This document shows, in pieces, positions 1 through 64,000 of a stretch of 64,000 nucleotides of DNA. The stretch lies in the IMG/VR virus record IMGVR_UViG_3300005529_000023, positions 112,871 to 176,870 of that record; one strand, written 5' to 3'. The position numbers and the translations under genes were made by a program. The notes under the pieces were generated by a model. It was given only the letters and a program-made list of their open reading frames with translations. It was not told the origin of the DNA and did not search any database. How positions within the stretch are numbered: the first letter of the stretch is position 1; each line of letters opens with the position of its first letter. The DNA comes from a virus.

Positions 1-196
1 CGAAAACCAAGGCCGCAAGAACTCCCATGAGGAAAACTGCGTAGATCGTGTTGGTCGCAGCCAAAATCACGAACGGCAGAAGATGGATCGCAGCGTAAGT
101 CAGAAGTGCCGCCAAGGCCAATCCAACCACGGGAGCGCCAATGAAGTTTTCACTCTTCTTCCACCAAGGCTTTCTCGAAACAGTCGTCGTATCCAT
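1..196 (-). CDS. Membrane protein, partial (runs off the window start)
   Basis: Hand translation from ATG at 196: MDTTTVSRKPWWKKSENFIGAPVVGLALAALLTYAAIHLLPFVILAATNTIYAVFLMGVLAALVF, two hydrophobic segments, AGAGGA SD upstream. Confidence 0.6.
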   Translation of the reverse strand, partial: MDTTTVSRKPWWKKSENFIGAPVVGLALAALLTYAAIHLLPFVILAATNTIYAVFLMGVLAALVF

Positions 197-219
197 ATTT
201 TCCTCTTTTCCTTATTGCA

Positions 220-864
220 TTATTGCAGATATTGACCAATTTTGTCAATGTTTGTTTTGATCGTATTCCTCAGAGTGTCAAGAGTGACACTGAAGGCAGC
301 CTTTCTGGAATCAAGCTTCGCCTTTTCGGCATGTAATTCCTGAGTCAGCGTAGCGCTGTCCTCGGTCAGCTGACTCAGCTGCTTTTTAAGGTCGGCGATC
401 GTAGATTCGACCTTGGCTAACTTGGCTTCACGGGCTTGGACCTGAGCCCTCTCGTACTCCGCGCAGTCGGCATTGAAATCATTTTCGTCCTGGTTCAGCA
501 CATCGATATAATGCTGGCCAGACTTGAGGAGGGAGTTCTTGTCCACGCCAAGCTGCTTGGCCGTGGAAAACGTCACCTTGTAACAAGCTTCCTCGGCAAG
601 ACCCGTAGATTTGGTTTCCTGGACCGCAGAAATGAACTTGAGATAGTCGAAACCGGCCAGCTTGTTTTCCTCAAGCGACTTGGTCAACATCTCGTTGAGT
701 GCAGGGTCGATACTCGGGGCCGGCACCGAGAAACTGAATGATGTAGAGGAAGGGATCGGAGTTCCAGTGGACACGTTGGTTGTGGCAGTTGGTGCCGCAG
801 GCTTGGCCTTCGCAACCGGCATATCGTCTTCAACCAAACCAAGCTTCGTCAGAAAGTTCTTCAT
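220..864 (-). CDS. Hypothetical coiled-coil protein
   Basis: 214-aa ORF with AGGAGA SD, Pro/Ser/Thr linker and a heptad-rich C-terminus. Confidence 0.75.
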   Translation of the reverse strand: MKNFLTKLGLVEDDMPVAKAKPAAPTATTNVSTGTPIPSSTSFSFSVPAPSIDPALNEMLTKSLEENKLAGFDYLKFISAVQETKSTGLAEEACYKVTFSTAKQLGVDKNSLLKSGQHYIDVLNQDENDFNADCAEYERAQVQAREAKLAKVESTIADLKKQLSQLTEDSATLTQELHAEKAKLDSRKAAFSVTLDTLRNTIKTNIDKIGQYLQ

Positions 865-920
865 GCTATCTCCTTATTCAAACTCTAGTACAGTTTTCCA
901 TAGAGCCTTATTTTCGTCAA

Positions 921-1238
921 CTATTTTTTGGAATTTAATTCTTTAATGATTTCATCCAACTTGATGTGCAAACCCTTGATATATTCTCGATCTCGCTCCA
1001 CTTGCCTGTTCTGGCTCATCATAATAATGGGACTTTGCATCGTACTAACAATAGTCAAAAACAAATTTAAAAGAATGAAAGGATAGGGATCAAAATGGGC
1101 GCACAAAACCAGTAGAGTATTGAGTAAAACCCATACTGTGATTCCAGCAGAAAACCAAAAAACAAATCCCCATGATCCGCAGAATTCAGCGATGTTATCG
1201 GACCAGCGCTGCGACCTACTTCTGTTGTCCGTTTCCAT
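921..1238 (-). CDS. DUF1003-family membrane protein
   Basis: Motifs FCGSWGFV and FDPYPFILLNLFL..Q.PIIMMSQNRQ typical of DUF1003. Confidence 0.8.
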   Translation of the reverse strand: METDNRSRSQRWSDNIAEFCGSWGFVFWFSAGITVWVLLNTLLVLCAHFDPYPFILLNLFLTIVSTMQSPIIMMSQNRQVERDREYIKGLHIKLDEIIKELNSKK

Positions 1239-1863
1239 CGCTCTCCCATTGTTTTGTGAATTTTACCCAAGAAGACCATGAAAGTTCGAGTCTGTTGCCA
1301 AGCGTATCCAGGCTTTCGTAGCCCCATTCGGTGTCCTCGGCATTTTTGGTAGCCAGAGCAAGTTTTTCTAGCTCTGGATAATCTCGAATGTAGCTTCGCC
1401 AATACTCCATGGGACAGGAATGGTAATTTTCTTCCTTGCCATAGAGAGTACGTGCCTGAGCAATAGCATCAGCTTGTTCGGGATGGTAAGTAAGCAAATA
1501 GGCCCCAAAGACCGTAACGGATCTGTGGGTGCCTGCATCGCAGTGGATAAATACGTGGCTGAGCTTCAGCTGGTCGATCCAATAGTGAAGCGTACGCAAA
1601 GAACCATGAATCACTTCTGGTGAAGGAGGGCCAGATTCGCGCCATGGAAACCATGCCTGGAAGGTCCACATTGGCTGCGGGACAAAGCGATCGGTAATGT
1701 TCATCCATGCATCGATTTCATCCAGGTCAAACTCGCTATCGCAGCTAGAGGGGTAATCTGGCCTTCCAGCCACTAAAACAGTGGTTTCTCCTACTTTATA
1801 TGAGGCCGCCCGAACCCTCTTCTTGCTTATATCGCCATTCCACCAATGTCCTGTCCTATTCAT
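1216..1863 (-). CDS. Protein-tyrosine / dual-specificity phosphatase-like protein
   Basis: P-loop HCDAGTHRS (HCxxGxxRS). Confidence 0.75.
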   Translation of the reverse strand: MNRTGHWWNGDISKKRVRAASYKVGETTVLVAGRPDYPSSCDSEFDLDEIDAWMNITDRFVPQPMWTFQAWFPWRESGPPSPEVIHGSLRTLHYWIDQLKLSHVFIHCDAGTHRSVTVFGAYLLTYHPEQADAIAQARTLYGKEENYHSCPMEYWRSYIRDYPELEKLALATKNAEDTEWGYESLDTLGNRLELSWSSWVKFTKQWESDGNGQQK

Positions 1864-1881
1864 GGTTTATATCCTTTTCTT

Positions 1882-2346
1882 TTAAAAAACTATTCGTTCA
1901 ACGTCGATCTCTCGTAGCAATTTGCCAATTTTTATAAATTCTTTATGTGTAAATTCAGAAGATTTCACTCTATTACATCTTCCGCAACAAACTACCAAAT
2001 TGCTATATTCGTAATCTATTTCGTTGTTGATTCTATCCAAATTGTAAGCCGTAGTGTTCCACGAAACTAGTCCGCTGCAATAGAAACAATCATTTTGAGC
2101 CACAAAATCTAGAAATTGTTCGTAGGTAATGAAAACTTCCCTATTAGATCTTTTCGCTTCTCTGCATAAAACTCTGAATAGACTTTCATAGGGTCTCAAG
2201 GTTCTCTTTTTAACAGCTGCCGCATTAGCTATTTTGTGATTTCTCCGACCTAAACATTTTCTACAAACACCAGTTTGACCTTTGTTTTTGGTAAATCTTT
2301 CATATTTGCAATCTGGACATATTATCAAATATGGTTTACGCGGCAT
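1882..2346 (-). CDS. HNH-family endonuclease with Zn-binding Cys pairs
   Basis: CFYC...NLDRINN...Y..SNLVVCCGRCNRVK; AT-rich relative to flanks. Confidence 0.7.
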   Translation of the reverse strand: MPRKPYLIICPDCKYERFTKNKGQTGVCRKCLGRRNHKIANAAAVKKRTLRPYESLFRVLCREAKRSNREVFITYEQFLDFVAQNDCFYCSGLVSWNTTAYNLDRINNEIDYEYSNLVVCCGRCNRVKSSEFTHKEFIKIGKLLREIDVERIVF

Positions 2347-2348
2347 AT

Positions 2349-3506
2349 TTACTCATAATCTCTGATACTTAGACCTACAGGAAACCTTGGTACCTTTTCT
2401 GCACCAGTTAGCCCTTGGTACTGCACAGTAAGCAGTTTTCCAGTCCACAGAGAGTGGTTATCGAAAAATTCTTTAAGCCGAGATGTCTCTCCACGCATTT
2501 TAGCAAGAAAGTCTTTCCCGCTCTTCGTCCTACAAAGAAAACTACCGACGTGTCCGGCCAGCTTTCCACGGCCTTCTTCAAATCCGACAATAGGGAATTC
2601 GTCATCATCAAACTCTTTAACTTTCTGGAGGTCATACGATCTTTTATTGGCATACTTGCCTTCAAGATTGCGTAACATGGCTCCTTCATATCCATCAGCT
2701 CTGAATTTTTCGAAGACATCTGTGACCTGATCCTCATTTTCTACTACCCATGTATCTACCTTGACGATACTGCCCTCGAACCAACTCGACTTCATATAGC
2801 GAAGTTTAAGCATTCTCCTAGAGAAAGGCTCATCTGTAACTACATCGTAGACGTGGTATTCAACCAATTCATATCCTTCTTCGGGCTTTTCTTTCCTTAC
2901 TGCCGAAACAATCTTCTCGAAGTCCTTTTTGAACTGGTGATTGTATAGTTCGCCGTCCAAAATGATTTCAGTGCCGGCAGGAAAGCCTTCTTCGATCTGC
3001 TTGATGATATGCGGCATGGAAGTAATTGGCTTTCTAGTACGAGACCAAAGGGTACACCTGCCATCCTTCAAAATAGCGATACAACGAATACCGTCCAGCT
3101 TAGGCTGCGCTGCAGCAGGATACTTGATCTTATGGCCGTGCTCGGAGAATTTGTGAGCTAGCATCGGAACGATGCCGCCCTCGATTAGGTCGTCGGTTTC
3201 CTCGGCTTCTGCGGCCTTCTTGGTCTCGACGTAACCCTTCTTCTTTTGCTTTTCCCACTTCGCTTTTGCCTCTGCTTCGGCCTGCTGGAACGCGGACGTT
3301 TCATTCTTTTTCCCCTTGTTTTTGCCTTCAGAGATCGTATCTTCAGTCTTTTGCGGACTTTCAGTGCCTAGCTGCCCGTACTCGGTTATGATCACCCCTC
3401 GCCAATCGCCAGAGCCCTGCGGCCCGCAGGCTCTTTCGACTGATATGGTCCAGTATTGGATTGCTCCGGTGCTTGTTTTCTTGTAGAGGGTAGGGAAATT
3501 TACCAT
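2349..3506 (-). CDS. lig: ATP-dependent DNA ligase
   Basis: Motif I QPKLDGIR, ILDGELY, YHVYD, GYEGAMLR, LQKVK and a C-terminal OB-fold (PRFPV). Confidence 0.95.
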   Translation of the reverse strand: MVNFPTLYKKTSTGAIQYWTISVERACGPQGSGDWRGVIITEYGQLGTESPQKTEDTISEGKNKGKKNETSAFQQAEAEAKAKWEKQKKKGYVETKKAAEAEETDDLIEGGIVPMLAHKFSEHGHKIKYPAAAQPKLDGIRCIAILKDGRCTLWSRTRKPITSMPHIIKQIEEGFPAGTEIILDGELYNHQFKKDFEKIVSAVRKEKPEEGYELVEYHVYDVVTDEPFSRRMLKLRYMKSSWFEGSIVKVDTWVVENEDQVTDVFEKFRADGYEGAMLRNLEGKYANKRSYDLQKVKEFDDDEFPIVGFEEGRGKLAGHVGSFLCRTKSGKDFLAKMRGETSRLKEFFDNHSLWTGKLLTVQYQGLTGAEKVPRFPVGLSIRDYE

Positions 3507-3706
3507 ACTTTTTCTAGCCTTTCTTGAAGTTCTTTGACGGTCATCTTGTCTCCAAAGACCTTGAAGAGTCTTTCTGAGACTGACTGAATCAGTTGTTCTT
3601 GTCTCTCGGTTATCTGGCCACTTGGAAGGTTGTAGACTTCGTGAAGTGCCAGCATTATTTCAAACCTAATGACATTAGAAAAGAAACCTTGTTTCGTCAG
3701 TGACAC
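3500..3706 (-). CDS. Hypothetical protein
   Basis: Part of ORF 3500..3778; GTG start at 3706 with AGGA SD chosen to avoid overlap. Confidence 0.5.
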   Translation of the reverse strand: MSLTKQGFFSNVIRFEIMLALHEVYNLPSGQITERQEQLIQSVSERLFKVFGDKMTVKELQERLEKVW

Positions 3707-3707
3707 T

Positions 3708-3989
3708 TTATATCCTTTTTGTCCATTTTGGACAGAAGAACATATGGATCTGAGGAAAGCTAGTGTAAATTGCGCCACACTCGCATTTTGTTCCTCCGTA
3801 CCCCATCATACTCTCAATTGAGACATAAACAGTTGCATGCCAATTTGGATCGTAACTCTGTACTCCGGCAAACACGCAGTTGTAGTCTGATGCGCCAGTA
3901 AGATCCTCTTCGTAGATGACAAACTCATACTTCTTATCTTTGTAAGTCACCAAATACGGAAAGTCTTTTATCTCTTTCCACCAGTTCAT
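3708..3989 (-). CDS. Hypothetical protein with C-terminal Cys/His Zn ribbon
   Basis: Likely start MNWWKE; ends KCECG...HMFFCPKW. Confidence 0.6.
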   Translation of the reverse strand: MNWWKEIKDFPYLVTYKDKKYEFVIYEEDLTGASDYNCVFAGVQSYDPNWHATVYVSIESMMGYGGTKCECGAIYTSFPQIHMFFCPKWTKRI

Positions 3990-4040
3990 CTCTACTTTAG
4001 AACCGCTTAGGCCAAAATGAAGGGTCAACTTCATCTAGTC

Positions 4041-4898
4041 TCATACCTTCTGGTAGATCTGCGCGATTCTTTGGTTCAGATACTCTTGAGCCGTGAAGCC
4101 TGGAGCTAGAAGCGTATCGCCGTGAGGATGAACAAAAAGAGGCATGCTAACACGATCAGAAGAGGAGTCATCAGGGTTGATAACCCTGTGAGTAGTAGAC
4201 TTAAAAAGACCTTTAGAAGCAAGCTGAAGCATATCGCCAATATTGACAACAATAGAATTTTCTTCATGGGGAACGTCATGCCATTTTCCTTCTTTGTCGA
4301 GAACCTGCAAGCCAGGTGCGCTTGCAGCTACAAGCAATGTAATGAAGTTGATATCTTCATGTGCGGCTGCTCGAACTGCGCCCGGCTGAGCAGTGAAGTT
4401 CAATGCTGGGTAGTAGATCGTGCGAAGGATCGTATTATCACTCTCTTCGCAAGCGGCTCTGTATTCAGTAAGACCATCTTGAAAATCGTCGATCACCTTG
4501 AGGATCTGACTTGAGATGTCTTCCAGTTGAAAGAAAATAGACTGGGTTACCGTAGAGACATCGCCCGGAAGAAGCTTGCCTGGCTGCCAGTGATAGAACT
4601 CCTTCAGATCTGAAACTTTAGCGCCGACAGCCTTCTCGGAACCGAAAGCCTTATAGCCCAAGTTTCCATCTTCTTTATTGACGAACTTGCTCTTGTAGCT
4701 TGGCTTATCAAGGAAAAACATGCGCCATGCCGACTGCACGTCGCGAATAAGACCATGATCAATTCCGTGATGAGTGATAACTGCAAACCCGGTGTTGATT
4801 ACTGAATCAATAAACTCAGCTCCAAAGTCGCTGGAACGCAAATTACAGACCTTGATATTCATCTTATGGCTCCAATCTTTAAGTATAGGATAGAGCAA
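4041..4898 (-). CDS. 2-oxoglutarate/Fe(II) oxygenase, isopenicillin N synthase-like
   Basis: GF..ITHHGI N-terminus, HED and TTHRV iron ligands, RVS 2OG-binding motif; true start may be MNIKVC. Confidence 0.9.
   Translation of the reverse strand: MLYPILKDWSHKMNIKVCNLRSSDFGAEFIDSVINTGFAVITHHGIDHGLIRDVQSAWRMFFLDKPSYKSKFVNKEDGNLGYKAFGSEKAVGAKVSDLKEFYHWQPGKLLPGDVSTVTQSIFFQLEDISSQILKVIDDFQDGLTEYRAACEESDNTILRTIYYPALNFTAQPGAVRAAAHEDINFITLLVAASAPGLQVLDKEGKWHDVPHEENSIVVNIGDMLQLASKGLFKSTTHRVINPDDSSSDRVSMPLFVHPHGDTLLAPGFTAQEYLNQRIAQIYQKV
4874..4882 (+). promoter_or_regulatory. Putative late promoter AATCTTTAA
   Basis: Same motif recurs upstream of structural genes; here upstream of the endolysin. Confidence 0.6.
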
Positions 4899-4916
4899 AT
4901 AAGGAAATAAGACAAT

Positions 4917-5366
4917 ATGATTTCGAAAGATGAACTACTCAAAGGCAGAGACAAGTTGTATCCAAGCGACTACACGCAGCAGATTTCCGACAACCTCGAT
5001 CAACTACTCGTACCAATGAATCAGATCAGAACTGCATGGGGACAGCCGATGACCGTTGATTCTGGATGGCGCTCACCAGAAGAAAATGCAAATACAGCTG
5101 GTGCAGCTCCACACTCTAAGCACATGCTCGGTCTCGCATGCGACATCGCTGATGCAGACGGATCTCTTTGGGCTTGGGTTCTCCAAAATCTTGCGCTCAT
5201 GAAGCAGCTAGGGATCTACTTCGAAGATAAGCGCTGGACACCAACATGGGTGCATTTTCAGCTCGGTGGACCTGCGAGCGGCCACAGGATCTTCGTACCT
5301 TACACTACAAGACCGTCCGCTCCAGATGCTTGGGACGGCAATTACGACCATTCTTTTGATGGATAA
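4917..5366 (+). CDS. Peptidase M15-family endolysin
   Basis: DSGWRS..EN....GAAPHSKHMLGLACDI and WVH zinc-binding motifs. Confidence 0.85.
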   Translation: MISKDELLKGRDKLYPSDYTQQISDNLDQLLVPMNQIRTAWGQPMTVDSGWRSPEENANTAGAAPHSKHMLGLACDIADADGSLWAWVLQNLALMKQLGIYFEDKRWTPTWVHFQLGGPASGHRIFVPYTTRPSAPDAWDGNYDHSFDG

Positions 5367-5428
5367 GAAACGAGCGACTACAAAAAGATCTAGAGCTGAG
5401 TAACTTTTTGGGTCAAGCTGATGAATGA

Positions 5429-5481
5429 GGGGTGTCGGCGAGACATCACGATTTCACGACCTAGTTTCTCTCCGACGCCCC
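5429..5481. other. Strong imperfect hairpin at the end of the minus-strand RNA block
   Basis: GGGGTGTCGG...CCGACGCCCC terminal helix. Confidence 0.5.
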
Positions 5482-5491
5482 GGATTTAAAA

Positions 5492-5564
5492 CGCCAACTG
5501 CCGGATTCGAACCGGCGTTTCTGCCCGATAGTGGGAGCGTCCTAGGCCCCTAGACGAAGTTGAC
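5492..5564 (-). tRNA. tRNA-like gene with non-canonical anticodon arm (Glu/Asp-type D arm, isotype undetermined)
   Basis: Acceptor GTCAACT/AGTTGGC, D arm TCGTCTAGGGGCCTAGGAC, T arm GCCGG-TTCGAAT-CCGGC; anticodon arm CTCCCACTATCGGGCAG cannot form a 5-bp stem with a 7-nt loop; no CCA. Confidence 0.6.
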
Positions 5565-5566
5565 TG

Positions 5567-5625
5567 CCCGTTGTAGCGGGATTGTAACCATCACCGGCTT
5601 CTACAAAAGCATGTGGCGGATTACA
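5567..5625 (-). ncRNA. Small structured RNA with complementary hairpin loops
   Basis: GCTT-[TTGTAG]-AAGC and CCCG-[CTACAA]-CGGG; the two loops are exact reverse complements. Confidence 0.45.
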
Positions 5626-5629
5626 TAAA

Positions 5630-5705
5630 TGGTGGAACCGAAGAGAGTTGCACTCTTCACAGTCCCCGTGCAAGGGGGACTCGCCACTACGGAACATGCG
5701 ATCCC
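5630..5705 (-). tRNA. tRNA-Ala(TGC)
   Basis: Acceptor GGGATCG/CGGTTCC with G3.U70, anticodon loop CT-TGC-AC, T loop TGCAACT, encoded CCA. Confidence 0.9.
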
Positions 5706-5725
5706 AATAGAACTATATCACATCA

Positions 5726-5854
5726 TTTCTGTGGCTGGGAATCCCGATTCTCCACCCAGCTCTACCCCACTGCCTAGTCCATTAATCTAGGCGTTTCGGA
5801 TTGCTAGTAGGTGAGGCGTGCGTTTTTATACTCGTCTCGTACACTACACAGAAA
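5726..5854 (-). ncRNA. 129-nt cloverleaf-like structured RNA
   Basis: TTTCTGTG/CACAGAAA closing helix with inner GCCTCAC/GTGGGGT, GCCTAG/CTAGGC and GCTGGG/CCCAGC stems. Confidence 0.5.
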
Positions 5855-5857
5855 TTG

Positions 5858-6008
5858 TTGGTGGGTCGGGCTTGATACCGACTACTCTCACTTAACAACA
5901 ACCCCCTTGAAGGTTACATTCAACAAGGGCGTCTGAGAGTTGCTTTCGGCGTTTCTTTGCCTGTAACTGCCAGCCTACATTATGCGTGTCCATCCACGCC
6001 GCCACCAA
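5858..6008 (-). ncRNA. 151-nt tRNA-shaped ncRNA (family copy 1)
   Basis: TTGGTGG/CCACCAA acceptor-like helix, GCGTG-GATGGA-CACGC D arm, GTCGG-TATCAAGC-CCGAC T arm, about 100-nt structured insert. Confidence 0.6.
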
Positions 6009-6055
6009 TTTTAGAGTTTAGAAGTAACCGTAACCGTCACTTCCTCAACGTAAAA

Positions 6056-6238
6056 CTAACTTTTCTTATTTTCGAGATTGTAGACCTTTGCGGCCTCTTC
6101 GATCTCGTTGGCGAACGTGCGAATACTCGACACGACGACCTCAGCGTTTGCCGGATCAAAAGGATCAACTTCATTTTCTAGATCATTGATCTTGTCGAGA
6201 GATTCACCTACAGCGTCTGCATATCTATCTTTTGTCAT
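6056..6238 (-). CDS. Small acidic hypothetical protein
   Basis: 60-aa ORF with AAGGGAAG SD and an upstream sigma70-like promoter (TTGTTT ... TG-extended -10). Confidence 0.6.
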   Translation of the reverse strand: MTKDRYADAVGESLDKINDLENEVDPFDPANAEVVVSSIRTFANEIEEAAKVYNLENKKS

Positions 6239-6294
6239 TTTCTTCCCTTTCGAACTAACAATTTGAATCTATCACACCTATTTTCTAAAACAAG

Positions 6295-6786
6295 CTATTT
6301 CGTAAAATTTATTTTTGCCTTAAAATCTTCTCTGACCCTGGTCAAAATCTGGCCAAGCCAGTTCGTACCATCCCAGTTTTCCTTATCCAAAATCAAGGGG
6401 TTATCCTCAGCAAGACCAACTCCCCAAATTTTGTCGTAAGGGCTCGCTTCGACGATTTCCCTATCACCAGTATCCAAAAGGATCTTTTGGAGTTCAGGAT
6501 CAGAGAATTTGGCCTTGTTCGCCACGTAAACAACTTCTTTGCAGACGATATTCCATGAGTCTGGATTAAAATTCTTGACGGTCCTGCCTATCGCCTTCTG
6601 TTCCTTTGGATTCTTTGCAGCCATGATCTTATGCCAAGCCTCGAAGTCGCTAAACATCTTGGCTTTCATCGCCATCATGAACTGTTCGCAGCAGTTGTAT
6701 TCTACTTCGCCGACAACAAAGGGGTGCTGGTACCACTGGCTAAATGGGCCACCCCAAAAGAATACGAATTTATCGGTAACTCTCAT
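6295..6786 (-). CDS. NADAR (YbiA-like) family protein
   Basis: FSQWY..F......Y.CCEQFMMA.KA..F.D, EASPYDKIWGVG, G.NWLG..L..VRE; start at MRVTDK. Confidence 0.92.
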   Translation of the reverse strand: MRVTDKFVFFWGGPFSQWYQHPFVVGEVEYNCCEQFMMAMKAKMFSDFEAWHKIMAAKNPKEQKAIGRTVKNFNPDSWNIVCKEVVYVANKAKFSDPELQKILLDTGDREIVEASPYDKIWGVGLAEDNPLILDKENWDGTNWLGQILTRVREDFKAKINFTK

Positions 6787-7046
6787 AACTTTTTGATTTC
6801 CTTTTTTGCAGCCTTTTTGATTGAACCACCCCAGCCCCAACAAAAGAAGTCTTTCAGTGTGAATGCATATTCGACAGCCTTTCTATAGGTGCCTTCTACA
6901 CATTCCAAAAAAGCTTCATGATGAGATCCCCCGAGGTCGGGATTTGTGTCCTCTGCGTAGATTTCCCAAATCCCGTATTCCTCGGGGTCATGTTTTGACC
7001 ATGAATACTCCGACCTTTCCTTAATGTACTGGTCAACAGTTTTCAC
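6783..7046 (-). CDS. Hypothetical protein
   Basis: GTG start with AGGTG SD, within track ORF 6783..7151. Confidence 0.6.
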   Translation of the reverse strand: MKTVDQYIKERSEYSWSKHDPEEYGIWEIYAEDTNPDLGGSHHEAFLECVEGTYRKAVEYAFTLKDFFCWGWGGSIKKAAKKEIKKL

Positions 7047-7047
7047 G

Positions 7048-8586
7048 TTACACCTTTGCTCTAGCCCTAACTTCCTCAAACGTAGTTGCGTTGAGGATCT
7101 TACCGTTCTCGAAGATCGGAACCAACATGTCGCCAGACATCTCGTGATCAAGAGTCAGTCCATCTGTGTAGTTGATCTTCCCGTTAGCATCCTTCCAAAC
7201 AGCAACCTTACCCTTTTGGCTCTTCTTGATCCCGTCATCGGTCTTAGGATTCTTGAAGATCTGCTTCTCTTTTCCGTTGATCACGCACGCAGTAGACTTG
7301 AGTGCGAAACCAAAAGTATCTCGGGTGTTGTATTGATAGGTGTACGAACCAATCCCGAAGACTACGTTGATCGAAGCGAAACCCTTGGCTTTAAGCCTAT
7401 CCATAATCTCTTTGGCGCGATTGAGTGTGATCGCATCACCGTAGATCAGGCCAATATGGGAGTCAAGCAGGCAGTAGCCATTGGCGGTGACAGTTCCACC
7501 GAAGATATCCCAAAGAGCTTCGACGGCGCCTTTATGTTGAAGGCTTCCCCTCGGAGCATCGGGATCGCCGCAAACGATAAGGACTGGATCTCCTGAGTCA
7601 GGACGAATGACTACTTTGTCGAGACCGATCGGGCTGCCCTTGCGAGCGAGAATGTCCTTCTTGAGAGCAGGAATCACTCGTCCGATCACATCCCAAAAGT
7701 CGTATCCATCGGAAACGATCGACACTGGACCGCTAGGATGAACGACATTGATGAGAGTTCTCAAATATTCCATGTCGTCGCCATAAGCGCACTGGATGCT
7801 GTGCTCGGAAGCAGGAATGGAAGTTCCAACGAGTTCCTTTTCGATGTTAGCCTTGTAGTAGTACTCAGCTGAGGAAATCGACGGACACGTATCTGTTCCA
7901 GAGAACTGAGTCAGATGGCCCATGCCAGTGAGCATTCCAGCGTGAACACCCATCATTCCTCTCATCGAGAAATCATGGCCTTGGAACATCACAAAGCCCG
8001 TATCACCGACAGTTTCCATTGCTGCCTTATTGAGGATCTTACGATACTCACGAGCGATGGTAGCTGCGGTGTAGCAAGGCCACAGTTCGCAGGAGGCCAA
8101 AGTCTCGATGTAGTTCGTGAGCCAAAAGAATCGGGGATCGGTGTTCTGGATCGTGAGAACTGGCGTACGAAGAGGAACAACCGTTCCTTCTGGAAGTGCC
8201 TTGATGAGCAAGGGCAGATAACCCAAGTCATGAAGCTCTTCAAGATGCTTCGTTTCAGGGTTTTGATCGCCGAGAGTAAATTTCACGAAGCGAGTGTACT
8301 CCGCGAGCACTTCTTGCTTATTTCTCTTAAAGAAGTTCTTGTTGAAGTAGTCGATCAAGAACCTCTTAGTGAAAGCCTGATTACCGAAAACGGCGACTTC
8401 ACAGACATCCTTCATGCGCGTAGCGCGAGGAGTCCAAGTGGAGTACACGAGCTGCGTTCCCTTGGGATACATCGGCCTGTGTGCGAGCTTGTAGAAGTCG
8501 CACAAAGCAGCTGCCAAAGGCTCAAATTCGCCCGGCGTGTTTAGGGGAAACTCCATACCAATATCGTGACTGTAGTAGTTGCTCAT
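7048..8586 (-). CDS. nadV: Nicotinamide phosphoribosyltransferase-like protein (probable NARP1 Namat)
   Basis: DFYKLAH, HDFSMRG, GTD, ASEHS, VSDGYD, RPDSGDP, GDAIT, VFGIGS motifs; paired with a Prs homolog. Confidence 0.92.
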   Translation of the reverse strand: MSNYYSHDIGMEFPLNTPGEFEPLAAALCDFYKLAHRPMYPKGTQLVYSTWTPRATRMKDVCEVAVFGNQAFTKRFLIDYFNKNFFKRNKQEVLAEYTRFVKFTLGDQNPETKHLEELHDLGYLPLLIKALPEGTVVPLRTPVLTIQNTDPRFFWLTNYIETLASCELWPCYTAATIAREYRKILNKAAMETVGDTGFVMFQGHDFSMRGMMGVHAGMLTGMGHLTQFSGTDTCPSISSAEYYYKANIEKELVGTSIPASEHSIQCAYGDDMEYLRTLINVVHPSGPVSIVSDGYDFWDVIGRVIPALKKDILARKGSPIGLDKVVIRPDSGDPVLIVCGDPDAPRGSLQHKGAVEALWDIFGGTVTANGYCLLDSHIGLIYGDAITLNRAKEIMDRLKAKGFASINVVFGIGSYTYQYNTRDTFGFALKSTACVINGKEKQIFKNPKTDDGIKKSQKGKVAVWKDANGKINYTDGLTLDHEMSGDMLVPIFENGKILNATTFEEVRARAKV

Positions 8587-8765
8587 TTTGCACCCCCAAC
8601 TTCATCACGGGACTTTCCGCAAATTTCGCACAAGCTGCTATTCTTGAACCAGTGCAAGTGTGGGGTCTTCGCCAGCCTGGCCTTGGGTTCTCTACTGTGA
8701 TACACAGTTTCCATTTGTTTCTTGGTCATTCCTAAGGAATTGACCTTCTCTACTGTTTTTTCCAT
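8583..8765 (-). CDS. Small hypothetical protein
   Basis: 60-aa ORF with AGGAGA SD and C-terminal CEICG. Confidence 0.55.
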   Translation of the reverse strand: MEKTVEKVNSLGMTKKQMETVYHSREPKARLAKTPHLHWFKNSSLCEICGKSRDEVGGAK

Positions 8766-8782
8766 ATAATCTCCTATATGGG

Positions 8783-9562
8783 TTAAGCTTCACTCTTCTC
8801 GCCATCGCGAGTGAAGACACGTTTGATGCCTGATTCATGTAGGGTCTTCACACCGCGTGAGAAGATCCCGTGAGTGACAAAGAGATTTACCTCTTTTGCA
8901 CCTGCGGCCAACAGGTCTTTGGCCAACAACTTGAAGGTGGCGCCACCATCGCAGATATCGTCTACAATTAGGACGTTTTTGCCGGCGCAATCACCGATAA
9001 CTTTGTAACTGAGAATGTTTCCACTGAGCTGATCGCGAACTTTTTCACCGTAAATGTGCGGCCTGAAACAAGTAGAGTAAACCTTCGAGTACTTGGTCAG
9101 CGCACCCTTGTCTGGATAGCAGAAAATTGTGAATGCGCCGTTTTTGTCCATTTCTTGAGCAACTTCTTCGACCTTCTTAACAGGGTAGATGGCTTCAGCG
9201 GAACAACTCGGACGAACAGCGTCCCAATTATGGGGATCGTGAATGATCAGATGATTGACGAATGTGAATGTGTTGAAGAGTTTGAAAAAGGTCTTGAGTG
9301 CAAAACAACTATCATTCGCTATCGGCTTGTCTTGGCGAGCATACGGCAAATAAGTAATTTCGATCTCGCTTTGAACAGCAAGGGTGTCGAAGAGATGAAG
9401 AAGCTGGAACAGCTGCATCACTTCTGCTTCATTCGAATATTGCCAGAGAATTTTTGCTGGATTGGAACGAGAACCAGTGAGCGGTTCGGGAAGTTTCCAG
9501 ACCTGGGAGGTCTTATCGGGGAAAACCGTAACATTCAACGGTTGACCGTTTAGGTAAATCAT
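8783..9562 (-). CDS. prs: Ribose-phosphate pyrophosphokinase-like protein (probable NARP1 Adps)
   Basis: FPD, YLPYARQDK, PDKGA, LIVDDICDGGATF, VTHGIFS. Confidence 0.9.
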   Translation of the reverse strand: MIYLNGQPLNVTVFPDKTSQVWKLPEPLTGSRSNPAKILWQYSNEAEVMQLFQLLHLFDTLAVQSEIEITYLPYARQDKPIANDSCFALKTFFKLFNTFTFVNHLIIHDPHNWDAVRPSCSAEAIYPVKKVEEVAQEMDKNGAFTIFCYPDKGALTKYSKVYSTCFRPHIYGEKVRDQLSGNILSYKVIGDCAGKNVLIVDDICDGGATFKLLAKDLLAAGAKEVNLFVTHGIFSRGVKTLHESGIKRVFTRDGEKSEA

Positions 9563-9636
9563 TTGGGCTCCTTATCGAGTTCACTCCGAGTTCCATCAAT
9601 CTCGAACTTCGGTGGCGAACTTGCCTTACACTTAAG

Positions 9637-9665
9637 GTTATATCAGAGCCTATTTAGCGAAACAA
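9637..9665 (-). promoter_or_regulatory. Sigma70-like promoter of the NAD operon
   Basis: Minus strand TTGTTT-17 nt-TATAAC with TG extension. Confidence 0.55.
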
Positions 9666-9745
9666 GGAAAATAAGGAAATAAAAAAGGCGCCATCCCTGG
9701 CGCCCCATCTTTTGAAAAGATGTCTCTGTGTCTTCCTGACACGTA

Positions 9746-9916
9746 CTAGAGTTTTAGAACAATTTTAACAGCTTGCACAGCTGCATCGACAGCAGCCTTG
9801 ATCAGTCCATGACCAAAGTAGCCGATTGCGATGCCGCAAGCAAGATGTGACCAGCCATAAGCTTTCGCAAGCCAAGGCTGAACTTGTGCCCAAAGGGCGA
9901 GTAATTTAGCTTTCAT
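9746..9916 (-). CDS. 56-aa hydrophobic protein (not in the ORF track)
   Basis: Hand translation MKAKLLALWAQVQPWLAKAYGWSHLACGIAIGYFGHGLIKAAVDAAVQAVKIVLKL; AAGGAG SD; start overlaps the protease stop. Confidence 0.6.
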   Translation of the reverse strand: MKAKLLALWAQVQPWLAKAYGWSHLACGIAIGYFGHGLIKAAVDAAVQAVKIVLKL

Positions 9917-11378
9917 TTTTCTTCTCCTTCTTTTCGGCCATCATTATGCCGAGATTGTCGTTACCAGTTGAAAACGGTCCAGTACCAGTCATCTTGCGCA
10001 GACTTTTTTCGGCCCTGAGCGACTTGCTGAGAGCTAAAGTCCTACCGATTGCGTCAATTTCTCCCTTTGTAAGATGGGGAAGACGCTCTTGCATGAACTT
10101 GACGAACTGCTCGCGCTTTTCCCATTTCTGGTACTCTTCTTCCGCGCGAGCAAACCATTGCGACTTTTCTAGCTTTGGCTTGATCTGCTTCATCTCTTTG
10201 AGCGCTACTTTGGCATGTCGGCGTGCCATTTCTTTCGAACCATGGCCGGCGCTAGATGGCTGCCTGATGTGAGTTCCCATTACGCTAGTTCCACCCTTGG
10301 GATTGGAAGCGGGAGCCATATGTACGCCCTTGATGTTTTTGTCGAGATCTTCTTTTGCTAGAGCAGCACCTTGTGTAAGTTCTGAAGGCGCAGCTAGACC
10401 AGATCCTGCATCGAGGGCTTTGTGAAGAGTTGGCGCAAGTCTGGTTTGTTTTCTTTCAGCGGTACCAGCTGCCTGCATGTGAAGTTTCATCTTGTCTACG
10501 TGGTGAGCGCCAAGCTTAGGGTCTTTGGCTTTTCCAGCGGCAGCATGATGAAAGCCAGCAGCTTCCGTGTGGTCTTGGCTAGAAAACCCATGGTATTCAT
10601 GAATTTTTGCGTGAGTGAAAACTTTCTTGCCTGACTTCGTAGTACCCATGTGAAGACCGGGGTTGCTAGTTGGCGATGCAATCGCAGGAGTATGCGCTTT
10701 TGGAGCAGCAGGAGGAACTTGGCCAGTTGTAGTCAGAGATTTTTGTATATCTTCTTGTTTCACTAGTTCTACGTAAGAAGGTTGAGAGAACTGAAACAGC
10801 TCAATCTCAGTCGATTCAGTCTTAAACAGTTCATTTATGTCTTTTGGCTTTCTTGGAGGCATGATTTCAGCAACCGCTGTCTTGTTACAGGGAGTCACAG
10901 TAATCGTGACTTTGCGGGCGATAGAACGAGGAATATCCATTCCCTTCTTTTCGATTCTTGCGCCTTCGATAGAGAAATTATTTACGTAAGCCTGATTCTG
11001 GCCCTTTTTGTCATGATCATAACGGAACTTTCCAGCCAAATCGCGAGCTGCGTCTGTGTAGTCATCAAATAGTTCACCCATCACATATAAGTAGGGAGTT
11101 TCGATTTTGCGCCAGAATTTCAATTGATGATCGTCGTCGCAGTCTTCTTCTTTGAAGATCTTCTTAGCCTTAAGAATTTTTCCAACAACCATTGCAGGAA
11201 CTTTGATTTGCAATTCTACGGGCCTACCATCTTTATCTGGTACTTTTCCAGTTTCATGTTCAAAGTTGAATACTCCATCTTTTTCAAGACTTGAGATATC
11301 CATTCCAGCAATTGAAATACGTTCACCCGAACTGTCAATGTTTTCTGAGGCAGCGATGCCGTGAATGAAAGTACTCAT
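9906..11378 (-). CDS. Prohead (capsid maturation) protease with long C-terminal extension
   Basis: IHGIAASENIDSSGERI..GMD, FNFEH and FSIEG motifs of HK97/SPO1-type prohead proteases. Confidence 0.8.
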   Translation of the reverse strand: MSTFIHGIAASENIDSSGERISIAGMDISSLEKDGVFNFEHETGKVPDKDGRPVELQIKVPAMVVGKILKAKKIFKEEDCDDDHQLKFWRKIETPYLYVMGELFDDYTDAARDLAGKFRYDHDKKGQNQAYVNNFSIEGARIEKKGMDIPRSIARKVTITVTPCNKTAVAEIMPPRKPKDINELFKTESTEIELFQFSQPSYVELVKQEDIQKSLTTTGQVPPAAPKAHTPAIASPTSNPGLHMGTTKSGKKVFTHAKIHEYHGFSSQDHTEAAGFHHAAAGKAKDPKLGAHHVDKMKLHMQAAGTAERKQTRLAPTLHKALDAGSGLAAPSELTQGAALAKEDLDKNIKGVHMAPASNPKGGTSVMGTHIRQPSSAGHGSKEMARRHAKVALKEMKQIKPKLEKSQWFARAEEEYQKWEKREQFVKFMQERLPHLTKGEIDAIGRTLALSKSLRAEKSLRKMTGTGPFSTGNDNLGIMMAEKKEKKNES

Positions 11379-11380
11379 AT

Positions 11381-11893
11381 CTATAAGATTAACTTGTTGT
11401 TCTTTTTGCGATTCTCATCTGCGGATAAGTACTGAAGATTCCAAGGAACATGTAGTCCACAAACATCTCTGCCACGTAAAGGAACTATGTGATCTACGTG
11501 AAAACCCACTGGACAACTGTCATATATCGCGGAAATCTCTTTCTCGAAATTCCCAATAGTAGCCTTGAGTTGGATAGCACGTCTTTTGGCTTGATTTATC
11601 CTATGTTTATGTTTTCTCACTGGATTCTGAAAATATTTTCTATCCAATTCCCTAAGTCTTTCTGAGTTATTTTCTTTCCATTTCTCTCGTCTTAACGAAT
11701 ATTTATCCTTATTTGGTTTGTAATAAATATCTATAAAACAGGGCTTACAGACAGAAGTCCTTCCAAACTTTCCCTTCTTTTGCTTATTAAATTGATCAAG
11801 CTCTTTTTCTAAACCGCAATTTTTACAAATTTTCATATGTAGAAGATTCGTTCTTGTGAATACGTAGTTAAAGAATTTACAAACTTGCATCAT
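11381..11893 (-). CDS. HNH homing endonuclease
   Basis: CKNC/CKPC N-terminus, HVDHIVPL....VCGLHVPWNLQYL...N..K.N; AT-rich. Confidence 0.85.
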   Translation of the reverse strand: MMQVCKFFNYVFTRTNLLHMKICKNCGLEKELDQFNKQKKGKFGRTSVCKPCFIDIYYKPNKDKYSLRREKWKENNSERLRELDRKYFQNPVRKHKHRINQAKRRAIQLKATIGNFEKEISAIYDSCPVGFHVDHIVPLRGRDVCGLHVPWNLQYLSADENRKKNNKLIL

Positions 11894-12017
11894 AAACTAT
11901 CGTTTTTACACGATAAAGTTGATGAGCGACATTCTTTAACAGTATCGAGAAGTTAAGCCACTTAGGAAATAAGTGGAATAAATGTGTCACGACACAAAAT
12001 ACTAAGGAGAATTTACA

Positions 12018-12485
12018 ATGCCAAGTTCAAATGCAAAAGCCGTAGCACTTGCTCGCGACCTAGCTGACAAGCTAGCTAAGCGTTATGCTGGTGGTTCTGG
12101 TCTAAATACAATCCGCCAAGCTTTCGATGCTAATGGCTGGCCAATGATTTTCGTTTCCCACGGTGGAAACGAAGCTGAAGGACAAGCAGTTGTTCTCATC
12201 CGTATCAAGGGTGTAGACGCTGTTTCGAAGGACATCTTCGGCAACGCAACGACTGCCTATGCTCCTCACACGCTTGAGTTGGCATATGAGCTTACTGCGA
12301 CTTCGAACTGCCCAATTCCAACTCTCGCTGACCTAGCTCAGGCTGAGTTCGAAGCTATCAAGACTGGCGTTCGTTACCAGCTTAAGGAAATTGCTAACGC
12401 TACTCAGGTTACTGAAGCGGCTATCAACGCAAAGTCTGCAGACGCGGATATCGACGAACTATACTGGCCAACGAAGTCTGTGTAA
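12018..12485 (+). CDS. Putative virion structural protein
   Basis: 155 aa, strong AAGGAG SD, first gene of the capsid operon. Confidence 0.6.
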   Translation: MPSSNAKAVALARDLADKLAKRYAGGSGLNTIRQAFDANGWPMIFVSHGGNEAEGQAVVLIRIKGVDAVSKDIFGNATTAYAPHTLELAYELTATSNCPIPTLADLAQAEFEAIKTGVRYQLKEIANATQVTEAAINAKSADADIDELYWPTKSV

Positions 12486-12509
12486 TTGGTTACGTAGGGA
12501 GAAACCACT

Positions 12510-13601
12510 ATGTATACCGAAACACAGCTTTCAAAGCTAATCGAGGACGTGGAAAAAGAATTCACGGCTCATTTGGCGAAGGCGGAGGAAGGCTTCAAAG
12601 TCTCTCTCGCTAAGTCAGAAGAAGCCAATGCTAATTCCGAACCTCTAGCTAAGGCTGAAGAAGGCGAAAAAAAGCCTCCTACAGAAAAAAAGCCTGAAGC
12701 TAAAGAAGGAAAGGAAGAAGGCAAGGAAGCCCCAAGTCACGATGGTAAGGAAGCTGCGCCAGCACCAGCTGAAGGCGAAAAGCCAGCAGAAGGCGCTCCA
12801 GCACCAGAAGCTAAGGAAGGCGCTCCAGCACCAGCAGAAGGTGCTCCAGCTCCTGCACAAGGCGGAGACCAATGTGACTACGACGCGGAAGACTTGGAAC
12901 ACATGAGCAAAATGTACATGTCCATGTCTAAAGGTGAACTACTAGCTCACCACGACGCTGTCAGGAAGGCTTTAGATACAAAAGGAATGGGTGAACCCAT
13001 GATGAAGTCTGAACTAAATGCTCATCCTGATAATGCGCCAAAGCCAAAGGACAACGGTAAGTCGTTGGACAGCGATCCTGCCAACGGCGGAATTGTTGAA
13101 CAGGCTCCTGACAATACGCCAGGTGCTAAGTCCGAAGCTAGCGGCCCAGCAGGTAAGAAGCCAAAGAAGGCTCCTGACTCTAAACGCAATGGTGGAGAAG
13201 AAGAGGGTCAAGAACCCCACGGCTCCCCAGGCGCTAAGTCGGAAGCTAGCAAGGCGGAAGGAAATCAAATGGAAAAGTCAGAAGTAGAACTAGTGAAGGC
13301 AGAACTCGATGCTGAGAAGGCCAAGAATGTAAGTCTTCAGAAGAACTTCGACGCAGTCCAGGTTTTTCTAACCAAGCTAGTTGAGAAGAAAGTTGCTCCA
13401 GCAGGTAAGGCTATTACCTCATTGGACGCTATCACTAAGAGTGAAGGTATCGAAGAAAAGACCCTTACTAAGAGTGAGATCGATCAAATTCTTTTTAAGA
13501 AGTCCTCGGACCCTCTTCTAAAGAGTGAAGATAGACAAGCAATCAACGCCTATTACCTAAATGGGGCAGGCATTAACAGTATCAGCCATTTGCTCAAATA
13601 A
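12510..13601 (+). CDS. Capsid scaffold protein (probable)
   Basis: Directly upstream of the major capsid gene; E/K/P/A-rich low complexity, PAPAEG repeats, coiled coil, repeated xxK[AS]E motifs. Confidence 0.7.
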   Translation: MYTETQLSKLIEDVEKEFTAHLAKAEEGFKVSLAKSEEANANSEPLAKAEEGEKKPPTEKKPEAKEGKEEGKEAPSHDGKEAAPAPAEGEKPAEGAPAPEAKEGAPAPAEGAPAPAQGGDQCDYDAEDLEHMSKMYMSMSKGELLAHHDAVRKALDTKGMGEPMMKSELNAHPDNAPKPKDNGKSLDSDPANGGIVEQAPDNTPGAKSEASGPAGKKPKKAPDSKRNGGEEEGQEPHGSPGAKSEASKAEGNQMEKSEVELVKAELDAEKAKNVSLQKNFDAVQVFLTKLVEKKVAPAGKAITSLDAITKSEGIEEKTLTKSEIDQILFKKSSDPLLKSEDRQAINAYYLNGAGINSISHLLK

Positions 13602-13629
13602 GCAGTGGAATTAACTAAGGAGAAGAAAA

Positions 13630-15027
13630 ATGATTGAACAACTTCAGTCACTAATGAAAGCTCTCGAAGCAGGTAGTTATAACGCTGCTCCAGGGCAACT
13701 TGCACAGGGCGCTGCCTTGATGGTTGAGGATCTCTCGGCCGTCATGCAGAACGTCACATTTGATGACTCTCACATTAAGCTTCAGAAGATTCTTCCAAGC
13801 AAAGATGTGAAGTCTCAGCTACACCAATTCAACCGTCAGCTAGACTACGGTATCTTCGGTGGTTCCGCTCAGTTTGAAGGCGGAATCGGCGAAGAAGACA
13901 CGAGCAACTACGTTCGTGCAGTAGTGCCTATGGCATACTACAGCACGACTCGTCGTGTCACCGTTGCTGCTAACATGATCGGTGCATTCGACGGCGTTAA
14001 AGCCGAAGATCGCGCCGCTGCAGATGCAGCAATGAAGCTCGCGGGCGACATCGAATTTGACTGCTTCCGTGGTCAGAGCGATTTCTCGAACGCAGGTGTT
14101 TTCGATGGTAACCCTCTTGCCGTCGCAAAGCTTCCTAACATGATCGGTGTGGACCAACAGGTTCGTCAGTCCGATGCTCAACAGAACACTCAAGACCTGA
14201 TGTTCGCTGAGTTCGGTTCTGATCAGACTGTTGTTCTCTCGGCAGGTGGAACTCTAACCCAGTCCATCATCGAGGACTCGTCTGTCCGTTCTGCAATGAA
14301 CATGGGCGCTGCTGACCGTCTAATCCTAGATCCAATCAGCCTCTCGGCCTATAACAAGATCGCGCACGCTAAGGAACGCATCATGCTCGCTGGCTCAGCC
14401 CAGGAAGCAACCGGCGCTCACCTTCGCACTCAGTGGACTTCCAGCGCAGTTGTATCCCTAGAAGCTTCGCGCTTCCTATCGGGTAAGACTCGCCCAGCTC
14501 GTCCACGTACCGGATCTCCATCGGCTCCTACTGTCAGCCCAGCTGACGGTGGCGCAGCTGGATCGCTACTCCAGACAGGAACGTACACGTACTTCGTTAC
14601 TTCCTGCTCGATGCGTGGCGAGTCGCTACCTTCGGCTTCTGCTTCGCAGGCAGTTACCGCAGGCGACAAGGTTGTTCTAACGATCACTGGTGCAGGCGCA
14701 TACTTCAACGTCTATCGTTCGGACGTTGGTGGATCGGCCGCTTCGGCTAAGTTCATCGGCAAGGTCGCAGTCAATGCGGCTGGCACTGGTGCAACCTTCA
14801 CCGACCTCGGCAATCGCCAGCCTGGTTCTGTCACTGGATTCCTAATCCAGGGCAACACTCTCGGCCTAGCTCAGCTTGCTCCTTACAGCAAGTTGAAGCT
14901 TGCGATCAGCGACCTCAGCTTGCCAGAAGCGCACTTCCGCTTCCTTTCGTTGGCTGCTTACCAGCCACGTAAGAACGTTCTCGTTGAGAACATCACTGGC
15001 CAGCTAAGCGCTAACTCTCAGAGCTAA
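13630..15027 (+). CDS. Major capsid protein
   Basis: 465 aa; N-terminal GAALMVEDL...TF resembling SPO1/Twort-type capsids; strong SD; followed by a terminator. Confidence 0.85.
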   Translation: MIEQLQSLMKALEAGSYNAAPGQLAQGAALMVEDLSAVMQNVTFDDSHIKLQKILPSKDVKSQLHQFNRQLDYGIFGGSAQFEGGIGEEDTSNYVRAVVPMAYYSTTRRVTVAANMIGAFDGVKAEDRAAADAAMKLAGDIEFDCFRGQSDFSNAGVFDGNPLAVAKLPNMIGVDQQVRQSDAQQNTQDLMFAEFGSDQTVVLSAGGTLTQSIIEDSSVRSAMNMGAADRLILDPISLSAYNKIAHAKERIMLAGSAQEATGAHLRTQWTSSAVVSLEASRFLSGKTRPARPRTGSPSAPTVSPADGGAAGSLLQTGTYTYFVTSCSMRGESLPSASASQAVTAGDKVVLTITGAGAYFNVYRSDVGGSAASAKFIGKVAVNAAGTGATFTDLGNRQPGSVTGFLIQGNTLGLAQLAPYSKLKLAISDLSLPEAHFRFLSLAAYQPRKNVLVENITGQLSANSQS

Positions 15028-15050
15028 TCTGATAGTGACTTAAAATATTG

Positions 15051-15084
15051 AAGGCTCGGTACCGATGGTACCGGGCCTTTTTTA
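15051..15084 (+). terminator. Rho-independent terminator
   Basis: AAGGCTCGGTACC-GAT-GGTACCGGGCCTT followed by a T tract. Confidence 0.85.
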
Positions 15085-15103
15085 TTTGTGATATATCCTT
15101 GTT

Positions 15104-15784
15104 ATGTATATCCAAGGACTATCGATTGATTGCATCTCTGACACGCATCGTCAACATGGCTGTCTCAGGCTCATGGGCGGAGACATTCTTATTTGTGCTG
15201 GCGACGTATCTTCTCGTGGATCATTGCCCGAGATCAAACAGTTCCTGGATTGGTTTGCCGACCAAGACTACAGTTACTTGATTCTCATTCCTGGAAACCA
15301 CGACTTTGGCTTCGAGAAGTCTTGGGATTACCTCAAACAGTATTGTGAAGATAAGGGCATTATTGTACTTAACGACTCTGGATGCGAAGTCGAAGGTATT
15401 AAAATATGGGGTAGCCCCATTCAACCTTGGTTCCATGACTGGGCTTTCAATCGTTGGCGTGGAGCGCCGATCAAGAAACATTGGGATCTCATACCAGAAG
15501 ATACTGAAATTCTAATCACTCATGGACCTCCATACGGGATTCTCGATAGAACTCGTCACGGCGATATCGTGGGATGCAAAGATCTTCTTGAAAAAATCAA
15601 GAAAACCAAAATCAAACTGCACGTTTTTGGTCACATTCACGAAGGCGCTGGCTATCAGTACAAAGACGGTATTACGTATGTAAATGCGTCTGTTCTTGAT
15701 GAGTACTATGGAGACCATGGTAAGGGAATAATTCGTGTTATTAAGGACTTAGCCGGTGAGTACTTGGTTGAGAAGGAATCTTAA
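15104..15784 (+). CDS. Metallophosphoesterase (calcineurin-like)
   Basis: ISDTH, AGD, GNHD, ITHGPP, GHIHE. Confidence 0.92.
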   Translation: MYIQGLSIDCISDTHRQHGCLRLMGGDILICAGDVSSRGSLPEIKQFLDWFADQDYSYLILIPGNHDFGFEKSWDYLKQYCEDKGIIVLNDSGCEVEGIKIWGSPIQPWFHDWAFNRWRGAPIKKHWDLIPEDTEILITHGPPYGILDRTRHGDIVGCKDLLEKIKKTKIKLHVFGHIHEGAGYQYKDGITYVNASVLDEYYGDHGKGIIRVIKDLAGEYLVEKES

Positions 15785-15822
15785 GGGTGATTCCCTACAC
15801 ATGCTGTGTAGGTTAAACCTTA

Positions 15823-16185
15823 ATGGAGTTTAAAATGGCATCTCAAGCAATGAAACAATCTTGGCTTCGTCGTCTGATTATCGCTCTCGCGGGCACTGAC
15901 GCAGGCAACGGCGTCGCTAGCATGATCGAAAACGGAAACGCAATTTCTGCGGCTTCTGCTTTTGCAGTTCCTGCTGCAATCGTAGCTGCTCACACAAGCA
16001 CTACAACTGACTTCGCAGCTCTCGCAGTAGGCGATCTCGTCGCGCACATCCCAGCAACCGCTGGCAACTCGCAGCTTCTTACAGTAGTTACCGCTGGAAC
16101 GCTTCCAATTGCAGCAGTAGTTGGCGATCTGTATCTGGTGATTCGCGCATACGCTGCACCAGCCGCTCACGCATTTAAGCTATAA
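15823..16185 (+). CDS. Ala-rich putative virion (decoration-like) protein
   Basis: 120 aa, upstream AATCTT motif, followed by a terminator. Confidence 0.55.
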   Translation: MEFKMASQAMKQSWLRRLIIALAGTDAGNGVASMIENGNAISAASAFAVPAAIVAAHTSTTTDFAALAVGDLVAHIPATAGNSQLLTVVTAGTLPIAAVVGDLYLVIRAYAAPAAHAFKL

Positions 16186-16227
16186 GCTTTATCACTCATA
16201 ACTATTCGTGGTTATGATCCTGCGCAG

Positions 16228-16263
16228 CCCCGCCAGATCCCTTTCTCTGGCGGGGTTTTATTT
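16228..16263 (+). terminator. Rho-independent terminator, possibly bidirectional
   Basis: CCCCGCCAGA...TCTGGCGGGG-TTTTATTT. Confidence 0.8.
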
Positions 16264-16492
16264 GCTGTGGGTCAGTCGCTACTCTGACTAGTGGGCCTTC
16301 AGCATAGATGCAGCCCAACGCCTGGGTTTGGCTTTTAAGGTTTACTTCGGGATGGCCTTATGACGCCCAAATCCACGTCATACCCGGTCTATTTTCGCTG
16401 CGTGTCTCTAGGAGCACCCCGGTAATTTCCAGGTATTTTAAAGTGCCTAGGCTTTCGCCACATGCTACTCCAGCTTTCCACGCCGCCACAGC
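16264..16492 (-). ncRNA. 229-nt tRNA-shaped ncRNA (family copy 2)
   Basis: GCTGTGG/CCACAGC acceptor-like helix, CG-GCGTGGA...AGACACGC D arm with a large insert, GTCAG-AGTAGCGA-CTGAC T arm; AATCTT motif just upstream. Confidence 0.6.
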
Positions 16493-16533
16493 TATTCAAG
16501 ATTTTACACTATTCGATTTATTTTGAATAGTGC

Positions 16534-17184
16534 TTAATATCGAATAGTGCCCAATTCGTCCAAAATTCCATCTAGTTGACGACGAACATTTTCGATGTCT
16601 TGATTGGCATCAACCAGGAAAAGCTTCTTATAGCCAAGTTCCAAAGCCGACTCATTCATGTGGCGAAGGAAAGAGTCGCGAACCTTCTCCTGGAAAGGAA
16701 CACCCTTCATTTCGATAACGTCCATGCCAGTTCCACGTTTTACGCGACGCGCAAGAGCGGTATCGGTATCGACCTTGAAGTAGATTACCACATCGGGAAG
16801 AAGAGTTCCCTTGCCAACAACGCCCTTATAAAGAGCTTCTGTGAACTCTTGATTGACGTTGTGATCGGTATATGCGAGATGGCTGAACCAACCGCGATCC
16901 GACACAACGAAGTCAGGAGCATCGGTCCTGGCGGACAGGTCTCGAAGCCAGCGATCATTCTCATAGCGCATCGCCGAGAAGATCAACTCCATAGCCTCAC
17001 CGCAGAGGTGGCTATTTGGGTCAAGTACTGTTTCACGTAACTTCACGCAGATAGGAACATTGGGGTTTCCCACTTCGCGAGTTTCAACTACCGATAGGCC
17101 GCGTGCGCGTGCCTGATCAATAAAATACTTTAATCCCGTGGTCTTACCTGCGCCATCTGTGCCTTCAAACTCAATTTTAAGCAT
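16534..17184 (-). CDS. tmk: Thymidylate kinase
   Basis: FEGTDGAGKTT P-loop, TRE.G, SDR, F.EKVR. Confidence 0.92.
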   Translation of the reverse strand: MLKIEFEGTDGAGKTTGLKYFIDQARARGLSVVETREVGNPNVPICVKLRETVLDPNSHLCGEAMELIFSAMRYENDRWLRDLSARTDAPDFVVSDRGWFSHLAYTDHNVNQEFTEALYKGVVGKGTLLPDVVIYFKVDTDTALARRVKRGTGMDVIEMKGVPFQEKVRDSFLRHMNESALELGYKKLFLVDANQDIENVRRQLDGILDELGTIRY

Positions 17185-17298
17185 ATTTCTCCTTTTCCTT
17201 AAATGTCTTAAATACTTATAAAGACGTGATATTTCACGCTCATAAGGGACTTTGTTCCAATCTTTAACTTAGAGTATACCCTATTTGGAGTAAAAACG

Positions 17299-17745
17299 AT
17301 GAGACTTTCCGCAAGACCCCTACTAAATTACAATAGCGCGAATGACTATGACTACGCCAATCAGTGGACTATCAGAGCGGGTGATCCCAACATTCTCTAC
17401 TTCCAATTAGTAGATTTAGATAAGATCCAAAACAATGTTCCACTTCGTTATATCGCGGGAGTGGGCGGTGGTAATCAACCCGATAGCATTGTAGTCACAT
17501 TTCCTTCGATCGATGCCACCTTACAGTTTACTGCCAACGCTACGCAAGATCCCAATGACGGTTCTATTTGGTCTATCACCCTAGACGGCACAAAAACTCC
17601 CCAAAGCGGAAGCGTGCGCTTTCAAGTTACTGAAGGAACCAATATTCGCAAATTCACCGTCATGGCAATGATCGGCGTAGAGAGTCCAAACGACGGATGT
17701 GACGGTGGCATTCCAGACGCCAACACCTTCACCTTCAATCCATAA
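17299..17745 (+). CDS. Putative virion structural protein (beta-rich)
   Basis: 148 aa, AATCTTTAA upstream, GGAG SD. Confidence 0.55.
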   Translation: MRLSARPLLNYNSANDYDYANQWTIRAGDPNILYFQLVDLDKIQNNVPLRYIAGVGGGNQPDSIVVTFPSIDATLQFTANATQDPNDGSIWSITLDGTKTPQSGSVRFQVTEGTNIRKFTVMAMIGVESPNDGCDGGIPDANTFTFNP

Positions 17746-17754
17746 GAGGTTTAG

Positions 17755-18585
17755 ATGGCTAATTTCAACTATGTAAAAAGCTATGGTACAGCCATGTACC
17801 CTGTTCACGCTTTGGAGACTTCCGGTCTCTTAAAGCGTGTTGAGCCATTTCTCACGCCAGAACAGCTAGTAAGTCGTTTTCTGAAAGGTATTCCTCTCGC
17901 ATTTCCAAATGGCGATGTATTCACGCCAGAAGATCTCAAAGACCGTCTTTATTTGGCTCAAAACGAAGCGGAGCTAAGACTCAAAACTACAATCACCCGC
18001 GAACTTCGCCAAGAAAAGCTACCATTCAAGTCCGAAGACTACAAAGCTTACATTCACCTTCAGGCAGAACAAGGTCCGCTTTGTACGATTCACCAGCTTG
18101 CCATTTTCAGTGCCGACAAGAACAATATTTTCGAAATCCCACCAGAATGGATTGAAACATCAAATTTCAGCAAGAGCTTGATCAACGTCATCCCTCTACT
18201 TGCGGCATACGGCGTCAATTCCGTACAGGGTGCGGTTGGCAATGCTGGTATCGCATTCCTTACCGTTATTGATGGTTTGAATTGGGTTCCTGCTTATTGG
18301 CAAATTCAGTACACAAGCGGATTATCGAATCAAGAAGGTAAGGTACCAGCCATCGTTAACGAGTATATTGGCTGTATCGCGGCTATCGCAATTCTCAGTG
18401 AAATTGCGCCTAGTTTCATTTATAATAGCCAGAGTCAGACACAAGACGGCATTTCTCAGTCCTCAAGCGGTCCTGGCCCAAGAATTTACATGCTTCGCAT
18501 CGAAGAACTTACCAAGAAACAAGACGACCTAGAACGAAAGATCAAAACTATCTTCAACCAGCGCTTTAAGATCGGAAACTTCTAA
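17755..18585 (+). CDS. Putative head completion / head-tail adaptor protein
   Basis: 276 aa; position after the capsid genes; C-terminal S.S.DGISQS.S motif followed by a coiled coil. Confidence 0.55.
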   Translation: MANFNYVKSYGTAMYPVHALETSGLLKRVEPFLTPEQLVSRFLKGIPLAFPNGDVFTPEDLKDRLYLAQNEAELRLKTTITRELRQEKLPFKSEDYKAYIHLQAEQGPLCTIHQLAIFSADKNNIFEIPPEWIETSNFSKSLINVIPLLAAYGVNSVQGAVGNAGIAFLTVIDGLNWVPAYWQIQYTSGLSNQEGKVPAIVNEYIGCIAAIAILSEIAPSFIYNSQSQTQDGISQSSSGPGPRIYMLRIEELTKKQDDLERKIKTIFNQRFKIGNF

Positions 18586-18594
18586 GAGGTTTGT

Positions 18595-19407
18595 ATGGAA
18601 AGTACATTACTTGATCTAGTCAAAGCTGAAAACCCTGAGGCGTACAAAAAGATCGCTGAAAAGGGTTTGATGCTCGCATACCCAGCCACTATCAGAGGTA
18701 AGACTCATAGACCCGACATTGGCATGCGCTATCACACTACAATCAAGATGTTCGATTCAGACAAGGAAACTCCAGAATCTGTCAGTGGCCATGTTGAAAA
18801 ACTGGACTATCCTAGTATCGACCCAAGAAAAGTGAGGGTCTCTCCGGCCGTACTAAAAGATCGCTTCGGTAATGACACGTACGCGATCAAACTTCAAGGT
18901 GAACATGATTCTCACATCCAGGAGAATAGAAAGAAACTTCAACAGTTCGGTTATCCTGGACATAAAATTGATCACCCTTCTCACATCACGGTAGATAAAA
19001 AGACGTTTGATGAAGTCTTCGCGAAAAAGCCAACTACCGCCCATGAAGCCGGTATTACATGGGGTCCAGCAGAACTTCGTGCGGGACACAAGGTACTTGA
19101 TATCTACCATTCCAAGGAAGAGTCACACGAGAAGTTAGCAGCTTCTGAAAAGCATCTAGACACTTCTTCCATTCGCACTCTTATCATTATCACCCCAGAG
19201 CTTCAGCCACACATGAAGGCTCTTGCTCTAGACGACAAGATTCTAAAAAACTATGTCGAAGATCATCCTGTTTTGGCTAAATCGCTAGTTGAAAGACAGG
19301 ACAAAAGATTTGAACACCACTTTGGTGAAGATATTGAACTCATCAACATCGCTTGGACAAGAGGTCTAGGCGAAGCATATAAAGTTTTGAATAACAGAGG
19401 AAAGTAA
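18595..19407 (+). CDS. Hypothetical virion-module protein
   Basis: 270-aa ORF tightly packed in the late operon. Confidence 0.65.
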   Translation: MESTLLDLVKAENPEAYKKIAEKGLMLAYPATIRGKTHRPDIGMRYHTTIKMFDSDKETPESVSGHVEKLDYPSIDPRKVRVSPAVLKDRFGNDTYAIKLQGEHDSHIQENRKKLQQFGYPGHKIDHPSHITVDKKTFDEVFAKKPTTAHEAGITWGPAELRAGHKVLDIYHSKEESHEKLAASEKHLDTSSIRTLIIITPELQPHMKALALDDKILKNYVEDHPVLAKSLVERQDKRFEHHFGEDIELINIAWTRGLGEAYKVLNNRGK

Positions 19408-19408
19408 G

Positions 19409-19915
19409 ATGCAAATTACTCCAAACGAAATTGACACCGTAGAGCATGCCGGGGAACTGAATAAGAACCCTGTCAAAATGGTCCGAACCAAGGGCGGTTT
19501 CTGGATCGCCGTTGGTCGTCCAAAAGGAAAGCAGCGCGAGGAAGCTCTAGCAGCCGGCAGTCACCCTGCCATTGTTCGTTATAATCTAGAAAAGCAGTAT
19601 GAAGATTTTCAACCTGCGATGATGAAAAGCGAACTGTTGCAGGACAACTCCGTAGTTGAAAGTCACTCGCATTACCTTAGCGATTCACTTCGTAAGTCTG
19701 GTCATGACATCTACTCTGTTCAAAACGGTAACGATGTAGAATTTCACATCACTAAGCAAAATATGAAAGTTTCTACGGTTCCAGGGAAAATCGAAAACGA
19801 TTCATTAGTTCTTAAGGAACTCAACATTCCCAGAGAATTCAGCAAGGCCATGGCCGGTGCCACAGTTGAAAAGGCGATGGGATGCAAAGTAGGACTAAAG
19901 CTAAAGAGTAAGTAA
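19409..19915 (+). CDS. Hypothetical virion-module protein
   Basis: 168-aa ORF in the operon; MMKSE motif. Confidence 0.65.
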   Translation: MQITPNEIDTVEHAGELNKNPVKMVRTKGGFWIAVGRPKGKQREEALAAGSHPAIVRYNLEKQYEDFQPAMMKSELLQDNSVVESHSHYLSDSLRKSGHDIYSVQNGNDVEFHITKQNMKVSTVPGKIENDSLVLKELNIPREFSKAMAGATVEKAMGCKVGLKLKSK

Positions 19916-20269
19916 ATGTGCATTAAAATCGTCCGAACCAAAGAAGAACTTGTTTATGATTCCTCGAAGCCCATCGAGGAACAGATCCGTGGCGCCAAAC
20001 AGATCGTCATCAACTATGAACCATCCGATCCTGATTTGAACAGGTTTTTGGACGAGGTTGAAAGGCTTTGTAAGACTGGCGTTAGCGCACAGATGAATAT
20101 CAAAGTGGTCCACAATGACTATCTCAATGGTGCTAAGACTAAAAAAGAAATATTGCATATGGTCAATGACCTGAAATTCAACGAAGTAATTAAGGCTATG
20201 GTTAAAGGCCAACATGAAACCGACAAGAGACTTGAGGAACTACTCAATCTCTGCCGAGTTAGCAAATAG
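19916..20269 (+). CDS. Hypothetical protein
   Basis: 117-aa ORF abutting the upstream stop. Confidence 0.6.
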   Translation: MCIKIVRTKEELVYDSSKPIEEQIRGAKQIVINYEPSDPDLNRFLDEVERLCKTGVSAQMNIKVVHNDYLNGAKTKKEILHMVNDLKFNEVIKAMVKGQHETDKRLEELLNLCRVSK

Positions 20270-20283
20270 GATATATAACAGGT

Positions 20284-21207
20284 ATGTCAAAGAGGCCCGC
20301 AGACGGCACGCAGACCGACACTATCAGTAGATTCAGCCCACAAGTGCAAGAATCCTTTGATCTCAAAAAACTAGACGGTTTCGTTACCGGACTAGGGGTG
20401 GACTTTCTTCACTACCGAGCCATGCCTAGTCCTATCGGGAAAAAAGACCGTGGAGACTACCGCAGAGAAGACGGAGTGGACACAATTACTTCCAACGGCA
20501 TGATCTACACCTGCGCAGGTAAGTTCACAGGAACTATGACCGACAACAGTCGCGAACAGAAACGTTCAGCTGGCGGAGTTCTAGATCCTTCTGAAGCCAG
20601 ACTTGTAATGCCCCGCTTCTATAATTCTTGCACGGGAATGTCTGACGCTGATCGTATCTATTTAATGCCTGGTGACCGCCTCTATGTCGCTGACAAAGAC
20701 GCCGATGTTCTCGTAGCTAATGCGCAAGAAATTGATTATGACCCCGACAGAGACAATGAAGCTCTCTATCCCATCGTCAAGATTCAAGACATCGTTGATA
20801 GTCGCAATCAACCCTTCACATGTGGAACCGATTTCGAAATCACTCCAATGGGCAACATCCGTTGGATCGCAGGTGGAAGAAATCCCGGCATAGACAACGA
20901 TACCGGCAAAGGTCGCATCTATTCAGTCAGGTATTTATACAAAGCCTTTTACTACGTCGTAGCACTCCCAAAAGAAGTTCGCGTAACGAACGTCACTACT
21001 GCTGGAGTGAGAGCACCTGAAAGAATGGCTTATCACGCTATTATCGTTAGGGAATACATTTTCCACAATCAAAACAGGGGCGATAAACAGAATCAAAATC
21101 AGCCCAAGCAACCTCAAAGAGCGGATGCGCCTCCTACTGAATCCACCAATCCCAATAGGTATGCGATTCCAGTGGATATGTCCACTATTTACGAGGGAGA
21201 CGAATAA
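20284..21207 (+). CDS. Putative head-tail joining / neck protein
   Basis: 307 aa in the neck module, beta-rich. Confidence 0.5.
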   Translation: MSKRPADGTQTDTISRFSPQVQESFDLKKLDGFVTGLGVDFLHYRAMPSPIGKKDRGDYRREDGVDTITSNGMIYTCAGKFTGTMTDNSREQKRSAGGVLDPSEARLVMPRFYNSCTGMSDADRIYLMPGDRLYVADKDADVLVANAQEIDYDPDRDNEALYPIVKIQDIVDSRNQPFTCGTDFEITPMGNIRWIAGGRNPGIDNDTGKGRIYSVRYLYKAFYYVVALPKEVRVTNVTTAGVRAPERMAYHAIIVREYIFHNQNRGDKQNQNQPKQPQRADAPPTESTNPNRYAIPVDMSTIYEGDE

Positions 21208-21264
21208 ATTGTATCGGGCAAAGCAATCTTAAAACAGGAATAACTATAAGGAAGTAAAGGATTT

Positions 21265-21708
21265 ATGAAAAATATTCGCAATATTCCAGGACACAATGTT
21301 CAAGACCCAGCAATACTCCACAACCTAGAGTACAACGATGCTGCGGGTTCGAAAAAGGTATCAGAAGTAGGTAGACACCTAATTCCAGTTCCTTACATCA
21401 ACTCCGGCTCTCTTGCTTTCAAGACGGACCTATCGGCTGCCGCACAGGCACTCCCACAGCCAGGACTATGTTTAGCTATTTACAACAACTCCGCTTCTCT
21501 AGGATCAGTTACACTTGGGGAAGATGGCACCATCACTTCACTAGCCCCAGGAGTTACTGATGGCAGTGGGCACGTTGGTGTTCCTTGTAAACCAAACGAC
21601 TGGACGTATGTTGCTTGCGGGTCACAGCAGTGGGCAATTACTAGCGCGTCCACTCTACTTGTTTTCATTATCGACGACAACACTACTGTCAAAACTGAAG
21701 TCAAGTAA
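21265..21708 (+). CDS. Putative virion structural protein
   Basis: 147 aa, AATCTTAAA upstream. Confidence 0.55.
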   Translation: MKNIRNIPGHNVQDPAILHNLEYNDAAGSKKVSEVGRHLIPVPYINSGSLAFKTDLSAAAQALPQPGLCLAIYNNSASLGSVTLGEDGTITSLAPGVTDGSGHVGVPCKPNDWTYVACGSQQWAITSASTLLVFIIDDNTTVKTEVK

Positions 21709-21722
21709 GAGGGACAGCTGCC

Positions 21723-22766
21723 GTGTCTAACGCCGAACTCTTTCTAAAGAAAACTCTGGGCGAGGACTTTATGGAGTCCTTAGCCAAGGTTGAACTTTGG
21801 AAACCGGGTACCAGAAGTACCATCGATCATGAAGAGCTTAAAACAGCTCTACAGATCGTGCCACGTACTGTTATGTCGCTACTCATTCGTGAGCTTGCGC
21901 CTATGGCTGTTGGAGAAACTAAAGAAGTAAACCTTTTCGTTGCCGGCAACGCTATGATGCGCGTCACCAAGCACGAGCGCGACGTATATTCTGGTGAAAT
22001 AGAACAGGACAATAAGAAAGTAGTCGATTTCAAATTCCGCGCTCTTCCCGGCGTCGGCCTTGTCATTATGAGTGCATTTGAACTCTACGACATGGAAAAC
22101 CTAATCAATGCTTCTGACCGTAACATGCAAAATCCTATGGTAGAAGATGCCGAAGCCAAAGTACAAAGGATGATCGACGAACGTATTTCCATGACCGATC
22201 TAGTCAACAAAGTTGTTGATAGGAAGATGATGGAGCGTCAGGCTATTCACGAAATGATGATGACTAAGCTCACCGATGAACTTCAGGCAATGAAAAGCAT
22301 CGCTGCAGCACAGCAAGAAGTGATTATTGATCACCAAAACAAGCATCGTCAAATTGCGGATCTTCGCGAAATGCAGGAAAGAACTACCCCTCAGACAGAA
22401 GAATACTTCAGGGGAATGACAAACGGACTAGAAGTAGCTAATGCTACAGTAAACAACCATGAACCCAAGTTCGTGGAGCCTCAAAAGAAGGTTCGTCCTC
22501 TCAAGGAATTCCTCGAAGGAAGAAAAAAGAAACCTTCCGAATTTTCGATCCAAGTAGCTAAGGGTGAAACCATTAGCTGCCCAGATTGCAAGAAAAACAT
22601 CTTTGATGGCGCAGTATTCTCAGGCTGTATTTGTCTTGGCGACGACAGAGAAAGAAAAGTGTTTATCAAGAAAAGCGAAGATGGGATCAAAGTTCGCTTT
22701 AGCCGTGGCTGGGACCAGGAAAACATTGAAATGCTCCTAGAAGTGTTGAGGAGGAAGCGTGGCTAA
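21723..22766 (+). CDS. Hypothetical protein with coiled coil and C-terminal Zn finger
   Basis: 347 aa, GTG start; CPDC...CICL. Confidence 0.7.
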   Translation: MSNAELFLKKTLGEDFMESLAKVELWKPGTRSTIDHEELKTALQIVPRTVMSLLIRELAPMAVGETKEVNLFVAGNAMMRVTKHERDVYSGEIEQDNKKVVDFKFRALPGVGLVIMSAFELYDMENLINASDRNMQNPMVEDAEAKVQRMIDERISMTDLVNKVVDRKMMERQAIHEMMMTKLTDELQAMKSIAAAQQEVIIDHQNKHRQIADLREMQERTTPQTEEYFRGMTNGLEVANATVNNHEPKFVEPQKKVRPLKEFLEGRKKKPSEFSIQVAKGETISCPDCKKNIFDGAVFSGCICLGDDRERKVFIKKSEDGIKVRFSRGWDQENIEMLLEVLRRKRG

Positions 22767-24372
22767 GATGTTGTATTTGAGCTACGACGGCGACAACTGC
22801 GGTAAAAAGGTAGGTCGCGCCATCCTGGCAAACGATGAAAAAGCACTACATGAGATCTCAGCCAAGATCGATCTTGGCCATGAGATTGTCAATCATTGGG
22901 TTGCCGAACACGGCGGAAAGAGAATTTCAGGCGGTGGAGACGAGGGATCTTTCAAGATTCCAGAAGAAACTGCTGGGGAGATTGAGTCCCTAAGAAAAGA
23001 CTATCACTATGCGACTGGTATTACTATGTCTGTTGGCATTGGCAATAACCTCTCGGAAGCTGGAAGAGCACTTCTTGCTGCAAAGTTCAGAGGTAAAGAT
23101 CAAGTCGCGCACTTTGACGAAAATGTCGAAAAGGATATTAAGAAAGCACGTCAACGTGTAAAAAAGGGCAAGGCTTCTCAAGATGAAGTGAAGCTTGCAG
23201 AAGCATATCTTGAAAAAGCTGAGGCTCCTATGGAAAAAGAAAATGAAAAGAAGCCAGAAGAGGCTTTAGAACAGGCACCACAAGAAGGTGCTATACATGA
23301 ATCTGAGTGTCCTTATTGTGAAGCTACAGATGGCGTAGATCCAGACCATTGCAAGTACTGCCATGACGCAGATACTGCAGCTGGTCATGATGATTGTCCT
23401 TACTGCAAGCGAACGGAGGTAACGGGCGATGACTGCCCTTACTGCAAGCAAATGGGTGAAACAGCAGGCGATGACTGTCCTTACTGCAAGCGCCCTGGCG
23501 GAGAAGCAGTGGGCGCCGCTGCGCCTGCCGACCTAAGTGCCCCTGGCGCCGCAGCTGCCCTAGAAGCAGAGGCTTGCAAACAAAATGATCTAAATCCTCC
23601 TGGTATTGGCAAACCTGATCCAATCAGAGAAGTTCCAATCGAGGCGGCTCCTTCTAATGCAAGAGCGCTTCCTGAAATGCCACAAAAGCCAGATCCAGCT
23701 GCTCCATCTGGAGATGGTCCTATGGCCGGAATCGATCCAGAAGACAACCACTCTACGGATGCTCTCAAGGCTATTGCTTCTCAAATCGAAGCCGAAGGCA
23801 ATCCGCCAGCTAGCGAAGTAAACGCCATTGATACTACCGAAACAGTAGAAGGTAGTAACATGGAAGGTACCACTTCGCGCCCCGAGGGATACGCACAGAA
23901 CGTTCCTTCCGATATGGGGCTAGGACAGGCCAATAGTCCAGAAGGCGCAATTGAAGGACAGTCACAAGAAGATAGCAACCCTGATCTAACCTCAGTCCTT
24001 CAAGACGGGCTCCAGCAAGAAGCTTCGAGCATTCAAAAAGATCGAGCCGTACAAATGGTTTCGTCTGCACTTCAAGGGTTCAAAGCAAACAAGCAGTATT
24101 TAGAACAGGCAAAACAAGCCGCTCCACAACTCTACCAGTCCACCATCATGATGCTCAAAGCGATGATCGAAATGGCGAAAGCCCTTGGTTTAGGCGGTGG
24201 CGTAGAAGGATCTCCTAGTCCTCTTGACGCTGCGGCAGCGGGACAACAAACGGTAGCCGGTGGAAATGAATGGGACGACCCATTCCCAACACACCCTGAT
24301 CAAGGCGGCGCACAGAAGCCTGGTCATCATGCAGCGGGCCAGGAGGCCGCTGCTAAGGCCCCACAGCGATAA
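22759..24372 (+). CDS. mCpol-like (minimal CRISPR polymerase / GGDEF-like palm) domain fused to CxxC repeats and a low-complexity acidic tail
   Basis: YLSYDGDNCG..., ISGGGDEG, TMSVGIG..L.EA..AL.AAK..GKDQV; three GDDCPYCK-type repeats. Confidence 0.75.
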   Translation: MAKMLYLSYDGDNCGKKVGRAILANDEKALHEISAKIDLGHEIVNHWVAEHGGKRISGGGDEGSFKIPEETAGEIESLRKDYHYATGITMSVGIGNNLSEAGRALLAAKFRGKDQVAHFDENVEKDIKKARQRVKKGKASQDEVKLAEAYLEKAEAPMEKENEKKPEEALEQAPQEGAIHESECPYCEATDGVDPDHCKYCHDADTAAGHDDCPYCKRTEVTGDDCPYCKQMGETAGDDCPYCKRPGGEAVGAAAPADLSAPGAAAALEAEACKQNDLNPPGIGKPDPIREVPIEAAPSNARALPEMPQKPDPAAPSGDGPMAGIDPEDNHSTDALKAIASQIEAEGNPPASEVNAIDTTETVEGSNMEGTTSRPEGYAQNVPSDMGLGQANSPEGAIEGQSQEDSNPDLTSVLQDGLQQEASSIQKDRAVQMVSSALQGFKANKQYLEQAKQAAPQLYQSTIMMLKAMIEMAKALGLGGGVEGSPSPLDAAAAGQQTVAGGNEWDDPFPTHPDQGGAQKPGHHAAGQEAAAKAPQR

Positions 24373-24439
24373 GCCAATTGGGCAACCAATTGGCAAACTC
24401 TCGGCAAAACATACCACGGAACACGTAGCTAGGACGCCT

Positions 24440-24598
24440 ATGCCTCCTGGCGGTGTGAATGCTAAGGGTCAGCAAAAAGTGATCGATCCTAAAACCGGAA
24501 AAACAAGGTGGATTGACAGGAAGTCTGGAATGGTGCAGAGCGCCACAGGGGTTCCAGTTAAGCCTCCTAAGCGAGGCAATGATGCCCCTCAAAATTAA
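24440..24598 (+). CDS. Small basic hypothetical protein
   Basis: MPPGGVNAKG... with AGGA SD 5 nt upstream. Confidence 0.5.
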   Translation: MPPGGVNAKGQQKVIDPKTGKTRWIDRKSGMVQSATGVPVKPPKRGNDAPQN

Positions 24599-25337
24599 GA
24601 TCGATACGAGCGCAATCGCCAAGCAGATGAAAGAGTTCGCTACGGAAGTAGAGCAGGACTTAAGGAAGGGCGTTGCAAATCTCGCAGCTATTACTCACGC
24701 CAAAGTGAAAGAGATGGCGAGTGAGGAATTGAAATCGTCTCGTCAAGAAATGATGGACAACATCGGTTTTGAAGAAGTTGCCGAGGGAGTCTGGATTGTA
24801 AGTATCGCCGAAGACGCACTTTGGATCGAAGAAGGCATCGAAGCAAACAAGGACATGAAGCCTGATTTGCTCAAGAACGCCAAGCACACGTCTAAAGATG
24901 GCCACAAGTATCGCACCATTCCCTTCGATTATGGCAAGCCCCCAACGCAGCTCACTGGTTACGCTCAAAATATAGTTGCTAGGATCAGATCGAACTTGAA
25001 AAAACAAGGCGTACCATTCAAGAAAATTGAAAAGGGTGCAAATGGTCAGCCTCTTACTGGGAAGCTTCACTCATTTGACTTTGGCGGAGAGATTCCTGGA
25101 AAAGGCAATACTCCAGTACTTCAAGGAGTGTCGATCTACCAGACCATCACGAAAACGGGTAACGTCCGACGTGATATATTGACTTTTAGAACTGTCAGTG
25201 GCGGCCCTGCAAGCGCAGGAAAATGGATTCACCCAGGTTTTACCGCCAAGAAGTTCCTTGATCGTGCTCAGGATTGGGCTCTCAAGGAATGGGAAGACAA
25301 GATCCTCCCTGAGATTTTGGGGAAATACGGTAAATAA
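24579..25337 (+). CDS. Putative neck / tail-completion protein
   Basis: Start MMPLKIKID with GAGG SD; position upstream of the sheath. Confidence 0.55.
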   Translation: MMPLKIKIDTSAIAKQMKEFATEVEQDLRKGVANLAAITHAKVKEMASEELKSSRQEMMDNIGFEEVAEGVWIVSIAEDALWIEEGIEANKDMKPDLLKNAKHTSKDGHKYRTIPFDYGKPPTQLTGYAQNIVARIRSNLKKQGVPFKKIEKGANGQPLTGKLHSFDFGGEIPGKGNTPVLQGVSIYQTITKTGNVRRDILTFRTVSGGPASAGKWIHPGFTAKKFLDRAQDWALKEWEDKILPEILGKYGK

Positions 25338-25339
25338 CC

Positions 25340-26344
25340 ATGGCTGGTATTTTTCAAGGCGACATCATCATCAAAACAGCTCTTGAGCTTGGCATCGAAG
25401 ACATGCGCAAGAATCCATGGCTTATTGAGCACATGTTGCTTGATCTGAAAAAGAATACTTACTTCTCTGACAAATACGGTCAGAAACAGATCGATGCGTG
25501 CAAAGAATGGCTCGCGAATAACCAAATCGATGTCTATATGAGAGGAAGAGACGACAAGGATCGTCTTCCATGTGTAACGATCGAGATGGGCGGAAGTTCC
25601 GAAAAAGAAGAAATGAAACACATGGCCGACCAATCTACTGAGAAGGTCGTCCTTTTACCCAACCAGATTAATAAGCCAATCGCTTATGTCCTCAAGCCAT
25701 TCACGATCACTAACTACGACAATACTAGCGGCGAAGTAACAGTCGATCCAAGTATCGATCTAACCAGCGTCGCCCCCGGAATGATTCTCGTCGATCCTAC
25801 TACCGGACAAGGGTACGTCATCCAAGATGTCATTGGAGAGGGTCTTCTTCTTGAACCAGCGCTTGATATCACTGCCACTGTATTCGGGATTGTTCCAGAG
25901 AATCAATTCTACGAAGCCAGGGTAGAGCACTCGTTCTTTCAGGAAACGTACAATATAGGCTGCCACGCGCATGGTGACCCTCAGAACCTCCTATTCCTTT
26001 GGTCCATCGTGAAGTATTCAATTTTACGCTACAGAGAAAGCTTGCTTGAAGCAAACGGTTTCATGGAAAGTTCCGTGAGTAGTACTGAACCAGATTTTGA
26101 CGGTGCCTTCACAACTCCTGGCGGAGAAAAGGCATGGACTCGCGGCATCTCTTTGACAGGCCAAATTGAAAATACTTGGATCAAGTCTCCCCGCCGTATC
26201 ATTGAATCTGTAGGTCTCAAGAAAAAGACAAATACTGGATATATTGGTGGAATTAGCATTATTTCTAACACAGATCCAGGCTTAGACGATAAAAGCCAAG
26301 TGAATTGGTACACCGATACTGAAGAAGAAATTGATAACGAGTAA
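25340..26344 (+). CDS. Putative tail terminator / completion protein
   Basis: 334 aa; LPCVTI motif; position in the tail module. Confidence 0.5.
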   Translation: MAGIFQGDIIIKTALELGIEDMRKNPWLIEHMLLDLKKNTYFSDKYGQKQIDACKEWLANNQIDVYMRGRDDKDRLPCVTIEMGGSSEKEEMKHMADQSTEKVVLLPNQINKPIAYVLKPFTITNYDNTSGEVTVDPSIDLTSVAPGMILVDPTTGQGYVIQDVIGEGLLLEPALDITATVFGIVPENQFYEARVEHSFFQETYNIGCHAHGDPQNLLFLWSIVKYSILRYRESLLEANGFMESSVSSTEPDFDGAFTTPGGEKAWTRGISLTGQIENTWIKSPRRIIESVGLKKKTNTGYIGGISIISNTDPGLDDKSQVNWYTDTEEEIDNE

Positions 26345-26358
26345 CCAATCTTACACTT

Positions 26359-26700
26359 ATGCCATACCGTTCAGATGCTCAAAGAAGATGGGCTCACACT
26401 GCCGAAGGAAAGAAAGCGCTGGGTGGCAAAGCCGCTGTCCACGAATGGGACGAAGCTACTAAAGGCAAGAAGTTGCCTGAAAAAGTGGGCAAAACAGAGG
26501 ATTTAGAAAAGGCCGTCAAAATGCCTTCAACCTCCGTTCCTAGCGTCAAACCTCCGAATCCAAGTAACGCCGGTCAGCTTTCTGTTAAAAGTCCAAAAGC
26601 GAAGAAGATGGCTGATCCATTCGGTAAACCCTCGTTATTTTTCAAAGCAGAAAGTATTCAAAAGCTCCATTCTTTTTTAGAAGGCAGAAAGAAAAAATGA
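26359..26700 (+). CDS. Basic hypothetical virion-module protein
   Basis: 113 aa; N-terminal MPY.S.AQRRWAH motif; ATG 6 nt after AATCTT. Confidence 0.6.
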   Translation: MPYRSDAQRRWAHTAEGKKALGGKAAVHEWDEATKGKKLPEKVGKTEDLEKAVKMPSTSVPSVKPPNPSNAGQLSVKSPKAKKMADPFGKPSLFFKAESIQKLHSFLEGRKKK

Positions 26701-27263
26701 GAAAATGCCTAGAATGTAAGCAAATTAAACCAATAAAATGGTTCTATAAAGGGACACGAATTGGCGATGGAGTATTTTCTAAATGTGCTACTTGTAAACA
26801 AAAAGAACGTAAAAGAAGCGCATATCACTACAAGAAGAAACTGGCTAAAAAGCTTACTCCTAAAAAAACAAAAAATCAGTACATGAAAGAGAGGAAACAA
26901 AAAGATCCTCTTTTTAAGCTACTAGTTAATTTAAGAAATAGAAACTATTTCATATTTTCTGGACTAAACAAATCAAGTACTACCATTGACCTCTTGGGGT
27001 GCTCCATAGAGCATGCCAAAAATCATTTAGAAAAACAATTTAAACCAGGAATGAGTTGGCAGAATTACGGAAAAGAATGGCAAGTAGACCACATAATTCC
27101 GCTCAGAAGCGCTAAAAATAAAGAAAGTCTAGAAAGACTTTGTCATTTCAGTAATTTGCAACCCCTTTTCAAAGAAGAACACAAAATTAAAACCAAAGAA
27201 GACATGAAGTTAATAAAATCAATAACTTATGTCAACAAAGATGTAAACAACCCAATCTTCTAA
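26697..27263 (+). CDS. HNH-type homing endonuclease
   Basis: CLEC/CATC, LLGCS....HLEKQF..GMSW.NYG.EWQVDHIIPL...HFSNLQPL; AT-rich insert. Confidence 0.8.
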   Translation: MRKCLECKQIKPIKWFYKGTRIGDGVFSKCATCKQKERKRSAYHYKKKLAKKLTPKKTKNQYMKERKQKDPLFKLLVNLRNRNYFIFSGLNKSSTTIDLLGCSIEHAKNHLEKQFKPGMSWQNYGKEWQVDHIIPLRSAKNKESLERLCHFSNLQPLFKEEHKIKTKEDMKLIKSITYVNKDVNNPIF

Positions 27264-27281
27264 TAGATAAGAGGTTTAAGT

Positions 27282-27830
27282 ATGGCTCATGAAAAACAGT
27301 ATACACCTAAGCAAGTCACTATCGCCTTACTCGGTAAGGTCGAAGAATTGCTTAAGAAGTCAGAGCTTACAAAAGCCAAAGACGACGCCAAAATGGTTCA
27401 GTGCAACAAATGTGGCGACATGTACAAAGCAGAAAGTAAGCATGATCGTTGTGTAGAACACGTAAAGCAAGTCAGCCCAGGAGTTAACAACCCACATGCT
27501 GTTTGCGTAGCGGAAGGCGTGAAGCCAGAGTCGTGGAACAAATCAGAAGGCGAATACAAACCTGAGAATGAACAAAAGCCAAACGCTCAGCCCTCTGAAC
27601 ACAACTCGCAAGATGCAAGTCAGCCAGCGCAGGGCAAGGCACCAGCAGGCGAGATTAAACCAAAAGAACAAGAGCAGGCGCCTTCTGACAACGTTCGCCC
27701 TACCGAGGGAACAGTTCCACACAACGGAAATCCTCAATGGGGAGATGACCCGCAGGTGAGAGGTCATTTCAAATTGGCAAAGTTCATCGGCCATATGGAA
27801 TCGAAGCGAAAGAGAAAGGTAGTCATCTAA
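27282..27830 (+). CDS. Hypothetical virion-module protein
   Basis: 182 aa, CNKC, low-complexity middle. Confidence 0.6.
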   Translation: MAHEKQYTPKQVTIALLGKVEELLKKSELTKAKDDAKMVQCNKCGDMYKAESKHDRCVEHVKQVSPGVNNPHAVCVAEGVKPESWNKSEGEYKPENEQKPNAQPSEHNSQDASQPAQGKAPAGEIKPKEQEQAPSDNVRPTEGTVPHNGNPQWGDDPQVRGHFKLAKFIGHMESKRKRKVVI

Positions 27831-28105
27831 TGGCTAAGAAAGAAAAAGATCAACAGGAGTCAGAAGAAATGACTCTAGAAGAAGCGAGAGCATTTAGAGC
27901 ATCGCTTTACAAGCCTCAAAAGACGATTCTTACTCAGGCGCAAAAAAGAGAAGAATTTAGAAAGTTTTGGGCGAGAGAAAAGAAGAATTACGGAAAGTCC
28001 AAAGACTTGGAACAAATCTTATGGGTACACCTTCTAGCAACCAAAATGGATGACCCCGAAAAGTTTGAAGCTGGCGTAAAGCACTTTGGACTTCAAAAAA
28101 GGTAA
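27830..28105 (+). CDS. Hypothetical protein upstream of the sheath
   Basis: 91 aa, TAATG coupling. Confidence 0.65.
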   Translation: MAKKEKDQQESEEMTLEEARAFRASLYKPQKTILTQAQKREEFRKFWAREKKNYGKSKDLEQILWVHLLATKMDDPEKFEAGVKHFGLQKR

Positions 28106-28121
28106 TTAAGGAGAAAAGACA

Positions 28122-30272
28122 ATGTCTCTAAGAGTAGTAACACCATTCGTAAATACGAACATTCCCGGCGCGTATCCTAACGTCACGGTTCAGAGTAACC
28201 CAGTAGGACTTGGCGCTTCCGGCATCGTCGTGCTCATCGGTGAAGCTGATGGCGGCAACGGCTATCAGAACGTAGCACTAAAGAACAACTCGTTTACTCC
28301 TGACCAGCTTGATAAGGTGATGGCGACATACCTCAGCGGCCAAGTTGTAGACGCATTCCGCGCTCTCTCGGCACCTTCGAGCGATCCAGATATTACCGCT
28401 TCGGCAAACTTAGTTTACATCGTCAAGACCAATCAGGGCAACAAGGCTTCTGCTTTGGTTGACACGGACTATGGTACGCTCCAGGACCAAAACTGGGGTA
28501 AGCCAGGTAACCTGTACAAATATGACATTACATCGACCCAAGCAGAAGTTGCTCCTACCCTTCAGGGCGGAACAATTCCATCACTTGGCGCAGCCCTTAA
28601 CGGCGTTAGTTTCACTATCCGCTTGAATGGTGCAGCTGCAAGCGTTGTAACCCTAAGCAACACGACTGGCAACCACGATACGATTCCACATCTTGTTTCG
28701 GAGCTAAACCCTCTTCTCCCAGCGGGTGTGACTGCTTCGGCAGGTACCGCTCCAAGCTCGATCGCTCTAACGGTAACTGCAGACGCTGCAGCTTATCGCA
28801 AGGGCTGGGGCAAATCGTTTGAACTCAATGACTCAACTCCTGGCGATCTAACAGCGCTAGGACTAGTTGCCGGCCTCCAAGTTTCGTCTGAAGAACCAGG
28901 CGTAGAAGTCGCAGTTGTTCGCCCAGACAACAACACTAACGAAACATTCGATATTAGCGCTGTAGTCGCTCTCCAGGTTGGTTATCAGGGTACAACTGGT
29001 ACTCTAACCATCAATGGAACTACGGTCAGCACTACTGTTGTTGGTGGATCTGGAGCAAACCTAAGTATCCCCGTCTCGCAGTTTAAGACTTGCGCTGACC
29101 TTGCAACTTTCATTGCAGCTCAGACAGGTTACAGCTGCGTTTGCGCCCCAGCCGCACAGCAACTTGCTCCAAGCAAGCTTGACCAAGTTACGGCTATCGG
29201 AATCTGCTCTACAGGCGCTGGACTACTTCCAGGCCGCGTAAAGAAGGCAGCAAGCGACTTCCAGGCTACCATGGCTACTTCGCGTGTTACCAGCTTCGTT
29301 GTTGGGGCTAACGGCAATGCCGGACTACCTAGCCCAATGACTGCTGCTGCATTCCTATCGGGTGGAACTCGTGGTTCTACCGCAGCTGCAGACATCGTTA
29401 ATGCCTTGAGCCAGATTGCTGGTATTCAATGCAACATCATTGTTCCTCTGTTCTCTCAGGACGCTTCGGCTGACATTACCGCAGGTAAAACTGACAGCGG
29501 CAGCACATATACAATTGCTGCAATCAACGCTGCAACTAAGTCTCACTGCCTAGAGTTCAGTACGCCAAAGCTCAAAAAGAACCGTATGGCGATGCTTTCG
29601 TACCTCAATACTTACACAAACTGTAAGGCACAGGCACAGAGCCTCGGCAACTACCGCGTTTCTCTCTGCATGCAGCAAGTCACTCAGGTTGATAGTACTG
29701 GCAACGTCCAGACCTTCCAGCCTTGGTATCTTGCAACCGTAGCAGCTGGTATGCAGACTGGTGGATTCTACAAGTCCATCACAAACAAGGCTGCAAACGT
29801 CATTGCCCACATCGATCCAAGTGGATTCGATTCGGGAAGCCCTGGCGATGTTGAAGATGCAATCAGCGCAGGTATTTTGTTCCTATCCAGAGACACTTCT
29901 CGTGAATACTGGGTCAGCGACCAGACGACTTACGGCTTCGATACCAACTTCGTATACAACAGCATTCAGGCTGTTTACGATTCGGACATCATTGCACTCG
30001 ATCTAGCTTCGAGCTTCCAGACAAGCTTTGTTGGTAAGTCTCTTGCCGACGTTGACGCTGCTACTGGCCTAGCTTTCCTAGCTCAGAAGATGGACGGCTA
30101 TAAGAAGTTGAAGCTAATCGCTGCAAGTGACGACGCTCCTCTTGGTTACAAGAATCAGAAAATCTCGATTAGCGGTCCAGAGATGGATGTATCGGTTGAG
30201 ATCAAGCTCGCTACTGCGATCTACTTCATCCCAATCAGCATCAACTTCTCGCAAGTACAGAGCGCCGCTTAA
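28122..30272 (+). CDS. Tail sheath protein
   Basis: 716 aa; NIPGAYP..TV, VLIGEADGG N-terminus and C-terminal sheath fold; directly upstream of the tube gene. Confidence 0.9.
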   Translation: MSLRVVTPFVNTNIPGAYPNVTVQSNPVGLGASGIVVLIGEADGGNGYQNVALKNNSFTPDQLDKVMATYLSGQVVDAFRALSAPSSDPDITASANLVYIVKTNQGNKASALVDTDYGTLQDQNWGKPGNLYKYDITSTQAEVAPTLQGGTIPSLGAALNGVSFTIRLNGAAASVVTLSNTTGNHDTIPHLVSELNPLLPAGVTASAGTAPSSIALTVTADAAAYRKGWGKSFELNDSTPGDLTALGLVAGLQVSSEEPGVEVAVVRPDNNTNETFDISAVVALQVGYQGTTGTLTINGTTVSTTVVGGSGANLSIPVSQFKTCADLATFIAAQTGYSCVCAPAAQQLAPSKLDQVTAIGICSTGAGLLPGRVKKAASDFQATMATSRVTSFVVGANGNAGLPSPMTAAAFLSGGTRGSTAAADIVNALSQIAGIQCNIIVPLFSQDASADITAGKTDSGSTYTIAAINAATKSHCLEFSTPKLKKNRMAMLSYLNTYTNCKAQAQSLGNYRVSLCMQQVTQVDSTGNVQTFQPWYLATVAAGMQTGGFYKSITNKAANVIAHIDPSGFDSGSPGDVEDAISAGILFLSRDTSREYWVSDQTTYGFDTNFVYNSIQAVYDSDIIALDLASSFQTSFVGKSLADVDAATGLAFLAQKMDGYKKLKLIAASDDAPLGYKNQKISISGPEMDVSVEIKLATAIYFIPISINFSQVQSAA

Positions 30273-30295
30273 TTTAAGGAATAAGGAGATAGCAT

Positions 30296-30748
30296 ATGCC
30301 ATCTAAAGTCTTAACAGGTGCGAGAGCAAAGGTATACGTCAACAACAAGTTGGTCGGTATCTTCGAAACTTGCACGTACAACATGAACATCGGAACGGAG
30401 CCAATTCATCTTCTAGGCCGTTACAGCCCTGATGAAATTACTCCTACTTCATACGAAGCAGTTACAATTTCGTGCTCTGGATTCCGCGTTGTTGGCCAAG
30501 GCCCACACGTTCTTCCAGCAGTTCCAAAGATTCAGGATTTGCTCACCCTTGATGGTGTTACCCTTGCGGTAGTCGATCGTCAGTCGGGAACTACAATCCT
30601 TACTGCAATTGGGTGCGTCCCCAATTCGTACAACGGAAACCATAACGCTCGCGCTACAAGCCGTGTTACTATCAACTACACAGGACTTAGACTCAGCGAC
30701 GAATCTGGTGACCAAGACGAAGGTACCGGCGCAGTCAACCTCCCATAA
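30296..30748 (+). CDS. Tail tube protein
   Basis: 150 aa after the sheath; VLTGARAKVYV...VG...LGR. Confidence 0.85.
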   Translation: MPSKVLTGARAKVYVNNKLVGIFETCTYNMNIGTEPIHLLGRYSPDEITPTSYEAVTISCSGFRVVGQGPHVLPAVPKIQDLLTLDGVTLAVVDRQSGTTILTAIGCVPNSYNGNHNARATSRVTINYTGLRLSDESGDQDEGTGAVNLP

Positions 30749-30772
30749 CCTGACCGATTCATTACATTATTC

Positions 30773-30814
30773 GGAAAGGCTCTTGGGAGGTATCCCAAGG
30801 GCCTTTTCCTTTTT
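30773..30814 (+). terminator. Rho-independent terminator
   Basis: GGAAAGGCTCTTGGGA...TCCCAAGGGCCTTTTCC followed by T tract. Confidence 0.75.
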
Positions 30815-30816
30815 AT

Positions 30817-30891
30817 GCGGCATTGATGCTAGTGGCAACATGCCTGACTTCCAATCAGGATTCATCAGTTCGATTCTGATATGCCGCTCCA
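30817..30891 (+). tRNA. tRNA-Gly(TCC)
   Basis: GCGGCAT/ATGCCGC, CT-TCC-AA loop, CCA. Confidence 0.92.
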
Positions 30892-30933
30892 CTTTTTTGG
30901 TTGTTTTCTAAAAAACGACTATGATATAGTCCC

Positions 30934-31009
30934 AAATGTGTAGCTCAGTTGGTAGAGCAGTTGCTTGATAAGCGAAAGGTCGTTGGTTCGAATCCAGCCA
31001 CGCCGACCA
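30934..31009 (+). tRNA. tRNA-Ile(GAT) with mismatches at acceptor pairs 1-3
   Basis: 5' AAATGTG vs 3' CACGCCG; canonical D and T arms; TT-GAT-AA loop; CCA. Confidence 0.8.
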
Positions 31010-31194
31010 CGTAAGAGCGGTAATCTATAAGGTAAGTATGAACATGAGTAGATTTTATAAACATAATCAACGCCCAGAGGAACTCCCTGATATGTAGGAC
31101 TGTGTTCATTATTGCCCAATCTCCTTAAATAGAAACCCGAACACAGCCCTCCTACGAAAGTACGAGGGCTTTTTTATTTCTACGAGACGAATTT

Positions 31195-31434
31195 ATGGAA
31201 TTTTACAGACAATGCAAACTTAGATCCAATGGCACCGAGCTGACGTGTTGGATCGAGGAAAGAGGGGCCAGGGTAGGTTGGCTCATTACGTTAGAGGACT
31301 ACCCTGGCCAGTTGTGGAAGGTTATGGACGTTTATACGAAGCTACCTAAGCACGTAGTCTTTGAACAAGAACGTGACTACCTGAATCAAAGAAAGGCTTC
31401 CGACATTAAGAGCGGAAGTAGAGAGAGGTTTTAA
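31195..31434 (+). CDS. Hypothetical protein in the tRNA cluster
   Basis: 79-aa ORF between a terminator (about 31146-31176) and tRNA-Pro. Confidence 0.6.
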   Translation: MEFYRQCKLRSNGTELTCWIEERGARVGWLITLEDYPGQLWKVMDVYTKLPKHVVFEQERDYLNQRKASDIKSGSRERF

Positions 31435-31461
31435 CAGAATAGGGCGCATAGCGCCGACAAG

Positions 31462-31551
31462 CTAGCGGCAGACCAGTCTGGAGTGGTCGCCTGCCTTGGA
31501 AGCAGGAGAGACAGTGTCCTTGCGAAGGTTCAAATCCTTCCCGCTAGACCA
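31462..31551 (+). tRNA. tRNA-Pro(TGG) with long variable arm
   Basis: CTAGCGG/CCGCTAG, CT-TGG-AA loop, 17-nt variable region, CCA. Confidence 0.85.
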
Positions 31552-31560
31552 TTTTAAAAT

Positions 31561-31638
31561 AGTGCCTTCGTTCAGCCTGGTCCAGGACACTTGCCTGTCA
31601 AGCAAGAAACGCGGGTTCAAATCCCGTAGGCACTGCCA
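31561..31638 (+). tRNA. tRNA-Asp(GTC)
   Basis: AGTGCCT/AGGCACT, CT-GTC-AA loop, CCA. Confidence 0.92.
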
Positions 31639-31695
31639 GTTTTGTAGGAAAAAATATACGGATCTTTGTAGGAGAAAAATACGATTTTGAAAGAG

Positions 31696-31771
31696 CTTTG
31701 CCAAGCTAACTCAGTAGAAGCGCGTGTTTGAAGCACACGAGGACTCGGGGCAGCACCGAGGGCAAGCACCA
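31696..31771 (+). tRNA. tRNA-Phe(GAA), atypical T loop and acceptor end
   Basis: CTTTGCC/GGCAAGC (C1.C72, T2.G71), TT-GAA-GC loop, T loop GGCAGCA, CCA. Confidence 0.8.
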
Positions 31772-31802
31772 ACTTTATAGGAGAAATATACGGTTCAAAA
31801 AG

Positions 31803-31891
31803 CTTGTGGAGGTGACTGTCGGCTGGTCACAACGGTCTGTAAAACCGTCGTCCTTAACTGGGCCTCGTAGGTTCAACTCCTACCCACTCGA
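31803..31891 (+). tRNA. tRNA-Tyr(GTA) with mismatches at acceptor pairs 2-3
   Basis: CTTGTGG vs CCACTCG, CT-GTA-AA loop, long variable arm, no full CCA. Confidence 0.8.
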
Positions 31892-31897
31892 CATTGT

Positions 31898-31972
31898 CTC
31901 GCAGTAGCTCAATGGAAGAGCAGGGCACTTCTAAGGCCAAGGTTGTAGGTTCGAGTCCTACCTGCGAGACCA
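31898..31972 (+). tRNA. tRNA-Arg(TCT)
   Basis: CTCGCAG/CTGCGAG, CT-TCT-AA loop, CCA. Confidence 0.88.
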
Positions 31973-31977
31973 AAAGA

Positions 31978-32063
31978 ATTCAGGTGGTGGAATGGCAGAC
32001 ACCCTAGTCTTAGAAACTAGTGCCTGAGAAGGCGTGTGGGTTCAAGTCCCACCCTGAGTACCA
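31978..32063 (+). tRNA. tRNA-Leu(TAG)
   Basis: ATTCAGG/CCTGAGT, CT-TAG-AA loop, long variable arm, CCA. Confidence 0.92.
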
Positions 32064-32073
32064 TTTATACAGA

Positions 32074-32148
32074 GTTGCTTTCGTCTAGCGGCTAGGACAA
32101 CAGACTTTCACTCTGAGAACACGGGTTCGAGTCCCGTAAGCAATACCA
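32074..32148 (+). tRNA. tRNA-Glu(TTC)
   Basis: GTTGCTT/AAGCAAT, CT-TTC-AC loop, CCA. Confidence 0.92.
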
Positions 32149-32173
32149 AAAGGAGAATATGATGTAAAGATAT

Positions 32174-32250
32174 CGCGCTGTAGTATTAACTGGACAAAAC
32201 CATAGCCTACGAAGCTAGAGTTCTCGGTTCGAATCCGAGCAGCGCGGCCA
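32174..32250 (+). tRNA. tRNA-Arg(ACG)
   Basis: CGCGCTG/CAGCGCG, CT-ACG-AA loop, CCA. Confidence 0.9.
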
Positions 32251-32253
32251 GTA

Positions 32254-32328
32254 CCCTCAGTAGCTTATAGAGTAAAGCCGTCGCCTGTGAAGCGATGTAA
32301 GAGGATGCAAGTTCCTCCTGTCGGACCA
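32254..32328 (+). tRNA. tRNA-His(GTG), no genomic G-1, mismatches at acceptor pairs 3-4
   Basis: CCCTCAG vs CTGTCGG, CT-GTG-AA loop, discriminator A, position -1 is A. Confidence 0.82.
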
Positions 32329-32332
32329 AATC

Positions 32333-32408
32333 TGTGCTGAAAGCTTTAGTAGATGAGCAGCGGACTTTTAATCCGTGGAAGAGGGCGCGATTCCCTACAG
32401 CACAACCA
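32333..32408 (+). tRNA. tRNA-Lys(TTT)
   Basis: TGTGCTG/CAGCACA, CT-TTT-AA loop, T loop CGCGATT, CCA. Confidence 0.85.
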
Positions 32409-32412
32409 AGAT

Positions 32413-32487
32413 GGGGTTAAAGCTTTGACGGTGAAGCTCTTGGCTCTTAACCATGAGAATCGGGTCCAAGTCCCGATAGCCCCACCA
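32413..32487 (+). tRNA. tRNA-Lys(CTT)
   Basis: GGGGTTA/TAGCCCC, CT-CTT-AA loop, T loop TCCAAGT, CCA. Confidence 0.88.
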
Positions 32488-32491
32488 AAAT

Positions 32492-32565
32492 TGCGGATTC
32501 GTTTAGTGGGAGGACCACGGTTTCTGACACCGAAAGCCTGAGTTCGATTCTCAGATCCGCAGCCA
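32492..32565 (+). tRNA. tRNA-Gln(CTG)
   Basis: TGCGGAT/ATCCGCA, TT-CTG-AC loop, CCA. Confidence 0.9.
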
Positions 32566-32573
32566 GATTATGT

Positions 32574-32648
32574 TGCGCCATCGTACAGCGGCTAGTACGG
32601 CGGTCTTTGACACCGACAACCTGGGTTCGAGTCCCAGTGGCGCTACCA
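32574..32648 (+). tRNA. tRNA-Gln(TTG)
   Basis: TGCGCCA/TGGCGCT (T1.T72 mismatch), CT-TTG-AC loop, CCA. Confidence 0.9.
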
Positions 32649-32704
32649 AATTATAATTAATGAATTTAGTGGAAGTTCAGGTTTTAAGTAAATATAATTA
32701 GAGA

Positions 32705-32746
32705 GCTGGTGTCCCATAGTAGGTGCGAATCCTACCACCAGCTCCA
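32705..32746 (+). ncRNA. Armless tRNA minihelix (acceptor stem, T arm and CCA only)
   Basis: GCTGGTG-TCCCATA-GTAGG-TGCGAAT-CCTAC-CACCAGC-T-CCA. Confidence 0.65.
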
Positions 32747-32755
32747 GAAATTTGA

Positions 32756-32830
32756 TGCGGAGTAGCTCAGCGGTAGAGCAGTCGGCTGTTAACCGAAAGG
32801 TCGTTGGTTCAATCCCAACCTCCGCAGCCA
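32756..32830 (+). tRNA. tRNA-Asn(GTT)
   Basis: TGCGGAG/CTCCGCA, CT-GTT-AA loop, CCA. Confidence 0.95.
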
Positions 32831-32864
32831 TTTTCCAGCCAATCCCAGCCATAATCTTAAGTGG

Positions 32865-33221
32865 ATGAAGAATTGTGCTAGACCAATGTGTCCAGAGATA
32901 AATCCTCAACCAATATCTAGGTTTACTAAAAATAGAACTAGAAAAGACGGTCACCATCAGTGGTGTAAAACTTGTGTAAGGGAAAATGACAGAAAGCGAG
33001 ATAGGGCGAGACAGTTACATAAACGTCCTTATCTAAAACACAAAAAAGAGCATTGTGAAAAGTGCGCTTTTATAGCTATTCATCCGTGTCAGTTGGATGT
33101 TGATCATGTTGATGGAAACCACGAAAACAATGATCCGAATAATTTACAGACCTTATGCGCTAATTGTCATCGGTTAAAAACTCAATTGAATAAAGATTTT
33201 TTAAAGTCTAAAGTGTTATAG
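32865..33221 (+). CDS. HNH endonuclease inserted in the tRNA cluster
   Basis: CEKC...LDVDHVDGNH.NNDPNNLQTLCANCHRLKT. Confidence 0.88.
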   Translation: MKNCARPMCPEINPQPISRFTKNRTRKDGHHQWCKTCVRENDRKRDRARQLHKRPYLKHKKEHCEKCAFIAIHPCQLDVDHVDGNHENNDPNNLQTLCANCHRLKTQLNKDFLKSKVL

Positions 33222-33309
33222 AGGGCTGTGTGAGCGGCTGAAACAGCTTCTTTGCTAAAGAAGTAGTCCCGCTAGGGACTCACAGGTTCGAATCCTGTGC
33301 CCTCTGCCA
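33220..33309 (+). tRNA. tRNA-Ser(GCT)
   Basis: AGAGGGC/GCCCTCT, TT-GCT-AA loop, long variable arm, CCA. Confidence 0.9.
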
Positions 33310-33416
33310 AAATTCGGAGTACCTATCTGGACGACTACCAGGAATAACGCGGTACACCTAAGCGAGGGGTAACAGTCAAAGAAAGTCACTTTGATATGCG
33401 CCCCTTGTTGATTTTT

Positions 33417-33490
33417 AGGGGAGTAAGATAACGGCAGTCACATTGGCTCCAACCCAATGGGTGTTGGTTCAAATCCAGCCTCCCCTGCCA
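33417..33490 (+). tRNA. tRNA-Trp(CCA)
   Basis: AGGGGAG/CTCCCCT, CT-CCA-AC loop, CCA. Confidence 0.9.
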
Positions 33491-33544
33491 TCCTAATCTT
33501 TACTATATCAGCGAAAGGTCGCTGATTTTTGGCAAGGATAAGGT

Positions 33545-36500
33545 ATGGCTTTAGAAAGAAAATGGCCAGCGGTAGCTCCGCAGGCGTTTACCTCTGACGG
33601 TAATCAATTTGGTCTAATCATCGTTGCTGACACGAAAGGTTTTCGTGTTAAGCAATCAGCTGTACTAACCAATAGCACTCCTGGCGTAACACTCCCAGTT
33701 CAGATCAAAAGAGTCATTAGCAAGACGCAACTCGTTGTTGGCCAAATAGACAACAAGATCGCGCAATGGCCACCTCTTGATATTTCGACCTGGACGGTAG
33801 CATCTGGCGCAGCTATCAGCGCTGGAGAACAAGATAAAAATAACGTCCCTGAAAAGGATCATTGGTCGGCTATTTACGAGGGAGATCCTGTAGTAGCCGA
33901 TCGCGTCATCTTCGTCGATCAATACGGCAATTTCTACGATGACAACAATCCACTTCCGATCTCATTCGATGGAACCGTCACAGTCGGAGCAGTCAAAATT
34001 CAAGACAGCGCCGGCAACCCACTTACTTCTACCAGTGGCTCACTAAACGTAAACGTTACTGGCGGTGGATCAGGCGGAGGTATCGCTCAAACCCAAGTCA
34101 GAAGCGCACTGAACGTTTGGACTGACGTAGGTTACGCAGGTGGCGATCTAAACATGCCCGTGCAAGTGCAATCGGCACTCCCAGCAGGAACAAATCTACT
34201 TGGCAAGGTAGGGATCGATCAAACAACCCCCGGAACTACTAATAGGGTAGCTGCCAACCTAGATCTTTTGGCTGGCTCACCTTTCAGCGCGACCAACTAT
34301 TTACCCGCAAGAATCACCAATGGAACGGCGTATGTTGATCCAACGCAAATCAGGGCGCTCACCGCCTCAGATGTCGTTAGTGCTGCACAATCTGGAGCTT
34401 GGACTGTTAAAGCCCAGCTACAAGATAATGCCGGTACAGCAATTACGCTTGGCCAAAAGACTATGTCGTCTTCGTTGCCGGTTACTCTATCTTCTGACCA
34501 GTCCGCACTTCCTGTAAGCCAGTCTGGAACGTGGACAGTTCAACAGGGAACTTCTCCTTGGAGTGTTAGTCAATCAGGAACTTGGACTACGGGGCGTACA
34601 TGGACCCTAGGATCTGGCACCGACTCCGTAACAGCTATACAAGGTGGTTCTTGGAGCGTCGCTAACTTTCCTACTACCGTAGACACCAATTATGGTACTA
34701 TAGGCGCAAGTTCACTAAGAACAGCTGCTCAAATTGGCAACGCTACAGGCGCAGCTGCTTTTGGAGCAGGAACCACATCTGCTCAAGTGCTTCGTGTCGT
34801 TCTTCCAACAGACCAATCGGCAATTCCAGCATCCCAGTCGGGTACATGGAATATCAATAACATCAGCGGTACAATCTCTTTGCCAACTGGCGCTGCGACA
34901 TCCGCCAACCAGACTACGCAAATTACTTCTCTTAATCAAATCGACACCGATTTACTTGCTTTCAAATCAGCAAATCATACAGATTTGGCGGCGTTGCTTG
35001 CTGTTTTTCCTTCTCCTATTGATGTCAATTATGGGACCGTTGGTGCTAAAACACTTAGAAGTGCTGCTCAAATTGGTAATGCCACAGGTGCTGCCGACTT
35101 TGGATCAGGAGCTACAGGCGCTCAAACACTCAGAACAGCAACAAACCTATATGATGGTTCCGCAAATGCTCTTACATCTGAACTTATCGGATCAAAACGT
35201 GCATTAGATGTCTCCTCACTAACGAATAATACCGCGACTTCTGGTAGTGCAAATTCGCTTAATGGTATTGTTTTCACCTTAGATGCTACTGGATACACCA
35301 CTGCCTATATTTACTCATCTGCTTCCCCTGCAAATGGTGCGGCAACTACTGTTACTTCTATATTCGAAGTTAGCAATGATAATGTAAACTGGATCACTAC
35401 TCCAGCTCAAACTCTTCAATATGAACTTGCACCAGCTGGTGGTAGTCCAGGTGGCATAACTGGTAGTACATATATGGTGCAAAGCGGAGCTGCTACCCAA
35501 CCTTATATGTTTAAGGTTCGGATTAACGGACGTTATTTGCGTCAACGCCTCGATTTCTATACTGGCTCAGGTTCAACCGTAACTTCGACTGTATATTTGA
35601 GTAGTGTTGATTCGAACGACTACATCATCAATACCAACACAGTCATTACAGATCAGTTGGGACTCAATTCAATGGAGTTTGGTCAGAATACTATGTCAAG
35701 TAGTATACCTGTGGTTATCGCTTCTGACCAAACCGCAATTCCGGTTACAGTTTCTAGCTTACCTAGCACAGTAGATACCAACTTTGGAACGGTAGGAGCA
35801 AACACTTTACGAAGTGCTGCTCAAATTGGCAACGCTACAGGCGCAGCTGCTTTTGGAGCAGGAACTACATCTGCACAAGTTCTCCGCGTAGTTCTTCCAA
35901 CAGACCAATCGGCAATTCCAGCTACTCAGTCAGGAACTTGGACAGTTCAACAAGGTGGAGCACCTTGGAGTGTAAGCCAATCTGGTGCGCCTTGGTCAGT
36001 ATCTCAGTCTGGTACATGGACAGTCCAGCAAGGGACTCCTCCGTGGTCGGTTGTTGGTAACATTGCTTCAGGATCTGCAGATTCTGGCAATCCTTTAAAA
36101 GTAGGCGGTGTTTTCAACACAGCCTTTCCAACTCTATCGAATGGTCAAAGAGGTGACATCCAGCTCGATTCATCGGCCAGACAGGTCATCGCACCACTCA
36201 CGAATGCAAGCATTGTAAAATCCCAACTACAAGACAATGCGGGCACCGCCATTACCCTTGGCCAGAAAACAATGGCTTCTTCTTTACCAGTCGCCATTGC
36301 TTCGGATCAAACCGCTATCCCTGCTTCTCAGTCTGGCACTTGGACCGTACAGCAAGGCGGTGCGCCTTGGTCTGTCAGTCAGTCAGGCACATGGACCGTA
36401 CAGCAAGGAACTCCTCCTTGGCAGACGGTAGGTAACGTTGCTTCTGGCGCTGCAGATTCTGGCAATCCAGTTAAAGTTGGCGGAGTGTTCAATACAGCAT

Positions 36501-38023
36501 TTCCAACTCTCACGAATGGCCAACGCGGAGATATCCAACTAGATTCTTCCGCTAGACAGGTTATTGCTCCTCTAACTAATACCAGCGTAGTCAAATCTCA
36601 ATTACAGGATAATGCTGGTACGGCGGTTACTCTTGGTCAAAAGACCATGGCTTCTTCTTTACCTGTCGCTATCGCTTCAGACCAAACAGCCATTCCAGCG
36701 AGTCAGTCAGGTACCTGGACAGTCCAGCAAGGCGGAGCACCTTGGTCCGTAAGTCAATCTGGAACATGGACAGTTCAACCAGGAAACACTCCTAACACTG
36801 CACCCTGGTTAACTGCAAATAAAGATTTAACTTCCATTACTCAAAGCCTAAACATGACAGCTACCACAAATGCTGTCACATTGGCATTAGGCACTGGACA
36901 ATCTGTAACAGGAGTGCAGATCACCGGAGCGACGTGGACTGGAACCATTATCTTTGAAGGAAATATAGACGGTACCAATTGGTTCACTATTAATGCAGTA
37001 GTTCCTACTAGCGGCTCTATCGCCACTACTACCACGGCCAATGGCCAATGGCTCGTCCCGGTTGCTGGTTTGGCAAGTTTTCGCGTTAGATGCTCCGTCA
37101 CTGGCACAAACAGTGCGACAGTATCTCTCCAAGCAAGTACTGGCGAAACACCTACACAAGGAAATTCCTTACCTACTGGATCTAATACAATCGGTGCGGT
37201 AACTCAAGCTTCAGGACCATGGACTAATAACGTCACTCAATTTGGTGGAACAAACATTTCTACTGGCACAGGAGCAGGCGGAGCTGGAATACCAAGAGTT
37301 ACGGTATCAAATGATTCCAACGTACTTGCTACTCAATCGGGCAACTGGACAGCTCGTATTGTAGGCAACACTGGCGTTGCTTTGGATGCTGCTGACAACG
37401 CAACCGCTCCTACTAACTCCGTCTTATATGCTGGATTATATAGCACTACCATTCCTGCGCTATCTTCAGGAAACTCTGCTGCAGCACGTTTAGATTCTAC
37501 TGCAGCACAGTACGTTAATAACGAAGGTAGGAAAGCAACATACAGCTGTGCAGTTGTAGACTTTGCACCTATTTCAACTGCTACAGCTCCAAGCTTTTCT
37601 ATCACCGGCAGCGCTACAAAAACTGTACGTATTACGCGTATCGCTATCTCTGCAACAGCTGCTACTGGCGGTGTAGCGACTCTTAACTTACAAAGATTTT
37701 CCGCTTTATCAGGCGGAACTAGCGCAAGCCAATCTGGAAACATTGCAAAACATGATACTAATAACGCGACGGCAACGGCAGTGGTACGAACATGGTCCGT
37801 AGCCGCTACCACAGCTACTGGTGCTGGATTCTTCCGAAGCCTTCGTTTCGAATTTCCAACCCCTGCTGTTACTGTTCAGCCAGTACTCTATGAATGGGAT
37901 TTCGGTGATAAGAACGGACAATCTTTAGTTCTTCGTGGAACCTCAGACTTTATTGGACTTTGCTTTAACGGAATTGGTACTACGCCTACTGCTGAAATTT
38001 ACGTAGAGTGGACAGAAGAATAA
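33545..38023 (+). CDS. Large repetitive tail fibre / adhesin-like virion protein
   Basis: 1492 aa, S/T/G/A-rich, recurring SQSGTWTVQQG, QLQDNAGTAITLGQKTM and RSAAQIGNATGAA units; late motif upstream. Confidence 0.75.
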   Translation: MALERKWPAVAPQAFTSDGNQFGLIIVADTKGFRVKQSAVLTNSTPGVTLPVQIKRVISKTQLVVGQIDNKIAQWPPLDISTWTVASGAAISAGEQDKNNVPEKDHWSAIYEGDPVVADRVIFVDQYGNFYDDNNPLPISFDGTVTVGAVKIQDSAGNPLTSTSGSLNVNVTGGGSGGGIAQTQVRSALNVWTDVGYAGGDLNMPVQVQSALPAGTNLLGKVGIDQTTPGTTNRVAANLDLLAGSPFSATNYLPARITNGTAYVDPTQIRALTASDVVSAAQSGAWTVKAQLQDNAGTAITLGQKTMSSSLPVTLSSDQSALPVSQSGTWTVQQGTSPWSVSQSGTWTTGRTWTLGSGTDSVTAIQGGSWSVANFPTTVDTNYGTIGASSLRTAAQIGNATGAAAFGAGTTSAQVLRVVLPTDQSAIPASQSGTWNINNISGTISLPTGAATSANQTTQITSLNQIDTDLLAFKSANHTDLAALLAVFPSPIDVNYGTVGAKTLRSAAQIGNATGAADFGSGATGAQTLRTATNLYDGSANALTSELIGSKRALDVSSLTNNTATSGSANSLNGIVFTLDATGYTTAYIYSSASPANGAATTVTSIFEVSNDNVNWITTPAQTLQYELAPAGGSPGGITGSTYMVQSGAATQPYMFKVRINGRYLRQRLDFYTGSGSTVTSTVYLSSVDSNDYIINTNTVITDQLGLNSMEFGQNTMSSSIPVVIASDQTAIPVTVSSLPSTVDTNFGTVGANTLRSAAQIGNATGAAAFGAGTTSAQVLRVVLPTDQSAIPATQSGTWTVQQGGAPWSVSQSGAPWSVSQSGTWTVQQGTPPWSVVGNIASGSADSGNPLKVGGVFNTAFPTLSNGQRGDIQLDSSARQVIAPLTNASIVKSQLQDNAGTAITLGQKTMASSLPVAIASDQTAIPASQSGTWTVQQGGAPWSVSQSGTWTVQQGTPPWQTVGNVASGAADSGNPVKVGGVFNTAFPTLTNGQRGDIQLDSSARQVIAPLTNTSVVKSQLQDNAGTAVTLGQKTMASSLPVAIASDQTAIPASQSGTWTVQQGGAPWSVSQSGTWTVQPGNTPNTAPWLTANKDLTSITQSLNMTATTNAVTLALGTGQSVTGVQITGATWTGTIIFEGNIDGTNWFTINAVVPTSGSIATTTTANGQWLVPVAGLASFRVRCSVTGTNSATVSLQASTGETPTQGNSLPTGSNTIGAVTQASGPWTNNVTQFGGTNISTGTGAGGAGIPRVTVSNDSNVLATQSGNWTARIVGNTGVALDAADNATAPTNSVLYAGLYSTTIPALSSGNSAAARLDSTAAQYVNNEGRKATYSCAVVDFAPISTATAPSFSITGSATKTVRITRIAISATAATGGVATLNLQRFSALSGGTSASQSGNIAKHDTNNATATAVVRTWSVAATTATGAGFFRSLRFEFPTPAVTVQPVLYEWDFGDKNGQSLVLRGTSDFIGLCFNGIGTTPTAEIYVEWTEE
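34724..35922 (+). repeat. Direct repeat pair inside the fibre gene (offset 1092 nt)
   Basis: Identical 50-mer at 34724-34773 and 35816-35865; identical 32-mer at 34799-34830 and 35891-35922. Confidence 0.85.
36060..36790 (+). repeat. Tandem duplication of a 125-aa unit in the fibre gene
   Basis: GCAGATTCTGGCAATCC at 36077 and 36452 (offset 375 nt); near-identical protein units. Confidence 0.85.
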
Positions 38024-38044
38024 GCCATCCTTGGCCTATTGAAC

Positions 38045-38632
38045 TTACTGAGCCGGAGCGTAAGTTGTTACCCAACCACCTGCAGCTGTGCTGTAGGTTG
38101 CAGTGTAACTGTATCGTTTTGACTGATAATCGGACCAATAAGAAGGAAGTTGATCTGCCGTGCAGGGATTCGACCCAATTTTGGAAGGGTCTGCACCACC
38201 GTTAGTGACATCGCCTACATCGCAATTCGTGAAGTAAAATTCGTAGAGCGTATCCGATGTAGAGCCATCAACATTACTATCAGTTGATTCAAAGCCGAAT
38301 CCAGCTGGCGCACAACCAGCGTAGGTGTTGCCATCACCACCCCAACTAGGATCGTCGTACCAATTCTCACAGGTGTCATAAGACGTAGGAGTCTTATCGA
38401 CCAACGTGAACGTATCTCCATCCGAAGGGCCGGTAGGAAGATAAGTGAGAAGACTGGTCGTACCAGCATCGGCTTGAGTAGCATTCACAATGCACTGGCT
38501 AGCCGTAAGATGATCATAGGGATCGGCTTGCGACCAAGTGAGATCGCTAGTGTTACTACAACCAGAGCTTCCTGCCTGAGCATTGCCGCAAGCAAAGACC
38601 AAAAGACTAAGGACAAGAACAAACAATTTCAT
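38045..38632 (-). CDS. Exported acidic Cys-containing protein
   Basis: Signal peptide MKLFVLVLSLLVFACGNAQA; sigma70-like TTGACC upstream. Confidence 0.7.
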   Translation of the reverse strand: MKLFVLVLSLLVFACGNAQAGSSGCSNTSDLTWSQADPYDHLTASQCIVNATQADAGTTSLLTYLPTGPSDGDTFTLVDKTPTSYDTCENWYDDPSWGGDGNTYAGCAPAGFGFESTDSNVDGSTSDTLYEFYFTNCDVGDVTNGGADPSKIGSNPCTADQLPSYWSDYQSKRYSYTATYSTAAGGWVTTYAPAQ

Positions 38633-38717
38633 TTTTTGATTTCTCCTAAAAGTTAAGTGACCTAGAACGCCAGGCTACTATGCCGCTCGCTGTAGGTCAA
38701 TTAAGAAAATAGCGTAT

Positions 38718-39116
38718 TTAACGACCAATGAGCCTGGCCGTCATGAAACCAACTGCTACCGTCGAAAGTACACCAAGGCCGAAATAAAGCCAATCGTTTT
38801 TCTTTTGTAGTTCATCGACCTTAGTTAAGCGATCCGTTAGTTTGTCACTAGTATCCATCCATAACTGAGTTCTGCTATCGGCCTTTGTAATAGCAAGATC
38901 CTTCAGATTGATAGCCTGAACATAATCTGCGATCTGCTTATCTTTGGTTGCATTGTCCTGAATCAACTGTCCTACCTTTTGATGGCATTCTTCGCTGTAG
39001 ATGAAAGTATGATTTGGACCCGGGGTGATCCCCTTCGAGAAGTCGCAATCCGCATAAGCTGCGCTCGAAAGACAGCTAAAAATTAAAACACTAGCTATGA
39101 CCTTTTTCATGTTCAA
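38718..39116 (-). CDS. Spanin-like / lysis-associated membrane protein
   Basis: Signal peptide, coiled coil and C-terminal transmembrane segment; downstream of holin-like genes. Confidence 0.5.
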   Translation of the reverse strand: MNMKKVIASVLIFSCLSSAAYADCDFSKGITPGPNHTFIYSEECHQKVGQLIQDNATKDKQIADYVQAINLKDLAITKADSRTQLWMDTSDKLTDRLTKVDELQKKNDWLYFGLGVLSTVAVGFMTARLIGR

Positions 39117-39208
39117 TCAATTCCTTCAAAGTAAAATTCTTTACTACGTAACAAATCCTATAAGCAGCCAGTCCAATACAAAACAAAGCGCCCAAAAGGA
39201 CGATCAAG

Positions 39209-39568
39209 CTACGGCTTCTTTTTATACCAGTCATCGTCCACCGGCTGCTCTTGCGAAGGAAGCTGTTCAGCCTTCTTCACCAAATCATTTGCTTGTTGGT
39301 TTGCTTGATTCTCTTGGGCGGCTAACTTACCATCCTTGTTTTCAGCGTTCTTTTCAATGTTCTTTCCGCTGTTGACAAGAATGTCAATTAAGATATCTCT
39401 GAACTTGATAATCAAAATCAGTGCTCCAAAGATAATAACAAACCACTTATCCTTCTCCCATAGCTCTCCAATATCCGAGTTGATCTTATCGAGAAAAGTA
39501 GGCTTAGTTGGTTGTGGTGCTGGCGCAGGCGTCTGCGGAGGAGTTACGGGAGTTTGTTCGTCTGCCAT
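39209..39568 (-). CDS. i-spanin (Rz)-like protein
   Basis: Single transmembrane segment followed by a coiled coil ending VDDDWYKK. Confidence 0.5.
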   Translation of the reverse strand: MADEQTPVTPPQTPAPAPQPTKPTFLDKINSDIGELWEKDKWFVIIFGALILIIKFRDILIDILVNSGKNIEKNAENKDGKLAAQENQANQQANDLVKKAEQLPSQEQPVDDDWYKKKP

Positions 39569-39873
39569 TATGAACCCGCCTTTGGAGTAGCTTCTTCGTC
39601 ACCCGAAACAACGTCATCACCCTGAGGCTGAGCTTGCACGGTAGTCAGCTGGCCCTTAGCGTTGATGTATTCTTTTACGGTAGTCATGATGTGCTCTACA
39701 CCATTGCCGGCAACGAAACCCATGAAGATGGATTTCTGAAGATCCACAAACTGAGAACCTTCAATTAAGCCCTTTAGGCGAAATACAACTGCAACGACGA
39801 AAAGTGCTAACCATGCGATAAACTTACGGAAACCGTAAACTACATTGATCCAATCGGCGATTTTCTGTTTCAT
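39568..39873 (-). CDS. Holin-like protein
   Basis: 101 aa, two hydrophobic segments (RKFIAWLALFVVAVVF; IFMGFVAGNGVEH) and a hydrophilic tail. Confidence 0.6.
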   Translation of the reverse strand: MKQKIADWINVVYGFRKFIAWLALFVVAVVFRLKGLIEGSQFVDLQKSIFMGFVAGNGVEHIMTTVKEYINAKGQLTTVQAQPQGDDVVSGDEEATPKAGS

Positions 39874-39925
39874 AATCAGGATATATCACATGTCGAGTAA
39901 TCTTAAATGAAGTCGGAGATTTCGC

Positions 39926-40303
39926 ATGGACCTTTCACAATACCAAAACTTAGTTCCAGAAGCCGGAGTTGTAATCACTCTCGGCACAGCTTGGCTCACA
40001 GTAAGAAAGATCGCCCGCGATTTTGAGCGCTCTAAAAAGGAACAGGCTGCGGAGATCCTACAATCGGCCAAAGAAGCCGACGCGGCAATGAAGCTCAAAC
40101 TTGAAGGGAAGATCCATGACCTAGAAAGTCAGGTAAAGAACTTCAAGGAAAACGTTGAAAAAGACTTAAATCACTTACGAGAAACGTACAATGGCGAACT
40201 CAAGTTTCTCGGCCAGAAGATCGAGGAGCTTCGTTCCGAGGTTCGTAATCAGCATAGTCAGCTTGTTCAGCTTCTGACGAAGATGATTGAGAACCGCGAC
40301 TAA
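39926..40303 (+). CDS. Membrane-anchored coiled-coil protein
   Basis: N-terminal transmembrane segment, heptads, AATCTTAAA upstream. Confidence 0.65.
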   Translation: MDLSQYQNLVPEAGVVITLGTAWLTVRKIARDFERSKKEQAAEILQSAKEADAAMKLKLEGKIHDLESQVKNFKENVEKDLNHLRETYNGELKFLGQKIEELRSEVRNQHSQLVQLLTKMIENRD

Positions 40304-40431
40304 TCTCCCTAGCACATGCTATGTGCAGCACCCGCAGATGGCCATCCACTAGCATTTCCCTGAAGCTGAAATAGTTACGAAGTCTATTCCCGCATTCCCA
40401 ACAAAACTTCACTCGCGCTCTAGGTTTCATA

Positions 40432-40637
40432 TCAATCCTTTAGCTGGTGACTTTCCACTCTATATCTGAGAGCGAAGTCAATCTTCTGATACTTATCGCC
40501 CATCTCCCAATCCCTGGCCAAAGGCTCTGCAAGCCTCGTTACAGCCTCTCCCATGGCCTTTATAGCGCCCTGAATAGTCCTATAGTACCCAAGGGTCTCT
40601 CCTACAAGCTCGTCATATAACTCGTAGAAACAATCAT
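40432..40637 (-). pseudogene. Small gene with an apparent 1-nt frameshift near its start
   Basis: TAATG-coupled ATG ATT GTT TC.. is out of frame with FYELYDELVGETLGYY; span is 206 nt. Confidence 0.35.
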
Positions 40638-40882
40638 TACGGAAGGAAATAGGTTCCAACTGCTCTCTCCAGTATGGCCAAATCAGCCATGGTAATGAAG
40701 ACCTCAAGCTGGCCTTCCATCAAAAGAATGTTTGTTCGCCTGACGATTACACCTTCGAAGTTATCATCTTCTTCACTCGCGATAGTAGCCACAACCATAG
40801 TTGGATTGATGGTCACGCGGGCCTTGGAGCCATCCTCGGCATGATTCATTAAGGTTAAAACTCTTTCCTGCATATCTTCCAT
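40637..40882 (-). CDS. Hypothetical protein
   Basis: 81-aa ORF with GAGG SD. Confidence 0.65.
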   Translation of the reverse strand: MEDMQERVLTLMNHAEDGSKARVTINPTMVVATIASEEDDNFEGVIVRRTNILLMEGQLEVFITMADLAILERAVGTYFLP

Positions 40883-40884
40883 GT

Positions 40885-41118
40885 TTACCTCACCAGATGT
40901 TCAAGGTCTTTGATCGCATTCTTGAACTCTACCATTTTTTCAGTCAGAGACTTCAGATCTACTTTAAGCTGGCCAACCGTGAGTTCAGGACCGTAGTACT
41001 TGCGGCAATCCTCGCATGACCAACCAGCACTCACCGCAACGAAATGAACGCAGCCACAGGAACAAGAGTCGGGCGCCCCAGCATGGCCTCTGACTGTTTT
41101 GACCAGTCTAAGGCTCAC
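40885..41118 (-). CDS. Zn-finger hypothetical protein
   Basis: GTG start; CSCGC...CEDC. Confidence 0.55.
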   Translation of the reverse strand: MSLRLVKTVRGHAGAPDSCSCGCVHFVAVSAGWSCEDCRKYYGPELTVGQLKVDLKSLTEKMVEFKNAIKDLEHLVR

Positions 41119-41362
41119 GCGTACACCCGTTCTTTTCACGATGATCTTGCTTTCTCTGCCAGTACTTTCTACCGCGAAGGTGAATGATCCTGCACTTCTC
41201 ATCGCAAAAGTCGAATCTGAGAGTATGGCCGGGCTGACCCTTTCGAGGAGCGCTAATCGTTTCCCAATTAATTGCGGTATTGGAACTCACTGGCGCCAAA
41301 ATCTTGCGACAACGATCACAAAGCCATTTAGAGCCGGTACCATCAAAGCTATTCTTGAACAT
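41108..41362 (-). CDS. Zn-binding hypothetical protein
   Basis: CDRC...FCDEKC. Confidence 0.6.
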   Translation of the reverse strand: MFKNSFDGTGSKWLCDRCRKILAPVSSNTAINWETISAPRKGQPGHTLRFDFCDEKCRIIHLRGRKYWQRKQDHREKNGCTREP

Positions 41363-41646
41363 TACTTCTTTCCAAATCGATCGAAACAGTCAACCTGCTC
41401 ATCGGCATGACCCTTAGAGCTAGTTGTGAACTTGTCTCCATAGGTATCTATCACTTCGTAACTGAAGCGACCCACTGCAATGACCTTAAAAAGCTTTGCT
41501 TCTGAGTGAGAACCATTCGGCGCAGAAATGTAACAATCGCCTACTTGAAGATCCTTTTCTGGCTCCATGGGAGTTGGAGGAGGCAACGTCCTTATGGAGC
41601 AACCAGAGAGAACCAGGAACAACAGGCTAACTAGCCCTTTTGACAC
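41362..41646 (-). CDS. Lipoprotein
   Basis: GTG start with AGGAG SD; lipobox LVLSGC. Confidence 0.65.
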   Translation of the reverse strand: MSKGLVSLLFLVLSGCSIRTLPPPTPMEPEKDLQVGDCYISAPNGSHSEAKLFKVIAVGRFSYEVIDTYGDKFTTSSKGHADEQVDCFDRFGKK

Positions 41647-41893
41647 TTTTGAACTCCTTATTAAAAGAGAAAATGAAACCTTTGTACATCCCGAAGTGAG
41701 CACCGTTATGTCCGTTCTTAGTCATTTCACCAATAGCTTCTTCAATCTCAGTAGCCTTGAAACCAAGAACAGAGATTGCATGACGAGCTACCTTGTAAAA
41801 CGTACCAGAAAAGACTGACCCACCTTTTACGTGCAAGAACCAAAGGTCTCCTACCTCGTAGAGATCGTAGCCAGCAGTGTTCAACTCGAACAT
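41627..41893 (-). CDS. Hypothetical protein
   Basis: 88 aa; AGGAG SD and TTGACT-17-TAAAGT promoter. Confidence 0.7.
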   Translation of the reverse strand: MFELNTAGYDLYEVGDLWFLHVKGGSVFSGTFYKVARHAISVLGFKATEIEEAIGEMTKNGHNGAHFGMYKGFIFSFNKEFKSVKRAS

Positions 41894-42130
41894 AACCTAC
41901 TCCTACTATCTACTTTAGCTACTTATTTTTCTTAAGTCAAAATTATTTTCTTATTTTCGCAAAATCGCAAAATTCACATGATATATAGTTATATCCTCCC
42001 CTGTTCCCTCTCACTATATTATAATAATAGAAATAGGGACTTACACATTCTTTTGGTCCACTTTTCCTTTGGTTTCCAGGACTGAATCTTTAATACATCT
42101 GATATAAGTCAGTAAAATGGTGGGAGATTT

Positions 42131-42634
42131 ATGGAAGAAAGCGAAAAGAAGAAATATTTAGACCGCTCTGACGTGATTATCGAAGGAAATACAGCACGTT
42201 GGGATATGAGGATCGAAGGGAGCATCTACGGAACCTACACAGGAACGTTCCGTTTCAAATGTTTCTTGACTCCTACAGAAAAGCTGTCTGCCGGCAGGAA
42301 GTACCGAGAACTCCTTGGTCCTAATCCTACGATCGCGCTTGAGCATGAAGACAACCTAGCCTTTGCACTCGCTCAGCTTGAGCATCGTATCATTAGTGCC
42401 CCACCTTTTTGGTCTTCTACTCTACAACAGAACGGACAAGCAGGAGATATCGCAGACGAGAATGTCGTTCACGAAGCTCTTGATGCCGCCATTGCAGCCG
42501 AACTCAAGTTCGCTGCGCAATTACAACAAAAAAAGAAAGAAGTCCTAGAGAACGCCAGGAAGGCAGCCGAAAGGCTTCTCAAGAATCAGGACGAGGAAAT
42601 GGATGAAAGCCAAAGTCAAGAGGATGGAAATTAA
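42131..42634 (+). CDS. Putative tail assembly chaperone
   Basis: Size and G.F.FK...T..E.L..G......LG...A.L...I..APPFW pattern; late motif upstream. Confidence 0.5.
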   Translation: MEESEKKKYLDRSDVIIEGNTARWDMRIEGSIYGTYTGTFRFKCFLTPTEKLSAGRKYRELLGPNPTIALEHEDNLAFALAQLEHRIISAPPFWSSTLQQNGQAGDIADENVVHEALDAAIAAELKFAAQLQQKKKEVLENARKAAERLLKNQDEEMDESQSQEDGN

Positions 42635-42839
42635 TCCACAAGCCTTTTTCATGATCATGGAGAATGATACCGCTTGGCGAGTAGCCAAGGGAATACCGAA
42701 AGGTGCGCGCCTTAGAGGTTTCACTCTCGACCCGTACACCCAAGTGCTTCACTTATTCGTTGAACATGACAGCTTTCCTCTAGTCGATCTCGATACTCTA
42801 ATCCCCAAACTTGAAACCTTCTTTAAGAAGATCCAATAA
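42603..42839 (+). CDS. Hypothetical protein
   Basis: 78-aa ORF with GAGG SD. Confidence 0.6.
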   Translation: MKAKVKRMEINPQAFFMIMENDTAWRVAKGIPKGARLRGFTLDPYTQVLHLFVEHDSFPLVDLDTLIPKLETFFKKIQ

Positions 42840-43318
42840 TGGAATTCAAAGATTTACTCGACTACTGCAAGGCAATTGCGATCCAATCCCTGATCTCCCC
42901 TACGCAGGAATCCATCTGGCGCGCTATCTGCCGAGCCTACTCAAAGAAGTTCAACACTCCGCTTCACATAGTTGAACAACTCGATCCGCAAAAAGTGATG
43001 ATAGCGGAATTCGAAGATCAGCTTTCTCAGTTCAACCTCGAAGAAGACATCCATGTCCTTTTGGATCTTATCTATACGCTCGAAGATCCTGAGTATGAGC
43101 GCGAGAAGAGAGAAGAGCTTTCCCAGTTCATCAAACAGGCTGAGAAAGAAGACATCGCCCGTATCAAAGCTGGAAAGCCCATTCACAAGGCGCTCAAGGA
43201 CGAAAAGAATATTGCCGATTTGGTCGAAGAAGAAGCTAAGAAAATGCCTAAAGGCGGCAGCATCAATTTGTCGTATCTTGAAAAAGAAGAGAATCAGTAC
43301 GGACAGTTTGAAGACTAG
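42839..43318 (+). CDS. Hypothetical protein (possible tail chaperone partner)
   Basis: 159 aa, TAATG coupling. Confidence 0.6.
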   Translation: MEFKDLLDYCKAIAIQSLISPTQESIWRAICRAYSKKFNTPLHIVEQLDPQKVMIAEFEDQLSQFNLEEDIHVLLDLIYTLEDPEYEREKREELSQFIKQAEKEDIARIKAGKPIHKALKDEKNIADLVEEEAKKMPKGGSINLSYLEKEENQYGQFED

Positions 43319-43557
43319 AGTCCCATTATTCCCTGCATTTGCTGAAACAGGAAGGCATGTTCCGCGTGAACAGTGAAAGCACTAAAGGACATACCAGGAA
43401 GGATCAAGTTTTCTTCTTCCAACTTAACCCACATGGGTTTCAGCTGCGAAATGATCTGATCGTTGGTACAATCAGGATATCCAATTGACTTGGTAAGATG
43501 CTCGACCATTGAGTTCTTGATCTTCTCTTTGATTACTTGTAGTTCTTCGGCAGTCAT
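43315..43557 (-). CDS. Hypothetical protein
   Basis: 80-aa ORF coupled to the Thg1-like gene. Confidence 0.6.
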   Translation of the reverse strand: MTAEELQVIKEKIKNSMVEHLTKSIGYPDCTNDQIISQLKPMWVKLEEENLILPGMSFSAFTVHAEHAFLFQQMQGIMGL

Positions 43558-44441
43558 TACCCGCCCATTTCATCGACCATACAATCGATAATCTCAGTAT
43601 TGAGAGGAATTAGTTTACGAAGAAAAGAGCGATCTTGCGTAAATACTGGGATTTCATTCTCCATTCCAGTACCGTCGTAAGAAACCCATCGTGTACGATA
43701 GACAGGTTCGCTGACTTCTAACTCGCCGCTCACACCGGCTGTCTCGGTGTCGATAAGCACATAGCGATCTTTTTTGATCACACGTCCACGTTTCTCCCCG
43801 CTCCAGTAATCATTCCAGTTGATGTCTTTGGCAAAGAGCATGTTGTGCAGTTCGCTGGTATTCTTTCCCTCTAGCTGCTTATGGCTATACACCGATCTGG
43901 CAGCCATCTGAATGCTATTTCTGCTCGCGTCTTGTTGGCGCCAAATGAAGTAGTTCTCCACTTCGACCGGATCGGGGATAGTGAACACCCGAGAATCAAA
44001 ATAGCCAGTCTTGAGTTGACCGTAATCGCCAGTCATATATTCGTTAGCATTGCCCCGAATTTCATTCGCCGTCTTAGCTGCTGTCGCAAACGCCTTGTTG
44101 AATTCGGCAGTAGCGATTGCAGCAGAGATTGACGCCATCTTCTGTACGTTGCCATCGAACCACGCACAAGTTTGTGGGCTGTCAAAGTCTGTCAGAAGAA
44201 TAGAAATCTCATCCGATTGCACATAAGCGAACTGCGCTCCTTGGATCTGTTTGCACATGTTGATCGCAGTTTGATCCATGACAAACATGAATTCATGATC
44301 AAATGGCCTACGAAAGTTGCGCGTTAGTGTGTGGAATGCTTTCCCATCCACGCGAATGATCGTGTATGTTCTCCTCGGAAGAAAGTACCGTGTGCGATCC
44401 TCGTACTGACCTTTGATTCTATCGCCTAGAGTGTCTTGCAT
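43557..44441 (-). CDS. thg1: tRNA(His) guanylyltransferase / Thg1-like protein (3'-5' polymerase)
   Basis: IIRVDGKAFH, AYVQSDEISIL, WFDG..QK..S, FDSRVF, NYFIWRQQDA.RNSI. Confidence 0.95.
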   Translation of the reverse strand: MQDTLGDRIKGQYEDRTRYFLPRRTYTIIRVDGKAFHTLTRNFRRPFDHEFMFVMDQTAINMCKQIQGAQFAYVQSDEISILLTDFDSPQTCAWFDGNVQKMASISAAIATAEFNKAFATAAKTANEIRGNANEYMTGDYGQLKTGYFDSRVFTIPDPVEVENYFIWRQQDASRNSIQMAARSVYSHKQLEGKNTSELHNMLFAKDINWNDYWSGEKRGRVIKKDRYVLIDTETAGVSGELEVSEPVYRTRWVSYDGTGMENEIPVFTQDRSFLRKLIPLNTEIIDCMVDEMGG

Positions 44442-44628
44442 CTTCTTCGTCCATTTCCCAGAGTGAGACCTCTGCCTCGAATTCTCTAGTTATTGTGTTC
44501 ATGTCTTCAAGAGCTTGTTTGTACCCTCGCCTATAAGAAGCCTCTGCGAGTCCTTGCCTAGATACTTTAAGTTCTTTAAGTGTATACCAAGCAAGTCCAA
44601 AAAGATGGCCAATTCTGTTGAATTCCAT
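44419..44628 (-). CDS. Hypothetical protein
   Basis: 69-aa ORF in the operon. Confidence 0.55.
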   Translation of the reverse strand: MEFNRIGHLFGLAWYTLKELKVSRQGLAEASYRRGYKQALEDMNTITREFEAEVSLWEMDEEDARHSRR

Positions 44629-45143
44629 TACTTTTCTCCTGGGTCCATCCAGCCGCTATGAGAACCGCCGCCCGTCTCAACGTGGTAGTAAACGGGCTTA
44701 TTAAGTCTATTTGCGTATTCCTTCGCCATGTCGGTGCCACGATCGAAGATCCCTTCCTGGGGCTCCTCATCCTTGTGAAGGATCTCGGAAAGCTCAGGCA
44801 GCCATTTCCCTGGTTTGTGCTCGGCTTTCAGCGCCAAGACCACTTTGGTAGAGTGCTTGTCTCGAATGTCATAGCCAGTGTCAGCGAATAAAGCAGACGC
44901 ATTGCAGTGCCATGGTCCAGTTAGTTCCAGGGTAGATCCATCCTCAAGTTTGAACTTAAGGGTTGCTCCAGCGTATCCGCGACTGTTCGGCCCACCCGAA
45001 ACATGAACATTATCGGCGGCAAATTTGCCAATGGGTACAAGCCAAATGTCGCCTGATTTGCCGATCAGTTTTTTATACACAGGTTGTACGGCCTCGTACT
45101 GACCACACTTCATAGGAGCTTCTTTTAGCTGTAGCTTTTCCAT
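44628..45143 (-). CDS. Hypothetical protein
   Basis: 171-aa ORF with GAGGA SD. Confidence 0.7.
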   Translation of the reverse strand: MEKLQLKEAPMKCGQYEAVQPVYKKLIGKSGDIWLVPIGKFAADNVHVSGGPNSRGYAGATLKFKLEDGSTLELTGPWHCNASALFADTGYDIRDKHSTKVVLALKAEHKPGKWLPELSEILHKDEEPQEGIFDRGTDMAKEYANRLNKPVYYHVETGGGSHSGWMDPGEK

Positions 45144-45147
45144 ATCC

Positions 45148-45345
45148 TCACCCGAAGTTCAGCTCTGGAACTTTTTCACTGTAGCCGATCTCTTTGAGGA
45201 TGCGGCGCGCAATACCACGGTGAATCGTGCGGTCTTTGGTCACTGCGACATGGCGCTGCCCGTTACTCCATATCCTATGGCCGTTTACCCTGACAAGGAC
45301 AAAACCAGCGTTAGTCAACAGTCTCTCGAAATCACGCGTTTTCAT
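45148..45345 (-). CDS. hicA: HicA-family (dsRBD-fold) mRNA interferase-like protein
   Basis: MKTRDFERLL..AGF..VR.NGH.IW......V.V.....I..G..RRILK. Confidence 0.65.
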   Translation of the reverse strand: MKTRDFERLLTNAGFVLVRVNGHRIWSNGQRHVAVTKDRTIHRGIARRILKEIGYSEKVPELNFG

Positions 45346-45550
45346 CGGCAATCCCTTCGATAATGGCATCGGTTTTTTCAGAATAGAAAGCATCCTCAGC
45401 TGCGATCGTCGCAAACTCGTGGATGTTCTCGTCAGTCATGGGTCGATCAGAGCAAATGATGTTGACGCTGATCAGTTCCTTGAGTTCTTGTTTGGCGAAC
45501 TCGATGGCTTGATCCTGCTGTTCTTTAGTTAGTTCATGGAACCGCTTCAT
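45332..45550 (-). CDS. Small acidic hypothetical protein
   Basis: Start MKRFHEL with AGGAGA SD. Confidence 0.6.
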   Translation of the reverse strand: MKRFHELTKEQQDQAIEFAKQELKELISVNIICSDRPMTDENIHEFATIAAEDAFYSEKTDAIIEGIADENA

Positions 45551-45558
45551 AATTTCTC

Positions 45559-45870
45559 CTACGAGTACAGCTTTCTGTAGACAGCCATCATCTTCTTGCG
45601 GCCCACAGGGTTTGCGGTCACGAACACGATTTCCTTTGGAAGGAATTGAGGGTTCTCTTCCAGAAAGCACATCACGTCGTATCCAGTTCTCTCCACGAAC
45701 TTGTTGTAATCTCCAAGGTCGTGATCGAGGTAGAGCAGGTCAAAAGGGCCTTCTTCTTTAAGAGCTTTAATTCCTTGATCGTAGTCGCGCGCTACATGTG
45801 TTGGCCGCTTACCATAGGTGATCTCGATGATGTCCTCGCTACGAAGATCGTCGATCAAGAGGATCTTCAT
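45559..45870 (-). CDS. Cyclic-phosphate-processing receiver (cREC)-like domain protein
   Basis: ILLIDDLR...LYLDHDLG...TGYDV..FL...VTANPVG. Confidence 0.75.
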   Translation of the reverse strand: MKILLIDDLRSEDIIEITYGKRPTHVARDYDQGIKALKEEGPFDLLYLDHDLGDYNKFVERTGYDVMCFLEENPQFLPKEIVFVTANPVGRKKMMAVYRKLYS

Positions 45871-46103
45871 GCGGCCTCCAGCATAGGGCGATAAGCGATC
45901 TTAGAAGCCTCATGAACAATGCATTCCTTGAGGTACTGGGTCCACTGATGCTTCGTAACATACACCGCATCGGCTGGGGCAGTGAGCGCCCATTCCGCGA
46001 TCCATTGGTCAAGAGACATGGACTCCACGCACGAAAGCGCATCGACGTAAATTCTTAGCCTGCTACCTTCCTTAGTTCTCCTATTTCTCATACGTACCTC
46101 CAA
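45867..46103 (-). CDS. Hypothetical protein
   Basis: 78 aa, GGAGG SD. Confidence 0.5.
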   Translation of the reverse strand: MEVRMRNRRTKEGSRLRIYVDALSCVESMSLDQWIAEWALTAPADAVYVTKHQWTQYLKECIVHEASKIAYRPMLEAA

Positions 46104-46208
46104 CTCTATTTTCTTATTTCCCTATAATCAGGTCAAGTATTATTTTCATGGCCTCATAGACCACGTACAGACCCGCGAAACAAATAAAGAAAGCAAGTAA
46201 GTCCTTCC

Positions 46209-46373
46209 TCAAGAATATTCCTCTTCATCTTCCACGATCTCTTCTTCGTACTCGAACTCATCGTTCTCAAGAGCTTCTTGCATTGCTTCTTTAATGGCTT
46301 CGCGCACTGTTTCGTCATCGTCATCAGGTACACGAATCTCCAACGCAACTTTTACGTGTAGCGTCTTGGCCAT
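46209..46373 (-). CDS. 54-aa highly acidic protein (not in the ORF track)
   Basis: Hand translation MAKTLHVKVALEIRVPDDDDETVREAIKEAMQEALENDEFEYEEEIVEDEEEYS. Confidence 0.65.
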   Translation of the reverse strand: MAKTLHVKVALEIRVPDDDDETVREAIKEAMQEALENDEFEYEEEIVEDEEEYS

Positions 46374-46622
46374 TTAAGCACCGAGTGTGTTGAGGAATGT
46401 GTGGATTGCATTCCTATTTTGCTCAGTCTTATCCTTCACTTCGACGTTCGAGAACGCCTGAAGGATTACATCGAGGGTCACGTCTTCGCCCGTGGGATGT
46501 GCGAAGATCTTAAAGCTACCCACGGGAAGCTTGAGAACATCCGTCACCGTGATGTAGCGCGATTGCTCGACATCGTAGAGCTTCCTGTTCTGATACCTCT
46601 TAAACACCTTAACGTTTTCCAT
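46374..46622 (-). CDS. PhaR N-terminal-like DNA-binding protein
   Basis: FKRYQNRKLYD...SRYIT..DV...TGEDVT..VILQ. Confidence 0.8.
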   Translation of the reverse strand: MENVKVFKRYQNRKLYDVEQSRYITVTDVLKLPVGSFKIFAHPTGEDVTLDVILQAFSNVEVKDKTEQNRNAIHTFLNTLGA

Positions 46623-46633
46623 TGCTTTCCTCC

Positions 46634-47116
46634 TTATTTGACAGTTACATGTCCAGGGCTAAAGTCAATAGCTTTGACTTTCCCCTTGTAGTACATGATG
46701 TTATCCCAGTGCAAGTCGCCATGGGAGATTCCGTTGACTCGAAGTTCGTTTTCCAAATCCTCCGCAAGTTTGTGCGCGATAGAGCTGTCGATGCAAGCTT
46801 CGCTTAGCATTCGACCCTTCGCATGCTCCATTTCGATTCCCACCGCATACCTACCGTCTTGTTTTACTAAACGCACTCCGTAGCATGTGGGAACCTTGTT
46901 TGTTTTTCTGCGAGCTTTCCTTAAGAGTCTAGCTTCCTCTTTAGCTTCATCATATAAATCACTTTGCGTTGCCTCTTTTTGGGTATCAAAAACGCAACCC
47001 CCTTCTCCATCGAGAACTTTGATCCCTCTTCGAGCGGAAATCTGATAATAACTTCCATAATTGCCGCCACCTGTGCTGCAATGTCTCTTACTCAAAGTTG
47101 CAATTTTCCTAGCCAT
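46634..47116 (-). CDS. Protein kinase-like fold protein
   Basis: GGGNYG.YY, IKV, HGDLHWDNIM, AIDF. Confidence 0.8.
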   Translation of the reverse strand: MARKIATLSKRHCSTGGGNYGSYYQISARRGIKVLDGEGGCVFDTQKEATQSDLYDEAKEEARLLRKARRKTNKVPTCYGVRLVKQDGRYAVGIEMEHAKGRMLSEACIDSSIAHKLAEDLENELRVNGISHGDLHWDNIMYYKGKVKAIDFSPGHVTVK

Positions 47117-47125
47117 GCTATCTCC

Positions 47126-47620
47126 TTATTTCAGCAGTAAGAAAATGATCAGATAGTGCGTTAAGTGGTGGGCCATCTGATCTGCGCCCAAGCTCCACCA
47201 AAAGAACGTGTTTGCTCGAATGTCTTTACGCCCAATGATCTTATACGCCTTGAGCTTTTCCTGATCCAGCTTATCGGTCATAGAATCGCCAGAGATCATG
47301 CCCAAGCCCTGGCTCATGTTGTAGGCCATCTTATAAGTTGAGGCCGTAAGTGGCTTGAAGCGCCCAAGCAAGTTGGGGCTCGCTTTTACTCGATCGACTG
47401 CGAAGTGAACCACGGTATCGAGCAGAGCTACCCAAAAAGCAATCCTGGGATTGAATGCAAGGGCGATCAAAAACGTAGCCACCCCATGGACCAGAGCATG
47501 AGTAGCCAAGGGCTTGATGAAGTCTGGCCATGGCTTGAACTTCCCGAGCATGTACTGACCTTGCAAGGGGTAGTCGCAGAGGAAATGCTTGATTTGGTAG
47601 ATAATCAGTAGTTCGTACAT
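47126..47620 (-). CDS. DUF3307-family membrane protein
   Basis: HFLCDYPLQ...H..VH...HFAVD..K...DQMAH. Confidence 0.85.
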   Translation of the reverse strand: MYELLIIYQIKHFLCDYPLQGQYMLGKFKPWPDFIKPLATHALVHGVATFLIALAFNPRIAFWVALLDTVVHFAVDRVKASPNLLGRFKPLTASTYKMAYNMSQGLGMISGDSMTDKLDQEKLKAYKIIGRKDIRANTFFWWSLGADQMAHHLTHYLIIFLLLK

Positions 47621-48042
47621 TAAGCCCTCTTGAACTTTCTTAGAGCGCGAACAAAGGTGCTGGATTTGTGGACCATGTCGCGATTGGCGATCACGAAGAA
47701 CATGGGAGTTTCCATACCAAGATCTTGATTGAAGTAGAACTGCATCTGCTCATAGATGAAGTCTTCGATGTTGCGAACGCCTTTGATCACTGCATCAAAG
47801 TGCCTGCCAGACACATAGTCCCTGAGCAGGCCACGAAACTCCACGATCTCTATGCGCCCACCTACAAGAAGATGCTCGGGGAATTCCATAGGCCCGGGCG
47901 CCTCTTTCTCTGGGTTAATAGCTCTCATGATCACAACTTTGTCGAAGGTCTTGAGCGCCTTATTCAGCACATCCTCATGACCCTCGTGCCAAGGATTGAA
48001 ACTACCAGGGAATAGCGCGGTCTTTTCGTTATTGTGATTCAT
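47620..48042 (-). CDS. coaD: Pantetheine-phosphate adenylyltransferase-like protein
   Basis: FPGSFNPWHEGH, KGVRN..DF.YE, SST.VR. Confidence 0.8.
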   Translation of the reverse strand: MNHNNEKTALFPGSFNPWHEGHEDVLNKALKTFDKVVIMRAINPEKEAPGPMEFPEHLLVGGRIEIVEFRGLLRDYVSGRHFDAVIKGVRNIEDFIYEQMQFYFNQDLGMETPMFFVIANRDMVHKSSTFVRALRKFKRA

Positions 48043-48052
48043 AAATCAATCC

Positions 48053-48262
48053 TCAAAAGGCTTTTCCTTTCTTTATACGTTTCTTCGGCTTGGGATAAGA
48101 TCCGATCGGTTTCTCACGCCAAGATGCCCACATGCCTGGACCCGTGGAGTTGGCAGAGAATCTAATAGCTTCATCTTTCTTCAGAAAGAAGTGTTCTGAA
48201 CTACCCCTGTCCAAGCCATGATCAGAAGCGTAGTGGCATGTGACAATATAGATATACTTCAT
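48053..48262 (-). CDS. Hypothetical protein
   Basis: 69-aa ORF. Confidence 0.5.
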   Translation of the reverse strand: MKYIYIVTCHYASDHGLDRGSSEHFFLKKDEAIRFSANSTGPGMWASWREKPIGSYPKPKKRIKKGKAF

Positions 48263-48576
48263 TTGTTATTCCTCACATCGGAGAACTCTTTCCCATCCCC
48301 GCCGCAACGGAGACATGCGCTCCCGTCGTAGTCGCCAGAGCCCTTACAGTTTTGGCAGGCGTTCTTTACGGCCTTCTCTTTGGCGTATTTTACCCATTCC
48401 GAGTGCGCGCGTTCCAAGGCTCCGGCCAGCTCATCGGCAGAGTCTTTCGTTAACCTGCGTTCGATAGTCGAATGCATCCCATCACGGCCAGGGATGATGA
48501 CCTTGTATCCCCAGTCGCTCTTTAAATAAGCCTTTTTGACTGCGAATTTGAAACGGACTCGCTTACCCTTTTTCAT
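48259..48576 (-). CDS. Hypothetical protein with DnaJ-type Zn finger
   Basis: CQNCKGSG...CLRCGGDG. Confidence 0.7.
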   Translation of the reverse strand: MKKGKRVRFKFAVKKAYLKSDWGYKVIIPGRDGMHSTIERRLTKDSADELAGALERAHSEWVKYAKEKAVKNACQNCKGSGDYDGSACLRCGGDGKEFSDVRNNK

Positions 48577-48740
48577 TTAACTCCTCTTTTCTTCCACACA
48601 GCACAGGCATAGTGATAAAAAGTCTTCGCGTTCTTCTTGGCTTTGCCGAAGGTGTGAGGTAGCTTACTTCTGTCTATGCGAAGAGTTCGTCTGTAGCCTC
48701 TAGGGACTGGAGCTTTGCAGTATGCGCAGCGATCTTTCAT
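48573..48740 (-). CDS. 55-aa basic Zn-binding protein (not in the ORF track)
   Basis: Hand translation MKDRCAYCKAPVPRGYRR...HYACAVWKKRGVK; ATGA overlap with the next gene. Confidence 0.55.
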   Translation of the reverse strand: MKDRCAYCKAPVPRGYRRTLRIDRSKLPHTFGKAKKNAKTFYHYACAVWKKRGVK

Positions 48741-48743
48741 AAG

Positions 48744-49118
48744 TTACCTCGGGAAAGCAGCCCAGGCGCCATCATTTCGTAACATCAGGTATCTCGCACT
48801 TGTTACCTTTTTACCAGTAGACTCTTCCACAAAGTAGCCAGCCTTGTAGGGATCATATTTGACTCTTACCCAGGCATACTGCCAAGCCGTGTCTCGAAAG
48901 GCGTTTGTGTTGCTTACGAGAATGCCAGTCGCGCCAGCGTGTACATTCTTTCTTTTTTGGCGAAGCACTCTCTTTCTCCCTGCTTGCGAAACTTTTAACG
49001 TAACATTCCTTAGAATCACAAGTTCGGATCTACGAATAACAAGGCCGCTGCGGTTAGAGCGGACACTCCATACCACACCTTTGCGGTTGAGATTTCTATA
49101 ACAGAAAACGCCTCTCAT
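48744..49118 (-). CDS. Basic phage hypothetical protein
   Basis: YRNLNRK..WSVR...V..AGR.RVLR..RKNVHA. Confidence 0.7.
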   Translation of the reverse strand: MRGVFCYRNLNRKGVVWSVRSNRSGLVIRRSELVILRNVTLKVSQAGRKRVLRQKRKNVHAGATGILVSNTNAFRDTAWQYAWVRVKYDPYKAGYFVEESTGKKVTSARYLMLRNDGAWAAFPR

Positions 49119-49123
49119 AAAAT

Positions 49124-49918
49124 TTACTCCTGGAACTCGACGCATGCCGCAACTTTTGCGAACCTCTCCCTATTGCGATCGTCTGCTTTCTTCAAGTAAG
49201 CATAAATACTTGGGAGATCGTCTTTCTCCAAGTTGTTGATGATGAGACCACGCGAACAGCCTTTGCGAGGATGGAGCACCCAAAGAACGAGTTGTAGTTG
49301 AGCGGCTGGCTTGGTGAATATATGGCCCTCGCCCTTACACTTAGGGCACTTACCCCAAACACCAAGACGTTTTGCTCTGGTCTCAATGAGAATCCAGCGA
49401 TTGATCGCGTCATGGAAGAACTCAAAGTTATGGCCACCACGAGAGTTGGCTCTATTCACTTCTTCCACAGTGAGCCCGACGTTTTTGGTTAACTTGCCAT
49501 CAACCCATTTGGACAAACGGCCTTGCTCAACGAGTGCATCGCATTCGTCCTGTGTGATCTTGTCGCACCAACGGCGTCCCATCTCACTGAAGTCGTAGAA
49601 ATCTTCAGAGATTTGGTTCGTTTCGGCATTGTAACCGCTACCAGTGCAGGCAGAGCATTGGACGCTTTCCCTATTGAGATTGAAGTAATAGTGAACTACT
49701 TCGTTCAACTCATTCAGTTCCCAATTGAATTCCTTCCACGAGGCGAATTCTAGGCCACGATCCCAGCCGCCATCTTCCGTTGGACTCTTCATGTAGTCTT
49801 CGCCTGGTCCCCAAAACACGTACTCGGGGTTGAGAGCAAGGCATTCAACCATCCACGAAGCAGCGTTCAGCTTCTTTAGATTCTTCTCGTCGTAGTCATC
49901 TTCTGGTAACGTTCTCAC
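49124..49918 (-). CDS. Hypothetical protein with split DnaJ-type Zn finger
   Basis: CSACTGSG ... CPKCKGEG. Confidence 0.75.
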   Translation of the reverse strand: MRTLPEDDYDEKNLKKLNAASWMVECLALNPEYVFWGPGEDYMKSPTEDGGWDRGLEFASWKEFNWELNELNEVVHYYFNLNRESVQCSACTGSGYNAETNQISEDFYDFSEMGRRWCDKITQDECDALVEQGRLSKWVDGKLTKNVGLTVEEVNRANSRGGHNFEFFHDAINRWILIETRAKRLGVWGKCPKCKGEGHIFTKPAAQLQLVLWVLHPRKGCSRGLIINNLEKDDLPSIYAYLKKADDRNRERFAKVAACVEFQE

Positions 49919-49932
49919 GATTCACTCCTGCG

Positions 49933-50166
49933 TTACAGACCAAGCCAAGTTGCGATCTTATGGGCTACCTCGGGATGGCCGAGCACTCCGAGCACTCCGA
50001 GGATGAAGGGAGACGGCTCCACAAGTAGCGCGAGCACTCCGAGGATGATGCTGGCTGAGAAAGCCAAGTAGATCCCGTAGAAACTCAAGGCAAGTGGCGT
50101 AAAGATCAACGCGATCACGCCAAGGAAACCAGTACCAGCGATCAAGGCAACAAGTCTGTTCTTCAT
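49933..50166 (-). CDS. Small membrane protein
   Basis: MKNRLVALIAG... almost entirely hydrophobic; AAGGAG SD. Confidence 0.7.
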   Translation of the reverse strand: MKNRLVALIAGTGFLGVIALIFTPLALSFYGIYLAFSASIILGVLALLVEPSPFILGVLGVLGHPEVAHKIATWLGL

Positions 50167-50236
50167 ACAATGCTCCTTTAGGGAAGCCCGGCATCCAACG
50201 GGGGAGAAGTGATGCCGGGCCGGGGTTGATCTGCGA

Positions 50237-51109
50237 TCAGTGTTCGTGACCGCAGTGGGGACAAAAATTACCGAACGGCTCTCTTTCTTCGCCGCAAGTG
50301 GGATTGGCGCAGAAGTTGTCCGGCTGACATTCGATGCAGCCTGCGTCTTCGCAGTCGTAGCAATCGTAGTCATCGCCTTCTTCTTCCTCTTCCTCGGAAG
50401 GATCATGGTCGTAAAGCTGTTCGCTGCGGGGCTTCTCAGTCTCAGCAACAACCTCAAAGCGGCACGTCCTCATCTTGGTCCCGTTGTAGTCTACGGGCAC
50501 GCAGACCACATCGGCAGGGTTAACTTTCACTTCGACCATTTTCTCACCGAAGCCCTTAGCATAGTCGAAACAAGCAACGTGAAGCCCCGCAGAGCAAGTC
50601 TTGTTCGGATCATCGTCTACTTCCGAGCGAGGCATCTCGCAAACCGATCCCGGCTTGTTGTCGAATGTCTTGGTATGGACATCCTTAAAATCCTCGGTCA
50701 CACCGCGATAAGCGATGAAGCATCCGTCCTCAGTCAACGGATGGCCGTTGTGCTCAAGGAACTTGTAGAGCATGGCCCTGGAGTTGTACGAAGGATTCTT
50801 CTTTAGATTCTCCCAGAACTTAAATAGAGCATCATAAGGCAATTGCTGTTCCTTGAACTTGAGAATGCGATCACTCAACTCCTTCGGCATGGACTTCTCA
50901 TTGTCCACAAGCACGCCATCACGAATTTCAATTCCGGTGCCCTCAAAGGCTGACTGCATGTCTGCAAGGGCGGGGATGTCATTCAGGCGCTTTTCTCTGA
51001 TTGCTTGCAGGACATCTTCGAAGCGGGGATCGCCTTTTCTGATTTGAACCGTCTTATGATTGAAGTTCAGCCACACAGACTCATCGAGAACTGAATAATT
51101 AACGCTCAT
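50237..51109 (-). CDS. rIIB: rIIB-like protein with acidic / Cys-rich tail
   Basis: FWENLKKNPS....LYKFLEH...LTEDG.FIAY..V, VDDDPNKTCSAGLHV, VKVNPADVV.VP.DY...KMR.C. Confidence 0.9.
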   Translation of the reverse strand: MSVNYSVLDESVWLNFNHKTVQIRKGDPRFEDVLQAIREKRLNDIPALADMQSAFEGTGIEIRDGVLVDNEKSMPKELSDRILKFKEQQLPYDALFKFWENLKKNPSYNSRAMLYKFLEHNGHPLTEDGCFIAYRGVTEDFKDVHTKTFDNKPGSVCEMPRSEVDDDPNKTCSAGLHVACFDYAKGFGEKMVEVKVNPADVVCVPVDYNGTKMRTCRFEVVAETEKPRSEQLYDHDPSEEEEEEGDDYDCYDCEDAGCIECQPDNFCANPTCGEEREPFGNFCPHCGHEH

Positions 51110-51265
51110 TTGCTTTCCCTTCCCTTGCGATTTTCTCGCATCTTTTACACATTTTCTTGCGCGGATAAGACTGTAGTCTTGCCAGCGTTAAAACCGTTAA
51201 TTTCGAGTTTACACCACACAGTGTGTTATACAACACGAAACTTTTCTTTTGAACGTGGAACTTGC

Positions 51266-53284
51266 TCACTCATTGGCCTCGTATTTCGCATTGATATAAA
51301 AGGCCAATTCGCCAACATGTCTTGAGTAATGTTCCACTTCGTAAGCGAGCGGATATTGCTTGGAAATCAGTTTCGCAAGCTTCTCGTCTTTCTCTTTGAA
51401 AGCCTTATACTCCTTGCTCTGCCTAACCTTGATTTTCATGACCTCGGGCATCGCCACGCGCTTGTCGGACTCTCCAATGGCTTTATATTCTTTAACCATC
51501 TCCGTCAGGAAGGGATCTTTGAGTCCCTTGAGACCGCTGAGAACCCCAATGACTCCGCCATTTCTCGCTTCGCTGTGAGCAATAGCCTTTACGTCGCAAT
51601 CGGTCGGAGTGAAGTTGTCGAGCCATTCCTTGAGAGGCTTGAAGTTCTTGTTGCCTTCAACCATCTTGGCGGCTCGCGGAGCGAGTCCACAGATTCTCAA
51701 GCCCTTTTGCCTAAGATAGCTGTCCAACTCTCGAAGATCGCCTTTCACTTCCCAATCGCCATCGTTGACTTGGACATACAGCCACTTTTGGATGTTGTCA
51801 TCGAGCGTCGTGTACGTGTGGCGATCGAGCCCATAACCAGGGCAGTGCATGCAAAATTCGGTTTTGCCGCGCGTGACCTTGGCACGCTGTTCTTTGGGGA
51901 CTTCCGTATAGGTAATGCTTTGGAAATCCTTGATCTGCAATTCCTTGATTACCTGATCAAGCGAAGCCATATCGCCATTCAAAGGCTCAAGTAGGAGCAA
52001 ATGAGTCGTGTTCTTGTGATACTCCCTAACCCTTTTGTTCTGGACCACAGGAGTTTCTGTGGCCTTGAGATAGAAAGTGTGCGGAAAATGCGCGATATCG
52101 ATTTCCCTTCTGATCTCGCTTAACTCCTGTTTCGTAATCTTCTCCACTCGGCGCCCGTACTTGCCGGTGCAATGAATGACAGTCATCTTGACCTTTTTAA
52201 GCAAGGGGTTGACCAGCATCGTGCCCTTCATCTCGTACTCTCCGTATTTAATGAAGCCACCCTCCAAGTGGAAGTCTTTGGACATCTCAAGATACGTGGA
52301 CACGTAATCGCCAGCGGTCTGTACCTTGGCAAAACCAGACTGAATGAATGTCTTGAGTTCGAGCATCACTTTGGTGCCCATTCTCTCAAGCGCATTGACA
52401 GTGAAAGGGCTGTCGCTGATCGATTCGCGAGAGGCGCCCAATTCGACAATGCCAGTGCCGAAGTGGAGAACCAAGCGGCGGCGCGGGATCTGTCGCGCCT
52501 TATTCAGCTTGGGACACTTTTGGAGCAGCTTTTCAGTGACCGGGTAAGGAATTCCATCGATCACGCAAAGCGGGCGATTGTCGTAATCGTCTCCACCACT
52601 CACATAGCTGGGGAGAGCATTGCGATCGATGATTTCGATGTGATCGCTCACCATGGTGCCCTGAACAAGGGTAGGCACTTCCATACCCTTGACAGTCGGC
52701 TTGTCCTTCCAGAAGTAAATCGCACGCGAGACGGCGCGCTCAAACTCTCGCACGTCATCGGGCCGAACGGCAATTTGAACCTCGGTGCCGTTTTCCTCGT
52801 CTGTGGTCTCGGTTTTCATCAGATCGATGGCGCCCGAATTATTGCCCGTATGGGCCAGATAGGTGCGTTTCACGCCGTCAATATACGTGACGATGGTAAA
52901 GCTATCCGTGTAGCTCCACGCGCTCTTTCCACCAATGCCGAAGCCGCCCGTTTGGACATTGCTGTCAGTTTTGGTGCTATCGCCATAATACGTAAACACG
53001 TTATTGATACGCTCGGGCGACATGCCAGGGCCAAAGTCACGGATGCTGAGAAGAGGATTGAGACGGGTAGGCACCGTGATCTCGAAGCCGTTGCCCTTGC
53101 CCACTTCGCGCATCGCATCGCGAGCGTTGCAAATGTATTCCTGGGTCAAAGTCTGCTCTTTGGTCTCATACATCTTATCGCGCAAGATCATGATGATCTT
53201 TTCTGCGTTGTTGATGCTGAACTTGCGAGACTCCCTGTTCTCAACATTCGTCTCAAGCCTGTTAGCAGATTCTTGCAGTTTCAT
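51266..53284 (-). CDS. rIIA: rIIA-like protein (GHKL ATPase N-terminus)
   Basis: EYICNARDA, IRDFGPGM, STK......GGFGIG.KS; upstream of rIIB. Confidence 0.9.
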   Translation of the reverse strand: MKLQESANRLETNVENRESRKFSINNAEKIIMILRDKMYETKEQTLTQEYICNARDAMREVGKGNGFEITVPTRLNPLLSIRDFGPGMSPERINNVFTYYGDSTKTDSNVQTGGFGIGGKSAWSYTDSFTIVTYIDGVKRTYLAHTGNNSGAIDLMKTETTDEENGTEVQIAVRPDDVREFERAVSRAIYFWKDKPTVKGMEVPTLVQGTMVSDHIEIIDRNALPSYVSGGDDYDNRPLCVIDGIPYPVTEKLLQKCPKLNKARQIPRRRLVLHFGTGIVELGASRESISDSPFTVNALERMGTKVMLELKTFIQSGFAKVQTAGDYVSTYLEMSKDFHLEGGFIKYGEYEMKGTMLVNPLLKKVKMTVIHCTGKYGRRVEKITKQELSEIRREIDIAHFPHTFYLKATETPVVQNKRVREYHKNTTHLLLLEPLNGDMASLDQVIKELQIKDFQSITYTEVPKEQRAKVTRGKTEFCMHCPGYGLDRHTYTTLDDNIQKWLYVQVNDGDWEVKGDLRELDSYLRQKGLRICGLAPRAAKMVEGNKNFKPLKEWLDNFTPTDCDVKAIAHSEARNGGVIGVLSGLKGLKDPFLTEMVKEYKAIGESDKRVAMPEVMKIKVRQSKEYKAFKEKDEKLAKLISKQYPLAYEVEHYSRHVGELAFYINAKYEANE

Positions 53285-53317
53285 ACGCTCTCCCTTATCA
53301 ACCTTGCAGCTATCTAT

Positions 53318-53389
53318 TGCAGCGGTCGTGCCAGGGCTAAGTACTTAATTTCCTTATTTCGCTATTTGAAAAACATGTAGAACTTTTAG
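53318..53389 (-). promoter_or_regulatory. Sigma54-type promoter with upstream box
   Basis: Minus strand TGGCAC-GACCG-CTGCA at 53318-53333; TGTAGAACTTTTAG at 53376. Confidence 0.6.
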
Positions 53390-53410
53390 TCATTGTCAAA
53401 GACTTAAACA

Positions 53411-54004
53411 CTAATGACTGATCTGGCAGTTAGCTTTGACTGTAAAATCACAAGGCGCACTGGTAGACGTTGAAGCGTAATAGCCGGGCACCACTTCAGA
53501 GAGCCACGCATTACGGCCATCCCAATATACGGCGTATAGATCGCTGCCAAGACATAACCCAAACTCAGGAAAGCTGCTTGGATATGTCGTGGTATAGCCT
53601 GCGCAGAATTGTACCGCGCTCACTGGCGTGGCGTCTGTTCCATCGCGGCCTTGATTGCCTTGCGCGCCTGTTTGGCCTACTGAACCGTTGCATACGAGGA
53701 TAGAAGTTTGCTCGGGATCATTGGACTCCCATCGGCCTGTATTGGCTGCGTCTTGAGCCATAAGAATAATAGTGCCTGAAATATCGCTGCCGTCTGGATT
53801 TTGACCGCAAGATCCGGCAGGCGGCTGTGTCGCTGTAGACACAATAGAGTAACCGTTCTGTCCAGCTTGGCCTTGCGCGCCCGTATCCCCCTTCGCGCCG
53901 GGCGGACCACCACAGCCAGATAAGCTAATTGCGATTGCAATGCCGCCCACAAATAGGACTAAGCTTGCTGCGATCTTTTCTTCTCTGTCAACTTTGGCAA
54001 ACAT
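53411..54004 (-). CDS. Collagen-like lipoprotein
   Basis: Lipobox SLSGC, two G-x-y runs, Cys-rich C-terminus. Confidence 0.75.
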   Translation of the reverse strand: MFAKVDREEKIAASLVLFVGGIAIAISLSGCGGPPGAKGDTGAQGQAGQNGYSIVSTATQPPAGSCGQNPDGSDISGTIILMAQDAANTGRWESNDPEQTSILVCNGSVGQTGAQGNQGRDGTDATPVSAVQFCAGYTTTYPSSFPEFGLCLGSDLYAVYWDGRNAWLSEVVPGYYASTSTSAPCDFTVKANCQISH

Positions 54005-54129
54005 TGGTCACATCCTTTAGCTAACAGAGTAGCAAAATAAGACAATAAGAGTCAACTAAACAAAAAGGCCAGATAGCTAACAGCTACCTGGCCCAGTTTC
54101 AAGTTTCAAATTTTAAATATCACATCACA

Positions 54130-54693
54130 TCAGCTTGAGACGCGATCAATCGCTGTGTGAAGCGTTGCGATCTCGTCTCGCGTGATGTCGCTGGGCAGAT
54201 TGATCTCAACAACTCCCTCGCGCAAGGGAATACAGAGCACCTTGCTTTTCGTCTTCTTCTGCCGCTTTCCATTGGCCTCTACCTTCGCCCTCACAGGCTT
54301 TACCTGCGAAGGCTTGGGCCGTTGCTGTCTCTCAACCGCTGTGCTGGTCTCTTGATCAAGCGTGCCGTCCATCATCGCTTGAGAGAGCCCCTTGAGAGAG
54401 TAATGCAACGCGAATCGGTCTGGATTCCCTCGGCGCCCGTAAACGATGGAACCAACTCCAAGCGCTTGCAGATCCTTCCAGTACTTCGTGTACTCAGCTT
54501 CGATCACTTTCCTGCCTTCGCGGACCATCTCCATTCGCGTGCGCCGGATATCCACAAATGGGCGGTTACGACCTTGTTTTTCTCCATTGAAAAACCTATC
54601 GTGAAAATACTCGGCGACTGCGTATGCTGTCTCCGAGGCATGGGCCACTTCCATGAGACCCTTTCCTAACTCCTTCGCATCTACATTCTTCAT
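54130..54693 (-). CDS. Hypothetical protein
   Basis: 187 aa, GAGGA SD. Confidence 0.7.
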   Translation of the reverse strand: MKNVDAKELGKGLMEVAHASETAYAVAEYFHDRFFNGEKQGRNRPFVDIRRTRMEMVREGRKVIEAEYTKYWKDLQALGVGSIVYGRRGNPDRFALHYSLKGLSQAMMDGTLDQETSTAVERQQRPKPSQVKPVRAKVEANGKRQKKTKSKVLCIPLREGVVEINLPSDITRDEIATLHTAIDRVSS

Positions 54694-54841
54694 TTTATTC
54701 CTCGTAGGTTACTGTGTTTTCGACATCAGTATTTTAGGTGGGTTTTCTTTTTGCGGAGGCTTTGTCCTCCGATGTCATAGCTAGGTTGTACTATTTTCTA
54801 CTCTCTGCGTCAATATTATTTCATGAGTCAAATGAAATTTC

Positions 54842-55177
54842 TTAATTTAGTAGATTCATTAGCGTATCTAAATCAAATGGCTTCTTGACTAGATGATCGG
54901 GCTTAAATCGCTTTGCCAGCTTATCTGCGCAAGAAAGGGCAGTCATCATTACAATACGAGGAACTTTGTTCTGACGACGGCAGTGTTCGAAAATGTCGCT
55001 CGCCAATCGTCCGTCCATCAGCATATCAAGCAAAACTAAGTCAGGGCACCCATCATCGATTTTGTCAAGTGCTAGCTGTACTGTATCAGCTTCGTCGTAT
55101 TCTACCCCAACGATATCGCAAACGTGTGCCAGCATACGCCTTATAGAGGCGTCATCCTCCACAATCAATACCCTCAT
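54842..55177 (-). CDS. Stand-alone response regulator receiver (CheY-like)
   Basis: VLIVEDD, DLVLLDMLM, MMTA, KPF. Confidence 0.9.
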   Translation of the reverse strand: MRVLIVEDDASIRRMLAHVCDIVGVEYDEADTVQLALDKIDDGCPDLVLLDMLMDGRLASDIFEHCRRQNKVPRIVMMTALSCADKLAKRFKPDHLVKKPFDLDTLMNLLN

Positions 55178-55279
55178 TTAGGCCGTCCCCTTTCGAGCGA
55201 ATCGGCCAACTACTATGAAATGTTTTGTGAGTAAAGAAGAAATTGGGGCGCCCGGATTAGGGGCGCCCCGTGAAGCGAT

Positions 55280-55444
55280 CTAGTTGATCAGATGATACTC
55301 GTCGCAGAAGATCTCAACGTGATCCTCTCCGACCAGGGCAATGCCGTTTTCTACGTCTACCCAAATCGACATGTTCTCCAACACGACGATTTCCTGCCCG
55401 TCCTTATGGTACGAGATTTCTTTCTTGACAATGGCCTCACGCAT
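55280..55444 (-). CDS. Small hypothetical protein
   Basis: Likely start MREAIV. Confidence 0.5.
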   Translation of the reverse strand: MREAIVKKEISYHKDGQEIVVLENMSIWVDVENGIALVGEDHVEIFCDEYHLIN

Positions 55445-55831
55445 TTTCGGCTCTTTGGTAAGCCTATTCTGCGATGACGTTTGATTGATCTCGTTGTCCT
55501 GCATACGTGCTGCTAATCCCATAGGTTTATCCTTCTCGGCTGAATCACACAGCGTTATTGCCATGTGACCTCTTGAGACCAGTATGGGATACCCGATCGG
55601 TTTGATCAAGCGAAAAATAAATGCACCACGTCATAACAACTCATCCTATTGAATTGATAAGTCGATTTTCATTTTAAAGCTGCTCGCTTTCTGCAAATAA
55701 AGTATCCGTTCCATAACTTCAAATATGACTATGCATTTTGGATTAAATTTACGATTTTGCTTGACATGATTTGGGCGGAATTTCGGCCATAGAAATCACG
55801 TCCATACTGGTACCATTCGTGTCAAGAGAAA

Positions 55832-56140
55832 TCATAAAACATGCAAGGATTGTGCCAATTTCTGACAGCACTTCTTTTCACATTTAGTCATGTCCATCTT
55901 AAATCCCTCGTTGAGGCATTTCGGACAGCGTAGCCAGTCCTCTAAAACTTCGCCGCGAAGCATCGCCACATTGAAGTTGTTGTCTATTAGGAATACGTAG
56001 CCTGACTCAGTGTTTAGCTCGACACATACTTTGGCCCCTAGTTTCTCTGTGTGATCTAAGTCCGTATGGAGCGTTGACAGCAAACGAGCGGCGATGCTAA
56101 GCTGCGATCGGTCGAAGTCCATTAGATCGCGCGTGTTCAT
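55832..56140 (-). CDS. Hypothetical protein
   Basis: 102 aa; ATG 6 nt after TAGACT-17-TATCCT (possibly leaderless). Confidence 0.65.
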   Translation of the reverse strand: MNTRDLMDFDRSQLSIAARLLSTLHTDLDHTEKLGAKVCVELNTESGYVFLIDNNFNVAMLRGEVLEDWLRCPKCLNEGFKMDMTKCEKKCCQKLAQSLHVL

Positions 56141-56262
56141 GGCGCTAGGATAACGCTGTGTCTTACTTTAGTCTAGTGTGTCGGAGGGGAAGCGGCCAGT
56201 ACAGCGCTTTTTGGATGTCCGAACGGACACGCCATACTGGCCGCTTGAGAGACTGTGGAAAA

Positions 56263-56457
56263 TTACAAGAGACCGAGTGCCTTTTGTTCCTCGCTGGTTA
56301 GTTTCTTCAGAGCACGCTTTTTGACATTCTCCAAGCGAATTTGTTCGCGCTTTTCCTTTTTGAGCGCTGTGATCTGAGTTTCCAAATCCTTAATGCGCTC
56401 ATCGATCGTAGGCTGTGGCGTGATAGAATATCCACCGCTATATCTTTTCTCTCCCAT
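56263..56457 (-). CDS. Small coiled-coil protein
   Basis: 64 aa, AGGAGG SD. Confidence 0.65.
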   Translation of the reverse strand: MGEKRYSGGYSITPQPTIDERIKDLETQITALKKEKREQIRLENVKKRALKKLTSEEQKALGLL

Positions 56458-56745
56458 ACTATCCTCCTAAAAACGGAAGTTCTTCGATCTCAATTTCCAA
56501 TTCTGACTTTGCCGTTACAGGCATTGAAAACAAAACCCTTCGCCTGTCGCAAATGATACATTGACAAACCTCAATCGGTGCGCGAGTGCCAATGCACACC
56601 ACAACAGAAAGGATAGAGGGCTCGGCCTGTGTTTCCGAGTCTTCGGGCGGTCCAGCGAGGCTTTCGCCTTGGCTGCCGTTTCCATGTCTGCCAGCGCACG
56701 TCGAGTCGCATTTCTCAGCGACACCCTCTGTTTTCTTTTCCATAA

Positions 56746-57039
56746 TCAGCTTGCCTTTGGCATTGTGTTGAATGTTAATTTGCTAAAATCGGCGGCCCAT
56801 ACATCGAATACCGACACGATTTTCCATGGCCCAACGGTATCGCCAGCTTTCTTCCAATGGAAAGCGATTCTGAATTCGGGAGGCATTGATTCAAAAGCTG
56901 AGACATGGAACATGGGGCCAGTCGGAGAATCTTGTTTGAACACCACGAAAGTCTCGAAGTCCACAACTTCTGCCTTAGTGAAAGATCCTTCTTTCACGAG
57001 TTTTTCGATGTTCTTTGCGATGTCCGAAACGTTTTGCAT
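56746..57039 (-). CDS. Hypothetical protein
   Basis: 97 aa, AAGGAG SD. Confidence 0.65.
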   Translation of the reverse strand: MQNVSDIAKNIEKLVKEGSFTKAEVVDFETFVVFKQDSPTGPMFHVSAFESMPPEFRIAFHWKKAGDTVGPWKIVSVFDVWAADFSKLTFNTMPKAS

Positions 57040-57078
57040 GTCTAACTCCTTTTAGCAATCTTCACGTCTTATACTTAG

Positions 57079-57094
57079 TGCATCGTCTGTGCCA
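57079..57094 (-). promoter_or_regulatory. Sigma54-type promoter
   Basis: Minus strand TGGCAC-AGACG-ATGCA. Confidence 0.55.
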
Positions 57095-57146
57095 GCGCTA
57101 ACTACTTAATTTCCTTATTGCGCTGTTCTCTAAATATGACTATCTT

Positions 57147-57491
57147 TTAAACAGTGATCAATTCTTGTTCACCCTTATCCGAAAAACACTTTTGAGATTC
57201 AAACTTTACCTCTGGAATTTCAATGTCCCCCAGGCTGCTATTACAGATAGGGCACATTCGCGGTGTATTCTTTTGTTTCTTTAGCGCACGTTCAAAGTTG
57301 CGATCTCCGCCGCGCCACACGCGCACCAACTTCCAGCCAACGCCAGCCTGTTTCAATACTTCGAGCAGACGGGCGCCCTGACCCTTTGCATGCGCTTGCA
57401 TTCGTGGCTCTAGGTTTCCAGTGCCCTCGCAAAAGCCAATGTAGTGCTTGGCGTGCTTGTATGGCTTATCGAAGTGAATGAGGTACACCAT
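57147..57491 (-). CDS. GIY-YIG nuclease-like protein
   Basis: VYLIHF...HYIGF...R...H..G.GARL. Confidence 0.7.
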   Translation of the reverse strand: MVYLIHFDKPYKHAKHYIGFCEGTGNLEPRMQAHAKGQGARLLEVLKQAGVGWKLVRVWRGGDRNFERALKKQKNTPRMCPICNSSLGDIEIPEVKFESQKCFSDKGEQELITV

Positions 57492-57829
57492 TATTTGATC
57501 ACCAGTTTTTCATATTTCGCGCTAACTTTACCCGTTTGAACTAGCTCAATTCGCGCGGCAACTCGATCGCGTAACTCTAACGTCCGATCCGTGATCGGTA
57601 AGCGCATGACCTCAGCCAAACACCATTGCAAGATGTCTACTTGCGCCTTCTTTATCGGCCTATCCTTGGAGCGATTGCGTTTGACTTTCTTCTTATCCAG
57701 CAAATTCAACTTCGCTTTTATGCAATCACCTAGTTGATAAGGATGTGTAGTCGAACTGTTATAGATATCCGCTACTTCAGCGGCGAAGCTAACTCCCTTT
57801 TCAAAAGCGATCTTTTCTTTGGCTGTCAT
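57491..57829 (-). CDS. Hypothetical protein
   Basis: 112 aa, CAGGAG SD. Confidence 0.65.
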   Translation of the reverse strand: MTAKEKIAFEKGVSFAAEVADIYNSSTTHPYQLGDCIKAKLNLLDKKKVKRNRSKDRPIKKAQVDILQWCLAEVMRLPITDRTLELRDRVAARIELVQTGKVSAKYEKLVIK

Positions 57830-57879
57830 AATTCACTCCTGACTTATTTTATTTAACGCAGTAAAAACTGACCCACTCC

Positions 57880-58167
57880 CTATCGCCTCTTGACTTGGCC
57901 CTTTCCATTGCAGGCACCGCATGGAGGGCTGCCATTGTGGTCGTAGTAACCTGATCCGCTGCATGCGCTGCAAGTCTCGAAGCGGCTTTCCTTTTCGACT
58001 AGCAAGATCAAAGCCTTTTTGCCCCCATTAGCGTAGCCGCCCACTTCAAAAGTTCCTTCGATCGAGTCATCATTGTACGATTCGATATCGCCTTGCAACT
58101 CAACTTCTTTATCGCCTTGCTTTAGTAGTAAATCCTGCAACTCTGCAATGAACGTGGATAACCGCAT
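57880..58167 (-). CDS. Hypothetical protein with DnaJ-type Zn finger
   Basis: CSACSGSG...CGACNGKG. Confidence 0.7.
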   Translation of the reverse strand: MRLSTFIAELQDLLLKQGDKEVELQGDIESYNDDSIEGTFEVGGYANGGKKALILLVEKESRFETCSACSGSGYYDHNGSPPCGACNGKGQVKRR

Positions 58168-58181
58168 TTATTCCGCCTTTC

Positions 58182-58409
58182 CTATTGGTTTGGACGAATT
58201 GCAATCTCGTAAAAATGTTCAATTTCCTCGCATAGAAACCATCGATAAACTGTGCTTGAAGAGTCAAACCATGCGATAGCGTAATACCATGCCACTCCGT
58301 TCCAGACGTATGCCATGATTCGACCCTGTGCTCCGCCTGATCCCGGCGTTGCGTTCTTGATGATATCGTTTATCTTGAATTTCAGTTTTGGCAGTTTCAT
58401 AAAATTCAC
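58182..58409 (-). CDS. Hypothetical protein
   Basis: 75 aa, CAGGAG SD. Confidence 0.55.
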   Translation of the reverse strand: MNFMKLPKLKFKINDIIKNATPGSGGAQGRIMAYVWNGVAWYYAIAWFDSSSTVYRWFLCEEIEHFYEIAIRPNQ

Positions 58410-58417
58410 TCCTGGGT

Positions 58418-58756
58418 TTAGTTTCGCTGAGACGCTAAAAATAGCTCCCTGGTAGGAGAAAACAGTTTAGCGACAAAGCGCTTTAGAAAGTTATCTGATC
58501 GGTGCAATTGCATCAAACAAGCGCTGTCCAGCTTGATTTGTCTATTACCTCGCAGGACCATATGCACGAGATGTTCGGCATCCTTCAAGACTTCCACCAT
58601 TAGGTGTCTGGTGTGAATCGAGAATGGGTCAGCTTGCTTTAATGACTCTAGCTCTACAAGTAACAAAGCCGCTTGCTTATCCAATTTCTTGATCACGTTG
58701 ATTTGGTGTATGTCTGCTTTGACTCTAGCCTCTGGGATCGATATTTTCCTAGCCAT
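58418..58756 (-). CDS. Hypothetical protein
   Basis: 112 aa, CAGGAG SD. Confidence 0.6.
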   Translation of the reverse strand: MARKISIPEARVKADIHQINVIKKLDKQAALLLVELESLKQADPFSIHTRHLMVEVLKDAEHLVHMVLRGNRQIKLDSACLMQLHRSDNFLKRFVAKLFSPTRELFLASQRN

Positions 58757-58808
58757 AATTCACTCCTGACTTTAGTTTTCCCTAACACTCAAAAATTGAC
58801 CCGCTCCC

Positions 58809-59435
58809 CTAGCTAGCTCCCCATCCACACACATACCAATAGGTTTTGTCTGACTTGGCTAAAGCGGCGCTTAGTGCGCTTTTTTCGAGCGTTGCAAGTC
58901 TCTCATTCGCCTTATTTAGCTTAGCTTGCAAACTCTCAACGCGCCTTAAGAGGGAACGCGCCGCGAGACTTTCGCCACACACTGCGCAGCTATCCGTAAT
59001 GCTCGAAAGGTACCGCGCTGCAAGGCGAGACTTGCAATTACGGCATGTCATATATTGACAGGATAGCCGCGCTGCCTTGTATCCCTCAAGGGCCGATCCA
59101 TGGGCATTTCGCAGTGTATCGCGCAACGTTTTGACTGTGGCGCGAAGTTTTTCAATTGCCTTAGTCGGCTTAGGCGCGTCGATTTTTTTGACGCGAACGG
59201 CGATGACGTTTTCCCATTTTTGTGCATTTTTTAGACAATAATCCTGTGCAAGGGATTCAGTGTCAAAAACTTTGTCGCCATGATTATCAACTCTATTGAC
59301 AGTTTGAAAATCGCCCGAATAACGTCCATGCCCGTTTTCCTGTGCGTCTGATTCGCGCCGCGTCTTGAACGCGTCGCGCACCGCGCTAAAAGGCTGTGAG
59401 CCGTCCACAGTAAAACTAATGTCATGTGCTCCCAT
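58809..59435 (-). CDS. Zn-finger / coiled-coil hypothetical protein
   Basis: CRNC...CAVC with flanking heptads. Confidence 0.7.
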   Translation of the reverse strand: MGAHDISFTVDGSQPFSAVRDAFKTRRESDAQENGHGRYSGDFQTVNRVDNHGDKVFDTESLAQDYCLKNAQKWENVIAVRVKKIDAPKPTKAIEKLRATVKTLRDTLRNAHGSALEGYKAARLSCQYMTCRNCKSRLAARYLSSITDSCAVCGESLAARSLLRRVESLQAKLNKANERLATLEKSALSAALAKSDKTYWYVCGWGAS

Positions 59436-59514
59436 AAATATTCCTATCGAAAAAACAGTTTTAAGATAGGGTCCGGGTAGGATACTCTTTTAACCCGGAC
59501 CCCTATCCCGCGCC

Positions 59515-59790
59515 TTAGACAACGGCGAACGTTCGCCCGTCCATTGTGAGACTCCGCAACGTGTCTAGTCTGATCATCCGATAATCACGTTTTGTCAGAT
59601 CAAAAACGGGTATCATATTCAATTCGCTAGGGTCATATGACAGCGTTCCGCCTTTAAGGTGTTTTTTGACCCCGAGACGGCAAGTCATTTTCCTTATTGA
59701 TCCGTCGCCTTTGACAAATTCGCATGAGAAAATTGACCCATTGCTAGACTTGATCAATTTTTCAGCGTTTTCAAATGTGATCTTTAGCAT
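59515..59790 (-). CDS. SH3-fold (DUF2693 / WYL-like) phage protein
   Basis: F.K.DGSIR.M..RLGV...K.G...YD....I.VFD....YR.I. Confidence 0.65.
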   Translation of the reverse strand: MLKITFENAEKLIKSSNGSIFSCEFVKGDGSIRKMTCRLGVKKHLKGGTLSYDPSELNMIPVFDLTKRDYRMIRLDTLRSLTMDGRTFAVV

Positions 59791-59968
59791 TTGTTTTTTC
59801 CTTTCGTTTTATTAACAGACTCCAATAACTCAAAATGTGATCCCTTGCAGTACCGCTTAACGAGAGAATGACTTGATTTTCAGCGTCATCTTTGTTTTTC
59901 GCCCTCACGTTAAAGGTACTAGTGTCGCCATTGACCCAAGCAATAATGACGCGGTATGATTTAGCCAT
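59771..59968 (-). CDS. Hypothetical protein
   Basis: 65 aa, AAGGTG SD. Confidence 0.55.
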   Translation of the reverse strand: MAKSYRVIIAWVNGDTSTFNVRAKNKDDAENQVILSLSGTARDHILSYWSLLIKRKEKTNAKDHI

Positions 59969-60015
59969 AAATCACCTTATCCTTTCGATTGACCCATTGG
60001 GTCCGTTTAGACAGT

Positions 60016-60297
60016 TTAATCCCTGTCAATCTCGTAATCAGTATCAAATGCCGACGCGCCACAGCATGAGGACATTCCGCACTGACTGCAAAAACTTGCA
60101 TGATCCTTGCAATCAGAGCATAGGTCAATGTCTACTGTGCCATTTTCGTCACACTCATGCTCTGTGTCATCTTTAACACACTGCGTTTCATCTGGCCTAT
60201 GTTTTCCTGTATGACACGGCCCGCAGGGATACTCGATACAGTGTGTGTCACAGCCGCCTGGGCCATTTGAGACCCAGTTATATTTTATTCTGCTCAT
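60016..60297 (-). CDS. Cys-rich hypothetical protein
   Basis: Likely start MSRIKYNW; many CxxC pairs. Confidence 0.55.
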   Translation of the reverse strand: MSRIKYNWVSNGPGGCDTHCIEYPCGPCHTGKHRPDETQCVKDDTEHECDENGTVDIDLCSDCKDHASFCSQCGMSSCCGASAFDTDYEIDRD

Positions 60298-60298
60298 G

Positions 60299-61120
60299 TT
60301 ATGCTGCCTCTGACTCTGTGTCAGTATCGCCCGTCTCTCTAACAAAGCCAGACGCGTCATGCTTAGCCTTGCCTTTGGCTTTGAGTCCTACCACAACGCC
60401 GCGCCGATCCAAAAACCTTAGGTCGGTATCATCGCCGTTGATCACGTCAAAGCCGAATAGGCGGGCCGGTATGTCCTTTCGAAACACAGCGGCAACGTTA
60501 TGTCCTTTGGCCAAAGCTAGCCGCGCGTCTGAATCATTCGACTCTGAGAGACTAAGGGTCAAATGATAATTCGCGGGAACGGGCATTAGAAAACGTTGCG
60601 CGATTTTCGTATAGTCATAGAATTGAATGTCAGGAAATGACTGGATAATGTCCGTATTCCGTTCCCAAAGGATATCGGACGTTCCGTTGAGACGCACAAC
60701 GGGAGTCAATCCCTTGTTTTTCGCCTTGACGATAAGCGAACGGATTGACTTTTTAATAGCGTCCACGAATCGCGGTGTATCGAAGTGATAAGCAAGTGTC
60801 TTGATCACGCGTTGACGCGTAATCGATCGGAACGCGCCACGGCCCGCCGTGAATAAGCACGCCGCTGCACAGCCTTTCGACGCCATGGGACACATGTTAA
60901 TTCCCGAGAGTTTATAAGGCGCGAGATACATAATACCCGTTAAGTATCCGCGTCCTAATCCCTTTTTTGTTTTCGCGTCTACTGAAAATCCTAATACGCT
61001 CCGATCGTACACCGCTTCAATGTCCCGCATTTTGATCAGAGGCAACGGACCCTTTGGAAACATTTTCCTTAGGTTAACGTTCGCCTGTTTCAAAATCTCG
61101 CATTTCCTTTGAATGTCCAT
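60299..61120 (-). CDS. Gp88-like phage protein
   Basis: CP.AS.GC..ACL..AGRG, VVRLNGTSD, QFYDYTK, GD..DLRFLD. Confidence 0.8.
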   Translation of the reverse strand: MDIQRKCEILKQANVNLRKMFPKGPLPLIKMRDIEAVYDRSVLGFSVDAKTKKGLGRGYLTGIMYLAPYKLSGINMCPMASKGCAAACLFTAGRGAFRSITRQRVIKTLAYHFDTPRFVDAIKKSIRSLIVKAKNKGLTPVVRLNGTSDILWERNTDIIQSFPDIQFYDYTKIAQRFLMPVPANYHLTLSLSESNDSDARLALAKGHNVAAVFRKDIPARLFGFDVINGDDTDLRFLDRRGVVVGLKAKGKAKHDASGFVRETGDTDTESEAA

Positions 61121-61136
61121 GGCTTATTCCCTCTCT

Positions 61137-61370
61137 TTAATCGTTAATATTCCCGTGGACTAGACATGCTTCCATGCCGGCATTGACGGGCTTCCAATTT
61201 TTAGGACGATTACAATAACAGCAATTTTTATCCTTGCCGTCATATCGGTGCGGGCCGACGCCACCGAAATGTGGACGTTCCGCGTTCCAACATTCCAGTA
61301 ACAATTTAGCCATTAAGGTATCGTTATCCTTAATCGTTTTCTTTACTAACGAAACGTTGCGTTTAGTCAT
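61137..61370 (-). CDS. Hypothetical protein
   Basis: 77 aa, AGGTG SD. Confidence 0.55.
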   Translation of the reverse strand: MTKRNVSLVKKTIKDNDTLMAKLLLECWNAERPHFGGVGPHRYDGKDKNCCYCNRPKNWKPVNAGMEACLVHGNIND

Positions 61371-61377
61371 GTTACAC

Positions 61378-61770
61378 CTATCCGATAAATCGCGATTCGC
61401 CGGGAGTCTCTTCTTTAACGTATTCGGCGCGTTCCGCGATTAGTTTAGCTAGCTTAGTCACGCTATCCTTATCGCCCGATATGCCGATATAAGACGCATA
61501 CCCTAATTCGTTTTCGCGTTGACCGGCCCGCGAGTATCGGCCCGTCAAAGGGTCATTCCCCGTGACTAGGCGGAGTCCTTTCGTTTTCCAGACAAAGGGC
61601 CGTTGATTCAAAGGGTCAACGCGTCCGATCAGTTTATCCGCGCGATAGGGCCGACGACGCTTTGGCTTAGTCGGGAGTCCACACGCTTCAAGTATCTCGC
61701 GAAACACTTTCGCGCCTTGTTTTCCGTCACCGAATGACGTGAGATCAAAACCCCATTGCATTTTAGCCAT
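61378..61770 (-). CDS. Hypothetical protein
   Basis: 130 aa, AAGGTG SD. Confidence 0.65.
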   Translation of the reverse strand: MAKMQWGFDLTSFGDGKQGAKVFREILEACGLPTKPKRRRPYRADKLIGRVDPLNQRPFVWKTKGLRLVTGNDPLTGRYSRAGQRENELGYASYIGISGDKDSVTKLAKLIAERAEYVKEETPGESRFIG

Positions 61771-62095
61771 AAATCACCTTATCCTTTTTATTCCAGCGGT
61801 TTATAATGTCCATTGACCTTTGTCTTGCACGCGTGGACCTTTCACTAATCTCGCGTGCCTTAGCCATGATCACTTTGGAACGTTCGCGAACGGCGTTTGA
61901 CCTTTCGTCAAGGGTCATTTCGTCTAAGGTCAGTGTCACGTTAGGTACAGTTTCAATTGACTGAATCAGGCTGTCAGCGTCTTTAAGTACTTCGTTTAAC
62001 AATTGAAACATGGCTATACTGTTTTCGCCGGTACACTCACGTAAACCTTGCAATTCCGTTGATAATACCTTAGCTTTACGCTTTATTTCACACAT
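61763..62095 (-). CDS. Coiled-coil hypothetical protein
   Basis: Likely start MCEIKRK. Confidence 0.55.
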   Translation of the reverse strand: MCEIKRKAKVLSTELQGLRECTGENSIAMFQLLNEVLKDADSLIQSIETVPNVTLTLDEMTLDERSNAVRERSKVIMAKAREISERSTRARQRSMDIINRWNKKDKVIYG

Positions 62096-62155
62096 GACGT
62101 TCCGCCTTTGAGGGATTAGGGTCCGGGTTAGGTACCCGGACCCCATGCCCGTGGA

Positions 62156-63007
62156 TCACGCCGCGAATTGCATTGCAGCGTCAAACAACTTGCCGTTGAG
62201 ATTGACTAGAGCCTCAGAGGACTCTTTAAAGCGGCGCGTTGACTGATTACGCAGGAATTCCACGCCGTTCGCGTCCACACTCTCAACTTGGTAGCTAAGC
62301 GGGTACCTGATCACGTTTTCCTGTAGCACGTTCGCCACAGTAAACAAGTCAAGTTTAGCGTCGTCATTTCGCCTGACTTTGGCCAAAGCCCTGTAGTTGA
62401 CGTTCAGGGCATTCGGGACACTCTCAAGGCGAATCGCCGCGAATTGCTTGCACAATGCGTCAATTTTCACTGCGTCCATCTGGACACTCTGCATTCTCTT
62501 GACTGCATCGATAAGCTGTGTCCTCTGAGACAGGACATTGAGAATTCCCTGTTGGATATTCTCAGCGGGATTGCCCGTGTGGCGAAAACGGACACACTCA
62601 AAAAGCGTTCCCGTTGCCCAAGCGTTAGCACATACACCGCGATAGAGCCCTAGTCTCAATTCGTCCATGCCGCGTCCAAGGTGTTTCGAGATATAGATAA
62701 TGTCCAGGTTTAACCCTTCAATCTCGAATGCATCCGTTGACCGATACCGGGCAATAGTCCTTTGAAAATCCTTTTTGTCCTCATGCCGACCCTTGCCCGT
62801 GATCACGCTAGTCATGTTGAAACCCCTTTCGGCAAGGGCTTGACCCACGCTAGCCGCTTGAATCACGGCGAATCGATCGGACACTTGGGTATGACGGGAG
62901 TCTTGCAGGTATGACCCTGTAATTCCCATACCGTGAGATCCGAGACGGGAGTTAATGCCGTCCACAGCGAATTCCTGAACTTGATCAATCGAAACGTTCT
63001 TTAACAT
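62156..63007 (-). CDS. DUF932/DUF945-family protein
   Basis: S.RF.VI, GLYR.VCAN, RFRHTG, LFTV.NVLQE. Confidence 0.75.
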   Translation of the reverse strand: MLKNVSIDQVQEFAVDGINSRLGSHGMGITGSYLQDSRHTQVSDRFAVIQAASVGQALAERGFNMTSVITGKGRHEDKKDFQRTIARYRSTDAFEIEGLNLDIIYISKHLGRGMDELRLGLYRGVCANAWATGTLFECVRFRHTGNPAENIQQGILNVLSQRTQLIDAVKRMQSVQMDAVKIDALCKQFAAIRLESVPNALNVNYRALAKVRRNDDAKLDLFTVANVLQENVIRYPLSYQVESVDANGVEFLRNQSTRRFKESSEALVNLNGKLFDAAMQFAA

Positions 63008-63065
63008 GTGAGTATCCCTTTCGTTATCCGCTTATTTCCGTTGCGGCGTTATATTGCTAAGTCAT

Positions 63066-63137
63066 TGCAGCGGCCATGCCAAAGCCAAACACTTAATAAC
63101 ACTAGTATCCGTTTTGAAAAACCTGTAGAACTTTTAG
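63066..63137 (-). promoter_or_regulatory. Sigma54-type promoter with upstream box
   Basis: Minus strand TGGCAT-GGCCG-CTGCA at 63066-63081; TGTAGAACTTTTAG at 63124. Confidence 0.6.
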
Positions 63138-63711
63138 ACAATGATCAAAATGTAAACACTATTTTGGCCTAACCTGTGGAAATGACCTATAAAGTGTCTT
63201 TAGTATTTCGATACACCTACCGCATATAAAGCGATAACCCCTCTCAACGGTTAGCCTCTCTATTCCGCATGTCTCACATTGTACCTTTGGCATGTTATCT
63301 GTAGTTCCCTTATAGCGCGTTCCCTGACCCTGTAGACGCGTATTCCAATCTTATAGGTGTCAGGCTATCCGATCCTTTCAAAGCGTCCTATAGCCGGCCC
63401 GTGACCCCGTAATGGCACGTTAACGGCCCGCGTTCCAATCCCAATGCAACGCGAGACTATTCTAGTCCTTAGAGTGTACCTGTTACGCTATACTGTGGAT
63501 TAGGAAAAATCAATAGTTATGGCTATTTAGCCGAGAGGCGCTAAAAGACTAATAAAGTCAATAGCTTAGTCAGACTGGCTGTGTCATGGGTAACACACGT
63601 CTTTCAAGCATGATTGGAATAGCGGTTTATACGCGCCGCGTATGCAAGGGTCATGCCGAAAACCTGCGTTTTTAGAGCGCGGGTTTTTCTACGTCCACAG
63701 GGATAGAAAAG

Positions 63712-63789
63712 TTATCCACAGCCACGCAACTATACGGTGCGATTGGATTAACGCGAGAGTTATCCACAGGCTATTCAGACTTATCCACA
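63712..63789 (+). promoter_or_regulatory. Cluster of three perfect DnaA boxes
   Basis: TTATCCACA at 63712, 63760 and 63781 in a non-coding region. Confidence 0.7.
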
Positions 63790-64000
63790 TGACAGAGCGC
63801 TCCGCGCCTATTAACGGGATTCGCCGTCATAAGCTTTAAGCATTTAGGGCAATTAACTTTACTCCGCTGTGGCGTCCATTCCTTGCCCTCGATTTTGACA
63901 CCGCATGGGATTTTCCATACCGTCGCGGATATCCGCCTTGCATAGTGTACTCGCATGGAAAACTCCCTAGTCCTGGAACGGCATAACGCCGCATGCTAGA

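Follow-up and report, generated by a model that had tools for sequence, protein, structure and literature searches.

A phage tRNA array with mismatched acceptor ends in a genome that also encodes a Thg1-like protein

Background

Editing of tRNA 5' ends has been reported in eukaryotic organelles only (PMC4284800, PMC6471195), and the known cases are confined to the first three acceptor pairs (PMC4284800). What bacterial and archaeal Thg1-like polymerases act on physiologically, on the other hand, is not known (PMC4284800, PMC6471195). The family of the Thg1-like protein (TLP) of B. thuringiensis, BtTLP, carries out templated 3'-5' repair of 5'-truncated tRNAs (PMC3061083, PMC3701042); BtTLP itself acts preferentially on tRNAs truncated at the 5' end, whatever their type, and can add each of the four nucleotides (PMC3061083). 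In viruses, Thg1 is listed among the RNA-repair genes of jumbo phages (Iyer et al. 2021, PMC7824862).

Here, we analyzed a 64,000-nt stretch of a soil phage genome (hereafter, the window), which holds a tRNA array with several mismatched acceptor stems and a TLP gene. The locus resembles the mitochondrial 5'-editing systems of Acanthamoeba castellanii and Dictyostelium discoideum (DdiTLP3) (PMC4284800, PMC5041481) in its 5'-side distal acceptor mismatches and in a TLP encoded in the same genome as the mismatched tRNAs; with the phage tRNA-Ile, moreover, copying of the 3' strand would yield the ancestral sequence. It differs from them in that five of 18 tRNAs are affected, versus 12 of 15 in Acanthamoeba, that the mismatches of tRNA-His reach pair 4, that the phage case is known from genes alone, and that TLP orthologues occur in tRNA-less relatives, with no statistical association across phages. 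A previous sequence-only reading of the window proposed a phage 5'-editing system and considered it undescribed. We found none in the searched literature, although phage genomes already have annotated Thg1 genes, and these have been discussed in the context of RNA repair (PMC7824862).

The tRNA array and its acceptor-stem mismatches

The array comprises 18 clustered tRNA genes at positions 30817-33490, inserted between two structural genes (Table 1). Fourteen of them exceed the Rfam RF00005 gathering score (29); tRNA-Tyr (26.8) and tRNA-Lys(TTT) (28) fall slightly under it, and the tRNA-Ile match, itself above the score, spans model positions 5-66 only. tRNA-Lys(TTT) (32333-32408), reported by ARAGORN only at a lowered threshold, has an aberrant T loop and 3 nt separating the acceptor from the D stem. 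tRNA-Ser(GCT) gave a sub-threshold tRNA-Sec match in the window search, and scored 46.8 as a tRNA in the whole-genome Rfam search.

Table 1. Features of the tRNA array and the TLP gene (window coordinates)
Feature	Coordinates	Strand	Properties	Evidence
tRNA-Gly(TCC)	30817-30891	+	acceptor fully paired, CCA encoded	ARAGORN; Rfam 52.6 bits
tRNA-Ile(GAT)	30934-31009	+	A73, CCA encoded	ARAGORN, sequence reading
tRNA-Pro(TGG)	31462-31551	+	90 nt, unusually long variable arm, acceptor fully paired	ARAGORN
tRNA-Asp(GTC)	31561-31638	+	fully paired	ARAGORN
tRNA-Phe(GAA)-like, non-canonical	31696-31771	+	A73-CCA	sequence reading, centroid fold
tRNA-Tyr(GTA), class II	31803-31891	+		ARAGORN; Rfam 26.8 bits, under gathering score
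tRNA-Arg(TCT), Leu(TAG), Glu(TTC), Arg(ACG)	31898-32250	+	all paired, wobbles only	ARAGORN
tRNA-His(GTG)	32254-32328	+	T loop TGCAAGT	sequence reading, ARAGORN, fold
tRNA-Lys(TTT), Lys(CTT), Gln(CTG)	32333-32565	+	acceptors paired	Rfam, ARAGORN
tRNA-Gln(TTG)	32574-32648	+	T1.T72	ARAGORN
tRNA-Asn(GTT)	32756-32830	+	fully paired	ARAGORN
HNH homing-endonuclease-like ORF within array	32865-33221	+		Pfam PF01844, E=2.2e-4
tRNA-Ser(GCT) and tRNA-Trp(CCA)	33220-33490	+	fully paired	ARAGORN
Thg1-like protein (TLP), bacterial TLP type	43557-44441	-	294 aa	PF04446, phrog_4717, 4KGK

Nine non-pairing positions are distributed over five genes, all of them in pairs 1-4 and none at pairs 5-7, a confinement first noted in the sequence-only reading and confirmed here by ARAGORN structures and sequence reading. 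In tRNA-Ile(GAT), the 5' acceptor strand AAAT-GTG stands opposite 3' CACGCCG, so that A1.G72, A2.C71 and A3.C70 do not pair and T4:G69 is a wobble. tRNA-Tyr(GTA), alone among the array tRNAs in missing an encoded CCA, has T2.C71 and T3.T70; tRNA-His(GTG), with A73 and an A at position -1 (G-1 is not encoded), has C3.C70 and T4.T69; and tRNA-Gln(TTG) has the single mismatch T1.T72. For the Phe(GAA)-like gene, two mismatches had been claimed: C1.C72 stands, but T2:G71 is a wobble and hence paired. This gene, reported by neither ARAGORN nor Rfam, has a 3-bp D stem and a T loop, GGCAGCA, of a type present in other phage tRNAs too. In the remaining 13 array tRNAs, every acceptor pair is either canonical or a G.U wobble, again as originally described. 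An independent 112-kb Logan contig shows 0 differences over 30700-33600, and the mismatches are therefore not assembly errors. With respect to the limit of known editing to pairs 1:72, 2:71 and 3:70, the mismatches of Ile, Tyr, Phe and Gln fit, those of His lie at 3:70 and 4:69, and pair 4 of Ile is a wobble.

The chance of all nine mismatches falling in pairs 1-4 is about p=0.03 by our own arithmetic, in which the mismatches of each tRNA form one block. We then counted tRNAs in which pairs 1-4 hold at least two mismatches and pairs 5-7 none, using the same ARAGORN run for the background. Such tRNAs make up 2/16 in the window versus 8/747 among background phage tRNAs (Fisher p=0.017), or 3/17 when tRNA-Ile is counted (p=0.0014); this excess is unusual yet post hoc, and modest given the scan of very many windows. 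In other phages, none of 46 tRNA-Ile(GAT), Tyr and Phe genes had acceptor mismatches.

A bacterial-type Thg1-like protein

About 10 kb from the array, on the opposite strand and amid unrelated small ORFs, lies the Thg1-family gene that had been reported from the sequence; matches to Pfam PF04446 (E=2.6e-28, 99 bits, cut-off 29.2, residues 12-156) and to phrog_4717 (E=1.8e-78) confirm it. Its closest solved relative is BtTLP (PDB 4KGK; E=9.4e-49), with which both acidic metal-binding motifs (DG..FH, D; SDE, DE) align identically, whereas Candida, human and yeast Thg1 give far weaker matches (E=1.6e-11 to 3e-7). Sequence similarity thus assigns the phage protein to the bacterial/archaeal-type TLPs rather than to eukaryotic Thg1, and the nearest relative and aligned motifs also support the earlier view that it would be a template-dependent, repair-type enzyme. 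Unlike BtTLP, it has an insert of ~18 aa and a longer C-terminus. Homologues of this phrog_4717 member occur in 162 phage records, many already annotated as tRNA-His guanylyltransferase, and an RNA ligase (PF09414) is encoded elsewhere in the same phage genome. As with the jumbo-phage Thg1 genes (PMC7824862), we are dealing with a family member in a large, tRNA-rich phage with an RNA ligase; what is distinctive is not the protein itself but the unusual collection of mismatched tRNAs that this genome encodes beside it.

The Thg1 family is named after the G-1 addition reaction, and in this phage the TLP could in principle serve to add G-1 to tRNA-His after transcription, in a eukaryote-like arrangement. 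The A73 of this tRNA and the A at its position -1 are consistent with such a role, as is the finding that G-1 opposite C73 is encoded by most tRNA-His genes at other phage loci with a TLP. Nonetheless, we consider it very improbable: G-1 addition by BtTLP is ~50-fold less efficient opposite A73 than opposite C73 (kcat/KM 108 versus 5500 per M per s; PMC3061083), the phage protein is far nearer to TLPs than to eukaryotic Thg1, its orthologues occur in phages without any tRNA-His, and the HisRS of the host could be of a kind that does not need G-1.

tRNA-Ile(GAT) and a possible rebuilding of 5' ends

The core of tRNA-Ile obtained the top score in the window with a core-only covariance model (R2; 75.1 bits), although the acceptor stem is absent from its MFE fold. 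Its body resembles the window's own tRNA-Asn(GTT) (paralogous bodies), and over its 3'-terminal 34-37 nt it shares 95-97% identity with tRNA-Pro and tRNA-Ile(TAT) from other arrays. The module formed by the T-arm and 3' acceptor strand is identical in three other contigs. In two of these (L316 and L318) it pairs with a genomic 5' strand, CGGCGTG; in the third (L317) the contig ends within the copy, and the 5' strand lies outside it. In the window, four neighboring bases depart from CGGC, next to a 25-nt 3' module without changes; each of the four replaces G/C by A/T, they are restricted to the 5' strand, and ACCA is intact. Such one-sided changes are the pattern that would be expected if only those positions were unconstrained. 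Judging from the modeled fold, three mismatches plus a wobble probably leave the encoded tRNA-Ile non-functional. The previously predicted mature end, CGG-, agrees with the genomic 5' strand of the homologous modules; a search of RNA sequencing runs returned none containing the stretch. The accompanying proposal that the 3' strand is the conserved one holds for Ile, where the identical module faces CGGCGTG, but gained nothing from Tyr and His, since our search for homologues of these array genes found none.

These observations raise the possibility that the TLP rebuilds the 5' end of tRNA-Ile, and perhaps those of Phe, Tyr and Gln too. A host nuclease (through RNase P miscleavage, or a 5'-3' exonuclease, e.g., RNase J) would trim the unpaired 5' bases, and the phage TLP would refill 3'-5' on the G69-G72 template, restoring CGGC; the mismatches would have built up neutrally, as the TLP was already present. 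The intact catalytic motifs of a putative repair-type TLP, the substrate range of BtTLP (PMC3061083), the match of the predicted Ile end to homologous modules, an acceptor stem that cannot form as encoded on the best-scoring core, and the restriction of mismatches to pairs 1-4 in a window enriched for such tRNAs are all in line with this. However, four adjacent changes beside an unchanged 3' module fit a single rearrangement as well as drift, and tRNA-His would require four bases replaced where known editing ends at three (PMC4284800); its 4:69 mismatch thus speaks against the suggestion that His is an editing substrate. Among the array tRNAs, editing is most plausible for tRNA-Ile. We regard 5' rebuilding as unlikely, and its specific form, in which the phage's own TLP rebuilds at least tRNA-Ile(GAU), perhaps also Phe, Tyr and Gln(UUG), after host-nuclease trimming, as a little less probable again. 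If true, it would be the first case in which a natural substrate is known for any bacterial-type TLP, as well as the first instance of tRNA 5'-editing in a virus or bacterial cell; its origin could lie in neutral drift at 5' positions under an existing repair enzyme. A phage with a TLP and a tRNA-Ile with the wrong first four bases over an intact template strand is in any case a concrete, cheap test case: one tRNA, one enzyme, and a predicted product starting CGGC.

Distal mismatches and TLP genes across phages

The editing proposal linked thg1 to distal mismatches across phages, and here we observed no enrichment. At least two distal mismatches are found in 4/498 tRNAs of TLP-encoding phages versus 4/249 of other phages, and any mismatch at pairs 2-4 in 3.2% of tRNAs in both sets. 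Nor are mismatches tied to thg1, as complete TLP-less phages have them, namely S-PM2 in its tRNA-Trp and a 424-kb phage (G053) whose tRNA-Ile is broken at the 5' end. Because mismatches do not track TLP genes, the presence of a TLP and a mismatched tRNA in one genome is not itself evidence of editing. This calls for caution: over ~750 phage tRNAs, mismatches are untied to TLP, and some are conserved without any TLP.

TLP orthologues are also present in relatives that are complete or near-complete and have no tRNAs. The closest TLP-encoding relative (G001, 167 kb) has 80 of 280 ORFs in common, with a median identity of 40%, and its TLP is 55-57% identical to that of the window; the two structural genes flanking the array are adjacent to each other there, and no tRNA genes were detected in this genome by Rfam, ARAGORN or the core model. 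We found no tRNA genes either in three complete TLP-encoding records with direct terminal repeats (G004, G074, G075). Of the 17 TLP-encoding records with a completeness of 90% or more, 15 have tRNA arrays, and a general link between TLP and phage tRNAs is plausible. Support for the editing hypothesis is partial: the Ile module and the putative repair-type TLP count in favor, and the missing association over 747 phage tRNAs, the tRNA-less relatives, the mismatched tRNAs of TLP-less phages and pair 4 of His against.

We therefore favor, as somewhat probable, an ordinary rearrangement-prone phage tRNA array together with an independently kept tRNA 5'-end repair enzyme; this sequence comparison gave no sign of a dedicated editing system joining array and TLP. 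The array, with its 18 genes, HNH endonuclease, several non-canonical tRNAs and some imperfect acceptor ends, would be lineage-specific and prone to rearrangement, and tRNA-Ile(GAT) would be a recombinant or 5'-disrupted gene in which other bases have taken the place of the first four, ancestrally CGGC. The single 1:72 mismatches of Gln and Phe and the internal double mismatches of Tyr and His would be of kinds tolerated or conserved in phages without TLP, and these four tRNAs presumably work unedited. The TLP, of a known phage family, may be retained for general tRNA 5'-end repair or maintenance beside the phage RNA ligase, with host and/or phage tRNAs with damaged or miscleaved 5' ends as substrates, a role we infer by analogy to the biochemistry of its closest characterized relative. 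Repair of the phage's own aberrant tRNAs, if any, would be opportunistic.

Several of the mismatches recur elsewhere. In all of the phage tRNA sets, the most frequent kind is a single mismatch at 1:72, the kind present in Gln and Phe; C1.C72 is also found in tRNA-Phe of the related array L318, where the rest of the stem is different; and 4:69 mismatches recur in several phage tRNA-His genes. The double mismatch of the window's tRNA-Tyr at pairs 2-3 has a counterpart in tRNA-Trp(CCA) of T4-like cyanophages (S-PM2, LN828717.1), whose U2.U71 and U3.U70 are common to three other cyanophage contigs. Unlike the Tyr case, this one is conserved over several phages, and the complete S-PM2 genome yields no PF04446 match at E<=1; such pair 2-3 mismatches hence need no TLP. 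Mismatches might be selected features of working tRNAs, unrelated to TLP, possibly as identity or anti-determinant elements or as an escape from host enzymes recognizing acceptor stems. We find this doubtful, since tRNA-Ile is unlikely to be functional as encoded, and our search for orthologues of the Tyr and His genes, by which conservation could be judged, returned none. Besides the recurrences just described, base composition at the first position is in agreement with such selection: only 3/18 array tRNAs have an initial G, versus 59% of background phage tRNAs.

Acceptor-stem mismatches in the tRNA array

A soil metagenome yielded the IMG/VR virus record (176,870 bp) whose final 64 kb form the window. 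Within it, 18 tRNA genes and an HNH endonuclease ORF make up an array of 2.7 kb, located between two structural genes (see table). ARAGORN with default settings detected 15 of the 18; Ile(GAT) and Lys(TTT) were added using Rfam and a lowered ARAGORN threshold, and a cloverleaf with a GAA anticodon (Phe-like) was recognizable only on visual inspection and in the centroid structure. CCA is encoded in all array tRNAs but Tyr. The first base is G in 3 of the 18 genes and C in 6; among background phage tRNAs (n=437) it is G in 59% and C in 7%.

The sequence-only reading had proposed that some of these tRNAs are edited, with a Thg1-like protein (TLP, a 3'-5' polymerase) rewriting their mismatched 5' ends. 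All the acceptor mismatches it listed are indeed present in the sequence or the ARAGORN structures, and pairs 5-7, which it described as clean, carry no mismatch in any of the 18 genes. Since an independent 112-kb Logan contig is identical over the whole array, the mismatches are not assembly errors, and we rejected an assembly artefact as their source. When we sought this stretch in public sequencing runs, we found one DNA run (probably the source) and no RNA run. The mismatch observation is real and somewhat unusual, which favors editing: 2 of 16 window tRNAs have at least two distal mismatches (pairs 1-4) with clean pairs 5-7, versus 8 of 747 elsewhere (Fisher p=0.017), or 3 of 17 with Ile counted (p=0.0014), both comparisons being post hoc. 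Also in its favor, none of the 46 tRNA-Ile(GAT), Tyr, and Phe genes of other phages shows an acceptor mismatch. Against it, the His mismatches extend to pair 4, and known 5'-editing is confined to the first three acceptor pairs (PMC4284800). Our literature search found no description of tRNA 5'-editing in phages.

Features of the window and of the viral loci (L) compared with it
Feature	Location	Description
Structural gene	28122-30748	flanks array
tRNA array	30817-33490 (+)	18 tRNA genes
tRNA-Pro(TGG)	31462-31551	90 nt, 17-nt variable arm
16-nt motif	31669-31684; 31778-31793	looser copy near 31644-31664
Phe-like tRNA	31696-31771	C1.C72; non-canonical T loop
tRNA-His	32254-32328	C3.C70, T4.T69
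tRNA-Ile		A1.G72, A2.C71, A3.C70; T4:G69 wobble
tRNA-Tyr		T2.C71, T3.T70
tRNA-Gln(TTG)		T1.T72
Minihelix	32703-32747	9-bp acceptor-like stem; T arm GTAGG-TGCGAAT-CCTAC; trailing CAG
Structural gene	33545-38023	flanks array
TLP gene	43557-44441 (-)	Thg1 family
RNA ligase domain PF09414	G000:C1:16335-16916	same phage, outside window
Cyanophage tRNA-Trp(CCA)	L306 (S-PM2 LN828717.1) 1842-1917; L214, L219, L220	conserved U2.U71, U3.U70
tRNA-Ile(GAT)-like	L269:4040-4125 (genome G053)	5' strand mismatched at pairs 2-5
tRNA-His	L104:4002-4077; L105:6750-6824; L115:8844-8914; L332:8126-8201	4:69 mismatch
tRNA-Thr(GGT)	L137:3921-3993; L138:4190-4262	T1.C72, G2.G71
tRNA-Ala(TGC)-like	L115:4481-4550	degenerate 3' acceptor strand (TAGAAAT, then TTTT)
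tRNA-Ile(TAT)	L318:6254-6345	long extra arm
tRNA-His	L106:9538-9599	non-canonical T loop
tRNA-Ile(TAT)-like	L115:4059-4120	non-canonical T loop

The Thg1-like protein

The assignment of the TLP gene to the Thg1 family was borne out by database matches (Pfam Thg1, E=2.6e-28; phrog_4717, E=1.8e-78). Among solved structures, that of the B. thuringiensis TLP (BtTLP; 4KGK, E=9.4e-49) is the nearest; both acidic motifs are conserved between the two, and eukaryotic Thg1 proteins give far weaker matches. Judged by sequence, the window TLP is the right kind of enzyme for repair; BtTLP prefers 5'-truncated tRNAs of any kind and adds all four nucleotides by template (PMC3061083). That the window enzyme instead provides G-1 for the A73 tRNA-His is very improbable: in BtTLP, G-1 addition is about 50-fold poorer when residue 73 is A than when it is C (PMC3061083).

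The TLP gene is separated from the array by 10 kb and is encoded on the opposite strand, amid small ORFs without informative matches, and Pfam and PHROG assigned no RNA-processing function to its neighbors. Neither a CCA-adding enzyme nor RtcB was found in the phage genome. A second RNA-repair-type gene of this phage is a 432-aa ORF with an RNA ligase domain (E=2.5e-26).

Origin of the tRNA-Ile gene

As encoded, the acceptor stem of Ile is absent from the MFE fold. We scored its core with a covariance model built on tRNA positions 5-68 only, which replaced a first model dropped because it captured only 9 pairs. The Ile core reached 75.1 bits, the top tRNA core in the window, and the gene is therefore not generally decayed. 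A metagenome scan with the Ile T-arm and 3' acceptor strand retrieved three tRNAs with an identical 25-mer (Pro-GGG, Pro-TGG, and Ile-TAT). Two of these have complete 5' ends, and both begin CGGCGTG, in agreement with the mature 5' end CGG- that had been predicted for Ile. This indicates that CGGC became AAAT in the window gene, four changes all from G/C to A/T, with the 3' module unchanged. Uniform pseudogene decay is excluded by the high-scoring core and the intact 25-nt 3' module.

Such retention of the 3' module beside an altered 5' strand is a point in favor of TLP-dependent rebuilding of tRNA 5' ends, mainly that of tRNA-Ile, as is the C1.C72 mismatch of a tRNA-Phe in another viral locus, L318, whose 26-tRNA array shares the Trp acceptor and the Ile 3' module of the window. 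We nonetheless consider this rebuilding unlikely, given the comparisons across phages described below. Because its body is similar to the Asn gene of the window, the Ile gene looks recombinant, and its 5' pattern, as read from sequence, fits a single rearrangement (a recombinant body, with an HNH endonuclease in the array); it equally fits position-specific loss of constraint, which would be expected under 3'-templated repair.

No other genes like Ile were found, either with the core covariance model in 74 TLP-encoding loci or with a profile HMM in all loci, the core-only searches being independent of the distal stem. Several apparent 5'-mismatched matches of the core model in other loci (such as L083 1541 and L097 4717) proved to be local-alignment register errors. 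In viral contigs, a strict tRNA-Ile pattern gave no matches and a looser one gave 38 unrelated tRNA-Ile genes, almost all well paired; the Tyr and His 3' halves gave none. A split or permuted gene was rejected, as the surrounding sequence contains no complement of either the Ile or the Tyr 3' strand. So was a sigma-70 promoter yielding a leaderless Ile transcript: a consensus scan was negative there, and a hand-read TTGTTT-N18-TATAGT is weak.

TLP genes and mismatched tRNAs across phages

Of 50,697 phage records, 162 contain Thg1 homologs, many of which are annotated already, and Thg1 has been listed as a sporadic RNA-repair gene of jumbo phages (Iyer et al. 2021, PMC7824862). We retrieved 74 TLP-encoding viral loci for comparison. 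The closest relative among them, G001, is rated complete at 166,783 bp; it has 80 of 280 ORFs in common with this phage (median identity 40%), and the two TLPs are 55-57% identical. In this genome the two structural genes flanking the array are adjacent, and Rfam, ARAGORN, and the core model find no tRNA gene. The array is also missing at the homologous site in the syntenic relatives L003, L010, and L024/L026. Three further complete TLP-encoding genomes with terminal repeats (G004, G074, and G075) carry no tRNAs. The occurrence of TLP orthologs in phages without tRNAs argues against editing; among the TLP-encoding records searched that are at least 90% complete, 15 of 17 have tRNAs, often 15-50.

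Conversely, mismatches occur without TLP, which again argues against editing. The tRNA-Trp(CCA) of T4-like cyanophages has two distal mismatches in S-PM2 and three metagenomic contigs, and a search of the complete genome of S-PM2 gave no match to the Thg1 family, even at E<=1. The tRNA-Ile(GAT)-like gene of G053, which has an intact body and its ACCA end, belongs to a complete, megaphage-sized genome (424,529 bp) with no TLP. That the window mismatches are functional features unrelated to TLP is less likely still than TLP-dependent rebuilding.

The co-occurrence of mismatches and thg1 expected from the sequence-only reading did not materialize. At least two mismatches in pairs 1-4 with clean pairs 5-7 were found in 4 of 498 unique ARAGORN tRNAs from TLP-encoding phages versus 4 of 249 from other phage contigs (Fisher p=0.45), with any mismatch at pairs 2-4 in 3.2% of each set. 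Single 1:72 mismatches are the most frequent class in every phage set examined, a further point against editing. Thus, the mismatches and the TLP are real, but across 747 tRNAs no link joins them, and there is no comparative evidence tying TLP genes to mismatched phage tRNAs. We lean slightly toward an ordinary tRNA array whose acceptor ends would be tolerated or defective, together with a TLP that would act as an independent tRNA 5'-end repair enzyme.

Other tRNA features

The tRNA-His genes with a 4:69 mismatch, including that of the window, all come from TLP-encoding phages, some with a 5:68 mismatch too, in numbers too small for testing; in control loci, 1 of 8 tRNA-His genes has an acceptor mismatch, at pair 6. 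Canonical tRNA-Thr has G1-C72 and C2-G71, and the tRNA-Thr(GGT) of two TLP-encoding contigs (L137 and L138) retains C72 and G71 on its 3' strand, making it a further candidate for 3'-templated repair. In the tRNA-Ala(TGC)-like gene of L115, it is the 3' end, not the 5' end, that repair would have to restore.

The window tRNA-Pro(TGG) has a class II shape, unusual for proline, and L318 has an Ile(TAT) whose extra arm is also long. A recurring non-canonical type of phage tRNA, with a GGCAGCA or GGCAGTA T loop in place of TTCRANY and a D loop without GG, escapes standard finders; its examples are the Phe-like gene of the window, a tRNA-His of L106, and an Ile(TAT)-like gene of L115. Just upstream of tRNA-Asn, a tRNA "top-half" minihelix gives weak Rfam matches (tRNA, 20 bits; YrlA-like, 23 bits). 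The YrlA-like match (32695-32813), well short of the gathering score of 69 and overlapping tRNA-Asn, was treated as chance. Finally, the Phe-like and Tyr genes are each preceded, at 10-12 nt from the 5' end, by the motif TAGGAGAAA(T/A)ATACG(G/A) (two matches versus 0.3 expected), which could be a local duplication or a phage promoter whose transcripts have very short leaders.
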